Notes: generated by a model from the letters alone, not told the origin. A stretch of DNA of 64,000 nt from Polyangiales bacterium (GCA_038231275.1 JBBRLQ010000004.1:335960-399959), one strand, 5' to 3'. Positions 1-64,000 are shown, numbered from the stretch's first letter. A program made the numbers and translations.

Positions 1-2
1 CT

Positions 3-413
3 GCCCTTCGCGCGCGCGCGGACGATATCCCGATGCTCGCCGCCGCGTTCCTCGCGCGCGCGGGCAGCGACGGGACGCTGGCGCCCGACGCCGTGGACGC
101 GCTCACGGCGTACGCGTGGCCCGGGAACGTCCGCGAGCTGCTCCATCACATGCAGCGCCTCGCCGCCGCGGGCCTCGAGCGCGTCGAGATCGAGCACCTC
201 CCGCGCGATCTGCGCGGCGCGATCCCGCTTCATTCGCGGCGTGACGACGCCTCGCGCGAGTCGCGGGAGCGCGCCGAGGTGACGCGCGCCCTCGCGGCGA
301 CCGGGGGAAACATCACCCACGCCGCCGCGCGCTTGGGGCTCACGCGTCACGGCCTCAAGAAGCGAATGTTGCGGCTCGGCATGCGCGCCGCGCTTCCGGT
401 TGGTAAGAGATAG
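3..413 (+). CDS. sigma54-dependent transcriptional activator, C-terminal part (truncated by window start)
   Basis: LRARADDIP...YAWPGNVREL end of the AAA+ domain, then a Fis-type HTH (GGNITHAAARLGLTRHGLKKRM). Confidence 0.9.
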   Translation, partial: ALRARADDIPMLAAAFLARAGSDGTLAPDAVDALTAYAWPGNVRELLHHMQRLAAAGLERVEIEHLPRDLRGAIPLHSRRDDASRESRERAEVTRALAATGGNITHAAARLGLTRHGLKKRMLRLGMRAALPVGKR

Positions 414-420
414 GAGTCCC

Positions 421-1575
421 ATGCGCGCGCTCGCCATCGCCCTCACGCTGTCCGCTCCGCCGCTCGCCTTCGCGTGCAGCGTCGCAAAGAGCACGGTCAC
501 GCCGGGCGCCGGCGCCGACGGCGGAGGGATCGCAGCAGAGGACGCGAGCGCGGTCGACGCCGGGGATCCCTCCCCTGCGGCGACGTGCAGCGCGCCGCTC
601 CCCGCGGGCATTCTCCTCCCAAGCGTCGACCTCCTCGGGCATCCCCCCTATGCCGCCGACGGGTGCACGCTCGTCTACGTGGCCAGCGCGGCCTCCGGCG
701 CCGGCGAGCTCCGCGCGCGCGATCTCACGACCGGCGCGGAGACGGTCCTCGCCCCCGCCTCCGAGTCACCGCGAAGGCCGACGATCGCCGGCGACGTGAT
801 CGCGTGGGAGGCCATGGACGGCGCGACGGCGATCGTGCGCGTCCGTACGGCGGGCGCGACGTTCACCGTGTCGGGCCCGTTCGATCACGCGGGCGAGGCA
901 CGCGCTGCCGCGGACGCCGTCGTCTTCACGGGGTGGCGCAGCGCAGACCCGGTCGGCGATACCGACGTGTTCGTCGTCGACGCCGTGACGCGTGCCGCGC
1001 GACTGGTCCTCGGAGGTCCGGGACAGCAGCGCTTCGCGGACATCTCGAGAGGCGCGATCGCGGCGACGGATTTTTCGGAGGATCCCGACGGGACCTTCAA
1101 CGACAACGAGACCGACCTCGCCGACGTCGTCCTCTTCGATCGCGCGACGTCGCAAGTCACGCGGCGTCCGCGCACGGGAAAACAAGCCTTTCCGATGATC
1201 GCGTCGCCGACCCGCCTCGGCTACCTCGACTGGGCCACGGTGCACCCCGAGCCGAAGCTGGCGGCGTACGTTCTTCGCGTTGGAGACATGGCCGGTCCTG
1301 CGGAGGCCGACGTCACCCTCGCCACCGTGACCGACGCGAGCGGGCAGTACGTCCTACCGTCGGGCCGCAACGGCGTCATCGAGTGGGTGCAGAGGCCGAT
1401 GGGCGCTAGCCCCGCATTGTTCAAGGCGCCCGCCGATCTCTCGAGCCCCGCCGCCGCCGTCCCCGGGCTCGACGGCCTCGAGCTCTTCGCGCCTGCGCTG
1501 GCGGCGTCGTTCACCCTGCTCGGCACGCGCGCGTCGGGCTCGACCGACGTGGTCCTCACGGCGATCGCGCGCTGA
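421..1575 (+). CDS. Lipoprotein with probable TolB-like beta-propeller
   Basis: AGGAG before ATG 421; signal peptide ending AFAC; repeated propeller-like strands (RPTIAGDVIAWE, ADISRGAIAATD). Confidence 0.6.
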   Translation: MRALAIALTLSAPPLAFACSVAKSTVTPGAGADGGGIAAEDASAVDAGDPSPAATCSAPLPAGILLPSVDLLGHPPYAADGCTLVYVASAASGAGELRARDLTTGAETVLAPASESPRRPTIAGDVIAWEAMDGATAIVRVRTAGATFTVSGPFDHAGEARAAADAVVFTGWRSADPVGDTDVFVVDAVTRAARLVLGGPGQQRFADISRGAIAATDFSEDPDGTFNDNETDLADVVLFDRATSQVTRRPRTGKQAFPMIASPTRLGYLDWATVHPEPKLAAYVLRVGDMAGPAEADVTLATVTDASGQYVLPSGRNGVIEWVQRPMGASPALFKAPADLSSPAAAVPGLDGLELFAPALAASFTLLGTRASGSTDVVLTAIAR

Positions 1576-2719
1576 TCTGGCCGCGCCGCGCGACGAACGA
1601 GTCGCTCTTCCCCGCGCCCGCCACCGGCACCATCCTCCCGCGCACCTCGTCCGCCGCGAGCTCGAGGAGGACGAAATGCGTCGTCCCCTCGACGAACACC
1701 TTCGTCCCCGCGTCGCGCGTCGCGGGCGCCGCCTCGTGATGGAACGGAGCCCCTCCCCCGCCCGTGATGATGTGCGTCACGGCGTGACCACCGCGCCCTG
1801 GATGCTCGAGGCGCTCGTACGCGTGCGAGTGACCCGCGACGACGAGCGCGATGTCGTGCTTGTCGAGGATCTCCTCGGCGATCCGCGTCCGCACCGTCGG
1901 CGACGGCTCGTCCTCTGCGGTCGAGGAGTACGCGGGCAGGTGCATCGCCACGATCGACCTGAGCCCCTTTGCGTCGGCGTCGGCGAGGCTCGCCTCGAGC
2001 CACTTCAGCTGGCGGCCGCCGGCATCGATCGGATCGAGATCGCCGAAGAGATCGTCGCCGGTGTCGAGCGCGTGGACACGGTAACCACCAATTTCTACTG
2101 AAAAGAAGAGACCGACGTCACCTCGATCGGGCGTTTCGTTCGAAACGAAGAGCCGCGCCAGCTCGCGCCGATCGGCCTGGTGGTACTCGTCGTGGTTGCC
2201 AGGCACGAACACGAACGGAACGCGATCGGAGAGCCGCAGCGGCGCCGTGTCCGCGAGAAAGCCATTCCAGCCATCGGCATCGCGCGGAGGCGCGAACGGA
2301 CGCCCGATCGTCTCGTGAATGAGCGCCGGAAACGGCACGAGCGACGCGAGCATCACGACGGGGTAGCCGCGCTGGACCTGCGGCCAGAACGGCAGGAGGT
2401 ACGTCGCGAGACCGAAGTCGGGCATGTGCCCGACGGGATAACAACGGAGCGCGTCCCCGGTGAACACGACGAGATCGGGTCGGGCGGCGCGAATGGCCTC
2501 GACGACGGCGCGGTGCTTCTCACGTTCGCCGCGTACGTCTCCATAAACGGCGACGCGCACGGGCTCGGCGCTCGTGCGGGCCGCGACCGGGACGGACGCA
2601 CGGCCGGTGAACGGATCGAGCCAACGAGGATCCGTCGCCACGTGCGTGAGCGGTCCGCCGCATGCGACGACGAACGTCGAGACGACAGCCGCTCCGGTCA
2701 GACGCCAGACTCTCCGCAT
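1556..2719 (-). CDS. Calcineurin-like metallophosphoesterase lipoprotein (purple acid phosphatase-like)
   Basis: Motifs YGD, TGD, PGNHD, MH, GHSHAYER; lipobox VVAC after ATG 2719. Confidence 0.85.
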   Translation of the reverse strand: MRRVWRLTGAAVVSTFVVACGGPLTHVATDPRWLDPFTGRASVPVAARTSAEPVRVAVYGDVRGEREKHRAVVEAIRAARPDLVVFTGDALRCYPVGHMPDFGLATYLLPFWPQVQRGYPVVMLASLVPFPALIHETIGRPFAPPRDADGWNGFLADTAPLRLSDRVPFVFVPGNHDEYHQADRRELARLFVSNETPDRGDVGLFFSVEIGGYRVHALDTGDDLFGDLDPIDAGGRQLKWLEASLADADAKGLRSIVAMHLPAYSSTAEDEPSPTVRTRIAEEILDKHDIALVVAGHSHAYERLEHPGRGGHAVTHIITGGGGAPFHHEAAPATRDAGTKVFVEGTTHFVLLELAADEVRGRMVPVAGAGKSDSFVARRGQISARSP

Positions 2720-2846
2720 CGCACTTACGTTCGACGGTCCGTTCGCGCCTGTCACCACAATTTCATTTTCGAGCGCGCGCCGCGACGGCTCGACCGCTTG
2801 ACGAAGGCGATCTCGCGAACCATGTTGGAGCAAAGGTAGACGACCG

Positions 2847-2945
2847 ATGACCGCCCGCGCACTCCAGCCCAACTGTCTCATCCCCGTTTGCGGGATGGAC
2901 ACGAGCTGCGCGAGCGGCTCGAGCCCGCGTACGCGCGGGCAGTAG
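2847..2945 (+). CDS. Candidate 32-aa leader peptide upstream of the MATE gene (MTARALQPNCLIPVCGMDTSCASGSSPRTRGQ)
   Basis: AAGG SD-like sequence before ATG 2847; TAG 2943-2945 lies 10 nt before a long hairpin covering the MATE RBS. Confidence 0.4.
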   Translation: MTARALQPNCLIPVCGMDTSCASGSSPRTRGQ

Positions 2946-2954
2946 TCGTCGCCC

Positions 2955-3043
2955 ACGTCCTCTCCGAACACGGAGCCCCCGAGACGCCTGGCGATGTGAG
3001 CCTGGTGGACGGTGGACTTCGGGGCTCCGCGGAAGAGAGACGT
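2955..3043 (+). promoter_or_regulatory. Long RNA hairpin occluding the MATE ribosome-binding site
   Basis: CGGAGCCCC (2971-2979) pairs with GGGGCTCCG (3021-3029); ACGTCCTCTCC (2955-2965) pairs imperfectly with GGAAGAGAGACGT (3031-3043), just before ATG 3048. Confidence 0.55.
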
Positions 3044-3047
3044 CGTC

Positions 3048-4511
3048 ATGCCTCGGTGGACTCTGTTGCATCGTCTGAAACGAAGGGTCGCTGTCGCGCG
3101 CCGAGCAAGGCGGTGGGCGCGCGGGCGACCCGAAAAGGCCCTATTTTACCGCGCGGCGGCGGAGGTCTCACGCCTCGCGTGGCCCATCGCGGCCGCCATG
3201 TTGGGCGAAGTAGCGATCGGCCTCGTCGATACGAAGCTCGTCGGAGCCCTCGGCGCGGAGGCGATCGGCGGCGTCGGCGTCGCGAACGTCCTGATGTTCC
3301 TCGGGTACTCGATCGTCTTCGGGTTGATGCGCGGCGTGAAGATACGGACCGCGTACTCCGTAGGCCGCGGCGCACCCGAGGAGGGTGCTCGGTACGCGCT
3401 CGCCGGCGTCGTGATGGGCGGCGCGATCGGGACCGTCCTCTTCGTCCTCGCGCGCGATGCGTCTCCCGTGCTCACGCTGCTCGGCGTCGACGGGGCGCTC
3501 GTGCCGTACGGCCGCGACTTCTTGGCGGCGGTCACCTGCGGCGCGCCGGCGACGTGCGCGCTCACGGCGCTGGTTCAACATCGGCAGGGCGTCGGTGATT
3601 CTCGTACGCCGATGATCGTCGGACTCGCCGGCAACCTCGTGAACGCAATGCTGGCGTGGTCGCTCATTTACGGCCACTTGGGCCTACCTGCGCTCGGCGT
3701 GAGTGGCGGCGGCTACGGCACCGCGATCACCGAGTGGCTCGAGCTCGTCGTGATGCTCGGCCTCCTGTTGCGAGACGCGCGGCGCGACAGCCACGCGATC
3801 CGTGTCTCGTCTCGTGTCTCGGCCCGCGCTAGCCGCCTCTCCCTCCGCGTCGCCGCGCGCGAGGTCTGCGAGCTGGGATTGCCGACCGGCGCGCAGTTCG
3901 GCGCGGAGATGCTCGCGTTCACCGCCTTCACCGCGATCCTAGGCGGACTCGGCCGCGTCGAGATTGCGGCGCACCAGATCGCGCTCGCGACGATCCGCGT
4001 CTCGTTCCTCCCCGGCATCGCGATCGGAGAGGCCGCGAGCGTCCTCGTCGGCCAAGCGCTGGCGACCCGAAGGCTCGCAAGCGCCGATCGCATCACCGGC
4101 GCGGCCGTCGCGGTCGCGGTCGCGTTCATGGCGGCGTGTGGAATCGCCTTCGCGACGCTCGGCAGCGTGATCGCGCGCGCGTTCACGCCCGACGCGGAGG
4201 TCAGGCACGTCGTCGTGCGCCTTCTCATGGTCGCCGCGGTGTTCCAGGTGCTCGACGCGGCAAACATCGTCCTCCGCGGCGCGCTGCGCGGAGCGAAGGA
4301 CGTGCGCGTGCCGGCGTACATCGGAATCGGCGTCATCTGGACGTGCGTACCGACCGCCGCGTACGTCCTCGGCAAGCTCGCCGGCTGGGGCGCGGTCGGC
4401 GGCTGGGTCGGCTTCATCGGAGAGACCGTCTTCGCGACGATCCTTTTCACCTGGCGCTGGCGACGGGGCGCGTGGCGGCTCGCAGAAAACTTGCGATCGG
4501 AGGCGAGGTGA
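3048..4511 (+). CDS. MATE family efflux transporter
   Basis: RLAWP...VDTKLVGALG, GVGDSRTPM, IAAHQIA, GALRGAKD; about 12 TM segments. Confidence 0.93.
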   Translation: MPRWTLLHRLKRRVAVARRARRWARGRPEKALFYRAAAEVSRLAWPIAAAMLGEVAIGLVDTKLVGALGAEAIGGVGVANVLMFLGYSIVFGLMRGVKIRTAYSVGRGAPEEGARYALAGVVMGGAIGTVLFVLARDASPVLTLLGVDGALVPYGRDFLAAVTCGAPATCALTALVQHRQGVGDSRTPMIVGLAGNLVNAMLAWSLIYGHLGLPALGVSGGGYGTAITEWLELVVMLGLLLRDARRDSHAIRVSSRVSARASRLSLRVAAREVCELGLPTGAQFGAEMLAFTAFTAILGGLGRVEIAAHQIALATIRVSFLPGIAIGEAASVLVGQALATRRLASADRITGAAVAVAVAFMAACGIAFATLGSVIARAFTPDAEVRHVVVRLLMVAAVFQVLDAANIVLRGALRGAKDVRVPAYIGIGVIWTCVPTAAYVLGKLAGWGAVGGWVGFIGETVFATILFTWRWRRGAWRLAENLRSEAR

Positions 4512-4657
4512 GCCGTTGTAGATCCATCGTGGATCCTGTACGGTGCAAAACTACAGTGTCAGCGGTGAAATCCCTGCCTGGTTTGTAGTCTCGTAACGAT
4601 ACATGGATCCAGGGCTTTTCGCCGCAGCGTGCAAGGTGCGCGGTACTGCGGGGGGTG

Positions 4658-4673
4658 TGGCACGAGCCCTGCT
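4658..4673 (+). promoter_or_regulatory. sigma54 -24/-12 promoter of the MYXO-CTERM gene
   Basis: TGGCACGAGCCCTGCT, exact GG-N10-GC spacing, near consensus. Confidence 0.75.
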
Positions 4674-4769
4674 TATGTCCGACTCAGTGGGTGTACATCC
4701 TACACTGAGCGACATGGGTGGGCCACGAGTGACGATGATGCGGGCAGTCGGGCCCGCACGGAGAAGATC

Positions 4770-6290
4770 ATGAAATCGATTCGTAGCCTCGCGTTTCGTT
4801 TCGGCCTCAGCACGCTCGCCGTGGCGGCCACCTCGCTGGTCGGGGGCGCCGCTCGCGCGGACAGCACGCCGAGCCCGTCGGGGAAATGCGAGACCACGCT
4901 CCAGTGCTCGTCGGGGAACGCGTCGCTTCGCGCCCAGGGCCGCGGACCGTTCGTCACGACTGTGAGCACCGGATGGCTGCCGGCGTGCACGACGCCCGAT
5001 CCGAAGGGCCACTGCATCGGGGATCAGGACCTCCAGTTCCGCGCGGACATCGCGCTCAACGCGCCCGAGGATCCGGCGCAGATGCTCTACGACGTCGACA
5101 TGCGCAAGGGCGCGATCGTCGACGTGACGTGGCCCGACACCGACTCACTCACGCTGAAGCTCGCGGGCGGCGCGCAGACGGACGGCAACTTCGTCATCCA
5201 GCACACGCTCACGCCGAACGTCGGCGTCTACGTCGGCAAGGTCGGTCCCTTCAGCCTCGATAAGGAGTGGAACTGGGACGCGTCGGTGCTCGTTCAAGGC
5301 GCACCCGGCGCGCACTGGAACTACCTCGGCACCGGCACCTCGCAGTTCCTGCCGTGGGCGCTCGGCGGCACGTCGGTCGACGTAAAGGGACCCGATCTTG
5401 CCAACTCCCAGCTCTTCTCGGTCCCGCTCCAGAGCCTGCCCGGTCTGAGCGGGATCCTCGAAGGCACGCTCGGCATGAGCGCGACCACCTCGCCGACGTT
5501 CACGTACAAGACGACGAAGGTGAACTTCACCGGCGTCGGCACGACGATCACCCAGGCGACCCCGAGCGCGAAGATCAAGGTGCAGAACGCCGACGCGATC
5601 GATCTCTTCGCGAGTGTCGAAGGTGAGCTCACGTTCACGGGAACGATGGAAGTCCTCCCCGTCCTGACGATCACGAAGATCTACTCGCTCGCGATCAACA
5701 TCCAGATCCCGATCAGCATCGGCGCCAAGACCGACTACGACAGCGGCAAGACGCCGTACGTTGTGACGTTCCCCGGCACCAAGATCCACGTGCCGCTCCC
5801 GAACCTCTCCGTGCCGAACGACCTCATCGACTTCGGGACGATCAAGACGGGATCCCAGGCAGAGAAGAAGATCACCGTCAACAACACCGGCGAGCTCGGC
5901 GCGATCCTCAGCATCGAGAGCTCGGACCCGGCGTTCGTCGTCCCGTCGCCGCAAGCGCAGATGACGCAGAAGTCCACGTCCGATCTCGTCGTGCGCTACC
6001 AGCCGACCAAGGACGGGCCGGCGACGGCGACCATCACGGTGAAGTCGAACGATCCCGACGCGCCGGTCCAGACTTTCGACGTGAAGGGCAACGCCGAGCC
6101 GACCGCCGCCGCGCCGCCGCCCGGCAACACCGGTACGACGGAGCCGCCGGTGCCTGCCGCGCAGCCCGCCTCGAACAGCGGATGCGGCTGCCGCGTGACC
6201 TCGCCGACGATGTCCGGCGAAGCCGGGACGGCACTCCTCGGCCTCGCGGCCCTCGCGATCGTCCGCCGCCGCCGCACGTCGAAGAAGTAA
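4770..6290 (+). CDS. Secreted surface protein with an Ig-like (ASH/choice-of-anchor D) domain and MYXO-CTERM sorting signal
   Basis: Signal peptide (AARA-D); DFGTIKTG...ITVNNTG...SNDPD Ig-like domain; C-terminal SGCGCRV...LLGLAALAIVRRRR. Confidence 0.85.
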   Translation: MKSIRSLAFRFGLSTLAVAATSLVGGAARADSTPSPSGKCETTLQCSSGNASLRAQGRGPFVTTVSTGWLPACTTPDPKGHCIGDQDLQFRADIALNAPEDPAQMLYDVDMRKGAIVDVTWPDTDSLTLKLAGGAQTDGNFVIQHTLTPNVGVYVGKVGPFSLDKEWNWDASVLVQGAPGAHWNYLGTGTSQFLPWALGGTSVDVKGPDLANSQLFSVPLQSLPGLSGILEGTLGMSATTSPTFTYKTTKVNFTGVGTTITQATPSAKIKVQNADAIDLFASVEGELTFTGTMEVLPVLTITKIYSLAINIQIPISIGAKTDYDSGKTPYVVTFPGTKIHVPLPNLSVPNDLIDFGTIKTGSQAEKKITVNNTGELGAILSIESSDPAFVVPSPQAQMTQKSTSDLVVRYQPTKDGPATATITVKSNDPDAPVQTFDVKGNAEPTAAAPPPGNTGTTEPPVPAAQPASNSGCGCRVTSPTMSGEAGTALLGLAALAIVRRRRTSKK

Positions 6291-6318
6291 GCGCGCACCT
6301 TCGCGCTCGTTTTGCGGT

Positions 6319-6347
6319 ACGGGCTGCCTCTTCGTGAGGCGGCCCGT
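6319..6347 (+). terminator. Hairpin after the MYXO-CTERM gene
   Basis: ACGGGCTGCCTC-TTCGT-GAGGCGGCCCGT, 12-bp stem with one G-U pair; weak U-tract. Confidence 0.55.
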
Positions 6348-6384
6348 TCGCGTATCTGGCGCCCGTCGCTTTGCTCCGAACTGC

Positions 6385-6397
6385 GTAACCAGGTTAC
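6385..6397. promoter_or_regulatory. Palindromic operator, likely GntR autoregulation
   Basis: GTAACC-A-GGTTAC perfect inverted repeat 3 nt before the GntR start. Confidence 0.5.
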
Positions 6398-6400
6398 TCT

Positions 6401-7132
6401 GTGAGCACGATGCCGCGCCCCGCCGCCGTGAAGCCGCCGCCTCTCGAGTGGGCGCAGCCTCCCGAGTCGCAGGCGCGGATGCGCGCGGCCGATCACGTCT
6501 TCGAGGCCGTCGCTGGCGCCATCCTCCAAGGCAAGGTGGCGCCGGGTGACGCGCTTCCGCCGGAGCGCGAGCTGGCGATGCGCTTCGACATCTCGCGCGT
6601 GCTCGTGCGTGAGGCGATCCACAAGCTGAAGGAGCTGGGTCTGGTCCGCGTTCGGCAAGGCGGGCAGACGATCGTCCTCGATCCGGAGCTCTCGACCGAC
6701 CCGCGCGTGACGATGCTCAACTTCGAGCTCGCCGCGCCGATGGGCGCCGCGGTGCGCGACATGGCCGAGCGCCAGCTCGTGCAGGGAATGGTGCTCCTCG
6801 AGCTCGCGGAGCCGAGGTGCGTGACCGCCAACATCGACGAGCTAGACAAGACGATCGACGACTACGCAGCGGCGGGCACAGAGGCGGCGCCGATGTTCAT
6901 CATGCAGTTCTGGACGACGGTCGCGAAGGCCACGCAGAACCAGATCCTGCTTCGCGAGACGCGCTTCTGGTTCCAGCTCGCGTCGCGACGAATGGGCGGC
7001 GCGCCTCCCGGAATGTCGCTCACCCACGAAGAGCGCCTCGCGATGCACCGCGGCGTCACCGAGCGCCTGCGCCGTCGCGGGGGCGCCTCCGATTACTACA
7101 TGTCGATCATGCGAAAGCACCTCGCGCGCTGA
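6401..7132 (+). CDS. GntR/FadR family transcriptional regulator
   Basis: PGDALPPERELAMRFDISRVLVREA wHTH plus FCD-like C-terminus. Confidence 0.92.
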   Translation: MSTMPRPAAVKPPPLEWAQPPESQARMRAADHVFEAVAGAILQGKVAPGDALPPERELAMRFDISRVLVREAIHKLKELGLVRVRQGGQTIVLDPELSTDPRVTMLNFELAAPMGAAVRDMAERQLVQGMVLLELAEPRCVTANIDELDKTIDDYAAAGTEAAPMFIMQFWTTVAKATQNQILLRETRFWFQLASRRMGGAPPGMSLTHEERLAMHRGVTERLRRRGGASDYYMSIMRKHLAR

Positions 7133-7256
7133 TCGAACCGTCGCGTTCGAATTTTACACGCCCGGCTGCAGCGCGGACTGGACATGGTGATCCAGTTTGC
7201 ATGGAGGCCGCGAGGGCGAGACGCGTAAAAGAAGCGCAAACTCCCTAAAAACAGGC

Positions 7257-7272
7257 TGGCGCGCCGGTTGCT
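7257..7272 (+). promoter_or_regulatory. sigma54 -24/-12 promoter, with candidate enhancer ACTGGA-N8-TCCAGT at 7177-7196
   Basis: TGGCGCGCCGGTTGCT, GG-N10-GC; inverted repeat about 90-105 bp upstream of the inferred TSS. Confidence 0.65.
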
Positions 7273-7300
7273 GAGGACCCTTCAGTGAAAGAGGGTAACC

Positions 7301-7786
7301 ATGTTGCGCTGCTGGAAAATTCTCGGAGGAGCCGCGTGGTTGGCTGCGACAGGATGCTCGTCGCCCGATCCGTCGCAGCTCTTGTCCTCCTCGTCGCGGG
7401 GGCCTGGCCGCGCGGGGACCTCGGCGCCGCAGGACGCAGGCACGCAAGGCGCGACGACGACGCCTTCCACTCCACCGAGCGCGCCGCCACCCCCTTCCCT
7501 CCCGAGCACGGACGCGAGCGCGGGCGGCGTTCCGCTGACCGCCGATGCTTCGCCCCCGCCGCCGACTCCCAACGGATCGTGCGCCACGCCGAAATGCGGC
7601 GCGACCACCGACGGGTGCGGCTGCGTCGCCAAGACGGATCAAGGCGACGTGGTCGTCCTCGGCTGCGATGGGACGGGCTGCGTGTGCGGCCGCGGACAGA
7701 CCGTCGATCAACAATTCGCGCAAAGCGGCGCGTGCGACTCCGACGCGACGATGCTCGCGGCGTGGGCGAGCTGCACCTGCCCCTGA
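7301..7786 (+). CDS. Small Cys-rich lipoprotein
   Basis: GAGGG RBS; lipobox ATGC; Pro/Thr linker; C-terminal domain with about 10 Cys. Confidence 0.7.
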   Translation: MLRCWKILGGAAWLAATGCSSPDPSQLLSSSSRGPGRAGTSAPQDAGTQGATTTPSTPPSAPPPPSLPSTDASAGGVPLTADASPPPPTPNGSCATPKCGATTDGCGCVAKTDQGDVVVLGCDGTGCVCGRGQTVDQQFAQSGACDSDATMLAAWASCTCP

Positions 7787-7902
7787 AACGCGCACGCTCC
7801 GGCCCTACACCGCTCCATTCGAAAAGAGACGAGAAGTGGACGAAGTGCCCCGCTTTGCAGCGTTTTCGGGCGCCGCGGCGACGAAGTGCTAGAGCTTGGA
7901 TC

Positions 7903-8715
7903 TTGCGAACGCACGGATCCAGCTTGAGGCGTAGCCTCTCCCTTCTCGTGGTCGCCGCGTGCGGGGGTACGACGCACATCGTCATCGACGGGGACGGCGG
8001 CTCCACCCCTCCGCCTCCTCCCCCGAACGACGCAGGGGCGGACTCGACGACGCCTCCACCGGACAGCGGCCCCACGCCCGACGGCGGCCCCGGTGACGAC
8101 GCCGGACCCAAGGACTCTGGACCCGCGCCAACCGGCTGGGACGGCGGATTTCCGGGACCGATCACGTGCCCGGGCCCCGGAACGTGGATCAACAACGGCG
8201 GCGCCGGCTGCGGCGCGGAGCGCTGGACGATCAAGACCGGCACCGACACGGCCGCCGCGGGCATCAGCCTCCTCCCGAAGCTGACGACGATCCAGGATTT
8301 GCAGCTGATTCCCGCGCCCACCACCTTCCCGCAGACGACGCGCATCGCGCCAACGGAGAAGACGGTCTTCGCGCTCAAGGACGTGCGCCTCGCGTTCGGG
8401 CGCCTCGAAGGCGACAGCGACTATCACCTGATGCTGAGCGATCTGGTCCGGACGATCATCACGGAAATTCCCTTCCCCGGGGGCTGCACGGACGGCAGCT
8501 CGTGGCAGTGCCTCATCTCCCACGCGCGCTCCACCGTCGACGCGCAGAATCTCGGCATCACGAGCGCCGGGAAGAACTTCAACACGGTCGTATCGGTCAT
8601 CGGCGTCGGATTTTTCGATCCGGAGCACGGCCAGTACGGAGCCGCGCCGAACACCATCGAGCTTCACCCGCTGCTCGGCATCTGCTTCGGGGCCGGCTGC
8701 GATCCCAGCAAGTGA
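7903..8715 (+). CDS. Lipoprotein with conserved secreted domain (possibly OB-fold-like); start uncertain
   Basis: LLVVAAC lipobox; PDAG-type linker; ERWTIKTGTD, DSDYHL, GVGFFD, IELHP motifs. Confidence 0.65.
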   Translation: MRTHGSSLRRSLSLLVVAACGGTTHIVIDGDGGSTPPPPPPNDAGADSTTPPPDSGPTPDGGPGDDAGPKDSGPAPTGWDGGFPGPITCPGPGTWINNGGAGCGAERWTIKTGTDTAAAGISLLPKLTTIQDLQLIPAPTTFPQTTRIAPTEKTVFALKDVRLAFGRLEGDSDYHLMLSDLVRTIITEIPFPGGCTDGSSWQCLISHARSTVDAQNLGITSAGKNFNTVVSVIGVGFFDPEHGQYGAAPNTIELHPLLGICFGAGCDPSK

Positions 8716-8725
8716 CGAGTCGTTC

Positions 8726-9133
8726 GTGCGACCGGCGACCGTTCTCGGGGTGATCGCGGCCGCGGCGTTGCTCCTCGGGGCGATCGTCGGCGTCCGGCGG
8801 TGCAGCGACGACGCGAAGGCCGCCAAGCTGAAGGCGGTCGACGTCGAGGTCGCCTGTCCCGACGCGCGCCCCCTCGGGCCGGATTGCGCGCCGTGCATCG
8901 CCGCATTTTGCTGCGCGGAAATGCGCGTGTGCTACGGATCCAGCGATTGCATCGACCTGAATGACTGCTACGTCCGTTCAGGTGAAAATGAGGGGCAGGC
9001 AGGGACTCAGGGGTCCCGCGCTGCCGCGTGTTTGCGCGAACATTCGACTTCTGCAACGTCCTTCTTGGCATGGGACGGATGTGCGCGTAAGAACTGCGAG
9101 GACGTCTGCCCCCGCGGACCCGAGGAGGATTGA
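8726..9133 (+). CDS. Membrane-anchored Cys-rich hypothetical protein
   Basis: N-terminal TM helix; CxxCxxxxCC...C pattern; tight operon spacing. Confidence 0.6.
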   Translation: MRPATVLGVIAAAALLLGAIVGVRRCSDDAKAAKLKAVDVEVACPDARPLGPDCAPCIAAFCCAEMRVCYGSSDCIDLNDCYVRSGENEGQAGTQGSRAAACLREHSTSATSFLAWDGCARKNCEDVCPRGPEED

Positions 9134-9136
9134 GCC

Positions 9137-9940
9137 GTGCCGACGAACAAGACTCTGTTTTTTGGGCTTCTCGCCGCTTGCGCCCTCTTTCCCCGCGCCG
9201 CGCTCGCGGACGGTCCGGCGACGAGCGACACGCCGGAGCCGCCGGTCATCACGCGTGACGTCAAGACGGAGATCCCGAACGTCGCGTACGCGTACCAGGC
9301 GCACGGGGTCTCGGCGCGGAACGTCGGCGTGATGGCCTACGGCGTCGGCCTCGGTGGACGCGGCCAGAAAGCGACCCTCGGCGGCGGCGGCGCCGTGTGG
9401 GGCTCGCCGATCGATCGGCTGACGCTCATCGGTGACGGCTCGCGGAACGTCGTCGGCAACTTCTCTCCGTCGATCGCCGCCGTCTTCCGCATCCTCGGCA
9501 CGCCCAACGACGGGTTCACGCTCGGCGCGCTCGGCAAGTACAAGGTCGAAGGCTTCGGCACCGGGCCCGGCGGCGAAACCGAGTCGGAGATCGAAGGCGG
9601 CCTCCTCCTCTCGTACGCAAAGTACGGCTGGCACATGGACCTGAACGCCATCAGCGGCTTCGGGACCGGCGACGACGGCGAGATCGACGGCGAGGGGCGC
9701 TTCCGCCTGAACCACGAGATCGGCCGTTACGTGCGGCTCGGCGTCGACAGCCAGGCGCGCTACCGCATGGCCGGCGACAGGAAGCTCCCGGGCAACCGAA
9801 ACGGCGACTTCGCGGCCGGCCCGCAGGTGATCATCGGCTCGAGCAACTTCTTCGGCTCGGTCACGACCGGCGCGGCTACGACGGGCATCGTCAACCAGGT
9901 CGGGTGGACGAGCATCCTCTCGATCGGCGGCAGCACCTAG
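9137..9940 (+). CDS. Secreted protein, probable outer-membrane beta-barrel
   Basis: Signal peptide (ALA-D); Gly-rich amphipathic beta-strands. Confidence 0.55.
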   Translation: MPTNKTLFFGLLAACALFPRAALADGPATSDTPEPPVITRDVKTEIPNVAYAYQAHGVSARNVGVMAYGVGLGGRGQKATLGGGGAVWGSPIDRLTLIGDGSRNVVGNFSPSIAAVFRILGTPNDGFTLGALGKYKVEGFGTGPGGETESEIEGGLLLSYAKYGWHMDLNAISGFGTGDDGEIDGEGRFRLNHEIGRYVRLGVDSQARYRMAGDRKLPGNRNGDFAAGPQVIIGSSNFFGSVTTGAATTGIVNQVGWTSILSIGGST

Positions 9941-10035
9941 AGCGGGCGCACCGCACGGTTTGGCGCGCACGATCTGCGTGCCTGTACAAGTTGGCCGAAC
10001 GTGCGCATGTTGTCGCGGTGACGGAGACGTCCACC

Positions 10036-10239
10036 ATGGCGACCTACGAAATTCAGGGCATGACGTGCCAGCACTGCGTCCGCTCGGTGGAGCGCGCGCT
10101 CGCGAAGGTTCCGGGCGTGGTCCGCGTCGACGAGGTCAACCTGGAGCGTGGCGTTGCGCGCATCGAAGGCGGCGCCACCGATGAGGCGGTGCTTCGCGCG
10201 ATCGAGGACGAGGGATACCGCGCGCGGCGCGCGAGCTGA
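10036..10239 (+). CDS. copZ: Copper chaperone (HMA domain)
   Basis: GMTCQHC HMA motif; 67 aa; directly upstream of a P1B-ATPase. Confidence 0.9.
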
Positions 10240-10241
10240 GC

Positions 10242-12500
10242 GTGGCCGTGGAGCCGTCGGAGCTCACGTTCGAAGTGCACGGCATGACGTGCGCGAGCTG
10301 CGTCGGGCGCGTGGAGCGTGCGCTCCGCAAGGTCGATGGCGTCGCAGGCGCGAGCGTGAACCTGGCGACCAACCGCGCCACGGTGACGAGCGCGGGCGAG
10401 CGCGGTCCGTCTGCGTTGCGGCCGCTCCTCTACACGGCCGTTCACGACGCCGGCTACGAGGCCGCCGACGTCCCAAAGACCGCCGACGAGGCCGCCCACG
10501 CGGAGGAGACGGAGCTCAGGCTCGCGCGCCGTGACGCGCTCGTCGCCGGCGCGTTCGCGCTTCCGCTCGTCGTGCTCTCGATGGTCCCGATGGCGGTGCC
10601 GGCGCTTCACGCGCTGCTGCACCCGCTCCCCGAGATTCTGATGGGATGGGGCGGCCTCGCGCTCGCGGCGCCGGTGCAGCTCTGGGCGGCGCGCCATTTC
10701 TACGTGCGCGCGTGGTCGGAGGTCAGGCAGGGGAGCCTAGGAATGAGCACGCTCGTCGCGCTCGGTAGCTCGGCGGCGTTCGGATACTCGCTCGTCGCGC
10801 TCGTGGCGCCCGGCGCGTTTCCGCCGGGGACCGCGCACACGTACTTCGAAGCGTCGGCGTCGATCGTCGCGTTGATCCTCCTCGGAAAGTACTTCGAGGC
10901 GCGCGCGAAAGGGCGGTCCGCCGCGGCGCTGACGAAGCTGCTCCGCCTCGGCGCGAAGACAGCGCGCGTACGGCGCGACGGGGTCGAGAGCGATCTGCCC
11001 ATCGACGACGTCGTCGTGGGCGACGAGATCGCGGTGGTACCGGGAGAGCGTGTGCCCACCGATGGGGTGATCCTCGAAGGCGAGAGCTTCGTCGACGAGT
11101 CAATGATCACCGGAGAGCCCACGCCGGTGGAAAAGGGTCCGGGCGCGCAGGTCACAGGTGGCACGGTGAACGGCAACGGCGCGTTCAGCTTCCGCGCGAC
11201 GCGCGTGGGCAAAGAGACGCTCCTCGCGCGCATCGTGCACGCCGTCGAGAGCGCGCAGGCCGGCAAGCCGCGCGTGCAGGAGCTCGCCGATCGGATCGCC
11301 GCGGTGTTCGTGCCGGCGGTCCTCGCCGCGGCGGCGCTCACCTTCGCGGCGTGGTGGTTCTTCGGGCCGGCGCCTGCGCTGTCGCGCGCGTTCGTCGCCG
11401 CGGTCTCGGTCCTCGTCATCGCGTGCCCTTGCGCCATGGGCCTCGCGACGCCGACCGCGGTCCTCGTGGCCACCGGCCGCGCCGCCGAGCTAGGCGTGCT
11501 GTTTCGGAAAGGCGCGGCGCTGGAGGGGCTCGCCGCCGCGACCACGGTCCTTCTGGACAAGACGGGCACGTTGACCGAAGGGCGGCCCGCGCTCACCGAC
11601 GTCCACGCGGTCGGCGACGTCGCCGAAGCCGACGCGCTCCGACTGATCGCAGCGGCCGAGGCGCGCAGCGAGCACCCGATCGGCCGCGCCATCGTGTCCG
11701 GCGCGAAGGCGCGTTCACTCACGCTTCCGAAAGCGGAGGGCGTGAAGGCCGAGGCGGGGCTCGGCTTCACCGCCATGGTCGAAGGACGACGCGTGCAGGT
11801 CGGCGCCGCGCGCTTCATGGAGCGCCTCGGGATCGCGCTCGACGACCACGCCGCGCTCCTCGCGCGCTTGGCAAACGAGGCGAAGACCCCCGTGCTCGCT
11901 GCCATCGACGGCAAGCTCGCGGCGATCCTCGCGGTGTCCGATCCCGTGCGGGCCGAGAGCGCCGAGATGGTCCGCGCGCTCGAGGCTTCGGGGCTCGAGG
12001 TCGGCATGGTGACCGGAGACGATCGACGCACGGCCGACGCCGTCGCGGGCGCGCTCGGGATTCGGACCGTGCACGCCGAGATGCTGCCGGTCGCCAAAGC
12101 AGAGGAGATCGCGCGACTTCAGGCGGCCGGTCGCCGCGTCGTGTTCGTCGGCGACGGCGTCAACGACGCGCCCGCCCTCGCGCGCGCCGATGTGGGCGTC
12201 GCGATGGGAGGCGGCACCGACGTCGCCATCGAGTCGGGCGACGTCGTCCTCGTGCGCGGAAACCTGCGCGCGCTTCTCGACGCCCACGCCCTGAGCCGCC
12301 GCGCGGTGGCGACGATCCGTCAGAATTTCTTCTGGGCCTATGCCTACAACGTGGCCCTCGTGCCGCTCGCGGCAGGGGCCTTCTATCCGCTCGTTCAGAT
12401 GATGCTGTCGCCGGTGCTCGCGGCGGCGGCGATGAGCTCGAGCAGCCTGTTCGTCGTCGGCAACAGCTTGCGTCTGCGCCGCTTCACACGAAGCGCCTGA
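10242..12500 (+). CDS. copA: Cu(I)-translocating P1B-type ATPase
   Basis: GMTCASC, TGE, CPC, DKTGT, SEHP, GDGVND, YN and MxxSS motifs. Confidence 0.96.
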
Positions 12501-12559
12501 GCCGGCGCCCATGCGCCGCGCCCGGCCCAGCCGCGCTACGTCCCCATCCCGGGATTCAA

Positions 12560-12597
12560 CCGTTCCTGTACGAAGTCTCCGAAAAGTACAGGAACGG
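12560..12597. terminator. Perfect 12-bp inverted repeat between convergent copA and tRNA-Pro
   Basis: CCGTTCCTGTAC-N14-GTACAGGAACGG. Confidence 0.5.
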
Positions 12598-12641
12598 CAG
12601 AAGCCTCGAGGATGTCTGCGGCCTGCGGCCCGTCAGAAATA

Positions 12642-12717
<76 letters not shown>

Positions 12718-12792
12718 AACCGCCGTCGCCGAAGCGGCAGCCCCGGGAACCTCGCACATGGGGTGGGCTCTCCGCAAGCCCGATCGCAAGGC

Positions 12793-13164
12793 TCAGCCGC
12801 TCAAGGTGACCGCGTAGGCCTCCGGCCGGAAGCCGACGAGGACCGCGAGGCCTGGCCCCTCGACGACGAGCACCGGCCGTTTCACGAGCTTGCCGTCGCG
12901 CGTGAGCCAGGCGGTGACCTCCGCGTCGGACGCGGCGTCGACCTTCTCCTTGCCGAGCGCGCGGTAGCTCTGGCCGCTCGTGTTCAGCCACTTTCGCACC
13001 GAGAGGCCGCTGGCGGGCACCCACGCACGGAGCTCCGCGGCGGTGGGCGGCTCTTCGACGATGGGACGCAGCGTGTATTTTACACCCTTATCGGAGAGCC
13101 ACTTCAGGGCCTTCTTGCAGGTGCTGCAGCCGGCGTAGGCGAGGACGGTGACGGCTTGGGCCAT
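12793..13164 (-). CDS. ArsC/Spx (YffB-like) family thioredoxin-fold protein
   Basis: YAGCSTCKKA, NTSGQSYR, LVKRP. Confidence 0.88.
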   Translation of the reverse strand: MAQAVTVLAYAGCSTCKKALKWLSDKGVKYTLRPIVEEPPTAAELRAWVPASGLSVRKWLNTSGQSYRALGKEKVDAASDAEVTAWLTRDGKLVKRPVLVVEGPGLAVLVGFRPEAYAVTLSG

Positions 13165-15803
13165 GCCGCGTTCATAGCCGGTCTCGCGCGCCGACGACCA
13201 AGCGATTCGCCGTCGCCGTTCGCGTCGACCCAGATCGCGCCGGTCATGGCGAAGGGAGCAGTCTCCTTCGCTTCGCCCGAGAGCACCGGCGTCATCGGGG
13301 TCGATCCTTCGACGATCACGACCACCGCGTCGTCCTCCGCGAAGCGGACGGTGGCGGTGAGGTCTTGCCCCACGGCGGACGACGGGAGCGGCGCAGGCCT
13401 CCACGACAGCGCCGGGGACGTCACGAGCGCATCGCCGGTCCGCGCCGAGACCAGGCGCACCCTCTCGAGGGTGATCCATGGCGCGTGCTCGACGTGAATG
13501 GCGAAGCTGACGCTCGGCCCCTTCGCGACGCCGCCGATGGGCGCGCCGTTGGCGGACACACGAAGAAACGGGCCGTTGGTCAGTACCACGTCGCGCAGCT
13601 CACGAACGCCGCGCACGAGATCGGCGGTGCGCGCGGGGCTCCACGCCTCGAGGTGCGCGTCGTCGGGCACGCGGACGTACGTGCGCGGGTAGCCGGCCTC
13701 TTGGCCGACGACGCCGTGCGTGTCGGTGTCGGCGGTGGCCGTCACCGGATGCCGCGTGCGAAGGAGGGCGAAGAAATCAGCGAGCACCTTGTCGCGCGCG
13801 TCCACGTTGCGTCCGTTCCACACTTCGAGCGCGTCGAAATCGGGATCGTAGCCGGGGTCCTTCCCTACCCCGGTCTTCGCGTCGAAGCCGAGCTGGTCGA
13901 AGTAGCCGGTGACGCCGGTGCGCGGGTGGTTGATCTGGAAGATGGGCGCGGGGGTGAGGTGGCGCGCGCGGAGCTCCGCGAAGATCTCTCGCGCGCTGCG
14001 ATCGCGGACCTCGGGCGCGCCGCCACGCGGCTTGTCGGGCTCTTCGGGGAGCGGGAACACGTTCGCGTGGCCCCACGGCTTCTTGCTCGAGTCGGTCGTC
14101 AGCTCGTCGCCGGGAATCGTGACCAGCGACGACTCGAGCTTCAGATCGCGCACCAGGCCCGACAGATCGACCACGACGTTGTGCTCGCTGGCGACCGCGA
14201 CCTCGAGCCCCTCCGCCGCGTTCGACACGAGCCGATCGCGCAGGCCCACCGGCGAGTCGGCGCCGAGCATCGTGTGCTGATGAAAATCGGTCGAGACGTA
14301 CCCGGTGGTGTCGACGACGCGCGCGAGGGCGACATCGGAAGCGGCGATCGTCCACGTCTCGCCGGCGCGAACGGTCGCGGCGAACGCGCGCGTCGCGTAT
14401 TCGGGGCCGCGCGACAAGGTCACGGCGTACGTGCCGACGGCGACCGGCACGTCCACCTTGCCGTCGTGCGTCGTCACTTGGTTGCGCGCGGGGCCGGCGG
14501 CGTGCGCGGGACCGAAGTCCGGCGTCGTCGTCCCGCCGGTGCCTTCGAGCGTCACCTTGCACGGCGCACCGCACGAAAACGCGACGCGTCCGGGGCGCGT
14601 GACGGCGAGAAGCGCGGTCGTCACGCTGTCCTTCGCGACGACGATCGGCAGACGGGGTCCGGCGCTCGCGCGGCCACCCCCCGACGCATACGCCACCTCG
14701 TATTTTCCCGGAGGGAGGTCGCCGGCGAGGACCTTCGCAGGCCCGGCGCCGGTGAGCGTGAGCACCTCCCCGCCGCCCGGCACGAAGAGAGACGCCTTGG
14801 CGCCGAGGAACGACGGCGTCGCCTTGTCCTCCTCACGCAGCTCGAGCTCGAGCCTCCCCAGCTCCGCCCCGGGCGACGCGAGGATCAGCTCGGCGACCAG
14901 GCTCGACGTGTCGGGGCGCTCGCCGACGACGAAGACGCGTGCATACTGCACACTTTCGCCCGGCTTCAGAACGACGTCCTTGCGCTGCTCGGTGTCGGTC
15001 CACGATCCGCCGCTGACCGCGTCGATCTCGCCGTCGGTCGACGTGATGGCATAGCTCACGAGCCTCCCGACGCCACCGACGTATGGGCCGTGCGATTTTC
15101 CACGGAAGCCCACCGATTTTCCGGGCGCGACCTTCTCGGCGCCACCCCACTGGATCGCGTCGCCGAGGCCGAGCTTGTCGATGGCGCGATCGCTGGTGTT
15201 CGTCAGCGTCGTCTCGAGGAGGAGCGCGCGATCGCCAGGGGCGAGCGTGTAGCGCGTCGTGACCTCGAGATCCTTCTCGTACAGCTCGTGGCCCTTCGCT
15301 TCGACCCACGCTACGCCGCCGTCGCCGGCGCCGCTGGTGATGCGGCCGTACACGCCCTGTCGGGGGAAGGTGCCGAAGTACGTGAACACCATCCCGAGCT
15401 CGTCTTTGCGCGCGCCCGCGTCGGCGGCGTCGACGAGGTTGCCGCCGCTCTCGGCGAAGCCGGCACCTCCGCCGAGCTGGTCGATGACGAAGACCACGTC
15501 CTCGTTCTCCAGCACGATGTCGCCGGGCCTGCCGACCGCGTTGGGGCCGCCGAGCTCTTGTCCCTTGGCGAGCGGATGCACGCGCGCGGGCTTCGCGGCG
15601 GTCTTGGCGGCGTCGCGGCGTGCGCGGCTGGGGATGAGGCTGATGCGCTGCGCGGCACCGGGCGACACTTCGATCTGTGGTGTCACGTCTTCCTTGGGCG
15701 GGCACGCGGTCCCGAAGAGGACGAGCGCGACCGGGAGCGCACGACGCATGAAGCGTGAGACCGACTGGCGCCGGGATCCTTGGAGCCTGGCGGTCATGGT
15801 CAT
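13104..15803 (-). CDS. Lipoprotein with PHP-like metallohydrolase domain (CehA/McbA-like)
   Basis: Lipobox FGTAC; DFHQH, SEHN, GDE, GHAN, NHPR, EVWNG, DTDTH metal motifs; 3' end overlaps the next gene by 61 bp. Confidence 0.8.
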   Translation of the reverse strand: MTMTARLQGSRRQSVSRFMRRALPVALVLFGTACPPKEDVTPQIEVSPGAAQRISLIPSRARRDAAKTAAKPARVHPLAKGQELGGPNAVGRPGDIVLENEDVVFVIDQLGGGAGFAESGGNLVDAADAGARKDELGMVFTYFGTFPRQGVYGRITSGAGDGGVAWVEAKGHELYEKDLEVTTRYTLAPGDRALLLETTLTNTSDRAIDKLGLGDAIQWGGAEKVAPGKSVGFRGKSHGPYVGGVGRLVSYAITSTDGEIDAVSGGSWTDTEQRKDVVLKPGESVQYARVFVVGERPDTSSLVAELILASPGAELGRLELELREEDKATPSFLGAKASLFVPGGGEVLTLTGAGPAKVLAGDLPPGKYEVAYASGGGRASAGPRLPIVVAKDSVTTALLAVTRPGRVAFSCGAPCKVTLEGTGGTTTPDFGPAHAAGPARNQVTTHDGKVDVPVAVGTYAVTLSRGPEYATRAFAATVRAGETWTIAASDVALARVVDTTGYVSTDFHQHTMLGADSPVGLRDRLVSNAAEGLEVAVASEHNVVVDLSGLVRDLKLESSLVTIPGDELTTDSSKKPWGHANVFPLPEEPDKPRGGAPEVRDRSAREIFAELRARHLTPAPIFQINHPRTGVTGYFDQLGFDAKTGVGKDPGYDPDFDALEVWNGRNVDARDKVLADFFALLRTRHPVTATADTDTHGVVGQEAGYPRTYVRVPDDAHLEAWSPARTADLVRGVRELRDVVLTNGPFLRVSANGAPIGGVAKGPSVSFAIHVEHAPWITLERVRLVSARTGDALVTSPALSWRPAPLPSSAVGQDLTATVRFAEDDAVVVIVEGSTPMTPVLSGEAKETAPFAMTGAIWVDANGDGESLGRRRARPAMNAAWPKPSPSSPTPAAAPARRP

Positions 15804-15837
15804 GGCGTCCTCACGTCCTCGCGATCTCGTCATCAGG

Positions 15838-17001
15838 TCATCGCGTGGCGAGGAAGCGCGCGAGGGCCTGGGCTTTCAAGAGGAGCGTGAACACCTCGAT
15901 CTGCTCGTCCTTCGTGTGAAAGCCGATACCACGCGGACCCAAGCCATCGATCGACGCGATCCCGATCGCGCTCGACGTGCTCGCGTCCGAGCCTCCGCCG
16001 ATGAGCGCGGCTTCGCCGTCGCCGAGCCCCGACGCGCGCGCTGCCTTTCCGTAGGAGGCCATGAGCGCCGCGCTGGCGTCGGTTCGCTCGAGCGGGAAGC
16101 GCGCGATGCCGCCCGAGAGCTCGATGCGGGTGCCGGGGACGGACGCGGCCGCCTCGTCCGCCGCGTCGCGCACGGCGTTCACGAGCGCCTCGCCGTCGGC
16201 GCGCGTGACGAAGCGCAGATCGATCAGCGCCTCGGCGCGATCGGGGATGGTGTTCTTGCCCTGCCCGCCCGTGAATTTTCCGACCGTGAGCGTGACGCCG
16301 CGATCGTAGTCCGTGAGGCCTTGGATGCGATCGACGAAGCGCGCGAGCGCCCAGATCGCGTTTGCGCCTTCCTTGTGGTTGTTCCCGGCGTGCGCGGCCT
16401 TCCCGTGCGCGACCGCCGTCATGCCGCCGGTCCCCTTGCGGCGCGTGATGATGGCGTCGGCCTTGCGCCCGGCCTCGAAGACGAGCGCCCCCGACGCGCC
16501 GGCGATCTCGCGCGCCAGGATCGACTGTCCCTCTGGCGATCCGACCTCTTCGTCCGCGACGATCACGAGGCGCAGCGGCGCGATCGCATCGAGGCTGGCG
16601 GTCTCCGCGAGTGCGCGAAGGGCCCATGCGACGACGACGAGGCCGCCCTTCATGTCGAGCACGCCGGGGCCGCGCCGGAGATCGCCGTCCTTCGTGAAGC
16701 CCTCGAAGGTCCCCGGCGGAAAGACCGTGTCGAGGTGGCCGATGAGCGCGACGGGCGGCGCCCCTGCGCGTCCCTTGCTCGAGAAGACGAGGTGATCGGC
16801 GAAGCGCGTGCTCGCCTCCACGCGCGCGTCGAGGCCGGCGATGCGAAAGACGGTGTCGCGAAGCATCGCGCCGACCTTGCGGCCTCCGTCGGTGTTGTCG
16901 GTGAAGGAGTTCACCTCGACGAGCTCGGCGAGTGCGGTCTCCATGGCGGCGCCTTGCTCGGCGAGCCAGCGTGCGGCGTCTTCGGCGGGATCTCGGATCA
17001 T
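15838..17001 (-). CDS. M20 family metallopeptidase (glutamate carboxypeptidase G2-like)
   Basis: GHLDTV, DMKGG, DEEVGS, FE, AHAG, GGGSD, FHT. Confidence 0.9.
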   Translation of the reverse strand: MIRDPAEDAARWLAEQGAAMETALAELVEVNSFTDNTDGGRKVGAMLRDTVFRIAGLDARVEASTRFADHLVFSSKGRAGAPPVALIGHLDTVFPPGTFEGFTKDGDLRRGPGVLDMKGGLVVVAWALRALAETASLDAIAPLRLVIVADEEVGSPEGQSILAREIAGASGALVFEAGRKADAIITRRKGTGGMTAVAHGKAAHAGNNHKEGANAIWALARFVDRIQGLTDYDRGVTLTVGKFTGGQGKNTIPDRAEALIDLRFVTRADGEALVNAVRDAADEAAASVPGTRIELSGGIARFPLERTDASAALMASYGKAARASGLGDGEAALIGGGSDASTSSAIGIASIDGLGPRGIGFHTKDEQIEVFTLLLKAQALARFLATR

Positions 17002-17039
17002 GCGGCGGTCATCCTAGATCGCGGGGAGGGCGCGGGCAT

Positions 17040-17122
17040 TCAACGAACGTTCGTTCGATCGGACGCGAAACTCAACGAACGTTCGTTCGATCATCTGAAG
17101 GTTGCGTTCTGTAAAAACAGAA
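17040..17122. promoter_or_regulatory. Duplicated palindromic operator between divergent M20 and desaturase genes
   Basis: TCAACGAACGTTCGTTCGATC at 17040-17060 and 17072-17092 (core AACGAACGTTCGTT is a perfect palindrome); TTCTGT-N4-ACAGAA at 17107-17122. Confidence 0.7.
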
Positions 17123-17135
17123 TGTAGAGAATCTC

Positions 17136-17885
17136 ATGGCAAAGACTCCGCCGCCCCCCCTCGAGCGCACTGTCGCCGCCCGCGCGCGCGCCCGCGAGAA
17201 GCTCATGGCCCGGATCCCCAGCTGGTACAGCCCCTGGGGCCACCTCAGCGCGACGACCGGCATCGGCCTCGCGATCCTCGCCCTCGCCCTCCACGAGCTC
17301 CACGCGGTGCGCGCGATCGAGCTCCTCGTCATACCCGCCGTGTTCCTCGTTTCGAACGCCTTCGAGTGGCGCGTCCACAAGGACGTCCTTCATCGTCGCC
17401 TCTGGCCGGTCGAGGTCATCTACCAACGCCACACGCCCGAGCATCACGCCGTCTACATGACCAACGACATGGCGATCCGCTCGACGAAGGAGTTCCGCCT
17501 CGTCCTCATGCCGGCGATGGGCATCCTCGGCATCGTCCTCGCCGCGACGCCGATGGCGTTCCTGGTCCGCGTCCTGTTCAGCGAGAACTGCGGCTGGCTC
17601 TTCCTCGTCTCGTCGGCGCTCTACATGGTGCTCTACGAGGTCTCGCACCTCTCCTACCACTTGCCGGAGACGACGTGGATCGGGCGGCGGCGGCTCGTCA
17701 AGTCGCTCCGAGAACACCACGCGCGGCATCACGATCCGCGCCTCATGCAGAAGTGGAACTTCAACGTGACCATCCCGCTCTTCGACTTGATCCACGGGAC
17801 GATCGCGAAGAAGACCGCCGAGAGCCTCACGGACGACACGACGGCGAAAGCGAGCGATCTGCCCACCGAGGGTGCGCTCCGCTGA
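17136..17885 (+). CDS. Fatty acid hydroxylase/sterol desaturase family protein
   Basis: His boxes HKDVLH, HTPEHH, HLSYH, HHARHH; NFNVT...FDLIHGT. Confidence 0.85.
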   Translation: MAKTPPPPLERTVAARARAREKLMARIPSWYSPWGHLSATTGIGLAILALALHELHAVRAIELLVIPAVFLVSNAFEWRVHKDVLHRRLWPVEVIYQRHTPEHHAVYMTNDMAIRSTKEFRLVLMPAMGILGIVLAATPMAFLVRVLFSENCGWLFLVSSALYMVLYEVSHLSYHLPETTWIGRRRLVKSLREHHARHHDPRLMQKWNFNVTIPLFDLIHGTIAKKTAESLTDDTTAKASDLPTEGALR

Positions 17886-17924
17886 CGCGTGTTTTTCGCG
17901 AACGCGGTGCTACCCTCTCCGGCC

Positions 17925-18980
17925 ATGTCGAAGCGATTCAAGGCCGCCGTCATCGGCGGTAGCGGGTACGGCGGCGCCGAGCTCATTCGCCGTTTGCTCC
18001 TTCATCCGGACGTCGAGCTCGTGCGCGTCGCGTCCGTCGATTTCATCGGCGAGCCGCTCGCCGCGGTGCACCCCAACCTCGAGGGGCAGACCGACTTGAA
18101 GTTTGAGGAGATCCCTGCGGGCGAGGCGGCGAAGGGCATGGACGTCGTCCTCCTCGGCCTCCCGCACAAGGTCAGCGCGCACAAGATGCCCGAGCTCATC
18201 GCGAGCGGCGCGCGCGTCGTGGATCTGTCCGGCGATTTTCGGCTGCGCGATCCCGCCGTGTACAAGCGCTACTACGGCGCCGATCACCCCTGCCCCGACA
18301 AGCTGAAGGGTGACTTCGTGTACGGCCTCCCGGAGCTCAATCGCGAGGCGATCAAGAAGGCGAAGTACGTCGCGTCGCCCGGCTGCTTCGCGACGACGAT
18401 CGAGCTCGCGCTCCTGCCGCTCGCCAAGAAGGGCCTCCTCGAAGGGGCGGTCGAGGTCGTCGGCATCACCGGGTCTTCGGGCAGCGGCATCGCGCCGTCT
18501 GCGGGCACCCACCACCCGACGCGCGCGGTGAACCTGCGCACGTACAAGCCGCTCGATCACCAGCACATCCCCGAGATCGTCCAAACGCTCCAGGACGCCG
18601 GCGCGAAGAACCTCACGATCCGCTTCGTCCCCGTGAGCGCGCCCCTGTCGCGCGGCATCTTCGCGACGAGCTTCGCGCACGTCCCCGAGCGCGTCACCGC
18701 CGACGCCATACGTGCACTCTACACAGAGGCCTTCGCCGGCGAGCCGTTCGTCCGCGTGCCGAAGAAGCGCCTGCCGGAGGTCGCCGCGGTGAGCGGGACC
18801 AACTACGCGGAGGTCGGCGTGCAGCCGGGGGACGTGTCGGGCGGCCTCCGCACCATCGCGTGCTTCAGCGCGACCGACAACCTCATCAAGGGCGGCGCCG
18901 GGCAGGCCATCCAGTCGATGAACCTGATGCTCGGCCTCGACGAGCGCCTGACCTTGGAAGACCCGGGGGGCTGGCCGTGA
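17925..18980 (+). CDS. argC: N-acetyl-gamma-glutamyl-phosphate reductase
   Basis: GGSGYGG, DLSGDFRL, YGLPELNR, SPGCF, DNLIKGGAGQA. Confidence 0.96.
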   Translation: MSKRFKAAVIGGSGYGGAELIRRLLLHPDVELVRVASVDFIGEPLAAVHPNLEGQTDLKFEEIPAGEAAKGMDVVLLGLPHKVSAHKMPELIASGARVVDLSGDFRLRDPAVYKRYYGADHPCPDKLKGDFVYGLPELNREAIKKAKYVASPGCFATTIELALLPLAKKGLLEGAVEVVGITGSSGSGIAPSAGTHHPTRAVNLRTYKPLDHQHIPEIVQTLQDAGAKNLTIRFVPVSAPLSRGIFATSFAHVPERVTADAIRALYTEAFAGEPFVRVPKKRLPEVAAVSGTNYAEVGVQPGDVSGGLRTIACFSATDNLIKGGAGQAIQSMNLMLGLDERLTLEDPGGWP

Positions 18981-19798
18981 GCGCAGGACCCGTCGTCCTC
19001 AAGCTGGGCGGCGAGGTCGTCGTGGGGCCACACATGGCCGCGATCGCCGCGGACGTGGCGGAGATGCGCAAGGGGCAGCCCGTCGTCGTCGTGCACGGCG
19101 GGGGGCCGCAGGCGACCGAGCTCCAGAAGAAGCTCGGGCAAACGCCCAACATCGTGGCCGGTCGCCGCATCACCGATCGCGACGCCCTCGAGGTCATGAA
19201 GATGATCGTCGCGGGGAAGATCAACGTCGATCTCTGCTCCGCCCTCCTGGCCGCCGGCGCGCGGCCGGTGGGGCTCCACGGCGCGAGCTCGCTCGCCGTG
19301 CACGCGAAGAAGCGGCCGCCCAAGATCGTCGCCGGCGGCGGGCCCGATCCGATCGACTTCGGTCACGTCGGAGACGTCGTGTCCGTCAACAAGGACCTCA
19401 TCGCGCTGCTGCTCGACGCCGGGTATTTGCCGGCGATCGCGTGCCTCGGCGCCGACGAGGCGGGAAACGTCTTCAACATCAACGCGGACATCGTCGCGAA
19501 CAAGATGGCGATCGCGCTCGACGCGCAAGCACTGGTCCTCGTGTCGGACGTGCCCGGCGTCCTCCGCGACGTGAAGGATCCGTCGTCGCGCATCGCGCGC
19601 ATGACCCTCGCGGACGGCAAGAAAGCGATCGCCGATGGCGTCGTCACCAAGGGGATGATCCCGAAGCTCGAGGAGTCGTTCGAAGCCATCGGGCAAGGCG
19701 TCCGCGCGGTCCACATCGTGGGCCGGCTCGAGCGCGGCCACCTCGCGCGAGAGGTGGCCGAGCCCGGGAGCGTCGGTACGGTTCTCGTTAGCGCGTGA
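18977..19798 (+). CDS. argB: Acetylglutamate kinase
   Basis: VLKLGG, VHGGGPQ, GRRITD, NINAD, GMIPK; GTGA overlap with argC. Confidence 0.95.
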   Translation: MSAGPVVLKLGGEVVVGPHMAAIAADVAEMRKGQPVVVVHGGGPQATELQKKLGQTPNIVAGRRITDRDALEVMKMIVAGKINVDLCSALLAAGARPVGLHGASSLAVHAKKRPPKIVAGGGPDPIDFGHVGDVVSVNKDLIALLLDAGYLPAIACLGADEAGNVFNINADIVANKMAIALDAQALVLVSDVPGVLRDVKDPSSRIARMTLADGKKAIADGVVTKGMIPKLEESFEAIGQGVRAVHIVGRLERGHLAREVAEPGSVGTVLVSA

Positions 19799-19801
19799 CG
19801 A

Positions 19802-21073
19802 TCAGGTCTTTCCGCCGACGCTGCCGCTCGCCGAGGCCTTCACCTCGACCGACACGCTGACATTGGCCTTCAAGCTGCCCGCCGCCTTCATGACGCCGGC
19901 GAACGGCTCGGCGACACACGCCGTGAGCTGCGCGCCGCTGACCGCGTTGGCGCTCGCCGCGCTCTTCACGCTGGCCTCGAGGCCCTGGACGATGCCCGAC
20001 ACGTTGCCGCTCATCTTGACGCTGGCTTCGCCGAGGCCGATCGCGATCTTGAGCACGAGCGGGAGGTTCTTCTCGAGCGCCACCTTGTACGACTCGGCGA
20101 CCTTGGCGTCCGCCGCGCCGTCGACGCGAATGGCGACCTTGGCGGGCGAGCACTCGGCGTGCGACTGAACCTGCGCGCTGCACTTGGCCTTGCACTCGCC
20201 GCTCATCTCCGGCGGCTTGACCTCGCCGCGGCACTTCGGCTCCTTCATCTCGACCGAGCACTTGCCGGTGCAGGTCCCCTCGCACTTGGCGGTCGCTTGC
20301 ATCTTGCACGAGCCGCCGCATTTTCCGCCGCACGTGGCCTCGACGTTGCCGTCGCACTTGCCGTCGCAGGTGCCGGCGCACGCGCCTTTGCCGTCTTTGC
20401 CGTCGCACTTGCCGTTGCACGTGCCGTTGCACTTGCCTTTGATGGCGACGTCGCACGAGCCGTGACACGTGCCCTCGCACTTGGCGGCGGCGCTCATGTC
20501 GCAGGTGCCTTCGCAGTTGCCGCTGCAGGAGCCGGCCAGGTGGCCGGGCTCGCACTCGACCTTCGCAGTGCCGGGCTTCACGTTCACGTCGCACTTGCCG
20601 GCGCAGTCGGCCATGACGCTCATCTGCGCTTCGCAGTGCGGCGGCACGATGTCGATCGCGATCTGCGCCTTCGCGCCGAGCTTCCCCTTCGCGTCGCCAA
20701 TCGCCTTCACGGCGAGCTTGCACGCCTCGTCGCCGCTCTTCGGCTCGCCGGCGGCGCCGAGATCCTTGGCGATGCCGCCGCACGCGGTCTTCAGATCCGC
20801 GTCGACCTTCGCGGCGAACTGCTCGAGCTCGAGCGACGCGACGAGGCCCGCCTTGATCTTGCCGCCAACTTCGGGGGCGAGCTTGAAGTTCGAGACGAAG
20901 TCGAACGACGCGACCTCCTCGATGTTCGCCATGTTCGGGCACTTGCCGGTGAGGCCCTCCGCACCCGGCACGTTCGCGAGGCCGGGGACACCGCCCGCGC
21001 CGCCGCAGTTCGTCAGCACCGGCCCCAGGGCCCCCAGACCGATCAACGAGATGAATCGCCACGCGTTTGTCAT
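19802..21073 (-). CDS. Cys-rich lipoprotein with tandem CxGxCxGxC repeats
   Basis: Lipobox VLTNC; six CxGxCxGxC units flanked by helical regions; AAGGAG RBS. Confidence 0.8.
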   Translation of the reverse strand: MTNAWRFISLIGLGALGPVLTNCGGAGGVPGLANVPGAEGLTGKCPNMANIEEVASFDFVSNFKLAPEVGGKIKAGLVASLELEQFAAKVDADLKTACGGIAKDLGAAGEPKSGDEACKLAVKAIGDAKGKLGAKAQIAIDIVPPHCEAQMSVMADCAGKCDVNVKPGTAKVECEPGHLAGSCSGNCEGTCDMSAAAKCEGTCHGSCDVAIKGKCNGTCNGKCDGKDGKGACAGTCDGKCDGNVEATCGGKCGGSCKMQATAKCEGTCTGKCSVEMKEPKCRGEVKPPEMSGECKAKCSAQVQSHAECSPAKVAIRVDGAADAKVAESYKVALEKNLPLVLKIAIGLGEASVKMSGNVSGIVQGLEASVKSAASANAVSGAQLTACVAEPFAGVMKAAGSLKANVSVSVEVKASASGSVGGKT

Positions 21074-21133
21074 GAGCAGCTCCTTCGCCACGACGGGTAT
21101 CACGACCCGCGTGTCGTGTGCTATCGACACTTG

Positions 21134-21766
21134 GTGAGGATCGCGGTCTGCGACGTCGGGCTCGGCAACCTGCGCAGCGTCGAGCGGGCGCTTTCGCGGG
21201 CGGCGAGCGACGCGGGCGTGTCGGCGACGATCACGCGGACGACCGATCCCGAAGCGCTCCAGGCGGCCGACAAGATCGTGGTGCCGGGACAGGGCGCATT
21301 TCGGGACTGCGCGGTCGCAATGGGCCGCGGGATGGGTGACGCCGTGAAGGAGGCGATCCGCGCAGGCACGCCGTACCTCGGCATCTGCCTGGGTCTCCAG
21401 GTTCTCTTCGAAGCGAGCGCCGAGGCCGACGGGTGCGAAGGACTCGGCGTCCTCAAGGGAAAAGTCGAGCGGCTGACCGGCGGAGTCGACGCCTTCACCG
21501 GCGCCGCGCTGAAGATCCCTCACATGGGATGGAATCGCGTGGACCCGTACGGCGCGTCGCTCTTGCCGCCGGACGCGGCGTCGTTCTACTTCGTCCACAG
21601 CTACGCGGTGGTACCCGCCGATCCGAGCGTCGTCGTCGCGATGACGGACTATGGCGGCCCGTTCGTCAGCGCCGTCGCGAAGGACAACGTCTTCGCCTGC
21701 CAGTTCCACCCCGAGAAGAGCCAGGCGGTAGGCCTCGCGCTCCTCACGCGCTTCGTCCGCGCGTGA
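21134..21766 (+). CDS. hisH: Imidazole glycerol phosphate synthase, glutaminase subunit
   Basis: GNLRSV, PGQGAF, GICLG, PHMGWN, YFVHSY, QFHPEKS. Confidence 0.96.
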   Translation: MRIAVCDVGLGNLRSVERALSRAASDAGVSATITRTTDPEALQAADKIVVPGQGAFRDCAVAMGRGMGDAVKEAIRAGTPYLGICLGLQVLFEASAEADGCEGLGVLKGKVERLTGGVDAFTGAALKIPHMGWNRVDPYGASLLPPDAASFYFVHSYAVVPADPSVVVAMTDYGGPFVSAVAKDNVFACQFHPEKSQAVGLALLTRFVRA

Positions 21767-21800
21767 GCGATCTTCGGCCGCTCAAGGCGTGACCCGAAAT

Positions 21801-22817
21801 TCAGAAGCTGTAGACCTTGCCCATCCACTCGAGGGCCTGGACGAGGCCCTTCATCGGCAGCTCGTCGGCGTTCAGCATGATGAGGTAGCCGGCCTTGCCG
21901 CCTCGGGCAGCGCCGCGCGGATCGTAGAGGAGCCAGTCGTTCGGCTGACCGAGGTTCGCGATCGGGAAGCAGTCGTCGAGGCCGGTGGCACCGTACGCCA
22001 CGCCGTCCGCGATGAAGCGGTGCGCGCTGCCCATCACCTTGCCGCCCGCCCAGTCGGCGGTGCCGAGGATGACGTTGTCGTAGAGCGTGATGCCGTCGTG
22101 CATCGTGAGCAGGGCGCGGTAGTCGTTCGGGAAGCTGACCTTTGCCTTCTTCTCCGCAGCAGCGATGCGCGAGAGCGCCGCCGGCTTTCCGTACTTGACC
22201 GCGTGGCCGCGCTTCTCGAACGGACGCGCGGCGACGGCGAGCGCCTTCTTCACCGACGCGACGTGCGGCTTGACGGCGACCTTGATCGGCTTCGGCGCGA
22301 AGGCGGCGAGGAGCTTCTTCACATTGGGCTTGTCGGCGGCGCGACGGAGATCGTCGTCCCCCTGAATCTGCTTGGGCGACACGCCCGCGCGGAGCGCGCG
22401 ATCCATCGCGGTGAGCATGCCCTTCTCGTCGCCGACGAGCGCCGCCGCGCACGCCAGGTTGAAGACGAGCTGCGCCTCCACCTTTCCCTTGGGGATGTGC
22501 GCGCCGAGCGCCGCGTAGCGCGCGGCATCCTTGCCGATCGCCGCGAGCGCGTTGCGCAGCAGCTCCTCGGCGTGGAACCCGCGCTGCGGGAGGCCCGACC
22601 ATCGCGCGAGGACCAGATCGACGATCTCCCGCACTTCGCGCCCGCCCCGGGCCTGCGTGCCGAAGCGCGCGAGAAGCAGCGTCGCGCAGGAGAGGAACGC
22701 CTCGGCGTCTTCTTTGCCGATGCGACCCGTCAGGCCGTTCGCCATCTTCGTGAAGCCGCCGACGGGCCGCGCGCTCTGGAGGATGTCGAGGACCTGGTCC
22801 CGCTTCGTAGTGCTCAT
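21801..22817 (-). CDS. SMI1/KNR4 (SUKH) immunity-type protein with a TPR-like N-terminal region
   Basis: PAALSRIAAAEKKAKVSFPNDYRALLTMHDG SUKH signature; FNLAC...DDDL TPR-end motif. Confidence 0.75.
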   Translation of the reverse strand: MSTTKRDQVLDILQSARPVGGFTKMANGLTGRIGKEDAEAFLSCATLLLARFGTQARGGREVREIVDLVLARWSGLPQRGFHAEELLRNALAAIGKDAARYAALGAHIPKGKVEAQLVFNLACAAALVGDEKGMLTAMDRALRAGVSPKQIQGDDDLRRAADKPNVKKLLAAFAPKPIKVAVKPHVASVKKALAVAARPFEKRGHAVKYGKPAALSRIAAAEKKAKVSFPNDYRALLTMHDGITLYDNVILGTADWAGGKVMGSAHRFIADGVAYGATGLDDCFPIANLGQPNDWLLYDPRGAARGGKAGYLIMLNADELPMKGLVQALEWMGKVYSF

Positions 22818-22845
22818 GGTCGAGGGTTGCTTGTACCATGTCCGC

Positions 22846-23565
22846 GTGCTCGTCCTGCCTGCGATCGATCTGCTCGGCGGAAAAGCCGTGCGCCTCCACC
22901 AGGGCGACTACGGCGCGGTCACGGTCTACGACGATGATCCGCCCGCCCGCGCGCGCGGGTGGCGGGGGAAGGTGCCGCGCCTCCACGTGGTGGACCTCGA
23001 AGGAGCCAAGGCGGGACGCGCCGTTCAGGCGGACGCCGTCCGCGCGATCGTGGCTGCGTTCGGACCCGGCGTGCAGATCGGCGGCGGCGTGCGGACGCGC
23101 GAGGCCTTCGAGAGCTACCTGGCGCTGGGCGTCGACAGGATCGTGCTGGGGAGCGCCGCGCTCGAGGACCCTGCCCTCGTGCGCGCGCTGGCCCGTGAGC
23201 ACCCGGGCCGCGTGATCCTGGCGGTGGACGCCAAGGACGGAATGGTGGCTACAGACGGCTGGACCGCCGTGAGCGCCACCACCGCGAGCGATCTCGCGTG
23301 CGCGTTCGCGGACGTGCCGCTCGCGGAGCTCCTCTACACCGACGTCGCGCGGGACGGGACGCTGGTGGGCCCCAACGTCGAGATGACCGCACGCCTCGCG
23401 CGCGAGGGGACGGTTCCGGTGCTCGCGTCGGGCGGGGTCGGGACGCTCGCGCACCTCCGGGCCCTCGCCGCGCACGCAGGGATCTCCGGCGCCATCGTCG
23501 GGCGCGCGATCTACGAAGGCAGCATCACCCTCGAAGACGCCGTCGCCGCCGCCGTCACTCCTTGA
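22846..23565 (+). CDS. hisA: ProFAR isomerase
   Basis: PAIDLLGGKAVRLHQGDY, LHVVDL, GGGVR, TDVARDG, ASGG. Confidence 0.96.
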   Translation: MLVLPAIDLLGGKAVRLHQGDYGAVTVYDDDPPARARGWRGKVPRLHVVDLEGAKAGRAVQADAVRAIVAAFGPGVQIGGGVRTREAFESYLALGVDRIVLGSAALEDPALVRALAREHPGRVILAVDAKDGMVATDGWTAVSATTASDLACAFADVPLAELLYTDVARDGTLVGPNVEMTARLAREGTVPVLASGGVGTLAHLRALAAHAGISGAIVGRAIYEGSITLEDAVAAAVTP

Positions 23566-24190
23566 CGGGTTCTTTCGTGTCCTTGACGAGGGACAGCTTG
23601 GCGACGAGCTCTGTGGCGGCGTCTTTTCCGAGGACCTCTTTTGCGACGATGTCCTTCGCGACGACCTCTTTGACGATGTCCTTCGCCACGTCCTTCACCG
23701 GCCAGCGGAACGCTTCGGCCGCCGGAGCGATGAGCTCCCACTCCGCGTGGGCCTTCATCGCGTCTTGCACGTTCATGCCCTTCGCGATCGCCCCGTTCAC
23801 CTTCTCCTTCGCGGCGGCGGTGAGGCGCTTAGGCTGCGGCTCCCCTTCGACGCGGCGAATGACCTCCTTGGAGAGCCACCCGCAAAATTCCTTCAGGATC
23901 GCGTCGTCCTTCGCCGCGACGTACCAGTCGTACTGCGGGCGCGCGCGGAAGTTCTCGAGGTTGAATTTGCGGTTCGCCTCGTCCTGGCGGTCGTGGACGA
24001 AGACGAGGAGGCCCGCCGGCTTCTTCTTCGCGAACCAGCCGGTCGTGATCGAGCCGGCGTCGTCCTCGTCGGTGTCCCCCTCGTCGCTGAAGATCGCGCG
24101 GAGGATGCGGTACGGCGCGCGCAGCCGGCCTTTGGCGGTGAGGCCCACGGCGGTGCTGCTGCGATCGATGCGCCACTCGGAGACGGCCAT
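23555..24190 (-). CDS. Hypothetical protein with C-terminal VAK(D/E) repeats
   Basis: Starts 2 nt after the gpx stop; GC3-biased codons; KDVAKDIVKEVVAKDIVAKEV tail. Confidence 0.65.
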   Translation of the reverse strand: MAVSEWRIDRSSTAVGLTAKGRLRAPYRILRAIFSDEGDTDEDDAGSITTGWFAKKKPAGLLVFVHDRQDEANRKFNLENFRARPQYDWYVAAKDDAILKEFCGWLSKEVIRRVEGEPQPKRLTAAAKEKVNGAIAKGMNVQDAMKAHAEWELIAPAAEAFRWPVKDVAKDIVKEVVAKDIVAKEVLGKDAATELVAKLSLVKDTKEPVKE

Positions 24191-24192
24191 GA

Positions 24193-24687
24193 CTAACCCG
24201 CGAGCGCCTTCTCGACGGCGGCCTTCACCTCGGCGCTCGTCGGCTCGATCTTGTGCTCGAAGCGGGCGACGACCTGGCCATCCTTGCCCACCAGGAACTT
24301 CCCGAAGTTCCACTTGATGGCACCGCCGAACTTTGGATTCGTGTCGGTGCTCTGGAGAAAATCGAAGAGCGGCTCCATCCCCTCCCCCTTCACGCGCACC
24401 TTGGCGAACATGTCGAAGGTGACGCCGTAGTTCTTGGTGCAGAAGGCCTTGATGTCCGCCTCGGTGCCCGGCTCTTGTGCGCCGAAGTCGTTGGCCGGAA
24501 ATCCGAGCACGCGGAGGCCCTTGCCCTTGTACGCCTCGGACAGCGCCTCGAGCCCCGCATACTGCGGCGTGTATCCGCACTCCGACGCGACGTTCACGAC
24601 GAGCATCACCTGGCCCTTGTAGTCGGCCAGGCTCTTCGATTGACCGTCGATGGTGCGAACGGTGAAGTCGTGGAGGGTCTTACCCAT
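24193..24687 (-). CDS. Glutathione peroxidase family (Cys-type, likely thioredoxin-dependent)
   Basis: NVASECGYTPQY, GFPANDFGAQEPG, WNFGKFL. Confidence 0.95.
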   Translation of the reverse strand: MGKTLHDFTVRTIDGQSKSLADYKGQVMLVVNVASECGYTPQYAGLEALSEAYKGKGLRVLGFPANDFGAQEPGTEADIKAFCTKNYGVTFDMFAKVRVKGEGMEPLFDFLQSTDTNPKFGGAIKWNFGKFLVGKDGQVVARFEHKIEPTSAEVKAAVEKALAG

Positions 24688-24703
24688 ATCCCGCTGGCGT
24701 ATC

Positions 24704-25729
24704 CTAAACGCCGACCGGGTGCCAGACGGTCTTCGTTTCGAGGAAGCGCTCGATCCAGCCGAGACCCTGACCCGAGCGCTCGTCGAGCCAACCGGCGGTC
24801 TTGAGAGGAGCGTGGGTCTTGACGCGCTTGACGTTGTCGGCGCCCTCCTTCTCGAGCGTCGCGCGCAGGTCGGCGTCGTCGGTCCACGCGTCGACGGCGA
24901 TGACCTCGCGGTGCTTGGCGAGCGCCGGGGCGAGCTCCTTCGCGTGACCGAGGAGGACGTTGGCGACGCCGCCCGGCAGATCGCTGGTCGCCAAGCACTC
25001 GCAGAAGACGACGGCGGTGCGCGGATCGGCGTCGCTGGCGACCACGACCGCGGTGTTGGCGCCGGTGAGGACCGGCAAGAGCGTCGAGACCAGGCCGAGC
25101 AACGCGGGCCGCTCGGGCGCGAGGACCGCGACGACGCCCATCGGCTCGGGGATGGAGAAGCCGAAGTGCGGCCCGGCGACCGGGTTATGCGACGCGACGA
25201 GCGCGTGCACCTTGTCGCAGAATCCGGCGTAGTAGACGACGCGATCGATCGCGCGAAGGACCTCCTCGGTGGCGGCCGCGTCGCTCTCGCCGCTCCGCAC
25301 GAGCGAGAGGCGGAGCTCCTCTTTGCGTGACTCCATCACCTCGGCGAGCCGGTAGAGGATCTGCCCGCGATTGAACGCCGTTCGCGACGCCCAACCGGCG
25401 TGCGCGTTCTTCGCGGCGAGCACCGCGTCGCGCGCGTCTTTGCGCGAGCCGCGCGGGACGTTGACCGTGTCGGGATCGACGCCGACGCCACCTTCGCCGC
25501 CCTTCACCTGGAAGTACCTCCCCGATTCGCTGCGCACGAACGCGCCGCCGACGTACATCTTGTACGCCTTGTTGACGGTGACGCGCCCTTGCTCGGCGCC
25601 GCGCCCGAGGACACGCGCGAGCGCGCCGTTGTCGGAGTAGGTGTCGCTGACGAGATCCTCGTGCGCGCGCGTCTCGACGGTCTGCGTTGCCGCAGGCGCC
25701 GGCGGCGGAGCGTGCTTCTTCGATGCCAT
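24704..25729 (-). CDS. Aldehyde dehydrogenase-like subunit lacking the catalytic domain
   Basis: ALDH NAD-binding and oligomerisation regions present (RGQILYRLAE, EPMGVV, LPGGVANV, ETKTVW); no ELGGK or catalytic Cys. Confidence 0.8.
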   Translation of the reverse strand: MASKKHAPPPAPAATQTVETRAHEDLVSDTYSDNGALARVLGRGAEQGRVTVNKAYKMYVGGAFVRSESGRYFQVKGGEGGVGVDPDTVNVPRGSRKDARDAVLAAKNAHAGWASRTAFNRGQILYRLAEVMESRKEELRLSLVRSGESDAAATEEVLRAIDRVVYYAGFCDKVHALVASHNPVAGPHFGFSIPEPMGVVAVLAPERPALLGLVSTLLPVLTGANTAVVVASDADPRTAVVFCECLATSDLPGGVANVLLGHAKELAPALAKHREVIAVDAWTDDADLRATLEKEGADNVKRVKTHAPLKTAGWLDERSGQGLGWIERFLETKTVWHPVGV

Positions 25730-25732
25730 GGC

Positions 25733-27250
25733 TTACTCCAGCTCCACGTATGCGGAGAGGCCCTGGCGGCCGCCCTCGCGACCGAAGCCGCTCTCCTTGT
25801 ACCCGCCGAACGGCGAGCTCGGATCGAACTTGTTGTACGTGTTGCCCCAGACGACGCCGGCTTGAAGGCGCGTCGCCATCCAGAAGATCTTGGCGCCTTT
25901 GTCGGTCCAGATGCCGGCGGAGAGGCCGTACATCGTGTTGTTCGCCTTCTCGATCGCCTCGTCGGGCGTGCGGAACGTGAGCACCGTGAGGACCGGGCCG
26001 AAGATCTCCTCGCGCGCGATGCGTGACGACTGGCTGACGCCGGTGAAGAACGTGGGCGGGAACCAGTAGCCCTTCTGCGGGATCGCGCAGGGCGCGCTGT
26101 AGCGCTGCGCGCCCTCGTGCTCGCCCGCTTCGACGAGCTGCTTGATTTTGTCGAGCTGCATCTTCGAGTTGATGGCGCCGACGTCGGTGTTCTTGTCGAG
26201 CGGGTCGCCGAGGCGGAGGGTCTGGAGGCGGTCGCGGAGCTTCTTCACGACGATGTCGTGAACGCTCTCTTCGACGAGGAGGCGCGAGCCCGCGCAGCAG
26301 ACGTGTCCTTGGTTGAAGTAGATGCCGTTGACGATCCCCTCGATCGCCTGATCGAGCGGCGCGTCGGCGAAGACGATGTTCGCGGCCTTTCCGCCGAGCT
26401 CCAACGTGAGGCGCTTGTTCGATCCGGCGAGCGCGCGTTGGATGCGTTTGCCGACGCCGGTGCTGCCCGTGAAGGCGACCTTGTTCACGTCCGGGTGGCC
26501 CGCGACGGCGGCGCCGGTCTCGCCCGCGCCGGTGACGATGTTGACGACGCCGGCCGGCAGCTCCGCTTCTTCGAAGATCTGCGCGAGGAGGAGCGCAGTG
26601 AGCGGCGTCGTCTCCGCGGGCTTCAGCACCACCGTGTTGCCGCAGGCGAGCGCCGGCGCGATCTTCCACGCCGCCATGAGCAGCGGGAAGTTCCAAGGGA
26701 TGATCTGACCTGCGACGCCGAGCGCGCGATGGCGGCGCCCGTGGAACGCGTAGTCGAGCTTGTCGGCCCAGCCAGCGTGGTAGAAAAAGTGCGCAGCCGC
26801 GAGCGGCACGTCGACGTCGCGTGATTCCTTGATCGGCTTTCCGCCGTCCATCGACTCGACGATCGCGAGCTCGCGCGCCTTCTCCTGAATCGCGCGCGAA
26901 ATGCGGAAGATGTACTTCGCCCGCTCGGCGGGCTTCATCTTGCTCCAGACCTTGTCGTAGGCCTGGCGTGCGGCCCTGACGGCCAAGTCAACGTCGGCGG
27001 CGTTGCCCTCGGCGACCTCGGAGAGCACTTGCTCGGTCGACGGGCTGATCGTCTGGAAGTACTTGCCACTCTTCGGCGCGCGCCATTTGCCACCGATGAA
27101 GAGCTCGTAGCGCGGCTGAATCTTGACGTGATCGGTGGCCTCGGGCGCCGGCGCGTAGTCCCACGCGTGACCGAAATCGAGCGCAGGCGAGGTGTCCTTC
27201 GCGGCCGCGCTCGTCATCGACTTGGCAGGCTTGATGATCTCGTTGCTCAT
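25733..27250 (-). CDS. NAD-dependent aldehyde dehydrogenase
   Basis: PWNFP, KPAE, FTGST, ELGGK, FNQGHVC, EEIFGP, FGGYKESG. Confidence 0.96.
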   Translation of the reverse strand: MSNEIIKPAKSMTSAAAKDTSPALDFGHAWDYAPAPEATDHVKIQPRYELFIGGKWRAPKSGKYFQTISPSTEQVLSEVAEGNAADVDLAVRAARQAYDKVWSKMKPAERAKYIFRISRAIQEKARELAIVESMDGGKPIKESRDVDVPLAAAHFFYHAGWADKLDYAFHGRRHRALGVAGQIIPWNFPLLMAAWKIAPALACGNTVVLKPAETTPLTALLLAQIFEEAELPAGVVNIVTGAGETGAAVAGHPDVNKVAFTGSTGVGKRIQRALAGSNKRLTLELGGKAANIVFADAPLDQAIEGIVNGIYFNQGHVCCAGSRLLVEESVHDIVVKKLRDRLQTLRLGDPLDKNTDVGAINSKMQLDKIKQLVEAGEHEGAQRYSAPCAIPQKGYWFPPTFFTGVSQSSRIAREEIFGPVLTVLTFRTPDEAIEKANNTMYGLSAGIWTDKGAKIFWMATRLQAGVVWGNTYNKFDPSSPFGGYKESGFGREGGRQGLSAYVELE

Positions 27251-27268
27251 TCTTGTTCCGCTGCTCCG

Positions 27269-28240
27269 TCAGTCCTTCGAGAAGTCTTCGCCCGCCTGGT
27301 AGTTCCCCGTGCGCTCTTTCTCGAGCTGCATCAGGACGTCGTTCAAGAGCGCGCTCGCGCCGAAGCGGAAGAGATCCGGCGTGAGCCACGCGTCGCCGAG
27401 CGTCTCTTTGACGAGGACCAGGTAGTGGAGCGCCTGCTTCGCCGTGCGGACGCCGCCCGCGGGCTTCATGCCGATCTTGCGGCCGGTCGCGTAGAAGTGA
27501 TCGCGGATCGCCTCGAGCATCACGAGGGTGACGGGAGGCGTCGCGGCGGGCTGAATTTTCCCGGTCGACGTCTTGATGAAGTCGCCGCCGGCCGCGATCG
27601 CGATCTCGCTCGCGCGCCGCACGACGTCGTAGCTCCCGAGCTCGCCGGTCTCGAGGATGACCTTCAGGTGCGCGGCGCCCGACGCCTCCTTCGTGGCGGC
27701 GATCTCGTCGTATACCTTCGCGTAGTCGCCAGCGAGCATCGCGCCGCGATCGATGACCATGTCGATCTCGTCGGCGCCGAGGTCCACGGCGCGGCGCGTG
27801 TCCTCGAGCTTTACGGACAGCGGCGACTGGCCACTGGGGAATGCCGTGGCGACGCTCGCGACCTTCACGCCCGAGCCGGCGAGGGCTTGCTTCGCGGTGG
27901 GCACCAGGTTCGGGTAGACGCAGATCGCGGCGCAAGGGCCGATGCTCGGATCCTTGTCGAGCGGCAGCATCGCCTTGTTGCAGAGGGCGCGCACCTTGCC
28001 GGCGGTGTCTTTGCCCTCGAGCGTCGTCAGATCCATCATGCGGATCGCGAGCCGGAGGCCGGCGACCTTGGTCGCCTTCTTGATGCTGCGCTTCGCCAGG
28101 GAAGCCGCCCGCTCCTCCACCGCGACCTGGTCGACGGGCGGAGGGGGCGAAGTGAAGAGAGGATAAACCGGCGCGCGAGGGCCCCCGTTTCCGGAGGAGC
28201 GCGCGCCGTGGCCGTTGCCATTGCCGAGGATGGAGCTCAC
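27269..28240 (-). CDS. deoC: Deoxyribose-phosphate aldolase (long, DERA-like type)
   Basis: DLTTLEG, AFPSGQ, EIDMVI, LKVILETGEL, FIKTSTGK, KPAGG, RFGAS. Confidence 0.96.
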   Translation of the reverse strand: MSSILGNGNGHGARSSGNGGPRAPVYPLFTSPPPPVDQVAVEERAASLAKRSIKKATKVAGLRLAIRMMDLTTLEGKDTAGKVRALCNKAMLPLDKDPSIGPCAAICVYPNLVPTAKQALAGSGVKVASVATAFPSGQSPLSVKLEDTRRAVDLGADEIDMVIDRGAMLAGDYAKVYDEIAATKEASGAAHLKVILETGELGSYDVVRRASEIAIAAGGDFIKTSTGKIQPAATPPVTLVMLEAIRDHFYATGRKIGMKPAGGVRTAKQALHYLVLVKETLGDAWLTPDLFRFGASALLNDVLMQLEKERTGNYQAGEDFSKD

Positions 28241-28324
28241 GCGGGTGAGCCTACCTCAAACGAAGCCAGAAGAGAGCTGCAAAGAACCGCGAAACGCCTG
28301 GAAAGACCGCGAAAACGCGCGATC

Positions 28325-28561
28325 TCAGGGCGTCTTCGGCGGCGCGGCGTCCATCTTCGCGCGCTTGCGACGGCGACGAGCGGCCTCTGCCTGCTTCTTG
28401 CGGCGCTTCACGCTCGGCTTCATGTAGTGGCGACGCATCTTCAGCTCGCGGAGCACGCCTTCGGAGGCGAGCTTACGCTTGAGCATCTTGATGGCGCGCT
28501 CGATTCCCCGGTCGCTGACGACGACCTCGAGGGGCTTGCACTGAATCGCATCACTCGGCAT
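28325..28561 (-). CDS. rpsU: 30S ribosomal protein bS21
   Basis: IERAIKMLKRKLASEGVLRELKMRRHYMKPSVKRRKK. Confidence 0.92.
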   Translation of the reverse strand: MPSDAIQCKPLEVVVSDRGIERAIKMLKRKLASEGVLRELKMRRHYMKPSVKRRKKQAEAARRRRKRAKMDAAPPKTP

Positions 28562-28702
28562 GGCTTCTCTCTGGTAAGGGAACTTCGCGGTCCCAGCGGG
28601 ATCGGCGAACGCGGGCTCTTAGCACCGCGCTTTTCGGGTGTCCAACCGAAACGTAGCAGAATGGCGCGGGAAAACGGCAGCCTTTCCGCAGGTTCCGCGG
28701 GC

Positions 28703-29143
28703 TCAGCCCTTTGCGCGCTTCGAGTCGCGGGCGAAGTAGGTGGTCGCGCGCTTCTGGCCTTCCTTGACGATGCGCTTCTTGGAGAGGGCCTCGGCGATCG
28801 GGCGCGGAAGCTCCTTGGCCTGGAGCTTGAGCTTGCCGCGGATCTCTTCGGCGCGGAGGCCGGTCTGGTGCTTCTCGAGGAGGCTGACGATCTTGTCGAC
28901 GACGCCCGCGATGTCGTCCGTCGAGCGACGCGCGAGGCGCCCGCCCTTCTTGCCTCCCGCGGCGCGCGGGGCAGCGACGGCAGCGCCGGCCGCACGACCC
29001 CGGCCCCTGCTCGAACTGCCCCCGCCGGTCTCGTGGAGAATCTCTTCGAGCGAATGCCCGCGGATGGCGCGGAGGATGCTCGTCGCAAATTCGGTCGCGA
29101 GGTCGTTCAGGGTGGAGCGGAGAGTGGACGTCATGGGGGACAT
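28703..29143 (-). CDS. Basic histone-like / winged-helix DNA-binding protein (candidate nucleoid-associated protein)
   Basis: Amphipathic N-terminal helix, Gly/Ala/Arg linker, C-terminal wHTH-like LRAEEIRGKL...GQKRATTYF; start at 29143 or 29134. Confidence 0.6.
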   Translation of the reverse strand: MSPMTSTLRSTLNDLATEFATSILRAIRGHSLEEILHETGGGSSSRGRGRAAGAAVAAPRAAGGKKGGRLARRSTDDIAGVVDKIVSLLEKHQTGLRAEEIRGKLKLQAKELPRPIAEALSKKRIVKEGQKRATTYFARDSKRAKG

Positions 29144-29472
29144 CTGTGTCAGCCAATCATCTAGGCGTCAATCCAATAGTTGGGAATCGCCCGAGTCCCA
29201 TTTGGTGAATGCAGAATTCGCACTAACGGCGACGGCGGAGTCAAGCGATGCTGAATTTGGCCGATTTTTCAAAAAATTGGTCACCGCTGGGGGAGAACGG
29301 TCAACGGACTTTCGTATCCGCTAATCCGGAAGCGGAGAGGGGGGGCCGAAGCATCCTTTTTTTCTACCTCATGAGACGACGCAGCCCCATCGCGAAACGC
29401 AGTTCCCCTTCTTCTCCATCCGCGGCGTGAAATACGCTGCCTCCTCTGAACCCCTATCAAGGAGATACGACC

Positions 29473-30117
29473 ATGGCAGCTTCGACGCGCATCGCCGTCA
29501 TCGGCGCAGGCCACGTGGGCGGAAACCTGGGCACGCGCCTCTCGCAGTCAGGCTTCGCGGTCCGCTTCGGCGTTCGCGAGGGCACAGACACGAAGGCGTT
29601 GCTCGCGGCGTGCAAAGACGCGACCTCGGCGACGCCCGCTGAAGCGGCGGCGTGGGGCGACGTCGTCTTCTTGGCGGTCCCGGGCAATGTGGCGCTCGAC
29701 GTCGCGCGCTCCCTCGCGGCGATGCTCGCCGGAAAGATCGTCGTCGACTGCAACAACCCCCTCACGTGGAAGGACGGCCCCGTTTGGGCGCCGCCGCCCG
29801 AGGGCTCGCTCGCCGCGGCGATCGCGAAGGCAGCACCTGGCGCGCGCGTCCTCAAGGGCTTCAACACGTTCGGCGCGGAGTTCCACGGGGATCCATGCCG
29901 CGCGGGCGTCCCCGCAAACGTGTTCCTCGCGGGCGACGACGCAGACGCGAAGAAGGTCGTCATCGACGTCGCGAACGCGAGCGGGTTCGCCGCCGTCGAC
30001 GCCGGACCGCTGCGCAACGCCAGCGTCCTCGAGAACGTCGCGATGCTATGGATCCACCTCGCGATGGTCGGCGGCCAGGGACGCGACTTCGTCCTCACCA
30101 TGACGAGGGCGAAATGA
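29473..30117 (+). CDS. NADPH-dependent F420 reductase-like oxidoreductase
   Basis: IGAGHVG Rossmann motif, DCNNP, KGFNT, AGDD, DAGPL; AAGGAG RBS. Confidence 0.88.
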   Translation: MAASTRIAVIGAGHVGGNLGTRLSQSGFAVRFGVREGTDTKALLAACKDATSATPAEAAAWGDVVFLAVPGNVALDVARSLAAMLAGKIVVDCNNPLTWKDGPVWAPPPEGSLAAAIAKAAPGARVLKGFNTFGAEFHGDPCRAGVPANVFLAGDDADAKKVVIDVANASGFAAVDAGPLRNASVLENVAMLWIHLAMVGGQGRDFVLTMTRAK

Positions 30118-30373
30118 AGCTCGCCGGCGCGAAGCTCGTGGTCTTCGGCGTCGGCCTCGCGTCGGCCAAGCTCCTCGCGACCGAGGGCGCGGAGCTCGTC
30201 GTGACCGATCACGGCGGCTTCCTCCTCGATCTCTCACTCGCGAAGTTCCGCGCGACGGTCGACGGAAAATGCTGGGTGCAGGTCACCCTCGCGCATTGTT
30301 CCTCGTCACGACGGGCTACGTGACGGGGACCGTCTTCGCGGTCGACGGGCTGCCGCACGCGACGGCGATCTAA
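30114..30373 (+). pseudogene. Heavily deleted short-chain dehydrogenase remnant
   Basis: ATGA overlap with the upstream gene; MKLAGAKLVVFG-VGLASAKLL (glycine motif collapsed); SDR C-terminus LFLVTTGYVTGTVFAVDG in another frame. Confidence 0.7.
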
Positions 30374-30410
30374 CGACGATCCGCGACCCCTCGCCGCGCG
30401 TAGTCCAGAG

Positions 30411-31130
30411 ATGAAGGCGCTCGTCTTCGCCGTGCTCGCGCTGGTGGGCTGCGCTCAGGCGCAATCGCCCGCCGTGATTCCTGACGGCGGGGTGGCTGCT
30501 ACGCCGACTCGCGACGCGGGCGCCGAAGGGGCCTCGCAGCGGTACCTCGCGCTCGGCGACTCGTTTACGATCGGGACCGGCACGACGCCCGATCGATCGA
30601 TGCCCGCGCGTCTCACGTCGCGATGGCAGGCCGCGGGGTGCGCCGTGGTCCTCAAGAACCTCGGCGTGAACGGGTACACGACCGACGACCTCATCGCCGA
30701 CGAGCTTCCCCGGGTGAAGGCCTTCGCGCCCACGCGCGTCACCCTCGCGATCGGCGCCAACGACATCGTGCAGGGAAGCACGCCCGACGAGTACCGCGCG
30801 CGCGTGAAGAGCATCCTCGCCGCGCTCGTGAACGATGGCGTCACCCCTTCGCGCATCTTCGTCTTGCCGCAACCCGAATGGTCACGATCGCCCGCGGCGC
30901 ACGGCATCGGCTCCGAGGCCGATCTCACTGCGCAGATCACGCTCTACAACCAAATCCTGCGCGACGAGGCGACCGCCGGAGGCGCGCGCTGGGTCGATCT
31001 CACCGCGCGCATGCATCAGCAAGCCGACGCGAAGATGCTCGCGTCGGACGTTCTCCACCCAAACGCCGACGCGTACGACGAGTGGGCCTCCGACCTCGCC
31101 GCGCTGGGCACGCCCTGCGACGATTCGTGA
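30411..31130 (+). CDS. SGNH/GDSL hydrolase lipoprotein
   Basis: LVGC lipobox; LGDS, GVNG, GAND, DVLHP. Confidence 0.92.
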   Translation: MKALVFAVLALVGCAQAQSPAVIPDGGVAATPTRDAGAEGASQRYLALGDSFTIGTGTTPDRSMPARLTSRWQAAGCAVVLKNLGVNGYTTDDLIADELPRVKAFAPTRVTLAIGANDIVQGSTPDEYRARVKSILAALVNDGVTPSRIFVLPQPEWSRSPAAHGIGSEADLTAQITLYNQILRDEATAGGARWVDLTARMHQQADAKMLASDVLHPNADAYDEWASDLAALGTPCDDS

Positions 31131-31169
31131 GCCCGAGCGCGAGCGCCTTGGCGGCGCTGCGTCACTCTC

Positions 31170-31256
31170 TGGTACCGAAGATCGGACTTGAACCGATACG
31201 AGGGGTTACCTCGGCGGATTTTGAATCCGCTGCGTCTACCATTCCGCCACTTCGGC
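31170..31256 (-). tRNA. tRNA-Leu(CAA); CCA encoded
   Basis: Reverse complement GCCGAAGTGGCGGAATGGTAGACGCAGCGGATT-CAA-AATCCGC...GGTTCAAGTCC...CTTCGGTACCA; long variable arm. Confidence 0.96.
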
Positions 31257-31300
31257 TCGCCCCGCGCGCGGGACGCGAACACTCCTATCACACGCAGGAA

Positions 31301-31329
31301 CGTTTCGCTCCGCTGCGCTTCGCTCCACT
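31301..31329 (-). repeat. Post-stop 29-bp element, copy 1
   Basis: AGTGGAGCGAAGCGCAGCGGAGCGAAACG on the minus strand, 2 nt after the kinase TGA. Confidence 0.85.
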
Positions 31330-31331
31330 CC

Positions 31332-32732
<1,401 letters not shown>

Positions 32733-32862
32733 GTCACGCCGACCTTAGAGCAACCGTCCTTTGGAGGGAACGATTGCTCTACCTTCTTGTGCTCGACACT
32801 CTTGGCGAACGGCCTCCACGTGGACGACGCGTCGTCGCCCGGATCGGGGTAGCCTCGCCGTC

Positions 32863-33711
32863 ATGCGGAACGTTTCGATCGGCGCCGTCGTCCTCCTTTG
32901 CGCGGTGGCGCTCGGCGGATGCAAAGACAAGGGCAAAGAGAGCGCGCAGAAGGCGCAGGAGAACGTGTCTGCCCTCGTGACGCTCGCGCAGAAGGACGTC
33001 GAGGAGATCCAGCGCGGATTGCCGGAGGGGGCCAAGCGTATGGCGAGCCTGGTGGAGAAGCGCGAGCCGCTCGAGCCGCCGGTCGTCCGCCTGCGCCTCC
33101 AGAAGACGCGTCGCGACGTGCCCGATCTCAACATCGCCAAATCGACGTTCTTCGCGCTCGCTGACGAAAAGGGCGTCGCAGTGCGAAACGATCTCGAGGT
33201 CGACACGATGGCGGGGCAGAACCTCGCGCAGATCTTCCCCGACCTCACGAAGGCGCTCGGCGGCGCGTACGTCGAAACGAACGGGGCGTTCCCGGGACCC
33301 GCAGGTCCGCAGGGGCCGGATCGCGATTGGATCGCGGCGGCGCCGATCGTGAGGCCCGACGGGACGGTCGGCGGCGTCTTCTTGACCGGCTGGACGTATC
33401 GCAAATTCGCATATCACCTCCAGGAGCAGCTCAAACACGACATGGGCGAGGCGCTCCTCAAGTCGAAGGACACCGGCAAGCTCCCCGTCCTCTACGTCGC
33501 GCTCTTCGACAAGTCCGGCGTCTACGCCGCGAGCCAGACTCCTCAGGTGAACGAGAAGGCGCTCGACGGCGAGAAGCTCTTCGACAAGACGGCGAACGGC
33601 CCGGTGCAGGCGGTCATCTCGATCACCGAGCGCGAGTTCGGGTACGCGGCGGGGCGGGTGACCAAGCTCGGCGCCGAGGTCGGCGTCGTCGTGCTCCGAA
33701 GCGAGATCTAG
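32863..33711 (+). CDS. Lipoprotein, possible Cache/PAS-like sensor fold
   Basis: ALGGC lipobox; FALADEKGVAV...AAAPIVRPDGTVGGVF resembles a Cache domain. Confidence 0.6.
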   Translation: MRNVSIGAVVLLCAVALGGCKDKGKESAQKAQENVSALVTLAQKDVEEIQRGLPEGAKRMASLVEKREPLEPPVVRLRLQKTRRDVPDLNIAKSTFFALADEKGVAVRNDLEVDTMAGQNLAQIFPDLTKALGGAYVETNGAFPGPAGPQGPDRDWIAAAPIVRPDGTVGGVFLTGWTYRKFAYHLQEQLKHDMGEALLKSKDTGKLPVLYVALFDKSGVYAASQTPQVNEKALDGEKLFDKTANGPVQAVISITEREFGYAAGRVTKLGAEVGVVVLRSEI

Positions 33712-33718
33712 GGATCGA

Positions 33719-33928
33719 CTAGCGCTCGACCCCTACGTCCTCGGACGCCCGACCGAACGTGTGGAGGCCGTACACGAGCAGGATCCAGCCTCCGAGGACG
33801 ACCCAGCTCCCGAGCGCGTTGCTCGACGTGCCGACGATCGCGAGGCCCACGGTCTGCACGATCGCGCCGGCGACGAGGAGCTTGCGACCACGCGCAGCGC
33901 GCGACTCGGCGGTTTCTTTCGGGGGCAT
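33719..33928 (-). CDS. Small two-TM membrane protein
   Basis: MPPKET...LLVAGAIVQTVGLAIV...WVVLGGWILLVYGLHTFGR. Confidence 0.6.
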   Translation of the reverse strand: MPPKETAESRAARGRKLLVAGAIVQTVGLAIVGTSSNALGSWVVLGGWILLVYGLHTFGRASEDVGVER

Positions 33929-33976
33929 GAAAATGCAGCCTAGCGGGCAAGCTCGACTGTCGCTAGAACGGAAGGG

Positions 33977-35698
33977 ATGCCTCGTTTTGCAGCACTCGAC
34001 GTAGGCTCCAACGCGCTCCGGTTGCGCGTGATCGAGGCGCAGGCCCCGTCCCGCGCGGTCGATCGATCCCAGCTGACGCTCCTCCCCTCGGAGAAAGAGA
34101 GCCCCACCGGCTGGCGCGAGCTCCTCAGCCTGCGCGCGCCCGTGCGACTCGGCAGCGAAGTGTTCGTTTCGGGCCGGCTCGCCCCCGCGTCGATCGGCCA
34201 GGCGTGCGCGGCGCTCCGGCAATTTCGCGACGCGATGGACCAGCTCGGCGTCGACGCCTACCGCGCGACCGCCACGAGCGCCGTTCGCGAGGCCCAGAAC
34301 GGCGCCACGTTGGTCGAGCGCGCACGTCGCGAGGCGCGCATCGAGCTCGAGGTCATCGAGGGCGTCGAAGAGGCGCGCCTCATTCAGCTCGCGGTGGTCC
34401 GTCGGCTCAGGCTGGAAGAGCGGCGCGCGCTGCTCGTCGATGTCGGCGGCGGCTCGACCGAGGTGACCTTCCTCGATCGCAGCCAGGGCATCTTCGCGAT
34501 GAGCCTATCGATGGGGACCGTGAGGCTGCTGGAGACGTTCATCAACGGCGACCGCAAGCGCCGGAACGACACGCCGACGTCGGGGCGCGTCGATCGCGAG
34601 CAGATGAAGCTGATGGGCGAGACGATCGATCGCGCGTTCGCCGACGTCGTGCCTCACATCAAGCGGACGAGCGAGCTGCTCGTGGGGACCGGCGGCAACG
34701 TCGAGACCCTCGCCGAGCTGTGCCCGGTGCGCGGCGCGATGCCCGGCGCGCCCCGCGCGATCGACGTCGCGCAGATGCGCGCGCTCATCGCCAAGATGGC
34801 GACGATGTCGACCGAAGAGCGACGCGCGACGTACTCGCTGCGTCCCGATCGCGCCGACACGATCATCCCTGCGTCGCTCATCTTTTTGAAGGCGGCAGAG
34901 GCGTTCCGCCTCGCGAGCGTCACGGTCCCCGGCGCCGGGCTCAAGGAGGGGATCCTCGAGGAGCTCGTCGACAAGTACTTCGACGTATGGGACGAGGCCG
35001 GCGAGGCGAAGAGCGTGCTCCTCGCGTGCCGTCGCCTCGGCGCGCGCTACTCGTTCGACGAGGCGCACGCCGAGCACGTGGCCCGCTTCGCGACGCAGCT
35101 CTTCGACGATCTCCAGCCGATGCACGCGTTCACGCCGCGCGATCGGATGCTCCTGCAAGCGGCGGCGCTGCTGCACGACATCGGCGACTACGTCCGGTAC
35201 GACGGGCACCACAAACACAGCTACTACCTGGTGATGCACGCGGAGATCCTCGGGCTCCTCCCCGAAGAGCGCGCCGTCGTCGCGAACATCGCGCGCTACC
35301 ACCGCAAGAGCCCGCCCGACATCGATCACCCGAATTTCCGCGAGCTCGACAAGGTCTCGCGCGGCAAGGTGCGCGGACTCTCGGCGCTGCTCCGCGTCGC
35401 CGACGCGCTCGATCGCGAGCACCGCGGCAAGGTGCAGGACGCCCGCGCCGAGCTCGACACGACCAAGCGCCGCGTGCTCCTCCACCTCGACGGCCCCGAA
35501 GAGCGCGAGCTCGAAGAGTGGACGGTCAAGAACAAGAGCGAGCTCTTTCGCGACGTTTTCGATCTCGACGTGAACATCGCGCCGCGCGAGGGCGGCGCAA
35601 AGAGCTCACGCGACGGCCGCGCCGACCGCGAAGAGCCAGGCAGCGGCGAGACGGTCGTGGCTGCAGCGGCGCCCCCGAAGCAGAAGACCGCGAGCTAG
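33977..35698 (+). CDS. ppx: Exopolyphosphatase / pppGpp phosphatase with HD domain
   Basis: DVGSN, ATSAVREA, EEARL, DVGGGSTE, RADTI, LKEG, LLHDIG, RYHRK. Confidence 0.93.
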   Translation: MPRFAALDVGSNALRLRVIEAQAPSRAVDRSQLTLLPSEKESPTGWRELLSLRAPVRLGSEVFVSGRLAPASIGQACAALRQFRDAMDQLGVDAYRATATSAVREAQNGATLVERARREARIELEVIEGVEEARLIQLAVVRRLRLEERRALLVDVGGGSTEVTFLDRSQGIFAMSLSMGTVRLLETFINGDRKRRNDTPTSGRVDREQMKLMGETIDRAFADVVPHIKRTSELLVGTGGNVETLAELCPVRGAMPGAPRAIDVAQMRALIAKMATMSTEERRATYSLRPDRADTIIPASLIFLKAAEAFRLASVTVPGAGLKEGILEELVDKYFDVWDEAGEAKSVLLACRRLGARYSFDEAHAEHVARFATQLFDDLQPMHAFTPRDRMLLQAAALLHDIGDYVRYDGHHKHSYYLVMHAEILGLLPEERAVVANIARYHRKSPPDIDHPNFRELDKVSRGKVRGLSALLRVADALDREHRGKVQDARAELDTTKRRVLLHLDGPEERELEEWTVKNKSELFRDVFDLDVNIAPREGGAKSSRDGRADREEPGSGETVVAAAAPPKQKTAS

Positions 35699-35721
35699 AA
35701 GTTCTGTATCGTCCCGCACGC

Positions 35722-36348
35722 ATGCGGCTCGCGGTCTTCGTCCTCTCCGGCGCCTTCGCCACGGCGGCAGTCGGCTGCGCTGGGCAAGGCGTCCCCGACC
35801 CTCGGTCGGCGGCGAACGACTACGCGGCGGCGGCGGCGCGCGGCGATTCGGACGCGATCTACGGGATGATGACCGCGAGCGCGCAGAAGAGCCGGAGCCG
35901 TGACGACGTAAAAAAGATCGTGGCCTCGGAGCGCGAGGAGCTGGCCGAGCAAGCCGCGGCGCTTCGCTCGAAAGACGCGCGCGCGCAGGCCACGGCCCGC
36001 CTCAAGTTCGACGACGGCGAAGAGGCCGCGCTCGATCTCCACGACGGGCGATTCTGGGTGACGAGCGCCGGCGCGCTTCCGGGCGGAGCGCGCACGCCGG
36101 AGCAGGCGCTCGATCAGCTCCGGCGCGTGGTGGCGCGTCGCTCGTACGCCGGCCTCATGCGCGTCCTGTCGCCGGCGACGCGCGCGGCGATCGAGCAGGA
36201 CTTGCGCTCGCTCGTCGTCGGCCTCGACAAGCCGGACACGCTTCAAATTCAGGTCACCGGCGACAACGCCGTCGTCAACGTTCCCGGCGGCCACCACGTG
36301 CGCCTGAAGCGCGAGGGCGGCGTCTGGCGTGTAGACGACTTCGACTAG
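35722..36348 (+). CDS. Lipoprotein with two NTF2-like repeats
   Basis: AVGC lipobox; two similar units ending in LHDGRFWV and REGGVWRV. Confidence 0.65.
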   Translation: MRLAVFVLSGAFATAAVGCAGQGVPDPRSAANDYAAAAARGDSDAIYGMMTASAQKSRSRDDVKKIVASEREELAEQAAALRSKDARAQATARLKFDDGEEAALDLHDGRFWVTSAGALPGGARTPEQALDQLRRVVARRSYAGLMRVLSPATRAAIEQDLRSLVVGLDKPDTLQIQVTGDNAVVNVPGGHHVRLKREGGVWRVDDFD

Positions 36349-36375
36349 TGGAGCGAAGCGCAGCGGAGCGAAACG
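36347..36375 (+). repeat. Post-stop 29-bp element, copy 2
   Basis: AGTGGAGCGAAGCGCAGCGGAGCGAAACG overlapping TAG 36346-36348; identical to copy 1. Confidence 0.85.
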
Positions 36376-36384
36376 GTCCGCGCT

Positions 36385-37182
36385 ATGCTTCTGCGCGTGA
36401 AGCGCGCCCCTCTCGCACTGGTCGCCGCGATCCTCGTGGCGCTCGCGCTCGCCTTGCCTAGGCCGGCGCGCGCGTTCGGCGATCAGGGCGCGTTCGATCC
36501 GCGCGTGCTCCTCGTCGGCGGACAGACGGGCGCCGCGCGTCCCAACGCGCCGGCGCGGTGGTCGTGGGAGCTGGTCCAGCGCACGAGCGCTCCCGCGCGC
36601 CTCAAGCCGGGGACGGTCCGCGCCGAGGATCCCGCGATCACCGACGGCCCCTTCCTCTATTGGAGCGGCGACGCGCAGGTCCCGACGCTCACGACGGCGG
36701 AGGTCGCGGGGCTCCGGCGCTTCTTCTCGCTCGGCGGCGTCATGCTCGTCGACGACGCCGGCGTCTCGGCAGAGGGGGAGCCTGGCGCGTTCTCCAAATC
36801 CGCGCGCCGCGAGATCGCGCGCGTCCTTCCGGAGTCGACGCCGATCACGATCGGCGAGGAGCACGTGGTCTTCCGGAGCTTCTACTTGCTAAGGCGCGCG
36901 GAAGGTCGCGTCGCAGGAACCAAGACCCTCGACGCCATCGTCCGTGGCGGACAGGCTCAGGTCATCTTCTCGTCGCACGATCTCGGAGGCGCGCTCGCGC
37001 GAGGGCCCACCGGGCTGTGGGAGCAGACCGTCGTCCCGGGAGGCGACGCGCAACGGGAGCGCGCGATCCGCCTCGCCGTCAACGTCGCGATGTACGTACT
37101 CTGCTCGAACTACAAGGACGACCAAGTACACGCCCCCTTCCTCATGCGACGGCGCGCGATGGCGCCCACGGTCCTTCCATGA
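36385..37182 (+). CDS. DUF4159 family exported protein
   Basis: PFLYWSG, GGVMLVDD, HVVFRSFY, RLAVNVAMYVL, NYKDDQVH. Confidence 0.8.
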   Translation: MLLRVKRAPLALVAAILVALALALPRPARAFGDQGAFDPRVLLVGGQTGAARPNAPARWSWELVQRTSAPARLKPGTVRAEDPAITDGPFLYWSGDAQVPTLTTAEVAGLRRFFSLGGVMLVDDAGVSAEGEPGAFSKSARREIARVLPESTPITIGEEHVVFRSFYLLRRAEGRVAGTKTLDAIVRGGQAQVIFSSHDLGGALARGPTGLWEQTVVPGGDAQRERAIRLAVNVAMYVLCSNYKDDQVHAPFLMRRRAMAPTVLP

Positions 37183-39938
37183 AGCGTCCTCCCTCGCGGC
37201 TCGTCGCCGGTCTTTTGATCGCGACGGCCACCGTCACCGTCGCGTGTGGCTCGAAGAGCTCCGGCACCACCCCGCCCCCCGACGACACCGACCTGCCTTC
37301 GTTCATCACGGCGCCGGAGTCGTGCGCGTACTCGTGCCCGGTCACCGACTGCGCCGAGGCGACGGCGCCGTACGCGTGCCCGAGCATGCCCGAGTGGTCG
37401 AAGATCCCGCACGCCGACACGTGTGCGCCGTGGGACGGCAAGTACCCCGCGCCGCAGCAGGGGCAGTGCACCGTGAGCGCGCCGACCGGCGACGCCGCGA
37501 AATACGCGGGCGCCGACGGCAACGCGATCATCTTGCCGGATGGGCGACGCATTCGTCCCTCGGGAAGCGAGTGGGCGTTCGCAGAGGCGGACCTCCTTGG
37601 CGGTCTGACGAGCGCGGTGCTGCACGTTCCGCAGACGAGCTTCGTGCTCACCGTCGACACCGGTCCGGGAGTCCACGCGGTCCGCGTCGTCGACACCGCG
37701 AAGCTTGGAAGCGGCAACCCCGTCACGAGCTACGTCGCGTTCCCCCCGACATCCACGTTGAACAGCGGCATCGCCTTCGTGGCGCCCGATCTCGTCTACG
37801 TGGCGACCGCCGACGGCATCGTGCAAGCGCTGAAGCTCGACACGCAGACCGGGCAGCTCACGAAGGACGACGCGCGGACGATCACACTCGACGCGACGCG
37901 CGACGCGAACGGCAACCCGGCCAAGTGGTACGTGTCGGGCGTCGCGGTGTCGCCGGACAAGACACGCCTCGTCGTCACCCCCGTGCTCCAGACGACGCTC
38001 TTCGTCTACGACGTCGCGGCCGGCTCCGCGACCTTCGGCAAGAAGCTCGGTCAAGTGGAGCTCCCTTCGAGCGACTCGTACGGCGCGTGGTTCGACCCCG
38101 CAGATCCTGCGCATGCGTACGTCACGATGTGGGCGTCGCACGCGGTCGTCGAAGTGGACGTGTCGACGCCCGCGACGCCGAAGATCAGCCGCAAGTTCGC
38201 CACCGACAAGGACCCCACGCAGGTCGCGTTCCTCGACGCGCGCTGGATGGCCGTCGCGAACGATCTCGGCGACACGATCTCGCTCGTCGATCGCGCGAGC
38301 GGCGCCGTGAGGAGCCTGCCCATCGAGTCGGACGGCCTCAATGGCGTCGAACCGAGCGCCCTCGGCTGGGACGCGACGCACAAGCGCCTGTACGCGACGC
38401 TTGCGGGAGTGAACGCGGTGGCCGCGTACGACGTCGACCTCACGAAGGATCCGCCCTCAATCACGCCGGCCGGGCGACTGGCAACGGGATGGTGGCCTTC
38501 AGGAGTGACGACGCTCGACGACGGGAGCGTCGTCATCTCGAGCCTCCGCGGACACGGCGCCGGACCCAGGCCCCTCCACTTCGCGATCGACGACAACGAC
38601 ACCTCCGATCGCATGCGCGGCAGCATCCAGAAGGTCCCCGTCGACGTCGCGCTCGCCGCCGCCGATGCCGCGGCGATCGACGCGAACAATTCCGTCGGCG
38701 CGCTGCCCGGTCATCCCTCCCTCACCTGCCCCTCAGGCGTGAGCGACTTCCCGATCCCGGCGACGAACGCCGAGGGCCCGTCCAAAAGCCTCCAGCACGT
38801 CTTCTTCATCGTCCGCGAGAACAAGGGCTTCGACGGGATCTTCGGCGATTTCCCGGGCGCCGAGGGGCACGCGGACCTGACGTTCAAGACCGGGGCCGGG
38901 GAGATGGACGCGATTTGGCAGAACCTCCGCGGCCTCGCCCGCGACTTCGCGATGAGCGACAACTATTACACCGACGCCGTCTACTCGACGCAAGGTCACA
39001 ACTGGACGGTGTACGGGCGCGCGACCGACTTCGACGAGCGCACGTGGGCGATCTCCGGCGGCGGCCACGACGGCCGACCAGTCCCCGGCGGCGGGGTCAC
39101 AGACGTCGGCATGCCGGTCGAGGGCTCGCTCTTCGATTGGCTCTACAAGAACCAGGTTCAGTACGATCTGCTCGGCGAGATCGTCGGCAGCCCCAAGACC
39201 ACCGATCCCGCCCACCCGTCGATCGACATCCGGTACCCGGGCGGTCCGTTCCAGAACATCTTCTATCCGGACCTGAAGAAGGCTTGTTACACGGCGGGCC
39301 GGGTGCGCGTGCTCTGCAACGTCGCGAGCTTCGTCTACATGACGATCTCGAACGATCACTCGCGCGGCGTGCACCCCGACGCGCCGACGCCGGAGACCTA
39401 CTGCGCAGTGAACGACGAGGCGACGGGGATGATCGTCGACGCGATCAGCCACAGCCCCATCTGGCAGAGCTCGCTCATCCTGATCACCGAGGACGATCCG
39501 TCGCAGGGCGGTGAGCACATCGACTCGCACCGCGCGCCGTTCGTCGCCATCTCTCCGTGGGTGAAGCGCGGGTACGTGTCGAAGACGCACATCGACGTCG
39601 CGAGCGCGCACAAGCTCTTCGCGCACGTCTTCGGCAAGCCGTACAACAACCGCACCGTCGCGAACGCCGGGTTGCCGCTCGATCTCTTCACGTCGACGCC
39701 GGATTTCGCGCCGTACACGTACAAGCCGCGATCGGTGCCGCTCAAGTGCGGCAACGGCGCGAAGCTCGGGGAGAAATCGCTGAGCGAGTCGTGGGACCTG
39801 ACGGAGGCCGACGAGCAACCGGGGCTCGACGCGCAGGTCACGCGATGGATGCGCGGCGTGCAGTTCGAGACGTTGCCGCCGAATCTGCGCGCGCGCGTCG
39901 AGATGCGCGCCGAGCAGCGGGCGCTGCGCGGGGACTGA
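37179..39938 (+). CDS. Lipoprotein: YncE-like beta-propeller fused to an alkaline-phosphatase/phosphoesterase-like domain
   Basis: Lipobox TVAC; HVFFIVRENKGFD, DNYY, GHNW, NDH, TEDD, HIDSHR, ISPW. Confidence 0.8.
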   Translation: MKRPPSRLVAGLLIATATVTVACGSKSSGTTPPPDDTDLPSFITAPESCAYSCPVTDCAEATAPYACPSMPEWSKIPHADTCAPWDGKYPAPQQGQCTVSAPTGDAAKYAGADGNAIILPDGRRIRPSGSEWAFAEADLLGGLTSAVLHVPQTSFVLTVDTGPGVHAVRVVDTAKLGSGNPVTSYVAFPPTSTLNSGIAFVAPDLVYVATADGIVQALKLDTQTGQLTKDDARTITLDATRDANGNPAKWYVSGVAVSPDKTRLVVTPVLQTTLFVYDVAAGSATFGKKLGQVELPSSDSYGAWFDPADPAHAYVTMWASHAVVEVDVSTPATPKISRKFATDKDPTQVAFLDARWMAVANDLGDTISLVDRASGAVRSLPIESDGLNGVEPSALGWDATHKRLYATLAGVNAVAAYDVDLTKDPPSITPAGRLATGWWPSGVTTLDDGSVVISSLRGHGAGPRPLHFAIDDNDTSDRMRGSIQKVPVDVALAAADAAAIDANNSVGALPGHPSLTCPSGVSDFPIPATNAEGPSKSLQHVFFIVRENKGFDGIFGDFPGAEGHADLTFKTGAGEMDAIWQNLRGLARDFAMSDNYYTDAVYSTQGHNWTVYGRATDFDERTWAISGGGHDGRPVPGGGVTDVGMPVEGSLFDWLYKNQVQYDLLGEIVGSPKTTDPAHPSIDIRYPGGPFQNIFYPDLKKACYTAGRVRVLCNVASFVYMTISNDHSRGVHPDAPTPETYCAVNDEATGMIVDAISHSPIWQSSLILITEDDPSQGGEHIDSHRAPFVAISPWVKRGYVSKTHIDVASAHKLFAHVFGKPYNNRTVANAGLPLDLFTSTPDFAPYTYKPRSVPLKCGNGAKLGEKSLSESWDLTEADEQPGLDAQVTRWMRGVQFETLPPNLRARVEMRAEQRALRGD

Positions 39939-39947
39939 GCGCCGCGA

Positions 39948-42191
39948 ATGCCGACGTCGCACCTCGCACCGAGCGCCGATCTGCCCCCGTGGGCGGGCGC
40001 CCTCGCGGCGCTCCTGGTCCTCGTGAGCCTGGGGCTGCTCGTCGTCGAGATGCGTCGGCGCGAGCGCGGGGGCGTCGCGATCCTCGCGAGCGGCGTCTTC
40101 GCGCTCTTGGCGCTCCTCGCGGCGGTGCTGCGACCGGTGCGCATCGCGGCGCGCGAGAGCGTCGTGGGCGCGCGCGTCGTGGTGCTCGCAGACGCGTCGC
40201 GCTCCATGGCGCTGAAGGACGGCGGGCGCGCGCGAAGGGACGCACGTGACAAGACGCTCGCCGAGCTGGCGCGGACCGGCAAGGACGCGCGGCTCCTCGT
40301 GCTCGGGTTCGGCGACGGAGCGCCACGTCCGCTCGCGGTCGGCGACGGCGCGGGCGACGCGAACGCGCGGGCGCCGCGGAGCGATCTCGGCGCCGCGCTG
40401 CGCGCGCTGGCGGCGGCGCCCGACGAGAGGCCCGCGGCGATCGTCGTCGTGAGCGACGGCCGACTCGATGATCCGCCGGAGGACGCGTCTCCCGCGACGC
40501 TCAAGGCGCTGAGCGAGACGCTGCACGTTCCGGTGCACACGATCGCGACGACGCGCGACGCGCCTGCCGACGCGAGCGTACGTCGCGTGGCGGCGGCGGG
40601 GGCCGCGGTGGCGCACGTGCCGCTGCCGCTCCGCGTCGAGATCGGGTGCGCGGGCGGCCTCTCCTGCGACGAGATGACCGTGACCGCGCGAGAGCTGCGT
40701 GAGGACGGCCCCCCTGCCCTCCTCGCCACCGGCCTCGCCCACTTGAAGGACGGCAAGGGCACCCTCGACCTGACCGTGACGCTCGAGCGCGCGGGCTCGC
40801 GCATCCTCGAGATCGCCATCACGCCTCCCGGCGGCGATGTGATCCCGGAGAACGATCGCCGGCTCGTCACCTTCAACGTCGCACGGGAGCGCGTGCGTGT
40901 GCTGCACGTGGCGGGCCGACCGACGAACGACACGCGCGCGCTGCGCCGGTGGCTCAAGAGCGATGCGTCGGTGGACGTCGTCGCGTTCTTCATTTTGCGG
41001 ACGCCGGCCGACAACCCGCTCGCCACACAGGAAGATCTCGCACTCATCCCCTTCCCGGTCGACGAGCTCTTCAGCGAGCACCTGCCGTCGTTCGACGCGG
41101 TGGTGCTTCAGGACTTCGACGCGCAGCCGTACGGCCTCGAGAAGCACCTCCCGGCGCTCGCGCGCTACGTGAAAGCGGGCGGCGGGCTCATCATGGTCGG
41201 CGGTCCGAACTCGTTCGTCGCGGGCGGATATGCGGGGACGGCGATCGCCGACGTGCTTCCGGTCGGGCTCGACGCGTCGCCGGGCTCGACGGCGGCGGAT
41301 ACCGCACCGTTCGTGCCGCAGACGAGCGATCAGGGACGCGCGGCGCCGCTCCTCGGACCTTTGCGCGGCGTGGTCGGTGACGAGCTGCCGCAGATGCCGG
41401 GCGCCAACGTCCTCGGCGACGTGCGGCCGGGGGGCGTCGTGTTGTGGACGCACCCGACTCGCACGACGAAGAGCGGCGCGCCGATGCCGGTCCTCGCGAT
41501 CGGTGACGTGGGCGACGGGCGCACGATCGCGATGGGCGCCGACGGCGGGTGGCTCCTCGAGTTCTCGGCGCTCGGCGCGCGGACGTCGGGGCGCGGGCAC
41601 GGCGCGCTGTGGGATGGCCTCCTCGGCTGGCTCATGCGCGACCCACGTTTCGAGCCGGCGCAGCTCGAGCTCGGCGCGGGATGCACGGGCGGTCTCCCGA
41701 CCCCTGTGCGTGCGCACCTCTTGCCCGCGGCGCCGGGGGCGAAGCAGGCGCAGCAGGAGGTTGTCGTCCTCGATGTCGCGAGGCTCGACAAGCAAGGGGC
41801 ACCGATTCACCTCACCGCTCCGCGCCCGTCAGCGGGTACCAGCGATCCGACCGTCGAGCTGACGGTGCCGCCGCTCGAGGCGGGAGGCTTCGCCGCGCGC
41901 ATGCGTGTGGGCTCGGGCCCGGCGACGCGACGCGATTTCGCGTGCGAGGCAGGCGGCGACGAGTGGGCGGACTCCCGACCCGATCCCGAGCGCCTCCGCG
42001 CGCTCGCGGCGGCGACCGGCGGGACGTTCGCGTGGGCCGACGATCCGACGACGCTTCCCCTCCCCAAGCCGACGGTGGTGAGCGCGGAGCGGCACGTCGT
42101 GCCGGTCGCGCCGCCCTGGCTCTGGACGCTGGCGGCCGCGCTCGCGTTCGGCGCGCACTGGTTCGCGCGGCGTCGAAGCGGGCTCGTCTAG
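39948..42191 (+). CDS. Membrane protein with VWA-like and glutamine-amidotransferase-like (GATase1-like) domains
   Basis: N-terminal TMs; DASRSM MIDAS motif, SDG; GGGLIMVGGPNSF; C-terminal TM. Confidence 0.75.
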   Translation: MPTSHLAPSADLPPWAGALAALLVLVSLGLLVVEMRRRERGGVAILASGVFALLALLAAVLRPVRIAARESVVGARVVVLADASRSMALKDGGRARRDARDKTLAELARTGKDARLLVLGFGDGAPRPLAVGDGAGDANARAPRSDLGAALRALAAAPDERPAAIVVVSDGRLDDPPEDASPATLKALSETLHVPVHTIATTRDAPADASVRRVAAAGAAVAHVPLPLRVEIGCAGGLSCDEMTVTARELREDGPPALLATGLAHLKDGKGTLDLTVTLERAGSRILEIAITPPGGDVIPENDRRLVTFNVARERVRVLHVAGRPTNDTRALRRWLKSDASVDVVAFFILRTPADNPLATQEDLALIPFPVDELFSEHLPSFDAVVLQDFDAQPYGLEKHLPALARYVKAGGGLIMVGGPNSFVAGGYAGTAIADVLPVGLDASPGSTAADTAPFVPQTSDQGRAAPLLGPLRGVVGDELPQMPGANVLGDVRPGGVVLWTHPTRTTKSGAPMPVLAIGDVGDGRTIAMGADGGWLLEFSALGARTSGRGHGALWDGLLGWLMRDPRFEPAQLELGAGCTGGLPTPVRAHLLPAAPGAKQAQQEVVVLDVARLDKQGAPIHLTAPRPSAGTSDPTVELTVPPLEAGGFAARMRVGSGPATRRDFACEAGGDEWADSRPDPERLRALAAATGGTFAWADDPTTLPLPKPTVVSAERHVVPVAPPWLWTLAAALAFGAHWFARRRSGLV

Positions 42192-42238
42192 GCGAGGTCT
42201 AGGCGAGCTCTAAGCGAGGCCTAGGCGACGTCTAGGCG
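42187..42238 (+). repeat. 11-bp tandem repeat (~4.7 copies) built on a stop codon
   Basis: TCTAGGCGAGG/TCTAGGCGAGC/TCTAAGCGAGG/CCTAGGCGACG/TCTAGGCG. Confidence 0.8.
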
Positions 42239-42285
42239 CGGACGACCGGCGCAACGGCCCGCGGCTCCCGTGCTACCTTTTGCCG

Positions 42286-44757
42286 GTGCGTCGCGCCGCG
42301 TTCATCTTCGTCGCCCTCGCGCCTGCGCTCCTCGCGCCCGCTCCCGCCCGGGCCCTCGTGTGGCCGGACGTGCCGGAGCGCGTCGAGAAGGATCTGACCT
42401 CGCCCGACGCGCTCACGCGGAGGGTGGCCGCGCGACAGCTCTCCGAGCTCGGCCTCGGCCGCGGCGCGCCGCTGATCGTCCGCGCGCTCGCCGACACCGA
42501 CACCGAAGTGCGCTTGGTGGCGGCGCAGTCGGCGATTCGACTTCGGGTCCCCGCGGCGCTCGACGGCGTGTTGCCATGGCTCGGCGACCGCGATCCGCGC
42601 CTGCGCATTGCGGCGTGCGAGGTCGCGCGCGCTGTGCCGGACGCGCCGCGGACGGTGCCCCCCCTCGCGCGCGCGCTGGGCGACTCCGACGCCAGCGTGC
42701 GCGTCGCGGCGGCGGACGCGCTGGGGTCGCAGTCGTCGACGGATGCGGTGGCGCCGCTCCTCGGGAAGCTCGACGACCCGAGCCCCACTGTGCGCATTCA
42801 GATCGCGCGCGCGCTCGCCCGGCTCGGCGACGGACGCGCCGTGGAGCCGCTCGCCGGCAAGGTGCAAGACTCGGTGCCGGAGGTGCGGCAGGCGGTGGCG
42901 CGCGCGCTCGGCGAGCTCGGAGACCTGCGCGCCACGCAAGCGCTCCTCTTGCAGTTGCGCGACGGCGTGCAGGAGGTGCGTGTGGAGGCCCTCGGCGCGC
43001 TCGGCCGCCTGCGCGCGCCCGACGCCGCGAGCGCGATCGGTCCGCTCGCCGCCGAGCGTACGCTCGCGATCCGGCTCGCGGCGATGACCGCGCTCGGTCG
43101 CATCGCGACGCCGGACGCGGTGCGCGCGCTCACGGCGCTCCTCGGTCAAGGAGACGACGCGGGCGGCGGGCTGGAGCGAACCCCGGTCCGCGAGGCGCTC
43201 GTCGCGTGCGGAGCGCCGGCCATCGGCGATCTCGCCGCGATCCTCGAGCGCCCACCGACGACCGCCATCGCCACGAGCGCCGCGTGGGTGCTCGGCGAGC
43301 TGCACGCGCGGAAGAAGGCGCCCGACATCGTGCAGGCGATGCGACGTGGCGCGCTGCCCGTCGCGGCCGCGCTGCGTGCGCTCGGAGGCACCGGCTCCGG
43401 CAACGAGGTGCCGATCGTGCTCGAGTTCGCGTCGGATCCGAGCCAGGTCGTGCGCGCCGAGGCGGTCCGCGCCGCGACCGCGCTGCTCGACCCATCGCGC
43501 CCCGACGGTCGCGCGGTCGAGCCCCTCGCGGCGGCGCTTCGCGACGCGCGTCTCTCCACGGGCGAGCGCGCGGACCTGGCGACGCTTCTCGGCAGAACGG
43601 GAGCGCCGCGCGCCGCGCCGATCCTGGCGGGCCTCGCGAGCGCGAAGGAGCCGGTCCTGAAGCTCGCGGCGATCGACGCGCTCGGCACGCTCGGCCCGGC
43701 GGGCGCCGACGACGCGCTCCTCGACCGCCTGACCGACGCCGATCCGCAGGTGCGCCTACACGCGGCGATCGCGCTGGCCGACGCCGGGAGCCCCGCCGCC
43801 GAGGCGCGCCTCCTGGCGAAGCTCGACGGCGTCGAAGAGGTCGACCGCGCGAGCGTGCTCTCGGCGCTGGCAGGCATCCTCGCGCGGTCCCCCTCGGAGC
43901 CCGCGATCGCCCGACTGTCGCGCGCGCTGGAGCTCGCGGCCGGTGCCGAGCGCGACGCGCTGCTCGAGGCGATCGGCCGTTCGCGGTCGCCGGCGGCGTT
44001 GCGCGCCCTCGTGGCCGCCGCCGCTGGAGACGCCGACGACCGCCGCGCCGTCGCGACGCTCCTCTCCTTGCACGAGGGGCGAACCGAGGCGAACGCGCTC
44101 GCCACGAAGCTCCTCGGCGATCCCGACGCGACCGTGCGCGCGCAAGCGGCGTGGTCGCTGGGCGCGCTCGGCGACGGTGCGAGCATTCCCGCGCTCGCCG
44201 CGCTCCTCGCCCGCGCCGAGCTCGATCCCGCCGCCGACGCCGCCGCCTCGATCGGTAGAATCGCCGCGCGCGCGAAGAGTCCGACCGCCGCCGCTCAGAA
44301 CCTGTGCCCGGCGGCGCGCGACTTGCGCGCCCTCGTCCGCGCCAACGCGCTCGCCGGCCTCTCGCTCGCGGGCGCGCGCTGCGAAGGCGGCGCCGCCGAG
44401 AGGCGCGCGCTCGACGCCGACCCGAGCGACGCGGTTAGGCGCGCCGCCGCGTTCGCGATCGCCAAGAGTGGCGCCGCGTCGGCCGAAGATCGCCGCGCCC
44501 TCGAGCGATGCGCCGCGATGGATCGCTCTGGGGCGGTCGCGCAAGCGTGCCGCGCGCTTCCGTCGTCGACCGGCGCCCCGCGCTCGGTCACCATTTATCC
44601 GGTGGCCGAAGGGGTCGGCGCGCCGCGGCCCCACGCGACCTACGCAGTCTCGCTCGCCGACGGGACCGTGCACGCCGGCACCGCCGATCGCCGCGGGGCC
44701 GCCTTCGAGGCCAGCGCACCCGCCGGCGAGCTCTCCCTCGTCCGCGCGGGTCGGTGA
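42286..44757 (+). CDS. Exported HEAT-repeat protein
   Basis: Signal peptide (ARA-L); many LxDxDxxVRxxAxxALG repeats. Confidence 0.85.
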   Translation: MRRAAFIFVALAPALLAPAPARALVWPDVPERVEKDLTSPDALTRRVAARQLSELGLGRGAPLIVRALADTDTEVRLVAAQSAIRLRVPAALDGVLPWLGDRDPRLRIAACEVARAVPDAPRTVPPLARALGDSDASVRVAAADALGSQSSTDAVAPLLGKLDDPSPTVRIQIARALARLGDGRAVEPLAGKVQDSVPEVRQAVARALGELGDLRATQALLLQLRDGVQEVRVEALGALGRLRAPDAASAIGPLAAERTLAIRLAAMTALGRIATPDAVRALTALLGQGDDAGGGLERTPVREALVACGAPAIGDLAAILERPPTTAIATSAAWVLGELHARKKAPDIVQAMRRGALPVAAALRALGGTGSGNEVPIVLEFASDPSQVVRAEAVRAATALLDPSRPDGRAVEPLAAALRDARLSTGERADLATLLGRTGAPRAAPILAGLASAKEPVLKLAAIDALGTLGPAGADDALLDRLTDADPQVRLHAAIALADAGSPAAEARLLAKLDGVEEVDRASVLSALAGILARSPSEPAIARLSRALELAAGAERDALLEAIGRSRSPAALRALVAAAAGDADDRRAVATLLSLHEGRTEANALATKLLGDPDATVRAQAAWSLGALGDGASIPALAALLARAELDPAADAAASIGRIAARAKSPTAAAQNLCPAARDLRALVRANALAGLSLAGARCEGGAAERRALDADPSDAVRRAAAFAIAKSGAASAEDRRALERCAAMDRSGAVAQACRALPSSTGAPRSVTIYPVAEGVGAPRPHATYAVSLADGTVHAGTADRRGAAFEASAPAGELSLVRAGR

Positions 44758-45230
44758 TGGCCAAGCTGAAGCGCCGGAAGCGGCTGCACATGCCGGAGGG
44801 CCTCGATGGTGTCCTCAGCCGCGCAGGCGAGAACCGCTACGCGAAGACGAAGCCGCCGGTGAGCGAGGAGGTCTGGACCCAAGCGGTCGGCCACCGCATC
44901 GCCGAGCGCGCGCGCCCGGTCGGCCTCGAGCGCGGCATCCTCACGGTGCGCGCGGCGACGGCGGTGTGGTCGAGCGAGCTGTCGCTCCTCTCGGACGCGC
45001 TCCTCGAGCGCCTGCGCGCGTGCGGCGTCGAGGTGAAGGAGCTGCGCTTCCGCGTCGGGCCGCTCGATCCGCCGCGCAGCCTCGCTGAGGTGCGCACGTC
45101 GCGAAGGATTCCGTCGCCCGCCGCGATCACGGAGGAGCTCGCCGAGGCGATCGACGGGATCGCCGACGATGAGCTCCGCGCGATCGTCAAAGGTGCCGCG
45201 AGCGCGAACCTCGCGTGGCAAAAAAAATAG
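44757..45230 (+). CDS. DUF721 / DciA-like protein
   Basis: WTQAVGHRIAERARP...GILTVRA...WSSEL; TGATG coupling. Confidence 0.75.
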   Translation: MAKLKRRKRLHMPEGLDGVLSRAGENRYAKTKPPVSEEVWTQAVGHRIAERARPVGLERGILTVRAATAVWSSELSLLSDALLERLRACGVEVKELRFRVGPLDPPRSLAEVRTSRRIPSPAAITEELAEAIDGIADDELRAIVKGAASANLAWQKK

Positions 45231-45254
45231 AACCAGGGCCTCTCCGTCAGGAGT

Positions 45255-45292
45255 CGTTTCGCTCCTCTGCGCTTCGCTCCACTCCGCTCCAC
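45255..45292 (-). repeat. Post-stop 29-bp element, copy 3 (one mismatch, partial extra unit)
   Basis: GTGGAGCGG-AGTGGAGCGAAGCGCAGAGGAGCGAAACG directly after TGA 45293-45295. Confidence 0.85.
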
Positions 45293-46147
45293 TCACCGCA
45301 GCGCGGCAAGCCGCTCGAGCCCCTCGAGCCGTTGCAACAGGAAGCGCTCGGCCGGACCGAAGGCGCCGAGCTGACCGCGAAGCTGCTCGATGTACCCGCG
45401 CAGACGCGCCAGATCGATCGCCGTGACCTTTCGCATCGCCTGGTACAGCTCGTCGATGACCGACGCCGGACACGGCCGCCCCTGCGCCGCGTACAGCTCG
45501 ATGACGTAGTCGGCCCAGCCGCCCTTTCCGGTCGCCGTCGCCAGCTTCGCGCTGAACTTCGCCGCCTGATCGACGAGCGACGGCGGCACGCTGCGCCCCT
45601 GGCGCGTCGTCTCGATGACGTCGGCGAGTGCGGAGGCAAGGAGCCGCTCCGCCTCTGCTGCGCGCCCCATCGCGAGCGCCTTCTCCGCGACTCCGCCGAG
45701 GAGCTTGAACGCGTCGGCGCGCCGCACCATGCTCGGCTCGGGCTCGCTGTCGACTGGCTGGCTTGACGGCACTTCCACTTGGCGAACCGCCGCCGCCATC
45801 TTCGGCAAGGTCAGCTTCGCGGCGGCTTGCGGCGGTCCCACCGGCGCGCCGCTCGGACCTCCATCGTCGCGCGCGTGCAGCAGGGTCAGCTCTTGTCCGC
45901 CGATGAGGATCTTGTCGCCGGCGCGCAGCTCGACGCGTCCCTCGATGCGCTGGCCGTTGACGAGCACGCCGTTGCGACTGCCGAGGTCTTCTACGAGGAC
46001 GCCGTCACGGCTCACGTAGAGGATCGCGTGCCTGCGCGAGACGAGCGGATCGTCGAGCGAGAGCTGGCAGCTCGCGTTGCGGCCGACGGCGAACTGGCCC
46101 TCGCTGAGCTCGAGGTCGTGCTGGAGATAGCGCAGGCGGAAGCGCAT
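45293..46147 (-). CDS. FHA domain protein with helical C-terminal domain
   Basis: VGRN...VSRRHA...DLGSRNG. Confidence 0.88.
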   Translation of the reverse strand: MRFRLRYLQHDLELSEGQFAVGRNASCQLSLDDPLVSRRHAILYVSRDGVLVEDLGSRNGVLVNGQRIEGRVELRAGDKILIGGQELTLLHARDDGGPSGAPVGPPQAAAKLTLPKMAAAVRQVEVPSSQPVDSEPEPSMVRRADAFKLLGGVAEKALAMGRAAEAERLLASALADVIETTRQGRSVPPSLVDQAAKFSAKLATATGKGGWADYVIELYAAQGRPCPASVIDELYQAMRKVTAIDLARLRGYIEQLRGQLGAFGPAERFLLQRLEGLERLAALR

Positions 46148-46317
46148 CGTCCTACGCGACCCGTCCGCGCGAAAACCTCAACGATTCGGCGGTTGGACGT
46201 CCGAGCTCTGGCATCGCCTGCGCGGATCCTACCGGACGAGCGCGGCCGGGATCCACTTACCGCGGACTAGGGCACAAAGACGGCGAAAACACGGCGCGCG
46301 AGGGTGGTCCAGAGGCC

Positions 46318-47223
46318 TCAGGAAGGCCGCGGATCAGGCGCCGAGCGTGGGTTGCTTCGCAGCTCGGCGAGGCTCGCCCGGAGCTGCTCGAGTCGCGAGA
46401 TGACCTCGGTCTCGTCGTCCGCGAGCGGCCGGGTGAGCGACCGGCAATGCAGGACGAGCGCCTCGATCGACTCGGCGACCTCGGGGTGGCGCGGACCGAG
46501 CTGGGCGAGCCGCTCGATCACCTCCGCGGGGGGAATGAACTGCACGCGACGGTACACTTGCGCCGTCCATGAGCCCCAGGTCGGATCGTCGGACTCCGTC
46601 GCTACCCGCGTCGCGGCCACCGCAAGCGTGGCGAGCTGTCGAGGGTCCACTTGCTCGTGCGAGACGATGCGCTCTTCCACCTGCGCGGTCGCCCGTCGCA
46701 GGATGCGCTCGGCGTCGGCGACGCGCGAGAGCGACAGCGCCTTCTCGAGGACCTCGATCAAGAGCTGGACGCTCCACGAGCCTTGCGACGCGGCGCCGAA
46801 CTGGCCGCTCAAGGTCTCCTCGTCCATCTGCTCCGTCGCCCCGCAGTTCGGGCACGCGATGACCTCCTGCGGGTACGGAAGCCTGCATTTCGCGCAGTGG
46901 CGCAGGAAGCCGGTCGTCTTCGCCGCGACATTCGCCACCTGCTCGACACGACAGAACACGAGCTCCTGCGTTCCAACGCGGAGCCGGTCGCCGTCCTTGA
47001 GCTTCGCCGCGCCGCGGATGGGCGCGCCGTTGAGCTTCACCCCGTTGCGGCTCCCGAGGTCCTGGAGCGTGGCGTCGTCGCCGTCGATCACGATGCGCGC
47101 GTGCTGCCTCGAAACGAGCGGATCCTCGATGGTCACGTGACAATCCGAGCTCCGCCCGATCAAGGTGGCGCCGCGAGGGAGATCGAACTCTTGCAGCAAG
47201 AAGCGGAGCCGGTACCTCGCCAC
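46318..47223 (-). CDS. FHA domain protein with Zn-ribbon; paralog of the neighbour
   Basis: IGRS...VSRQHA...DLGSRNG; CAKC...CPNC; GGAGG before GTG 47223. Confidence 0.88.
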   Translation of the reverse strand: MARYRLRFLLQEFDLPRGATLIGRSSDCHVTIEDPLVSRQHARIVIDGDDATLQDLGSRNGVKLNGAPIRGAAKLKDGDRLRVGTQELVFCRVEQVANVAAKTTGFLRHCAKCRLPYPQEVIACPNCGATEQMDEETLSGQFGAASQGSWSVQLLIEVLEKALSLSRVADAERILRRATAQVEERIVSHEQVDPRQLATLAVAATRVATESDDPTWGSWTAQVYRRVQFIPPAEVIERLAQLGPRHPEVAESIEALVLHCRSLTRPLADDETEVISRLEQLRASLAELRSNPRSAPDPRPS

Positions 47224-47437
47224 GCTCACCTCCGGAGGCGCAGGGCGAACGCCGTGCGCGACTCGAACAGCATTGAAGTATACGGCGAAAGCTTTTCGAT
47301 TTGTCGCGCCATTCCCCAGAGAAGCCCCTAGCGCCGAAAAAAGGCGCGGGCATGTGGGCACAGGTGCGGGCGGGCGCGACGGGTGCAGCCCGTTCGCCGT
47401 TCCGCCGGGCGCTCGTGATAAGGTGGCCGCTCGCTTC

Positions 47438-47707
47438 ATGGCCGACTCCCCCGCCGACATGATTTTTCGAGCGTGCCGCGATCAACTCGCGCCCCTCGTA
47501 CGCGCGGACGGCGGAGTTCTCTACGTGGTCGCCGCGTCCACCGACGACGTGCATCTGCACCTCGCGGGCACCTGCGCAGGTTGCCCGGGCGCGACGATGA
47601 CGCGCGATCGCCTCATTTCGCCGGCGGTGAAGGCGATCCTCCCGAAGGCGCAGCTCCGCGTTACGACGGGCTGGCGTGTGCCCGAAGGTGCGCGGAAGGT
47701 CGAGTAA
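47438..47707 (+). CDS. NifU/Nfu-like Fe-S scaffold domain protein
   Basis: PLVRADGG...LAGTCAGCP. Confidence 0.85.
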   Translation: MADSPADMIFRACRDQLAPLVRADGGVLYVVAASTDDVHLHLAGTCAGCPGATMTRDRLISPAVKAILPKAQLRVTTGWRVPEGARKVE

Positions 47708-47772
47708 GGCGGCTTCGCCCGCTGCTTTGCCGCGCGCTACGTGCGTGCTGCTTGCCGCGCGCTACGTGCGCG

Positions 47773-48666
47773 CTACTTGCGGGGGGGCGGCGGGTTGGCC
47801 TTCTTCCCGCTGGCGCTCGCGGAGCCACTGCCGCCCGCCTTGTTCGGATCGCTGATGCCGCCCTTGGTGACGGCGAGGATGGACTGATCCATCGCGAGCG
47901 GATCCTCGGCCTTCACCATGCGGAGGCGCTCGAGGTTGGCCAGCGTCTGTCGCTCTTCGAGGACGATCGCGCAAATGCGCTTTCGATCGAGCGCGCGAAG
48001 GTGCGAGGTCGCGTCCTGCCAATCGACGGTCGTCGTGATGAGGCCCTTCGACTCGTCCGCCGCGCGAACACGCCCCGCGACGGCGAGTGCCCCCTGCAGC
48101 TTCGTGATCGCTTCCTGGTAGGTCTTGCCGAGCGGCCCGGTCTCGTCGAACGGGATCTCGTCGTAGATCTTCCAGAGACGCGCCGGCGCGCCGATGAAGA
48201 AGAAGAAGCGCTTGCGACCCGCGCGCTCGATCATGAGGAGCGACTCGCGGTTTCGATACGAGTACTCGGTCTTGAGCGGCGTCGCGTCGTAGCCGGTCGG
48301 GACCTCCTTGAACTCGATGAGGCTCCGCTGGAACGCAGCCTTGCGGTTGTCGCGATCGCTCTCGAGCGCCTTCTGCTGGACACCAGGCTGCACGCGTGAA
48401 AGGAGCGGATCGAAGTCCTTGTCGATGACGCCGCCGGTGCCGACGTGCGCGGCGATGACGTCTTGCGGACTCTGCCCCCACTTGAAGCCGTCCATCATCG
48501 GAACGAGGGTGGCGACCTGCGGCGCGTCCCCCTCGGCCACCGTCGCTTTGCCGCCTTTGCCGTCTTTGCCGTCCTTGGGACCGGCACCGGCGGCGGCAGC
48601 GACCGTCAAGGCCACCGCGCCGACCGCGAACACCCCCACCCACGACCGCAACGAAGCTTTCCTCAT
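47773..48666 (-). CDS. Exported hypothetical protein
   Basis: Signal peptide; GFKWGQS motif; typical codon bias. Confidence 0.7.
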   Translation of the reverse strand: MRKASLRSWVGVFAVGAVALTVAAAAGAGPKDGKDGKGGKATVAEGDAPQVATLVPMMDGFKWGQSPQDVIAAHVGTGGVIDKDFDPLLSRVQPGVQQKALESDRDNRKAAFQRSLIEFKEVPTGYDATPLKTEYSYRNRESLLMIERAGRKRFFFFIGAPARLWKIYDEIPFDETGPLGKTYQEAITKLQGALAVAGRVRAADESKGLITTTVDWQDATSHLRALDRKRICAIVLEERQTLANLERLRMVKAEDPLAMDQSILAVTKGGISDPNKAGGSGSASASGKKANPPPPRK

Positions 48667-48907
48667 GGTCCGCCTACTCTTCTTCTTGTCGCGTCTTGCC
48701 AGCCCACGTCCCGCGATTTCGCGGGCATTGGGTACTTCTCAGACTCTTAGACTGGGTTTTACCACGGCTTGGCGGCCTGCAGGCCGACACGGCCGAAACG
48801 GGCGCCACTCCGCTCTCTTTGGACGTAACATCCTCGAAAAGCATGGACAATTAAGCAGCGCGGGCTCAGCTGTTCTTTTGGACGGTCAGCAGGCAACAGG
48901 AGAGTAA

Positions 48908-49447
48908 ATGCGGTGGATCGCAGGCATTATTCTGACGGGCGCGCTCGGGTGCTCCCCCTCCGCGAACGGGCCAAATCGTCCCGTCCCCGCCTACGGGGGT
49001 CATGCGGCCGACCTGTTCGACGACACGATCGAGGCCCGCGCCGTCGGTCTAGACCCCGAGGCTGCCGGTAGCGTCCGGGGCGATCCGGTCTTTCGCGAGA
49101 GGGTCCAGCTCGGCGACGCGACCGTCCGCGTCCTCGTCGACACTGTGACGACGAAACAAGAAGATACGGGCGCCTCTTACCAGATCGGGTTTCGCGTCCT
49201 CGAGACGCTCGCCGGGGTTCACCCGCCGCCCGCCAACTTCAACGTCAAGGTCGACAAAACCAGCCCGTCGGCAGGAATTCTGAAGAGCTACGAGTCGGCG
49301 CTCGTCGGCAAGCGCTTCGTCGCGTTCCTGCGCCTCTTCGGCTCCGGCGACGGCGAGCGCGAGTACCACTTCCACTTGTCGAGCGACTCCAAGGACGTCA
49401 TCGCCGCCGTGCGAGAAGCGAGCGTTCTGGAGAACTTCCACAAATGA
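48908..49447 (+). CDS. Lipoprotein of unknown function
   Basis: AGGAG RBS; ALGC lipobox. Confidence 0.7.
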   Translation: MRWIAGIILTGALGCSPSANGPNRPVPAYGGHAADLFDDTIEARAVGLDPEAAGSVRGDPVFRERVQLGDATVRVLVDTVTTKQEDTGASYQIGFRVLETLAGVHPPPANFNVKVDKTSPSAGILKSYESALVGKRFVAFLRLFGSGDGEREYHFHLSSDSKDVIAAVREASVLENFHK

Positions 49448-49462
49448 GGTAAAGAGAAACTC

Positions 49463-50260
49463 GTGACCGTAGAGATTCACAACGCCAAAGACATCGAGTC
49501 GATGCGCGCCTCGTGCGAGATGGCGGCAGAGACGTTGCTCCTCGTCGGAGAGCGCCTCAAGCCCGGGATGACGACCGAGGACATCAACACGATCGTCCAC
49601 GAAGATACGCTCCGACGCGGCGCGTACCCGTCGCCCCTCAACTACAAGGGCTTCCCCAAGAGCGTGTGCACGTCGGTGAACGACGTGGTCTGCCACGGCA
49701 TCCCCGGCCCGCGAGTCCTCAAGGACGGCGACATCGTCAACGTCGACGTGACGACGTTCTACAAGGGTTTCCACGGCGACACGTCGGCGACCTTCTACGT
49801 CGGCACGCCCAGCCCCGAGGCGCGCAAAGTCGTCGAGGCGGCCCGGCGCGCGCTCGATCTCGGCATCGCCGAGGTGAAGGACGGCGCACGCCTCGGCGAC
49901 ATCGGCGCGGCGATCCAAGAGTACGTCGAGGCGCTGGGCTGCAGCGTGGTGCGCGACTTCGTGGGCCACGGCATCGGCCGCAAATTCCACGAGCCCCCGC
50001 AGGTGAAGCACTTCGGCAAGCGCGGCACCGGCGAACGCATCAAGACCGGGATGATCTTCACGATCGAGCCGATGGTGAACACCGGCCGGTGGGAGGTCGA
50101 GGTCGACCCGAAGGACAAGTGGACCGTGACGACCGCCGACGGCTCACTGTCGGCGCAGTTCGAGCACACGGTCGTCGTCACCAAGGGCGGCTGCGAGGTC
50201 CTCACGAAGCGCGCGAAGCCGCTCCGCATGAGCGAGAACGTCGCCCTCCTGTTCGGCTGA
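49463..50260 (+). CDS. map: Type I methionyl aminopeptidase
   Basis: SVNDVVCHGIP, DVT, GD, GHGIG, FHE, TIEPM, AQFEHT. Confidence 0.96.
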   Translation: MTVEIHNAKDIESMRASCEMAAETLLLVGERLKPGMTTEDINTIVHEDTLRRGAYPSPLNYKGFPKSVCTSVNDVVCHGIPGPRVLKDGDIVNVDVTTFYKGFHGDTSATFYVGTPSPEARKVVEAARRALDLGIAEVKDGARLGDIGAAIQEYVEALGCSVVRDFVGHGIGRKFHEPPQVKHFGKRGTGERIKTGMIFTIEPMVNTGRWEVEVDPKDKWTVTTADGSLSAQFEHTVVVTKGGCEVLTKRAKPLRMSENVALLFG

Positions 50261-50314
50261 TCGAGCGGCGCAGGGAGTCTTTCGTCCGGCGGCCAGTGTG
50301 CTAGTTGGCGACCC

Positions 50315-51847
50315 GTGCCGCTCACCGACGACGACGCGAAACGACTTCGGCCTTACGTCTCGAACCTCGATCGCGACGTGTTCGCGCTCGCCGGCCTGCC
50401 GGAGGAGGTCATCGCGGTTCTCTTCGCGTACTACTCGCGGAGCAAGGACGATCTACGGACGAACCTCGCGCGCCTCCTCGCCGATCAGGAGATCGAGCTG
50501 ACCGAGGGCGGCGGCGCGGCGCCCGTCTTCAAGCTCGCGAGCGAGAAGGCGAAGGCGTTCCACGAAAAATGGGTCGTCGGCTATGGGCACCAGTCGGTCG
50601 CCGAGCACGCGGTCGTGCACCTCGCGATCGAGAACGTGAGCATCGTCACCTCGAAGGCCATCGAGGATCTGCGCCTCGCGTCGTACACCGAGAAGAGCAC
50701 GCGCTACGTGATGTGGGAGGAGGACAGCTTCCACCCCCTCGCCGACATCGAAGGGCGCCTCGGGCAGATGTACAGGAACACGTGCCGCGGACTCTTCCGC
50801 ACGTACCTCGACCTGGTGCCCCGCGTCGAAGTGGAGATGAAGAAGCGCCACGCGCGCGGCGAGAAGCAGACCGAGGGCGGCTACAACGCGCAGATGAAGG
50901 CGAAGACGTTCGATCTCTTGCGCGGCCTCTTGCCCGCGGGGACGAAGACCAACCTCGGCTTCACCGCGAACGCGCGCGCGATCGAGATGCTCCTCTCGAA
51001 GATGCTCACGAGCCCGCTCAAGGAAGCGCGCGACGTCGCCACCGCGATGCACGTCGAGAGCGGCCACGTCGCGCCCACGCTCGTGAAGTACGTCGCCCCC
51101 AACCCGTACCGCGCCGCGCTTCGCGACGCCGTGCCGCGGATCGCCGAGGCGGCCGGTTTGTCCGGCACCGACGAGGGGGAGAGCACGGAGGAGTACGGGC
51201 AAGCCGTGCGCTTGTTGCGCTACGACTTCGACGCCCTCCAGCGCGTCGTGCACGCCCTCTGTTACGAGGGATCGGACGCGCGATGGAACGCGTCGGGATT
51301 GTCCTCGAGCATCGGGCGGACGTCGAGCGCGAAGCTCGAGCAGCTCCTCAAGGCGGTGATGGACCCGCGGGGAAAGTTCGATCCGGCGCCGCGCGCGTTC
51401 GAGGCCGCCACCCTCGCGTTCGAGGTCACGATGGACTTCGGCGCGTACCGCGATCTTCAGCGACACCGCATGCTCTCGCCGTTCACGCAGCGCCTCGGGT
51501 GCTGGCTCGGCGCGGAAGTGCCCGCCGAGCTCGACGAGATGCCCGGCATCGGCGAGGAGTTCCGCGCCGCGCTCGAGCGCGCGGAGGCGACGTGGCACGA
51601 GATGGCGCCGTCGCTCCCGCACGAGGCGCAGTACGTCGTCCCCCTCGCCTACCGGCTCCGTACTGTGTGGCAGATGAACCTGCGCGAGCTGTTCCACATG
51701 GTGGAGCTCCGCAGCGCGCGCGAAGGTCACCCGAGCTACCGCAAGGTCGCGCAGCAGATGTACCGCCAGTCGGTGAAGGCGCTCCCGTGGCTGCGCGATC
51801 TCGTGCGCGTCGACTTGAACGACTACGCGCTTACGCGCAAAGGCTGA
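50315..51847 (+). CDS. thyX: Tandem-domain FAD-dependent thymidylate synthase (ThyX-like)
   Basis: GHQSVAEH, EKSTRY, RDLQRHRMLS, NLREL; about twice the length of canonical ThyX. Confidence 0.8.
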   Translation: MPLTDDDAKRLRPYVSNLDRDVFALAGLPEEVIAVLFAYYSRSKDDLRTNLARLLADQEIELTEGGGAAPVFKLASEKAKAFHEKWVVGYGHQSVAEHAVVHLAIENVSIVTSKAIEDLRLASYTEKSTRYVMWEEDSFHPLADIEGRLGQMYRNTCRGLFRTYLDLVPRVEVEMKKRHARGEKQTEGGYNAQMKAKTFDLLRGLLPAGTKTNLGFTANARAIEMLLSKMLTSPLKEARDVATAMHVESGHVAPTLVKYVAPNPYRAALRDAVPRIAEAAGLSGTDEGESTEEYGQAVRLLRYDFDALQRVVHALCYEGSDARWNASGLSSSIGRTSSAKLEQLLKAVMDPRGKFDPAPRAFEAATLAFEVTMDFGAYRDLQRHRMLSPFTQRLGCWLGAEVPAELDEMPGIGEEFRAALERAEATWHEMAPSLPHEAQYVVPLAYRLRTVWQMNLRELFHMVELRSAREGHPSYRKVAQQMYRQSVKALPWLRDLVRVDLNDYALTRKG

Positions 51848-51852
51848 CGCCC

Positions 51853-52146
51853 TCACTGGCAGGTGCGCGAGAGCGTTTGCCGATCGCACGTGTTGCCGCA
51901 CGCGCTGTAGCAGGAGCAGTAGTTGTCCACGCAGGTCTGGCAGGCCGCCTTGTCCGCCGCGGCGGCCGCCTTCTGGGTGCATGCGTCGAAGGTGTCGGTG
52001 CACGACTTCTCTTCTGTCGAGGAGCAGGTCTGCGCGCTGCTGCTTCCGCACGCCAGCTGGCTGGGGCCGAGCAGGGCCAGGAGGAGGCCGCCGAGGGCCA
52101 GGACGATCTTGTTTCGCTTCACCATTTCGTTCGTGTTCGTGCTCAT
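51853..52146 (-). CDS. Small Cys-rich lipoprotein (start may be 52125)
   Basis: QLAC lipobox; 10 Cys in the mature domain. Confidence 0.75.
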   Translation of the reverse strand: MSTNTNEMVKRNKIVLALGGLLLALLGPSQLACGSSSAQTCSSTEEKSCTDTFDACTQKAAAAADKAACQTCVDNYCSCYSACGNTCDRQTLSRTCQ

Positions 52147-52159
52147 GCATTTCCCTTAC

Positions 52160-52174
52160 GCAAGCCCCACGCCA
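52160..52174 (-). promoter_or_regulatory. sigma54 -24/-12 promoter of the small Cys-rich lipoprotein
   Basis: TGGCGTGGGGCTTGC on the minus strand, GG-N10-GC. Confidence 0.6.
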
Positions 52175-52235
52175 CGCACGATTCACTGCAAAATAAGCCG
52201 TTTTGTGACGGACTGCCCTCCGCCGTAGAGCAACG

Positions 52236-52262
52236 TGGGCAAGCCTTGCCCAGCCTTGCTCA
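52236..52262. promoter_or_regulatory. Candidate enhancer-binding-protein site
   Basis: Palindrome TGGGCAAG-C-CTTGCCCA followed by CCTTGCTCA, the same core as the 57.2-kb array. Confidence 0.5.
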
Positions 52263-52285
52263 CGGGCGCGGTATACTTGTCGGCA

Positions 52286-53758
52286 ATGGCGTCCTCGCCA
52301 GCCTCGCACATCGACCGCTACGAGATCCTCGGCCGCCTCGCCGAGGGCGGCATGGCGGAGGTCCTCCTCGCGCGGATGCACGGACCACACGGGTTCGAGC
52401 GACCCGTCGTGCTCAAGCGAATCCTCCCGCACCTGGCGCCGGACAAGCGGATCGTCGACCTCTTCCTCGACGAGGCGCGCATCATCGCGAACCTCCATCA
52501 CCCGAACCTGATTCACGTGCAGGAGCTCGGGAGCAACGCGGACGGCCTCTACATCGTGATGGAGTACTTGGAGGGAGAGTCGGTGGCAGGCCTGTGCCGT
52601 CGGCTCGCGCTCCGCAACGAGGATCTCCCTCCCCACCTCGCCGCGCACGTCCTCGCCGAGGCGTGCGCCGGTCTCCACGCCGCGCACGACGCGAAGACGC
52701 CCGAGGGGAAGCCGCTCGATCTCGTCCATCGCGATATCTCGCCGCAGAACCTCTTCGTGACCTACTCCGGCGCCGTGCACGTGATCGACTTCGGCATCGC
52801 GACGACGACGACCCGCGAGAGCCGCACCGAGGTCGGCACGGTGCGCGGCAAGATCGAGTACCTCGCTCCCGAGCAGCTCAAGTCGGTGAAGCTGGATCGT
52901 CGCACCGACGTGTTCGCCCTCGGCATCGTGCTCTTCGAGGTCGTGAGCGGTCGGCGGGCGTACCGGCGCGACAGCACGGCGCAGACGCTCCACGCGATCC
53001 TCTCGGAGCCGGCTCCGCAACCGTCGCGCGCGCGCCCGGGAACGCCGCCGGCGCTCGACGCGATCTGCGCGCGCGCGATGGCCAAGGATCCGGCCGATCG
53101 ATTCCAAACCGCGGCGGAGATGCGGCGCGAGCTGCTCGCCTTCATCCGAAAGCAGACGGTCGACGACGCCGGCGAGCACCTCGGCAAGGTGATGCAGCGC
53201 CTGTTCGCCGATCGTATCGCGGAGAAGGCGGAGCTCCTACGGCGCGTCCGCGGGGGCGATCGGGTGGTCGTGCTCCCGCAGGCCGAAGTCGACGTCGACG
53301 TGGAGATGCCGACGGTGCCCGAGCCACAGACGAACCTCGCGCAGACGCTCCCCTCGCGCCTCGACGATCTTTCGCCGAAGACGGGGTCGCTGCCACGCAC
53401 CTCCAGACTCTTGATCGCCGCCGCAGCGCTCCTCGCCGTCGCCTCGATCGGAGTCGTCAGCGCGACCCGATTGCGCACGCCCGCGGTTCAAGAGCGAACG
53501 ACGACGCCACCTCCCGCGGTCGACGACGCTGTCACGACGCCAGACCTCCCTGCAGCCCGAGTACCGTCTCCGCCGCCGACCGGCGCGTCGATCGACCCGG
53601 CGGCGCCCGCGCCGTCATCCCAAGCGTCTGGAGGCGATCCCGCGATCGTGGACGCCGGCGGACGCACGGCGAACCCGCCTCGTCCGCCGGTGCGCCCGCC
53701 CGCTCATCCGACGCCGAGGCCGGCGGGGTCGCGCGGATTGTCGCCGTCATTGTGGTAG
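52286..53758 (+). CDS. Membrane Ser/Thr protein kinase with Pro-rich external tail
   Basis: LAEGGMAEV, VVLK, HRDISPQN, DFG, YLAPE; TM segment LLIAAAALLAVASIGVV. Confidence 0.95.
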   Translation: MASSPASHIDRYEILGRLAEGGMAEVLLARMHGPHGFERPVVLKRILPHLAPDKRIVDLFLDEARIIANLHHPNLIHVQELGSNADGLYIVMEYLEGESVAGLCRRLALRNEDLPPHLAAHVLAEACAGLHAAHDAKTPEGKPLDLVHRDISPQNLFVTYSGAVHVIDFGIATTTTRESRTEVGTVRGKIEYLAPEQLKSVKLDRRTDVFALGIVLFEVVSGRRAYRRDSTAQTLHAILSEPAPQPSRARPGTPPALDAICARAMAKDPADRFQTAAEMRRELLAFIRKQTVDDAGEHLGKVMQRLFADRIAEKAELLRRVRGGDRVVVLPQAEVDVDVEMPTVPEPQTNLAQTLPSRLDDLSPKTGSLPRTSRLLIAAAALLAVASIGVVSATRLRTPAVQERTTTPPPAVDDAVTTPDLPAARVPSPPPTGASIDPAAPAPSSQASGGDPAIVDAGGRTANPPRPPVRPPAHPTPRPAGSRGLSPSLW

Positions 53759-53801
53759 GCGCCAGCGCGGCCAGGCGACGCGCGCATGCTACGATGGTCT
53801 C

Positions 53802-54917
53802 GTGAAGGCCCTTCGACGCCCGGCAGCCGTGGCGGCGCTCGTCGGCGCGGCGCTCTGCACGGCCGCCACCTTCGCCGCGTGCTCGGTTGGCGATCTCGAT
53901 GTGCGCGGAAAGGCGTGCGGCGACACGTGCCCGGGCGGCATGCCGTGCATCGACGGGATCTGCGGCGGCGCGTCGGAAGGGGGCACCCTCGACGGATCCG
54001 TGGGCGCAGACGGCCAAGGCGGCGACGCGGGGCCAGCGGACGGCGCCCCCGATGTCGACCCCGGGCCCGTGCCGGACTGCCCTCCGGGTTCCTGCGTGGC
54101 GCCTCCGCCCGCGGGCTGGACCGGGCCCTTCCAGATCTACGACGGAAATCCCGCGAACGTCCCCGCGTGCCCGGCGCGTTCGCCGGTCGTCGCGCTCGCT
54201 GCGAACGCCGATATGAATGCCCCTCCCGCTGCGCAGTGCTCGGCGTGCTCCTGCGGCGGCGCCACCGCCGCGACGTGCGGCAAGGCGTTGATCGGGCCCG
54301 GTTGCACGGCGTGCCCGACTCAAACCGCGCCGGCCCTCTACGGGTGCTACTACCCCGGAACGGTCATCACGTGCGGCGGCAGCGCGGCGACCGACGCGCT
54401 GATCACGCCGGCCGCGGCCGACGGAGGCAGCTGTCCGCCCGACGGAGGCGTCGCGACGCGGCCGCCGGTGACCTGGCAGCGCGCGCAGATCGCGTGCATG
54501 AACGGGAACGTCTCGACGTCTGGATGCGACGGCGGACGTCGTTGCGTGCCGACGCCCGCGTCACCGTTCGAGTCTGCGCTCTGCGTGATGCAGGACGGCG
54601 ACGTCGGCTGCCCCGGCGCTCCGTACTCGAGCAAGCGCGTCGTCCAGAAGGGCACGGCCGACACGCGCGGCTGCTCCGCGTGCACGTGCGGCCCGGCGAC
54701 CGGCATCGCGTGCCCGACGACCGTGACGCCCTACGGCGACACGAACTGCATGAGCGCTACCGGCGCCCCCATCGCGGCGCCCACGTGCCAGAGCCTGAGC
54801 CCCGCCCTCTTCATCAGCGTCGGGGCCCCCATCGGAGGCTCCTGTACGCCGAGCGGCGTCGCGCCCGCCGGGACCGTCACGCCGAGCATGCCGGTCACCG
54901 TGTGCTGCACGCCGTGA
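53802..54917 (+). CDS. Cys-rich lipoprotein
   Basis: FAAC lipobox; more than 25 Cys; duplicated CSAC(S/T)CG module. Confidence 0.8.
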   Translation: MKALRRPAAVAALVGAALCTAATFAACSVGDLDVRGKACGDTCPGGMPCIDGICGGASEGGTLDGSVGADGQGGDAGPADGAPDVDPGPVPDCPPGSCVAPPPAGWTGPFQIYDGNPANVPACPARSPVVALAANADMNAPPAAQCSACSCGGATAATCGKALIGPGCTACPTQTAPALYGCYYPGTVITCGGSAATDALITPAAADGGSCPPDGGVATRPPVTWQRAQIACMNGNVSTSGCDGGRRCVPTPASPFESALCVMQDGDVGCPGAPYSSKRVVQKGTADTRGCSACTCGPATGIACPTTVTPYGDTNCMSATGAPIAAPTCQSLSPALFISVGAPIGGSCTPSGVAPAGTVTPSMPVTVCCTP

Positions 54918-54936
54918 GGTCGGGGCTAGCGAGAAG

Positions 54937-56334
<1,398 letters not shown>

Positions 56335-56363
56335 CCCCCAACTCTAGCATCCGACTCGGTCGG

Positions 56364-57170
56364 TCAGAAGCGCCCCTCGAGCATGACGCTCGACCCGCGG
56401 ACGCCGAGCGCCGCGCGCGCGCCGCCGTCGCTGCCGCGAAGGAGGTCGACGCCGATCCACGCGATGCCGACCGCCATGACCACGCCGCCGGCGACGAAGG
56501 CGACGTTCGCGGCACGGGCCAGTCCGCGCGCGTCGTCCTGGAGCGCCGCCGCACGGACGGCGTCGTGCTCATCGGTCGCCGCACCGTGCTTGCCGCTTGC
56601 GAGGATCCCGAGCACCGCGCCGGTCGCGAGGCCCGCGACGCCGACGCCGCTCACGATCCACGCCCCGGTCGAGACATGCGTTGCCCTCGGCGCCGGCGCG
56701 GGTGCCGCCGCAGGAGCTTGCGCGCTCGACTCCCGCTCGTGCGCCGAGGCCTCCGCTTTCCGCCTCGCCTCCTCCGCCGCGGCCTTCTCCTTCTCGAGGC
56801 GCTCGAGATCGTCCACGAGCTTCGACAGCGCAGAGATGCGCCCCTCGATCTGCTTGCGCTCGCGGGGATCGGCGGTCACGACGAGGAACGCGCGCCAGGC
56901 CTCCAGCGCCTCCTTGGGGCGGTGCGCCTCTTCGAGGGCGCGCGCGACGTTGCCGAGGTAGACCGGGTTGGGGTCGCACGCGTATGCGGTCTTCAGCAGG
57001 ACGATGCTGTCGTCGTAGCGTTTCTCTTCGAAGGCGCGGCGCGCGTCCGCGTAGGTCTGCTTCGCGCGATCCGGCGAGCACGCGGCGCGGGCCGGCGCGC
57101 ACCACGCCGCCGCCGCGGCGAGCGCCAGGCAGGTCGCCATGACCTGCCACTTCGCGCTGCATCGACGCAT
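56364..57170 (-). CDS. Exported TPR protein with C-terminal hydrophobic/beta segment
   Basis: Signal peptide (ARA); TPR (YDDSIVLLKTAY...YLGNVARALE); two hydrophobic helices; terminal LEGRF. Confidence 0.8.
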   Translation of the reverse strand: MRRCSAKWQVMATCLALAAAAAWCAPARAACSPDRAKQTYADARRAFEEKRYDDSIVLLKTAYACDPNPVYLGNVARALEEAHRPKEALEAWRAFLVVTADPRERKQIEGRISALSKLVDDLERLEKEKAAAEEARRKAEASAHERESSAQAPAAAPAPAPRATHVSTGAWIVSGVGVAGLATGAVLGILASGKHGAATDEHDAVRAAALQDDARGLARAANVAFVAGGVVMAVGIAWIGVDLLRGSDGGARAALGVRGSSVMLEGRF

Positions 57171-57200
57171 GGGATCAGCATAGCGCGGGCACCCGCCGGC

Positions 57201-57302
57201 GGCTGAGCAAGGGGCTGAGCAAGGGGCTGAGCAAGGGGCTGAGCAAGGGGCTGAGCAAGGGGCTTGTCGCCTTGCTCAACGCCCGGGCGCGCCTTGCTCA
57301 GC
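57201..57302. repeat. Five perfect 12-bp direct repeats plus two inverted copies
   Basis: (GGCTGAGCAAGG)x5 at 57201-57260; CCTTGCTCA at 57270 and CCTTGCTCAGC at 57292. Confidence 0.92.
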
Positions 57303-57329
57303 GAGCGGAATTTCACGGGCGATCCGCGC

Positions 57330-57345
57330 TGGCGCGCGCCTTGCT
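57330..57345 (+). promoter_or_regulatory. sigma54 -24/-12 promoter
   Basis: TGGCGCGCGCCTTGCT, GG-N10-GC, 60 bp before ATG 57405. Confidence 0.7.
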
Positions 57346-57404
57346 CCTGTCTCGCTCGTCTCGCGACCACCACCGCTTTGCAAAAAAGAAAGAAGAGGCT
57401 CTCC

Positions 57405-57863
57405 ATGCGCTCCATCGCCCTCGTTGCTCTCGTTCTCGCGTCGGCGCTCGCGGCTTGCAAAGAGGCGCCCGTCTCGCGCGAGGCGCCCGCCGCGCTGGCC
57501 GCCACGTCCAACGTGAGCACTACGTCGGCGTCGGCCCCCGCCGCTGCGCACGCGGGGGCGACAGTGGCGGCGACCGCGCCCCTCGTCGCGCCCGTCGCGC
57601 CCGCGCGTCCTGTCCCGCATTCGCGCGGCGGCGGCCGATGCGCAGAGGGCGCGCCGTGCAATCTCGGGTGCGCCGCCGGCCAGTGCGCGCAAGCGTGCGC
57701 CGCGTCCGGGACGTGCAACTTCACGTGCACCGGCGGAGGCTGCAGCCAGGCGTGCGCGCCCGGCGCGATCTGCAACCTCGCCTGCGAGGGCGGAGGATGC
57801 ACGCAGGCGTGCGCCGGCGGTGCGCCGTGCTCGAAGACGTGCACCGGCGGAGGCTGCACCTGA
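57405..57863 (+). CDS. Lipoprotein with four 19-aa Cys repeats (disulfide-ladder solenoid candidate)
   Basis: LAAC lipobox; CAEGAPCNLGCAAGQCAQA / CAASGTCNFTCTGGGCSQA / CAPGAICNLACEGGGCTQA / CAGGAPCSKTCTGGGCT. Confidence 0.8.
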   Translation: MRSIALVALVLASALAACKEAPVSREAPAALAATSNVSTTSASAPAAAHAGATVAATAPLVAPVAPARPVPHSRGGGRCAEGAPCNLGCAAGQCAQACAASGTCNFTCTGGGCSQACAPGAICNLACEGGGCTQACAGGAPCSKTCTGGGCT

Positions 57864-57912
57864 CACGCCGGTCACGCGTGGGTACCAAACGAAGGACGTG
57901 AGGGAGGCCACG

Positions 57913-58668
57913 ATGCAATCGAGCGTCTTCAGGATGAGCGTGATCATGGGACTGCTGAGCGCCGGCTGCAGCGCGCAGTCGGCGGCGCCGAGCGATGGCG
58001 GCCCCCCCGAGACGCAGGGCGTCGAAGGAGGTGCGTGCGCGCCCGCGAGGTGCGCAGAGGATTCGGGCGCCACGCCGGACGCGGCACGCCCCGAGACCGG
58101 CGCGGTCGACGTCGACGCTGGAGCCGCCGACGCCGGATCTTCGCAAGAAGATCTCAGCCTGTGCGGCGCCGACGCGCTCGTCTTCACGCAGCGCGCGCAG
58201 TTGACTCGCTACGGCGCGAGGTACACCGACGCCGATGCCACGCGCGAGAATTTCCCGGTCTCGCAATACCGGCCGGACTTCGGCGTGCCTGGCTGGGGGG
58301 CCGCGTTCAAGGACAACACGATCGCGATCCGCGTGCGCGTTCCGGCCTCGTATCCCGTCGTTCATCCCGATCATCTGGGATTCATCAGGGTCGCGGAGGC
58401 GCCGGGCCAACCCGTCGCGTTCCATCAGCTGTGCGTCAGCGCCCGGGCGTGCGACTTCTCCCGCTGCGTCCCCGACGGAGACACAGGGCCCGGCGTCACG
58501 TTCACGGTAGGGAATCAGGCCGCCGGCGGCTCGACCCTCGATTTTGCTCCCGACCAAATCTTCTGGATCAACGTACGCAACGTCAGCGCCGCGGGCGGAC
58601 CCTCGTGTCCGCCAGAAAACCAGTCGTGTGGCATCCTCCTCGACTTCGCGTCGCCCAATCGGTACTGA
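57913..58668 (+). CDS. Lipoprotein of unknown function, beta-rich C-terminal domain
   Basis: GGGAGG RBS; SAGC lipobox; paired Cys. Confidence 0.7.
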   Translation: MQSSVFRMSVIMGLLSAGCSAQSAAPSDGGPPETQGVEGGACAPARCAEDSGATPDAARPETGAVDVDAGAADAGSSQEDLSLCGADALVFTQRAQLTRYGARYTDADATRENFPVSQYRPDFGVPGWGAAFKDNTIAIRVRVPASYPVVHPDHLGFIRVAEAPGQPVAFHQLCVSARACDFSRCVPDGDTGPGVTFTVGNQAAGGSTLDFAPDQIFWINVRNVSAAGGPSCPPENQSCGILLDFASPNRY

Positions 58669-58674
58669 CCTCGC

Positions 58675-60354
58675 TCACCGCACAGCAAGCATCTCGACCG
58701 CCGCCTTCTTTGCGGCGTCGCCGACCTTCACGCCGCCGATCATTCGCGCGAGCTCGAGGACGCGCTCTTTTTCGCCGAGGCGGTGGACCGTCGTCGTCGT
58801 CCGCCCCTTCGACTCGTGCTTGCCGACGACGAAGTGCGCGTCGGCGAGCGCAGCGATCTGCGGGAGGTGCGTGACGCAGAGGACCTGCCGGTGGCCGGCG
58901 ATGTCCTTGATGGAGCGGCCGATGACCTCTGCCACCGCTCCGCCGACGCCGGCGTCGACCTCGTCGAACACGTACATTCCGGCCGGGCCTTGCTCGGCGA
59001 GGACGCGCTTCAAGGCGAGGAGCGCGCGCGACAGCTCTCCGCCGCTGGCGATGCGACGGAGCGGGCGCGGTTCCTCCCCACGGTTCGGCGCGATGAGAAA
59101 TTCGACGCGATCCGTGCCCGACGGACCGAGGCGCGCGCCCGGCGCGATGTCGACGATGACGCGCGCGCGTCCCATCCCGAGGAGCCCTAGCTCTCGCCCG
59201 ATCGCGTCCGCCAAGCGTTCGGCGGCGGCGCGCCTCTTCTTCGATAGCGCGCTCGCGGCCCGGGCCGCCTCCTCGTGCCGGGCGCCATGCTCGCGCTCGA
59301 GCTCCACCGCGCGGTCCTGCGCCTTCGAGAGGGTGCCGAGCTCGTTCGCGAGCTCTTCGCGGTGCGCCGTGAGCTCGTGGGTCGTTGGACCGTGCTTCCG
59401 CAGGAGCTTCTGCAAGCGGAAGAGGCGCTCTTCGACCTCGGCCAGGCGCGCCGGGTTCGACTCCACACCGTCTGCATAGCGACCGAGGGCGCGCGCGGCG
59501 TCGACCAGCTCCGTCCGCGCGGATGCGACCACGCGCGCCAAATCGAGGAGCGACGCGTCGAGCTCGGCGGCGCCGTCCAGCTCGCCGGCGATGCGCGCGA
59601 GCTCGTCGCAAATCGCGCGGGCCCCGTCGCTCCCCTCGGCGCCACCCTCACATAGCCGCGCTTCGGCGCGACGGGTCGCGTCCGTCAACCGGCTCGCGTG
59701 CTTCAGGCGCGCGCGCTCCACGTCGAGCTCCGCCTCTTCTCCCGGCAGCGGATGCACCTCGTCGATCTCTTTGAGCTGGAAGGCTAGAAAATCCTCCCGC
59801 TCCAGTCGCCCTCGCTCCGCGACGCGCGCGGCTTCGAGCTCACGCGCGACCTCACCCAGCGCGTCGACTTGAACGCCGAGCGCGGCGCGCGCGTCGTCGA
59901 GCTTGCCGAACGCGTCGAGGTAGCCGAGGTGCGTCGCCGGATCGGTGAGGCTGACGCTCTCGTGCTGCGACGCGATGTCACACAGCTCGGGCGCGAGCTC
60001 CGCGAGCTGCGATGCCGTACAGAGCCGTCCATTCAAGAATGCGCGGCTCCGCCCTTCCGCGTGAACGACGCGACGAACGACGAGCTCTTGCTCTCCGGGA
60101 AGGCCGGCCGACTCGAGCATCGTCGCGAGGCGCGAACCCGGGGTCACGTCGAAGAGCGCCTCTACCTCTGCCTCTTTGACTCCAGTGCGAACGAGATCGG
60201 GCCGCGCGCGGCCGCCGAGGACGAGGCTCACCGCGTCGACGAGCATCGACTTGCCCGCCCCCGTCTCCCCCGTAAGCACGTTGAATCCCGGGTGCAGCTC
60301 GAGCACGAGCTCTTCGATCAGAACCAGGTTTCTCACCGTGATCTGAACAAGCAT
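58675..60354 (-). CDS. recN: DNA repair protein RecN
   Basis: TGETGAGKS Walker A, coiled coil, ASGGELSR, FDEVDAG, THLPQIA. Confidence 0.97.
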   Translation of the reverse strand: MLVQITVRNLVLIEELVLELHPGFNVLTGETGAGKSMLVDAVSLVLGGRARPDLVRTGVKEAEVEALFDVTPGSRLATMLESAGLPGEQELVVRRVVHAEGRSRAFLNGRLCTASQLAELAPELCDIASQHESVSLTDPATHLGYLDAFGKLDDARAALGVQVDALGEVARELEAARVAERGRLEREDFLAFQLKEIDEVHPLPGEEAELDVERARLKHASRLTDATRRAEARLCEGGAEGSDGARAICDELARIAGELDGAAELDASLLDLARVVASARTELVDAARALGRYADGVESNPARLAEVEERLFRLQKLLRKHGPTTHELTAHREELANELGTLSKAQDRAVELEREHGARHEEAARAASALSKKRRAAAERLADAIGRELGLLGMGRARVIVDIAPGARLGPSGTDRVEFLIAPNRGEEPRPLRRIASGGELSRALLALKRVLAEQGPAGMYVFDEVDAGVGGAVAEVIGRSIKDIAGHRQVLCVTHLPQIAALADAHFVVGKHESKGRTTTTVHRLGEKERVLELARMIGGVKVGDAAKKAAVEMLAVR

Positions 60355-60383
60355 TCAGGTACAGTACCTGAACAAATGACCAT
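60343..60383 (-). promoter_or_regulatory. Tandem Myxococcus-type LexA (SOS) boxes at the recN start
   Basis: Minus strand CTGAATGCTTGTTCAG (60343-60358) and ATGGTCATTTGTTCAG (60368-60383) versus the M. xanthus consensus CTRHAMRYBYGTTCAGS. Confidence 0.7.
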
Positions 60384-60526
60384 GTGCAACACCCTTGACG
60401 GAGTTGTTGCGACTTCATTACCCTCGGCCGCGGTCGAGGCCTCTCTGGCTTCCCTCCTCGTTTCGCTTCGCCCTCGCTCGCAGTCCGCCCGTCCGCCGCC
60501 CGTCTGCCGCCCGTCTGCCCCCGCGC

Positions 60527-64000: not shown

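Follow-up and report, generated by a model that had tools for sequence, protein, structure and literature searches.

Can the DNA sites and target genes of a phosphothreonine-reading transcriptional activator be recognised at the locus that encodes it? The question is raised by a myxobacterium-like cluster in the window (the whole stretch of 64,000 nucleotides analysed here, from a Polyangiales bacterium), where a membrane protein kinase and such an activator adjoin candidate DNA sites and candidate targets. The core of the cluster lies between thyX and recN and comprises the kinase, a 371-aa Cys-rich lipoprotein, the FHA-domain activator and a TPR-like membrane protein; it is flanked by outward sigma54-type promoters leading into small genes for Cys-rich exported proteins. 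The explanation that we favour is a signalling module of six to seven genes, in which the kinase would act through the FHA activator and its motif on the sigma54 promoters, and thereby on the exported outputs. We give this explanation as a whole a probability of roughly 0.55.

The ORFs are present where an initial annotation of this DNA had placed them, with coding-type GC3 values of 0.80-0.91, and Pfam matches to Pkinase, FHA, Sigma54_activat and HTH_8 agree with its domain calls. One orthologous genome was found for comparison (locus L001). Codon-position scoring against it covered five genes, the sixth, that of the 371-aa lipoprotein, being misaligned and excluded; third-codon-position changes predominate in 5/5, and thus the scored ORFs are real genes. 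Gene order in L001 is the same as in the window from metAP to fic, and the cluster is bounded by the housekeeping genes thyX and recN in both genomes, so that its earlier description as self-contained is a fair one. Since L001 represents a single, close genome (its activator is 86% identical to that of the window), conservation is weak evidence here and synteny says little.

The activator (54937-56334, minus strand) is a sigma54 enhancer-binding protein that combines an N-terminal FHA domain (residues 63-127, E=2.5e-16), an AAA+ domain (Sigma54_activat, E=2e-66, with a match to AAA_lid_14 too) with a C-terminal Fis-type HTH (HTH_8, residues 421-461, E=1.5e-16). The phosphothreonine-binding residues of the FHA domain are present (GR65, SRAH80 as S-x-x-H, NGT102 as N-G), as are Walker A (GETGVGKD at 183), GAFTGA at 230 and, seen in the translation, Walker B (LFIDE). 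In PDB, its closest relatives are NifA and ZraR (E about 1e-76). Every sequence feature that marks a sigma54 activator as active, or an FHA domain as phosphothreonine-binding, is present in the predicted protein. The Hanks-type membrane Ser/Thr kinase is encoded on the plus strand (52286-53758; the ORF opens at 52235, and M18, the ATG at 52286, is the likely start). It matches Pkinase (E=7e-34) and has all the catalytic motifs (VVLK58-61, HRDISPQN165, DFG185, APE211), with a degenerate glycine loop that reads A-E-G-G-M-A in translation. A single transmembrane segment (hydrophobic stretch at ORF residues 389-413) and a Pro-rich outer tail of ~85 aa without recognisable sensor domain complete the protein, which is 79% identical to its L001 orthologue. 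In PADLOC, the kinase is also hit by many PD-T4-6 models (best E=1.5e-73), and the activator by RtcR/PspF-type defence-associated models. It is nevertheless very improbable that the kinase is a stand-alone anti-phage enzyme (PD-T4-6 type) in a defence island, and the cluster not an envelope signalling unit: these matches span generic kinase and AAA+ domains, PknB-type models match the kinase just as well, far below any of the curated cut-offs, the other five cluster proteins have no PADLOC match, thyX and recN flank the cluster in two genomes, with mobile-element genes absent, and nothing in the context suggests a defence role.

The remaining core genes encode exported proteins. That of the 371-aa lipoprotein (53802-54917, plus strand) lies 44 bp 3' of the kinase gene; the protein has a canonical lipobox, 32 Cys and two weakly similar Cys modules (internal repeat E=0.002), each with the core C-S-A-C-x-C-G. 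Seventeen of its Cys are invariant across 40 sequences, none of 61 homologues has a Pfam domain, a PDB search returned no match, and the few named homologues are from Polyangiaceae or Sorangium. The 268-aa exported TPR-like protein (56364-57170, minus strand) contains a coiled-coil stretch and, towards its C-terminus, two hydrophobic segments (residues 169-193 and 216-244). Its own best TPR match, to TPR_2, is sub-threshold (E=0.24, 12 bits vs a cut-off of 27), and precomputed Pfam TPR domains occur in 9/37 of its homologues. A classification of this protein as a lipoprotein was rejected, the PROSITE-like lipobox rule failing with A-R-A before the Cys. Its gene precedes that of the activator by 29 bp, and the two probably belong to the same operon.

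Outward sigma54 promoters had been proposed on both flanks, and a pattern scan recovered both: TGGCGT-N5-TTGC on the left (52160-52174, minus strand) and TGGCGC-N5-TTGC(T) on the right (57330-57344, plus strand). The window holds five matches to TGGC-N7-TTGC vs 1.26 expected, a count reached by 1/100 shuffles, and two of the five flank the activator locus, both intergenic and facing small Cys-rich lipoprotein-type genes. Relative to the consensus TGGCACG-N4-TTGCW, in the form quoted in PMC9765219, the right promoter fits 11/12 positions and the left 9/12. The -12 C positions place the predicted transcription start sites (TSSs) at about 52148 and about 57356. The left one would precede the ATG at 52146 by just 2 nt, and so either leaderless translation or another start codon is required. 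Both promoters are kept in L001: the left one (11161-11175) reads TGGCGC-N5-TTGC and is again separated from the ATG by 13 nt, and the right one (6028-6014) has a single spacer change. No rpoN was found among the 47 window proteins scanned.

Both promoters share an upstream motif, as the initial annotation had claimed: the exact 9-mer TGAGCAAGG has 8 copies in the window, and 8/8 lie in the two promoter-upstream regions. For GAGCAAGG there are 15 matches vs 1.86 expected (15 reached by 0/100 shuffles), 9/15 of them inside these regions; no motif copy lies near a third sigma54-like site, at 7257. By repeat and motif search, the left enhancer-like element (52221-52268) is a nested inverted repeat whose inner arms form a perfect 8-nt palindrome (52236-52243 / 52245-52252) and whose outer arms carry GAGCAA / TTGCTC; relative to the predicted TSS its motif copies are direct at -114 and -104 and inverted at -96 and -87. 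The right enhancer-like array (57201-57264, plus strand) is a 12-bp tandem repeat x5.3 with 100% matches and TGAGCAAGG in each unit, its copies running from -152 to -96. Two inverted copies, CCTTGCTCA, follow on the plus strand (57270-57278 and 57292-57300, at -86 and -64), so that the right upstream region has five direct and two inverted copies. The motif signal could be promoter-derived in part: CCTTGCTC also overlaps the right -12 element, and one of the inverted copies lies within a stretch that nearly duplicates the promoter (85%).

In the aligned intergenic DNA the window and L001 are 70-71% identical (178/255 and 124/175 columns), and the promoter-proximal motif copies stand at matching distances, about -65 to -115. 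On the left, L001 has copies at -114, -96 and -87, the -104 copy of the window being unmatched. On the right, copies at -118, -107, -89 and -65 correspond to -116, -104, -86 and -64 in the window, the inverted ones at -89 and -65 with one mismatch each. The conservation of motif and synteny envisaged in the initial annotation thus holds in the one orthologous locus, where gene order, promoters and proximal copies are all kept. The period of the right array differs (12 bp in the window vs 11 bp in L001), and the four direct right copies of L001, at -147, -129, -118 and -107, are degenerate, so the array may be dispensable in part. Possibly, if only tentatively, the perfect 12-bp x5 array represents neutral slippage, with just the promoter-proximal dyad (the last direct and the inverted copies) being functional. 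The five copies are 100% identical, which indicates recent expansion, and in L001 the distal copies carry 1-2 mismatches at irregular spacing, exact copies being proximal only. L001 nevertheless retains four recognisable direct copies across the same -147 to -99 span, and several sites per promoter are reported for the activator Nla28 (PMC9765219).

The motif sites also adjoin the putative start regions of the core operons. A -10-like hexamer spotted by eye, TATACT (52272-52277, plus strand), lies 8 nt before the likely kinase ATG at 52286 and is kept in L001 with a spacing of 9 nt; the left motif block is 4 bp from it. Its position suggests a leaderless or near-leaderless kinase transcript that would start just past the candidate enhancer. 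On the other side TATGCT (57177-57182, minus strand), likewise spotted by eye, lies 6 nt ahead of the TPR-like gene's ATG, with hexamer and spacing identical in L001, and the first right motif copy (57204) occupies the expected -35 position for this gene. A consensus scan returned no sigma70-type promoter. Overlapping the start regions as they do, the sites look operator-like, and they could belong to a repressor of the core operons or to another activator, such as the partial second sigma54 activator at 33-413, while the local activator works elsewhere in the genome. We regard this alternative as unlikely, given that all exact copies in the window flank the activator's own locus, that in both genomes their distance from the two sigma54 promoters is one typical of enhancers, and that sigma54 promoters require an activator, the nearest of which is encoded between them.

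A similar question concerns the kinase. The same 64 kb contains an additional Pkinase gene (31332-32732) and genes for two other FHA proteins (45293-46147 and 46318-47460), and with these and the partial activator present adjacency alone cannot assign partners. With promoters and motif taken as real, the FHA domain might thus be served by one or more of the genome's many other Ser/Thr kinases, or by a non-kinase phosphoprotein, and the adjacent kinase might have other substrates. Kinase families in myxobacteria are described as very large (PMC4880591), and the FHA regulator EmbR of Mycobacterium tuberculosis as a substrate of several kinases (PMC6213207). This scenario seems to us doubtful rather than probable. 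Kinase and activator are still together in L001, and the left motif block, so close to the putative -10 element of the kinase, ties kinase expression to the same element. Furthermore, at a second locus, L002, a more distant FHA activator (49% identical) likewise adjoins a Ser/Thr kinase, together with a TPR lipoprotein; there, a sigma54-type promoter precedes a lipoprotein gene 4.3 kb from the FHA activator.

The outputs had been described as Cys-rich lipoproteins, a description that stands in part. The left gene (51853-52146, minus strand; GC3 0.91) encodes a 97-aa exported protein with 11 Cys, ten of which follow a conserved Cys33. Its family is rare (15 clusters among 1.84 billion representatives); in 16 sequences five Cys are invariant and five more nearly so, and identity to the L001 protein is 86% over 65 aa. 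Pfam and NCBIfam searches with this protein gave no match. The PROSITE-like lipobox rule is passed by the 371-aa, 152-aa and 251-aa proteins and failed by the 97-aa protein, which has Q at position -3. One invariant Cys of the family follows a hydrophobic stretch and is mostly preceded by A/G, with Q/E often at -3, and the lipoprotein status of the 97-aa protein is uncertain. The first right gene (57405-57863, plus strand) encodes a 152-aa lipoprotein with a lipobox and 17 Cys, whose last ~75 residues form 19-aa repeats with four Cys each (C-x3-C-x4-C-x3-C), corresponding to a 57-bp coding repeat. It is 76% identical to its L001 orthologue, with all repeat Cys retained, and just one other homologue was found. 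The second (57913-58668, plus strand), 49 bp 3' of the first, has the ribosome site GGGAGG and encodes a 251-aa lipoprotein with a lipobox and 9 Cys. The claim that this third downstream gene is Cys-rich was not upheld: its Cys content is just 3.6%. A tblastn search with the protein gave no match in L001, where recN comes directly next, and by this comparison the gene is lineage-specific. Searches of Pfam, NCBIfam and PDB with the 251-aa protein returned no match, and the output protein families have none in Pfam or PDB.

Taken together, the explanation that we favour would run as follows. Two convergent core operons, one with the kinase and the 371-aa lipoprotein and the other with the TPR-like protein and the FHA activator, would each probably start from a leaderless sigma70-type promoter. 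The outer tail of the kinase being only Pro-rich, the signal would probably be sensed via the co-encoded exported proteins, and the membrane kinase would autophosphorylate on its Thr-rich activation loop. The FHA domain of the activator would dock on phosphothreonine, and this docking, or a later phosphorylation, would govern activator assembly. Upstream of both outward sigma54 promoters, the activator would assemble on the TGAGCAAGG sites, the centres of which lie about 90-95 bp away, and open both promoters via ATP hydrolysis and its GAFTGA loop. The products would be small, disulfide-rich and exported: the 97-aa protein on the left and, on the right, the 152-aa protein, joined in this genome by the 251-aa one. 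Because the motif sites abut both core-operon start points, feedback is also probable, with site occupancy adjusting kinase and activator levels. The outline of the circuit, an envelope-spanning one of sensor, kinase and FHA activator, had been proposed in the initial annotation; its domains, promoters and motif are found, while the activator-site and kinase-FHA links are drawn from adjacency and domain logic only.

Several known systems resemble parts of this arrangement. Nla28, a sigma54 activator of Myxococcus xanthus, uses tandem 8-bp half-sites in direct repeats, often 3-5 per promoter, and controls its own gene (PMC9765219, PMC7910581). It shares with the present locus short repeated half-sites upstream of TGGC-N7-TTGC promoters. 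In contrast, Nla28 belongs to the response regulators, under a histidine kinase, and not to the FHA proteins, the half-site that it recognises, CT[C/G]CG[C/G]AG, is unrelated to the motif here, and its promoters are reported as mostly intragenic, whereas both promoters here are intergenic. In the PknH-EmbR pair of M. tuberculosis a membrane Hanks kinase controls a DNA-binding regulator via its FHA domain (PMC6213207). The pairing of kinase and FHA regulator, here by domains and adjacency, and the envelope-related outputs are alike, but EmbR is described there as OmpR-like and working with an ordinary sigma factor, not as an AAA+ sigma54 activator. Its sequence relationship to the system here is limited to the FHA and kinase domains. 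The FHA domain of EmbR is C-terminal. Activators of the NtrC/ZraR/NifA type share the AAA+ and HTH_8 domains (ZraR/NifA structures, E about 1e-76) and dyad sites about 80-150 bp upstream of a -24/-12 promoter; they differ in having a receiver or GAF input domain where the activator here has FHA, and one of the candidate enhancers here is a perfect direct-repeat array.

Closest are the FHA-domain sigma54 enhancer-binding proteins of M. xanthus that Jelsbak, Givskov and Kaiser are said to have described in PNAS in 2005. These reportedly have the same order of N-terminal FHA, sigma54 AAA+ and C-terminal HTH, and the same logic is said to have been proposed for them, in which Ser/Thr kinases reach sigma54 transcription via phosphothreonine recognition; their cognate kinase, DNA site and direct targets reportedly remained undefined. 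The likeness is one of architecture, and the host here belongs to a different, Polyangia-like lineage. In myxobacteria, sigma54 activators that carry an FHA domain form a known class, to which the present cluster adds a well-defined member, and the circuit is a clear instance of a type already known, though poorly understood, and not a new type. What sets it apart from the M. xanthus activators is that candidate kinase, candidate site and candidate targets all lie within one 6.8-kb cluster.

The kinase/FHA-sigma54 locus proposed in the initial annotation, with its outward-facing promoters and shared upstream motif, is borne out by our analysis and can now be drawn more sharply. The region has a G+C content of approximately 70%, and the third-position G+C of its reading frames (0.80-0.93) is of coding type. 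Downstream of metAP (49463-50260, plus strand) and thyX (50315-51847, plus) lies a gene for a 97-aa Cys-rich protein (51853-52146, minus). Next come two core operons that face each other: on the plus strand a Ser/Thr kinase (ORF 52235-53758, likely start at ATG 52286) and a 371-aa Cys-rich lipoprotein (53802-54917), and on the minus strand a 268-aa TPR-like protein (56364-57170) and the FHA/sigma54 activator (54937-56334). The right flank holds a 152-aa Cys-rich lipoprotein (57405-57863, plus) and a 251-aa lipoprotein (57913-58668, plus), followed by recN (58675-60354, minus) and a Fic gene (60395-61417, plus). Pfam recognizes the kinase, three domains of the activator and the flanking housekeeping genes, with zero matches for the remaining five locus proteins; NCBIfam adds nothing specific for the locus proteins. 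A search of the locus against Rfam returned no RNA family, its sole match being a sub-threshold CRISPR-repeat inside a coding repeat. The thyX product is 510 aa long with two Thy1 stretches in Pfam, ThyX proteins usually being about half that length, and is 93% conserved in L001, the related locus of a Myxococcales MAG. At the far end of the window (63350-64000) the G+C drops abruptly, first from around 0.7 to 0.4-0.5 and at the very end to 0.08-0.17. The ORF at 62257-63903 passes in frame from a Pro/Ala-rich, bacterial-looking part through a poly-Gln repeat of CAG and CAA codons into a stretch rich in Gln, Asn and Ser, after which GTAAGT and A/T runs appear. This end looks like a chimeric join to eukaryote-like DNA at a shared repeat.

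The two sigma54 promoters previously noted at the flanks hold up: TGGC-N7-TTGC occurs five times in the 64 kb against 1.26 expected, and two of the five are these sites. The left promoter (TGGCGT-N5-TTGC, 52174-52160, minus) reads into the 97-aa gene, and the right one (TGGCGC-N5-TTGCT, 57330-57344, plus) into the 152-aa gene, with a 50-nt leader and a GAAGAGG ribosome site downstream. Both are very probably real. Another of the five matches falls, on the antisense strand, within 12- and 24-bp tandem repeats (20312-20483) of an ORF that has no Pfam match (19802-21709). A TGGCGC-N5-TTGCT site 3' of a GntR gene (7257-7271) was considered as a further target and rejected, since the ATG 30 nt downstream is in a different frame from ORF 7285-8715, the later portion of which is lipoprotein-like (LLVVAAC); no copy of TGAGCAAGG, the 9-mer found upstream of the flanking promoters, lies near this site.

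All eight exact copies of TGAGCAAGG in the window are located upstream of the left and right promoters. Tolerating one mismatch raises the count to 30, against an expectation of 8.86, and 10 of these fall in the two upstream regions. On the right, the copies form a perfect 12-bp tandem repeat of 5.3 units (57201-57264, 100% matches), whose score of 128 is the highest of all non-coding repeats in the window; beyond it, at 57270 and 57292, lie two copies in inverted orientation. On the left (52221-52268) the arrangement is a nested inverted repeat with a perfect inner palindrome of 8 nt. Measured from the predicted transcription starts (57356 and 52148), the right-hand copies extend from -152 to -56 and the left-hand ones from -114 to -79, with direct copies giving way to inverted ones near -91 and -96. 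We put the probability that the local activator uses this motif at roughly 0.65. The right promoter (57327-57346) also has a near-duplicate of 20 nt (85%) at 57280-57299, with GG-N9-GC spacing instead; this near-duplicate contains the proximal inverted motif copy and is lacking in L001.

A genome scan for related loci recovered 14, among which L001 is the sole orthologue, its activator being 86% identical along the entire protein. In 12 of the 14 the match is limited to the AAA+/HTH part, beginning at about residue 150. From metAP through fic, the genes of L001 follow the order seen here and their products are 70-94% identical, except that the 251-aa gene is missing (5408-5499) and recN directly follows the 152-aa gene; the 251-aa gene represents a lineage-specific gain or loss within the putative output operon. 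Both promoters are retained in L001, with motif copies at nearly the same distances as in the window, in intergenic DNA of only 70-71% aligned identity. In L001 the distal direct copies are degenerate and recur at 11-bp intervals; clear constraint is therefore confined to the proximal portion of the array. Differences by codon position (44/25/126 in the activator gene and 25/21/53 in that of the 152-aa lipoprotein, in a comparison that left out the 371-aa lipoprotein gene) show purifying selection on these genes, among others. A second related locus, L002, echoes the theme loosely: its activator, 49% identical to ours and likewise carrying an FHA domain, is accompanied by a kinase and a TPR lipoprotein, and a TGGCAT-N5-TTGC site lies 17 nt 5' of a lipoprotein start codon. 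The same locus (3014-13969) also encodes a large MtrC/MtrF-like multihaem cytochrome and a LysR regulator.

How the core operons themselves might be transcribed is suggested by inspection of their start regions. A consensus scan found zero sigma70 promoters and a single weak terminator-like site. By eye, a -10-like TATACT lies 8 nt 5' of the likely kinase start and a TATGCT 6 nt 5' of the TPR-like gene start; L001 keeps both hexamers, at 9 and 6 nt. Because of these short, retained spacings, both core operons may be leaderless. The motif blocks adjoin, again by eye, the putative start points of both operons, and the first right-hand copy falls at the presumed -35 position of the TPR-like/activator operon. 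The predicted left sigma54 start lies 2 nt 5' of the ATG, with the same spacing in L001; a leaderless transcript from a sigma54 promoter would be unusual. Altogether three start codons (at 52146-52174, 52272-52288 and 57168-57182) are found 2-9 nt from predicted transcription starts, one of them at a sigma54 promoter and the others at -10-like hexamers, and L001 preserves the spacing in each case. The source organism may make frequent use of leaderless mRNAs.

The four Cys-rich proteins gave no match in Pfam, NCBIfam or PDB sequences, and protein Atlas searches begun from stored homologues returned only unnamed Myxococcota clusters. Pfam domains are absent from all 61 members of the 371-aa lipoprotein family, whose few named representatives come from Polyangiaceae or Sorangium; 17 Cys are invariant in a 40-sequence alignment, and a weak internal duplication is detectable (E=0.002). 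The 97-aa protein, which has an atypical lipobox, represents a rare family (15 clusters among the 1.84 billion representatives searched) with ten conserved Cys. For the 152-aa lipoprotein, whose C-terminal part consists of 19-aa repeats with four Cys apiece, one orthologue and one distant homologue were found. Profile comparison indicates that the three Cys-rich families are mutually unrelated apart from their signal peptides. The TPR-like protein has a sub-threshold TPR match of its own, with Pfam TPR domains in 9 of 37 homologues, and two hydrophobic segments in its C-terminal part. Since the Cys counts without signal peptides, taken from the sequences, are all even (10, 16, 30, 8 and 2), disulfide-bonded exported proteins would fit better than free-thiol metal binders.

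The activator carries the phosphothreonine-contact residues of an FHA domain (G-R65, S80-x-x-H and N102-G) together with Walker A and the GAFTGA loop, and its AAA+/HTH part matches the ZraR and NifA structures (E about 1e-76). The kinase retains the catalytic Lys, HRD..N, DFG and APE, with a degenerate glycine loop, a Thr-rich activation loop, one transmembrane segment and a Pro-rich outer tail of about 85 aa, in which inspection of the sequence revealed no sensor domain. A PADLOC defence identity was set aside, the matches being judged generic. The window also encodes the C-terminal end (AAA lid and HTH_8) of a second sigma54 activator (33-413), a second Ser/Thr kinase (31332-32732) and two more FHA-domain proteins (45293-46147 and 46318-47460); kinase/FHA parts are therefore abundant here. 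The circuit into which the initial annotation had joined these elements is plausible and partly supported. In the mechanism that we favour, which adds a feedback on the core operons, the sequence-level steps are present in the DNA; the local activator would bind the motif upstream of the output promoters, the kinase would couple to the activator's FHA domain, and both the nature of the signal and the feedback are conjectural. That the local kinase is one input to the activator we consider slightly favoured. We also put forward, as an unlikely extension, that the enhancer is the evolvable part of the system. Copy number of the 12-bp array, changed by slippage, would set sigma54 output gain and also the activator level, because the first repeat unit coincides with the -35 position of the leaderless operon on the opposite strand; sensitivity from kinase through FHA to sigma54 would be tuned by repeat number, a sigma54 promoter would yield a leaderless mRNA for the left output, and the targets would be disulfide-rich envelope proteins of three unrelated, uncharacterized families.

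Myxobacteria have very large Ser/Thr kinase families and many sigma54 activators, some with FHA input domains; the latter were reportedly described as a myxobacterial class by Jelsbak et al. in 2005, and how kinases connect to sigma54 activators in these bacteria has been a standing question since. In open-access literature and preprints we found neither an FHA activator described together with its kinase, DNA site and direct targets nor a report of the TGAGCAAGG motif. Here a single 6.8-kb stretch supplies every candidate part, namely one kinase, one activator, two clean promoters and a 9-bp site with no exact copy elsewhere in the 64 kb, so the chain is testable with a few purified domains and reporter fusions, and the outputs point to three uncharacterized families of putatively disulfide-rich exported proteins. 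Control of a transcription factor by a kinase via its FHA domain has a precedent in PknH-EmbR (PMC6213207). In being repeated, the short sites upstream of the promoters have a counterpart in the myxobacterial activator Nla28, for which PMC9765219 and PMC7910581 describe repeated short half-sites. The locus is an unusually legible example of the already described FHA-sigma54 activator class.
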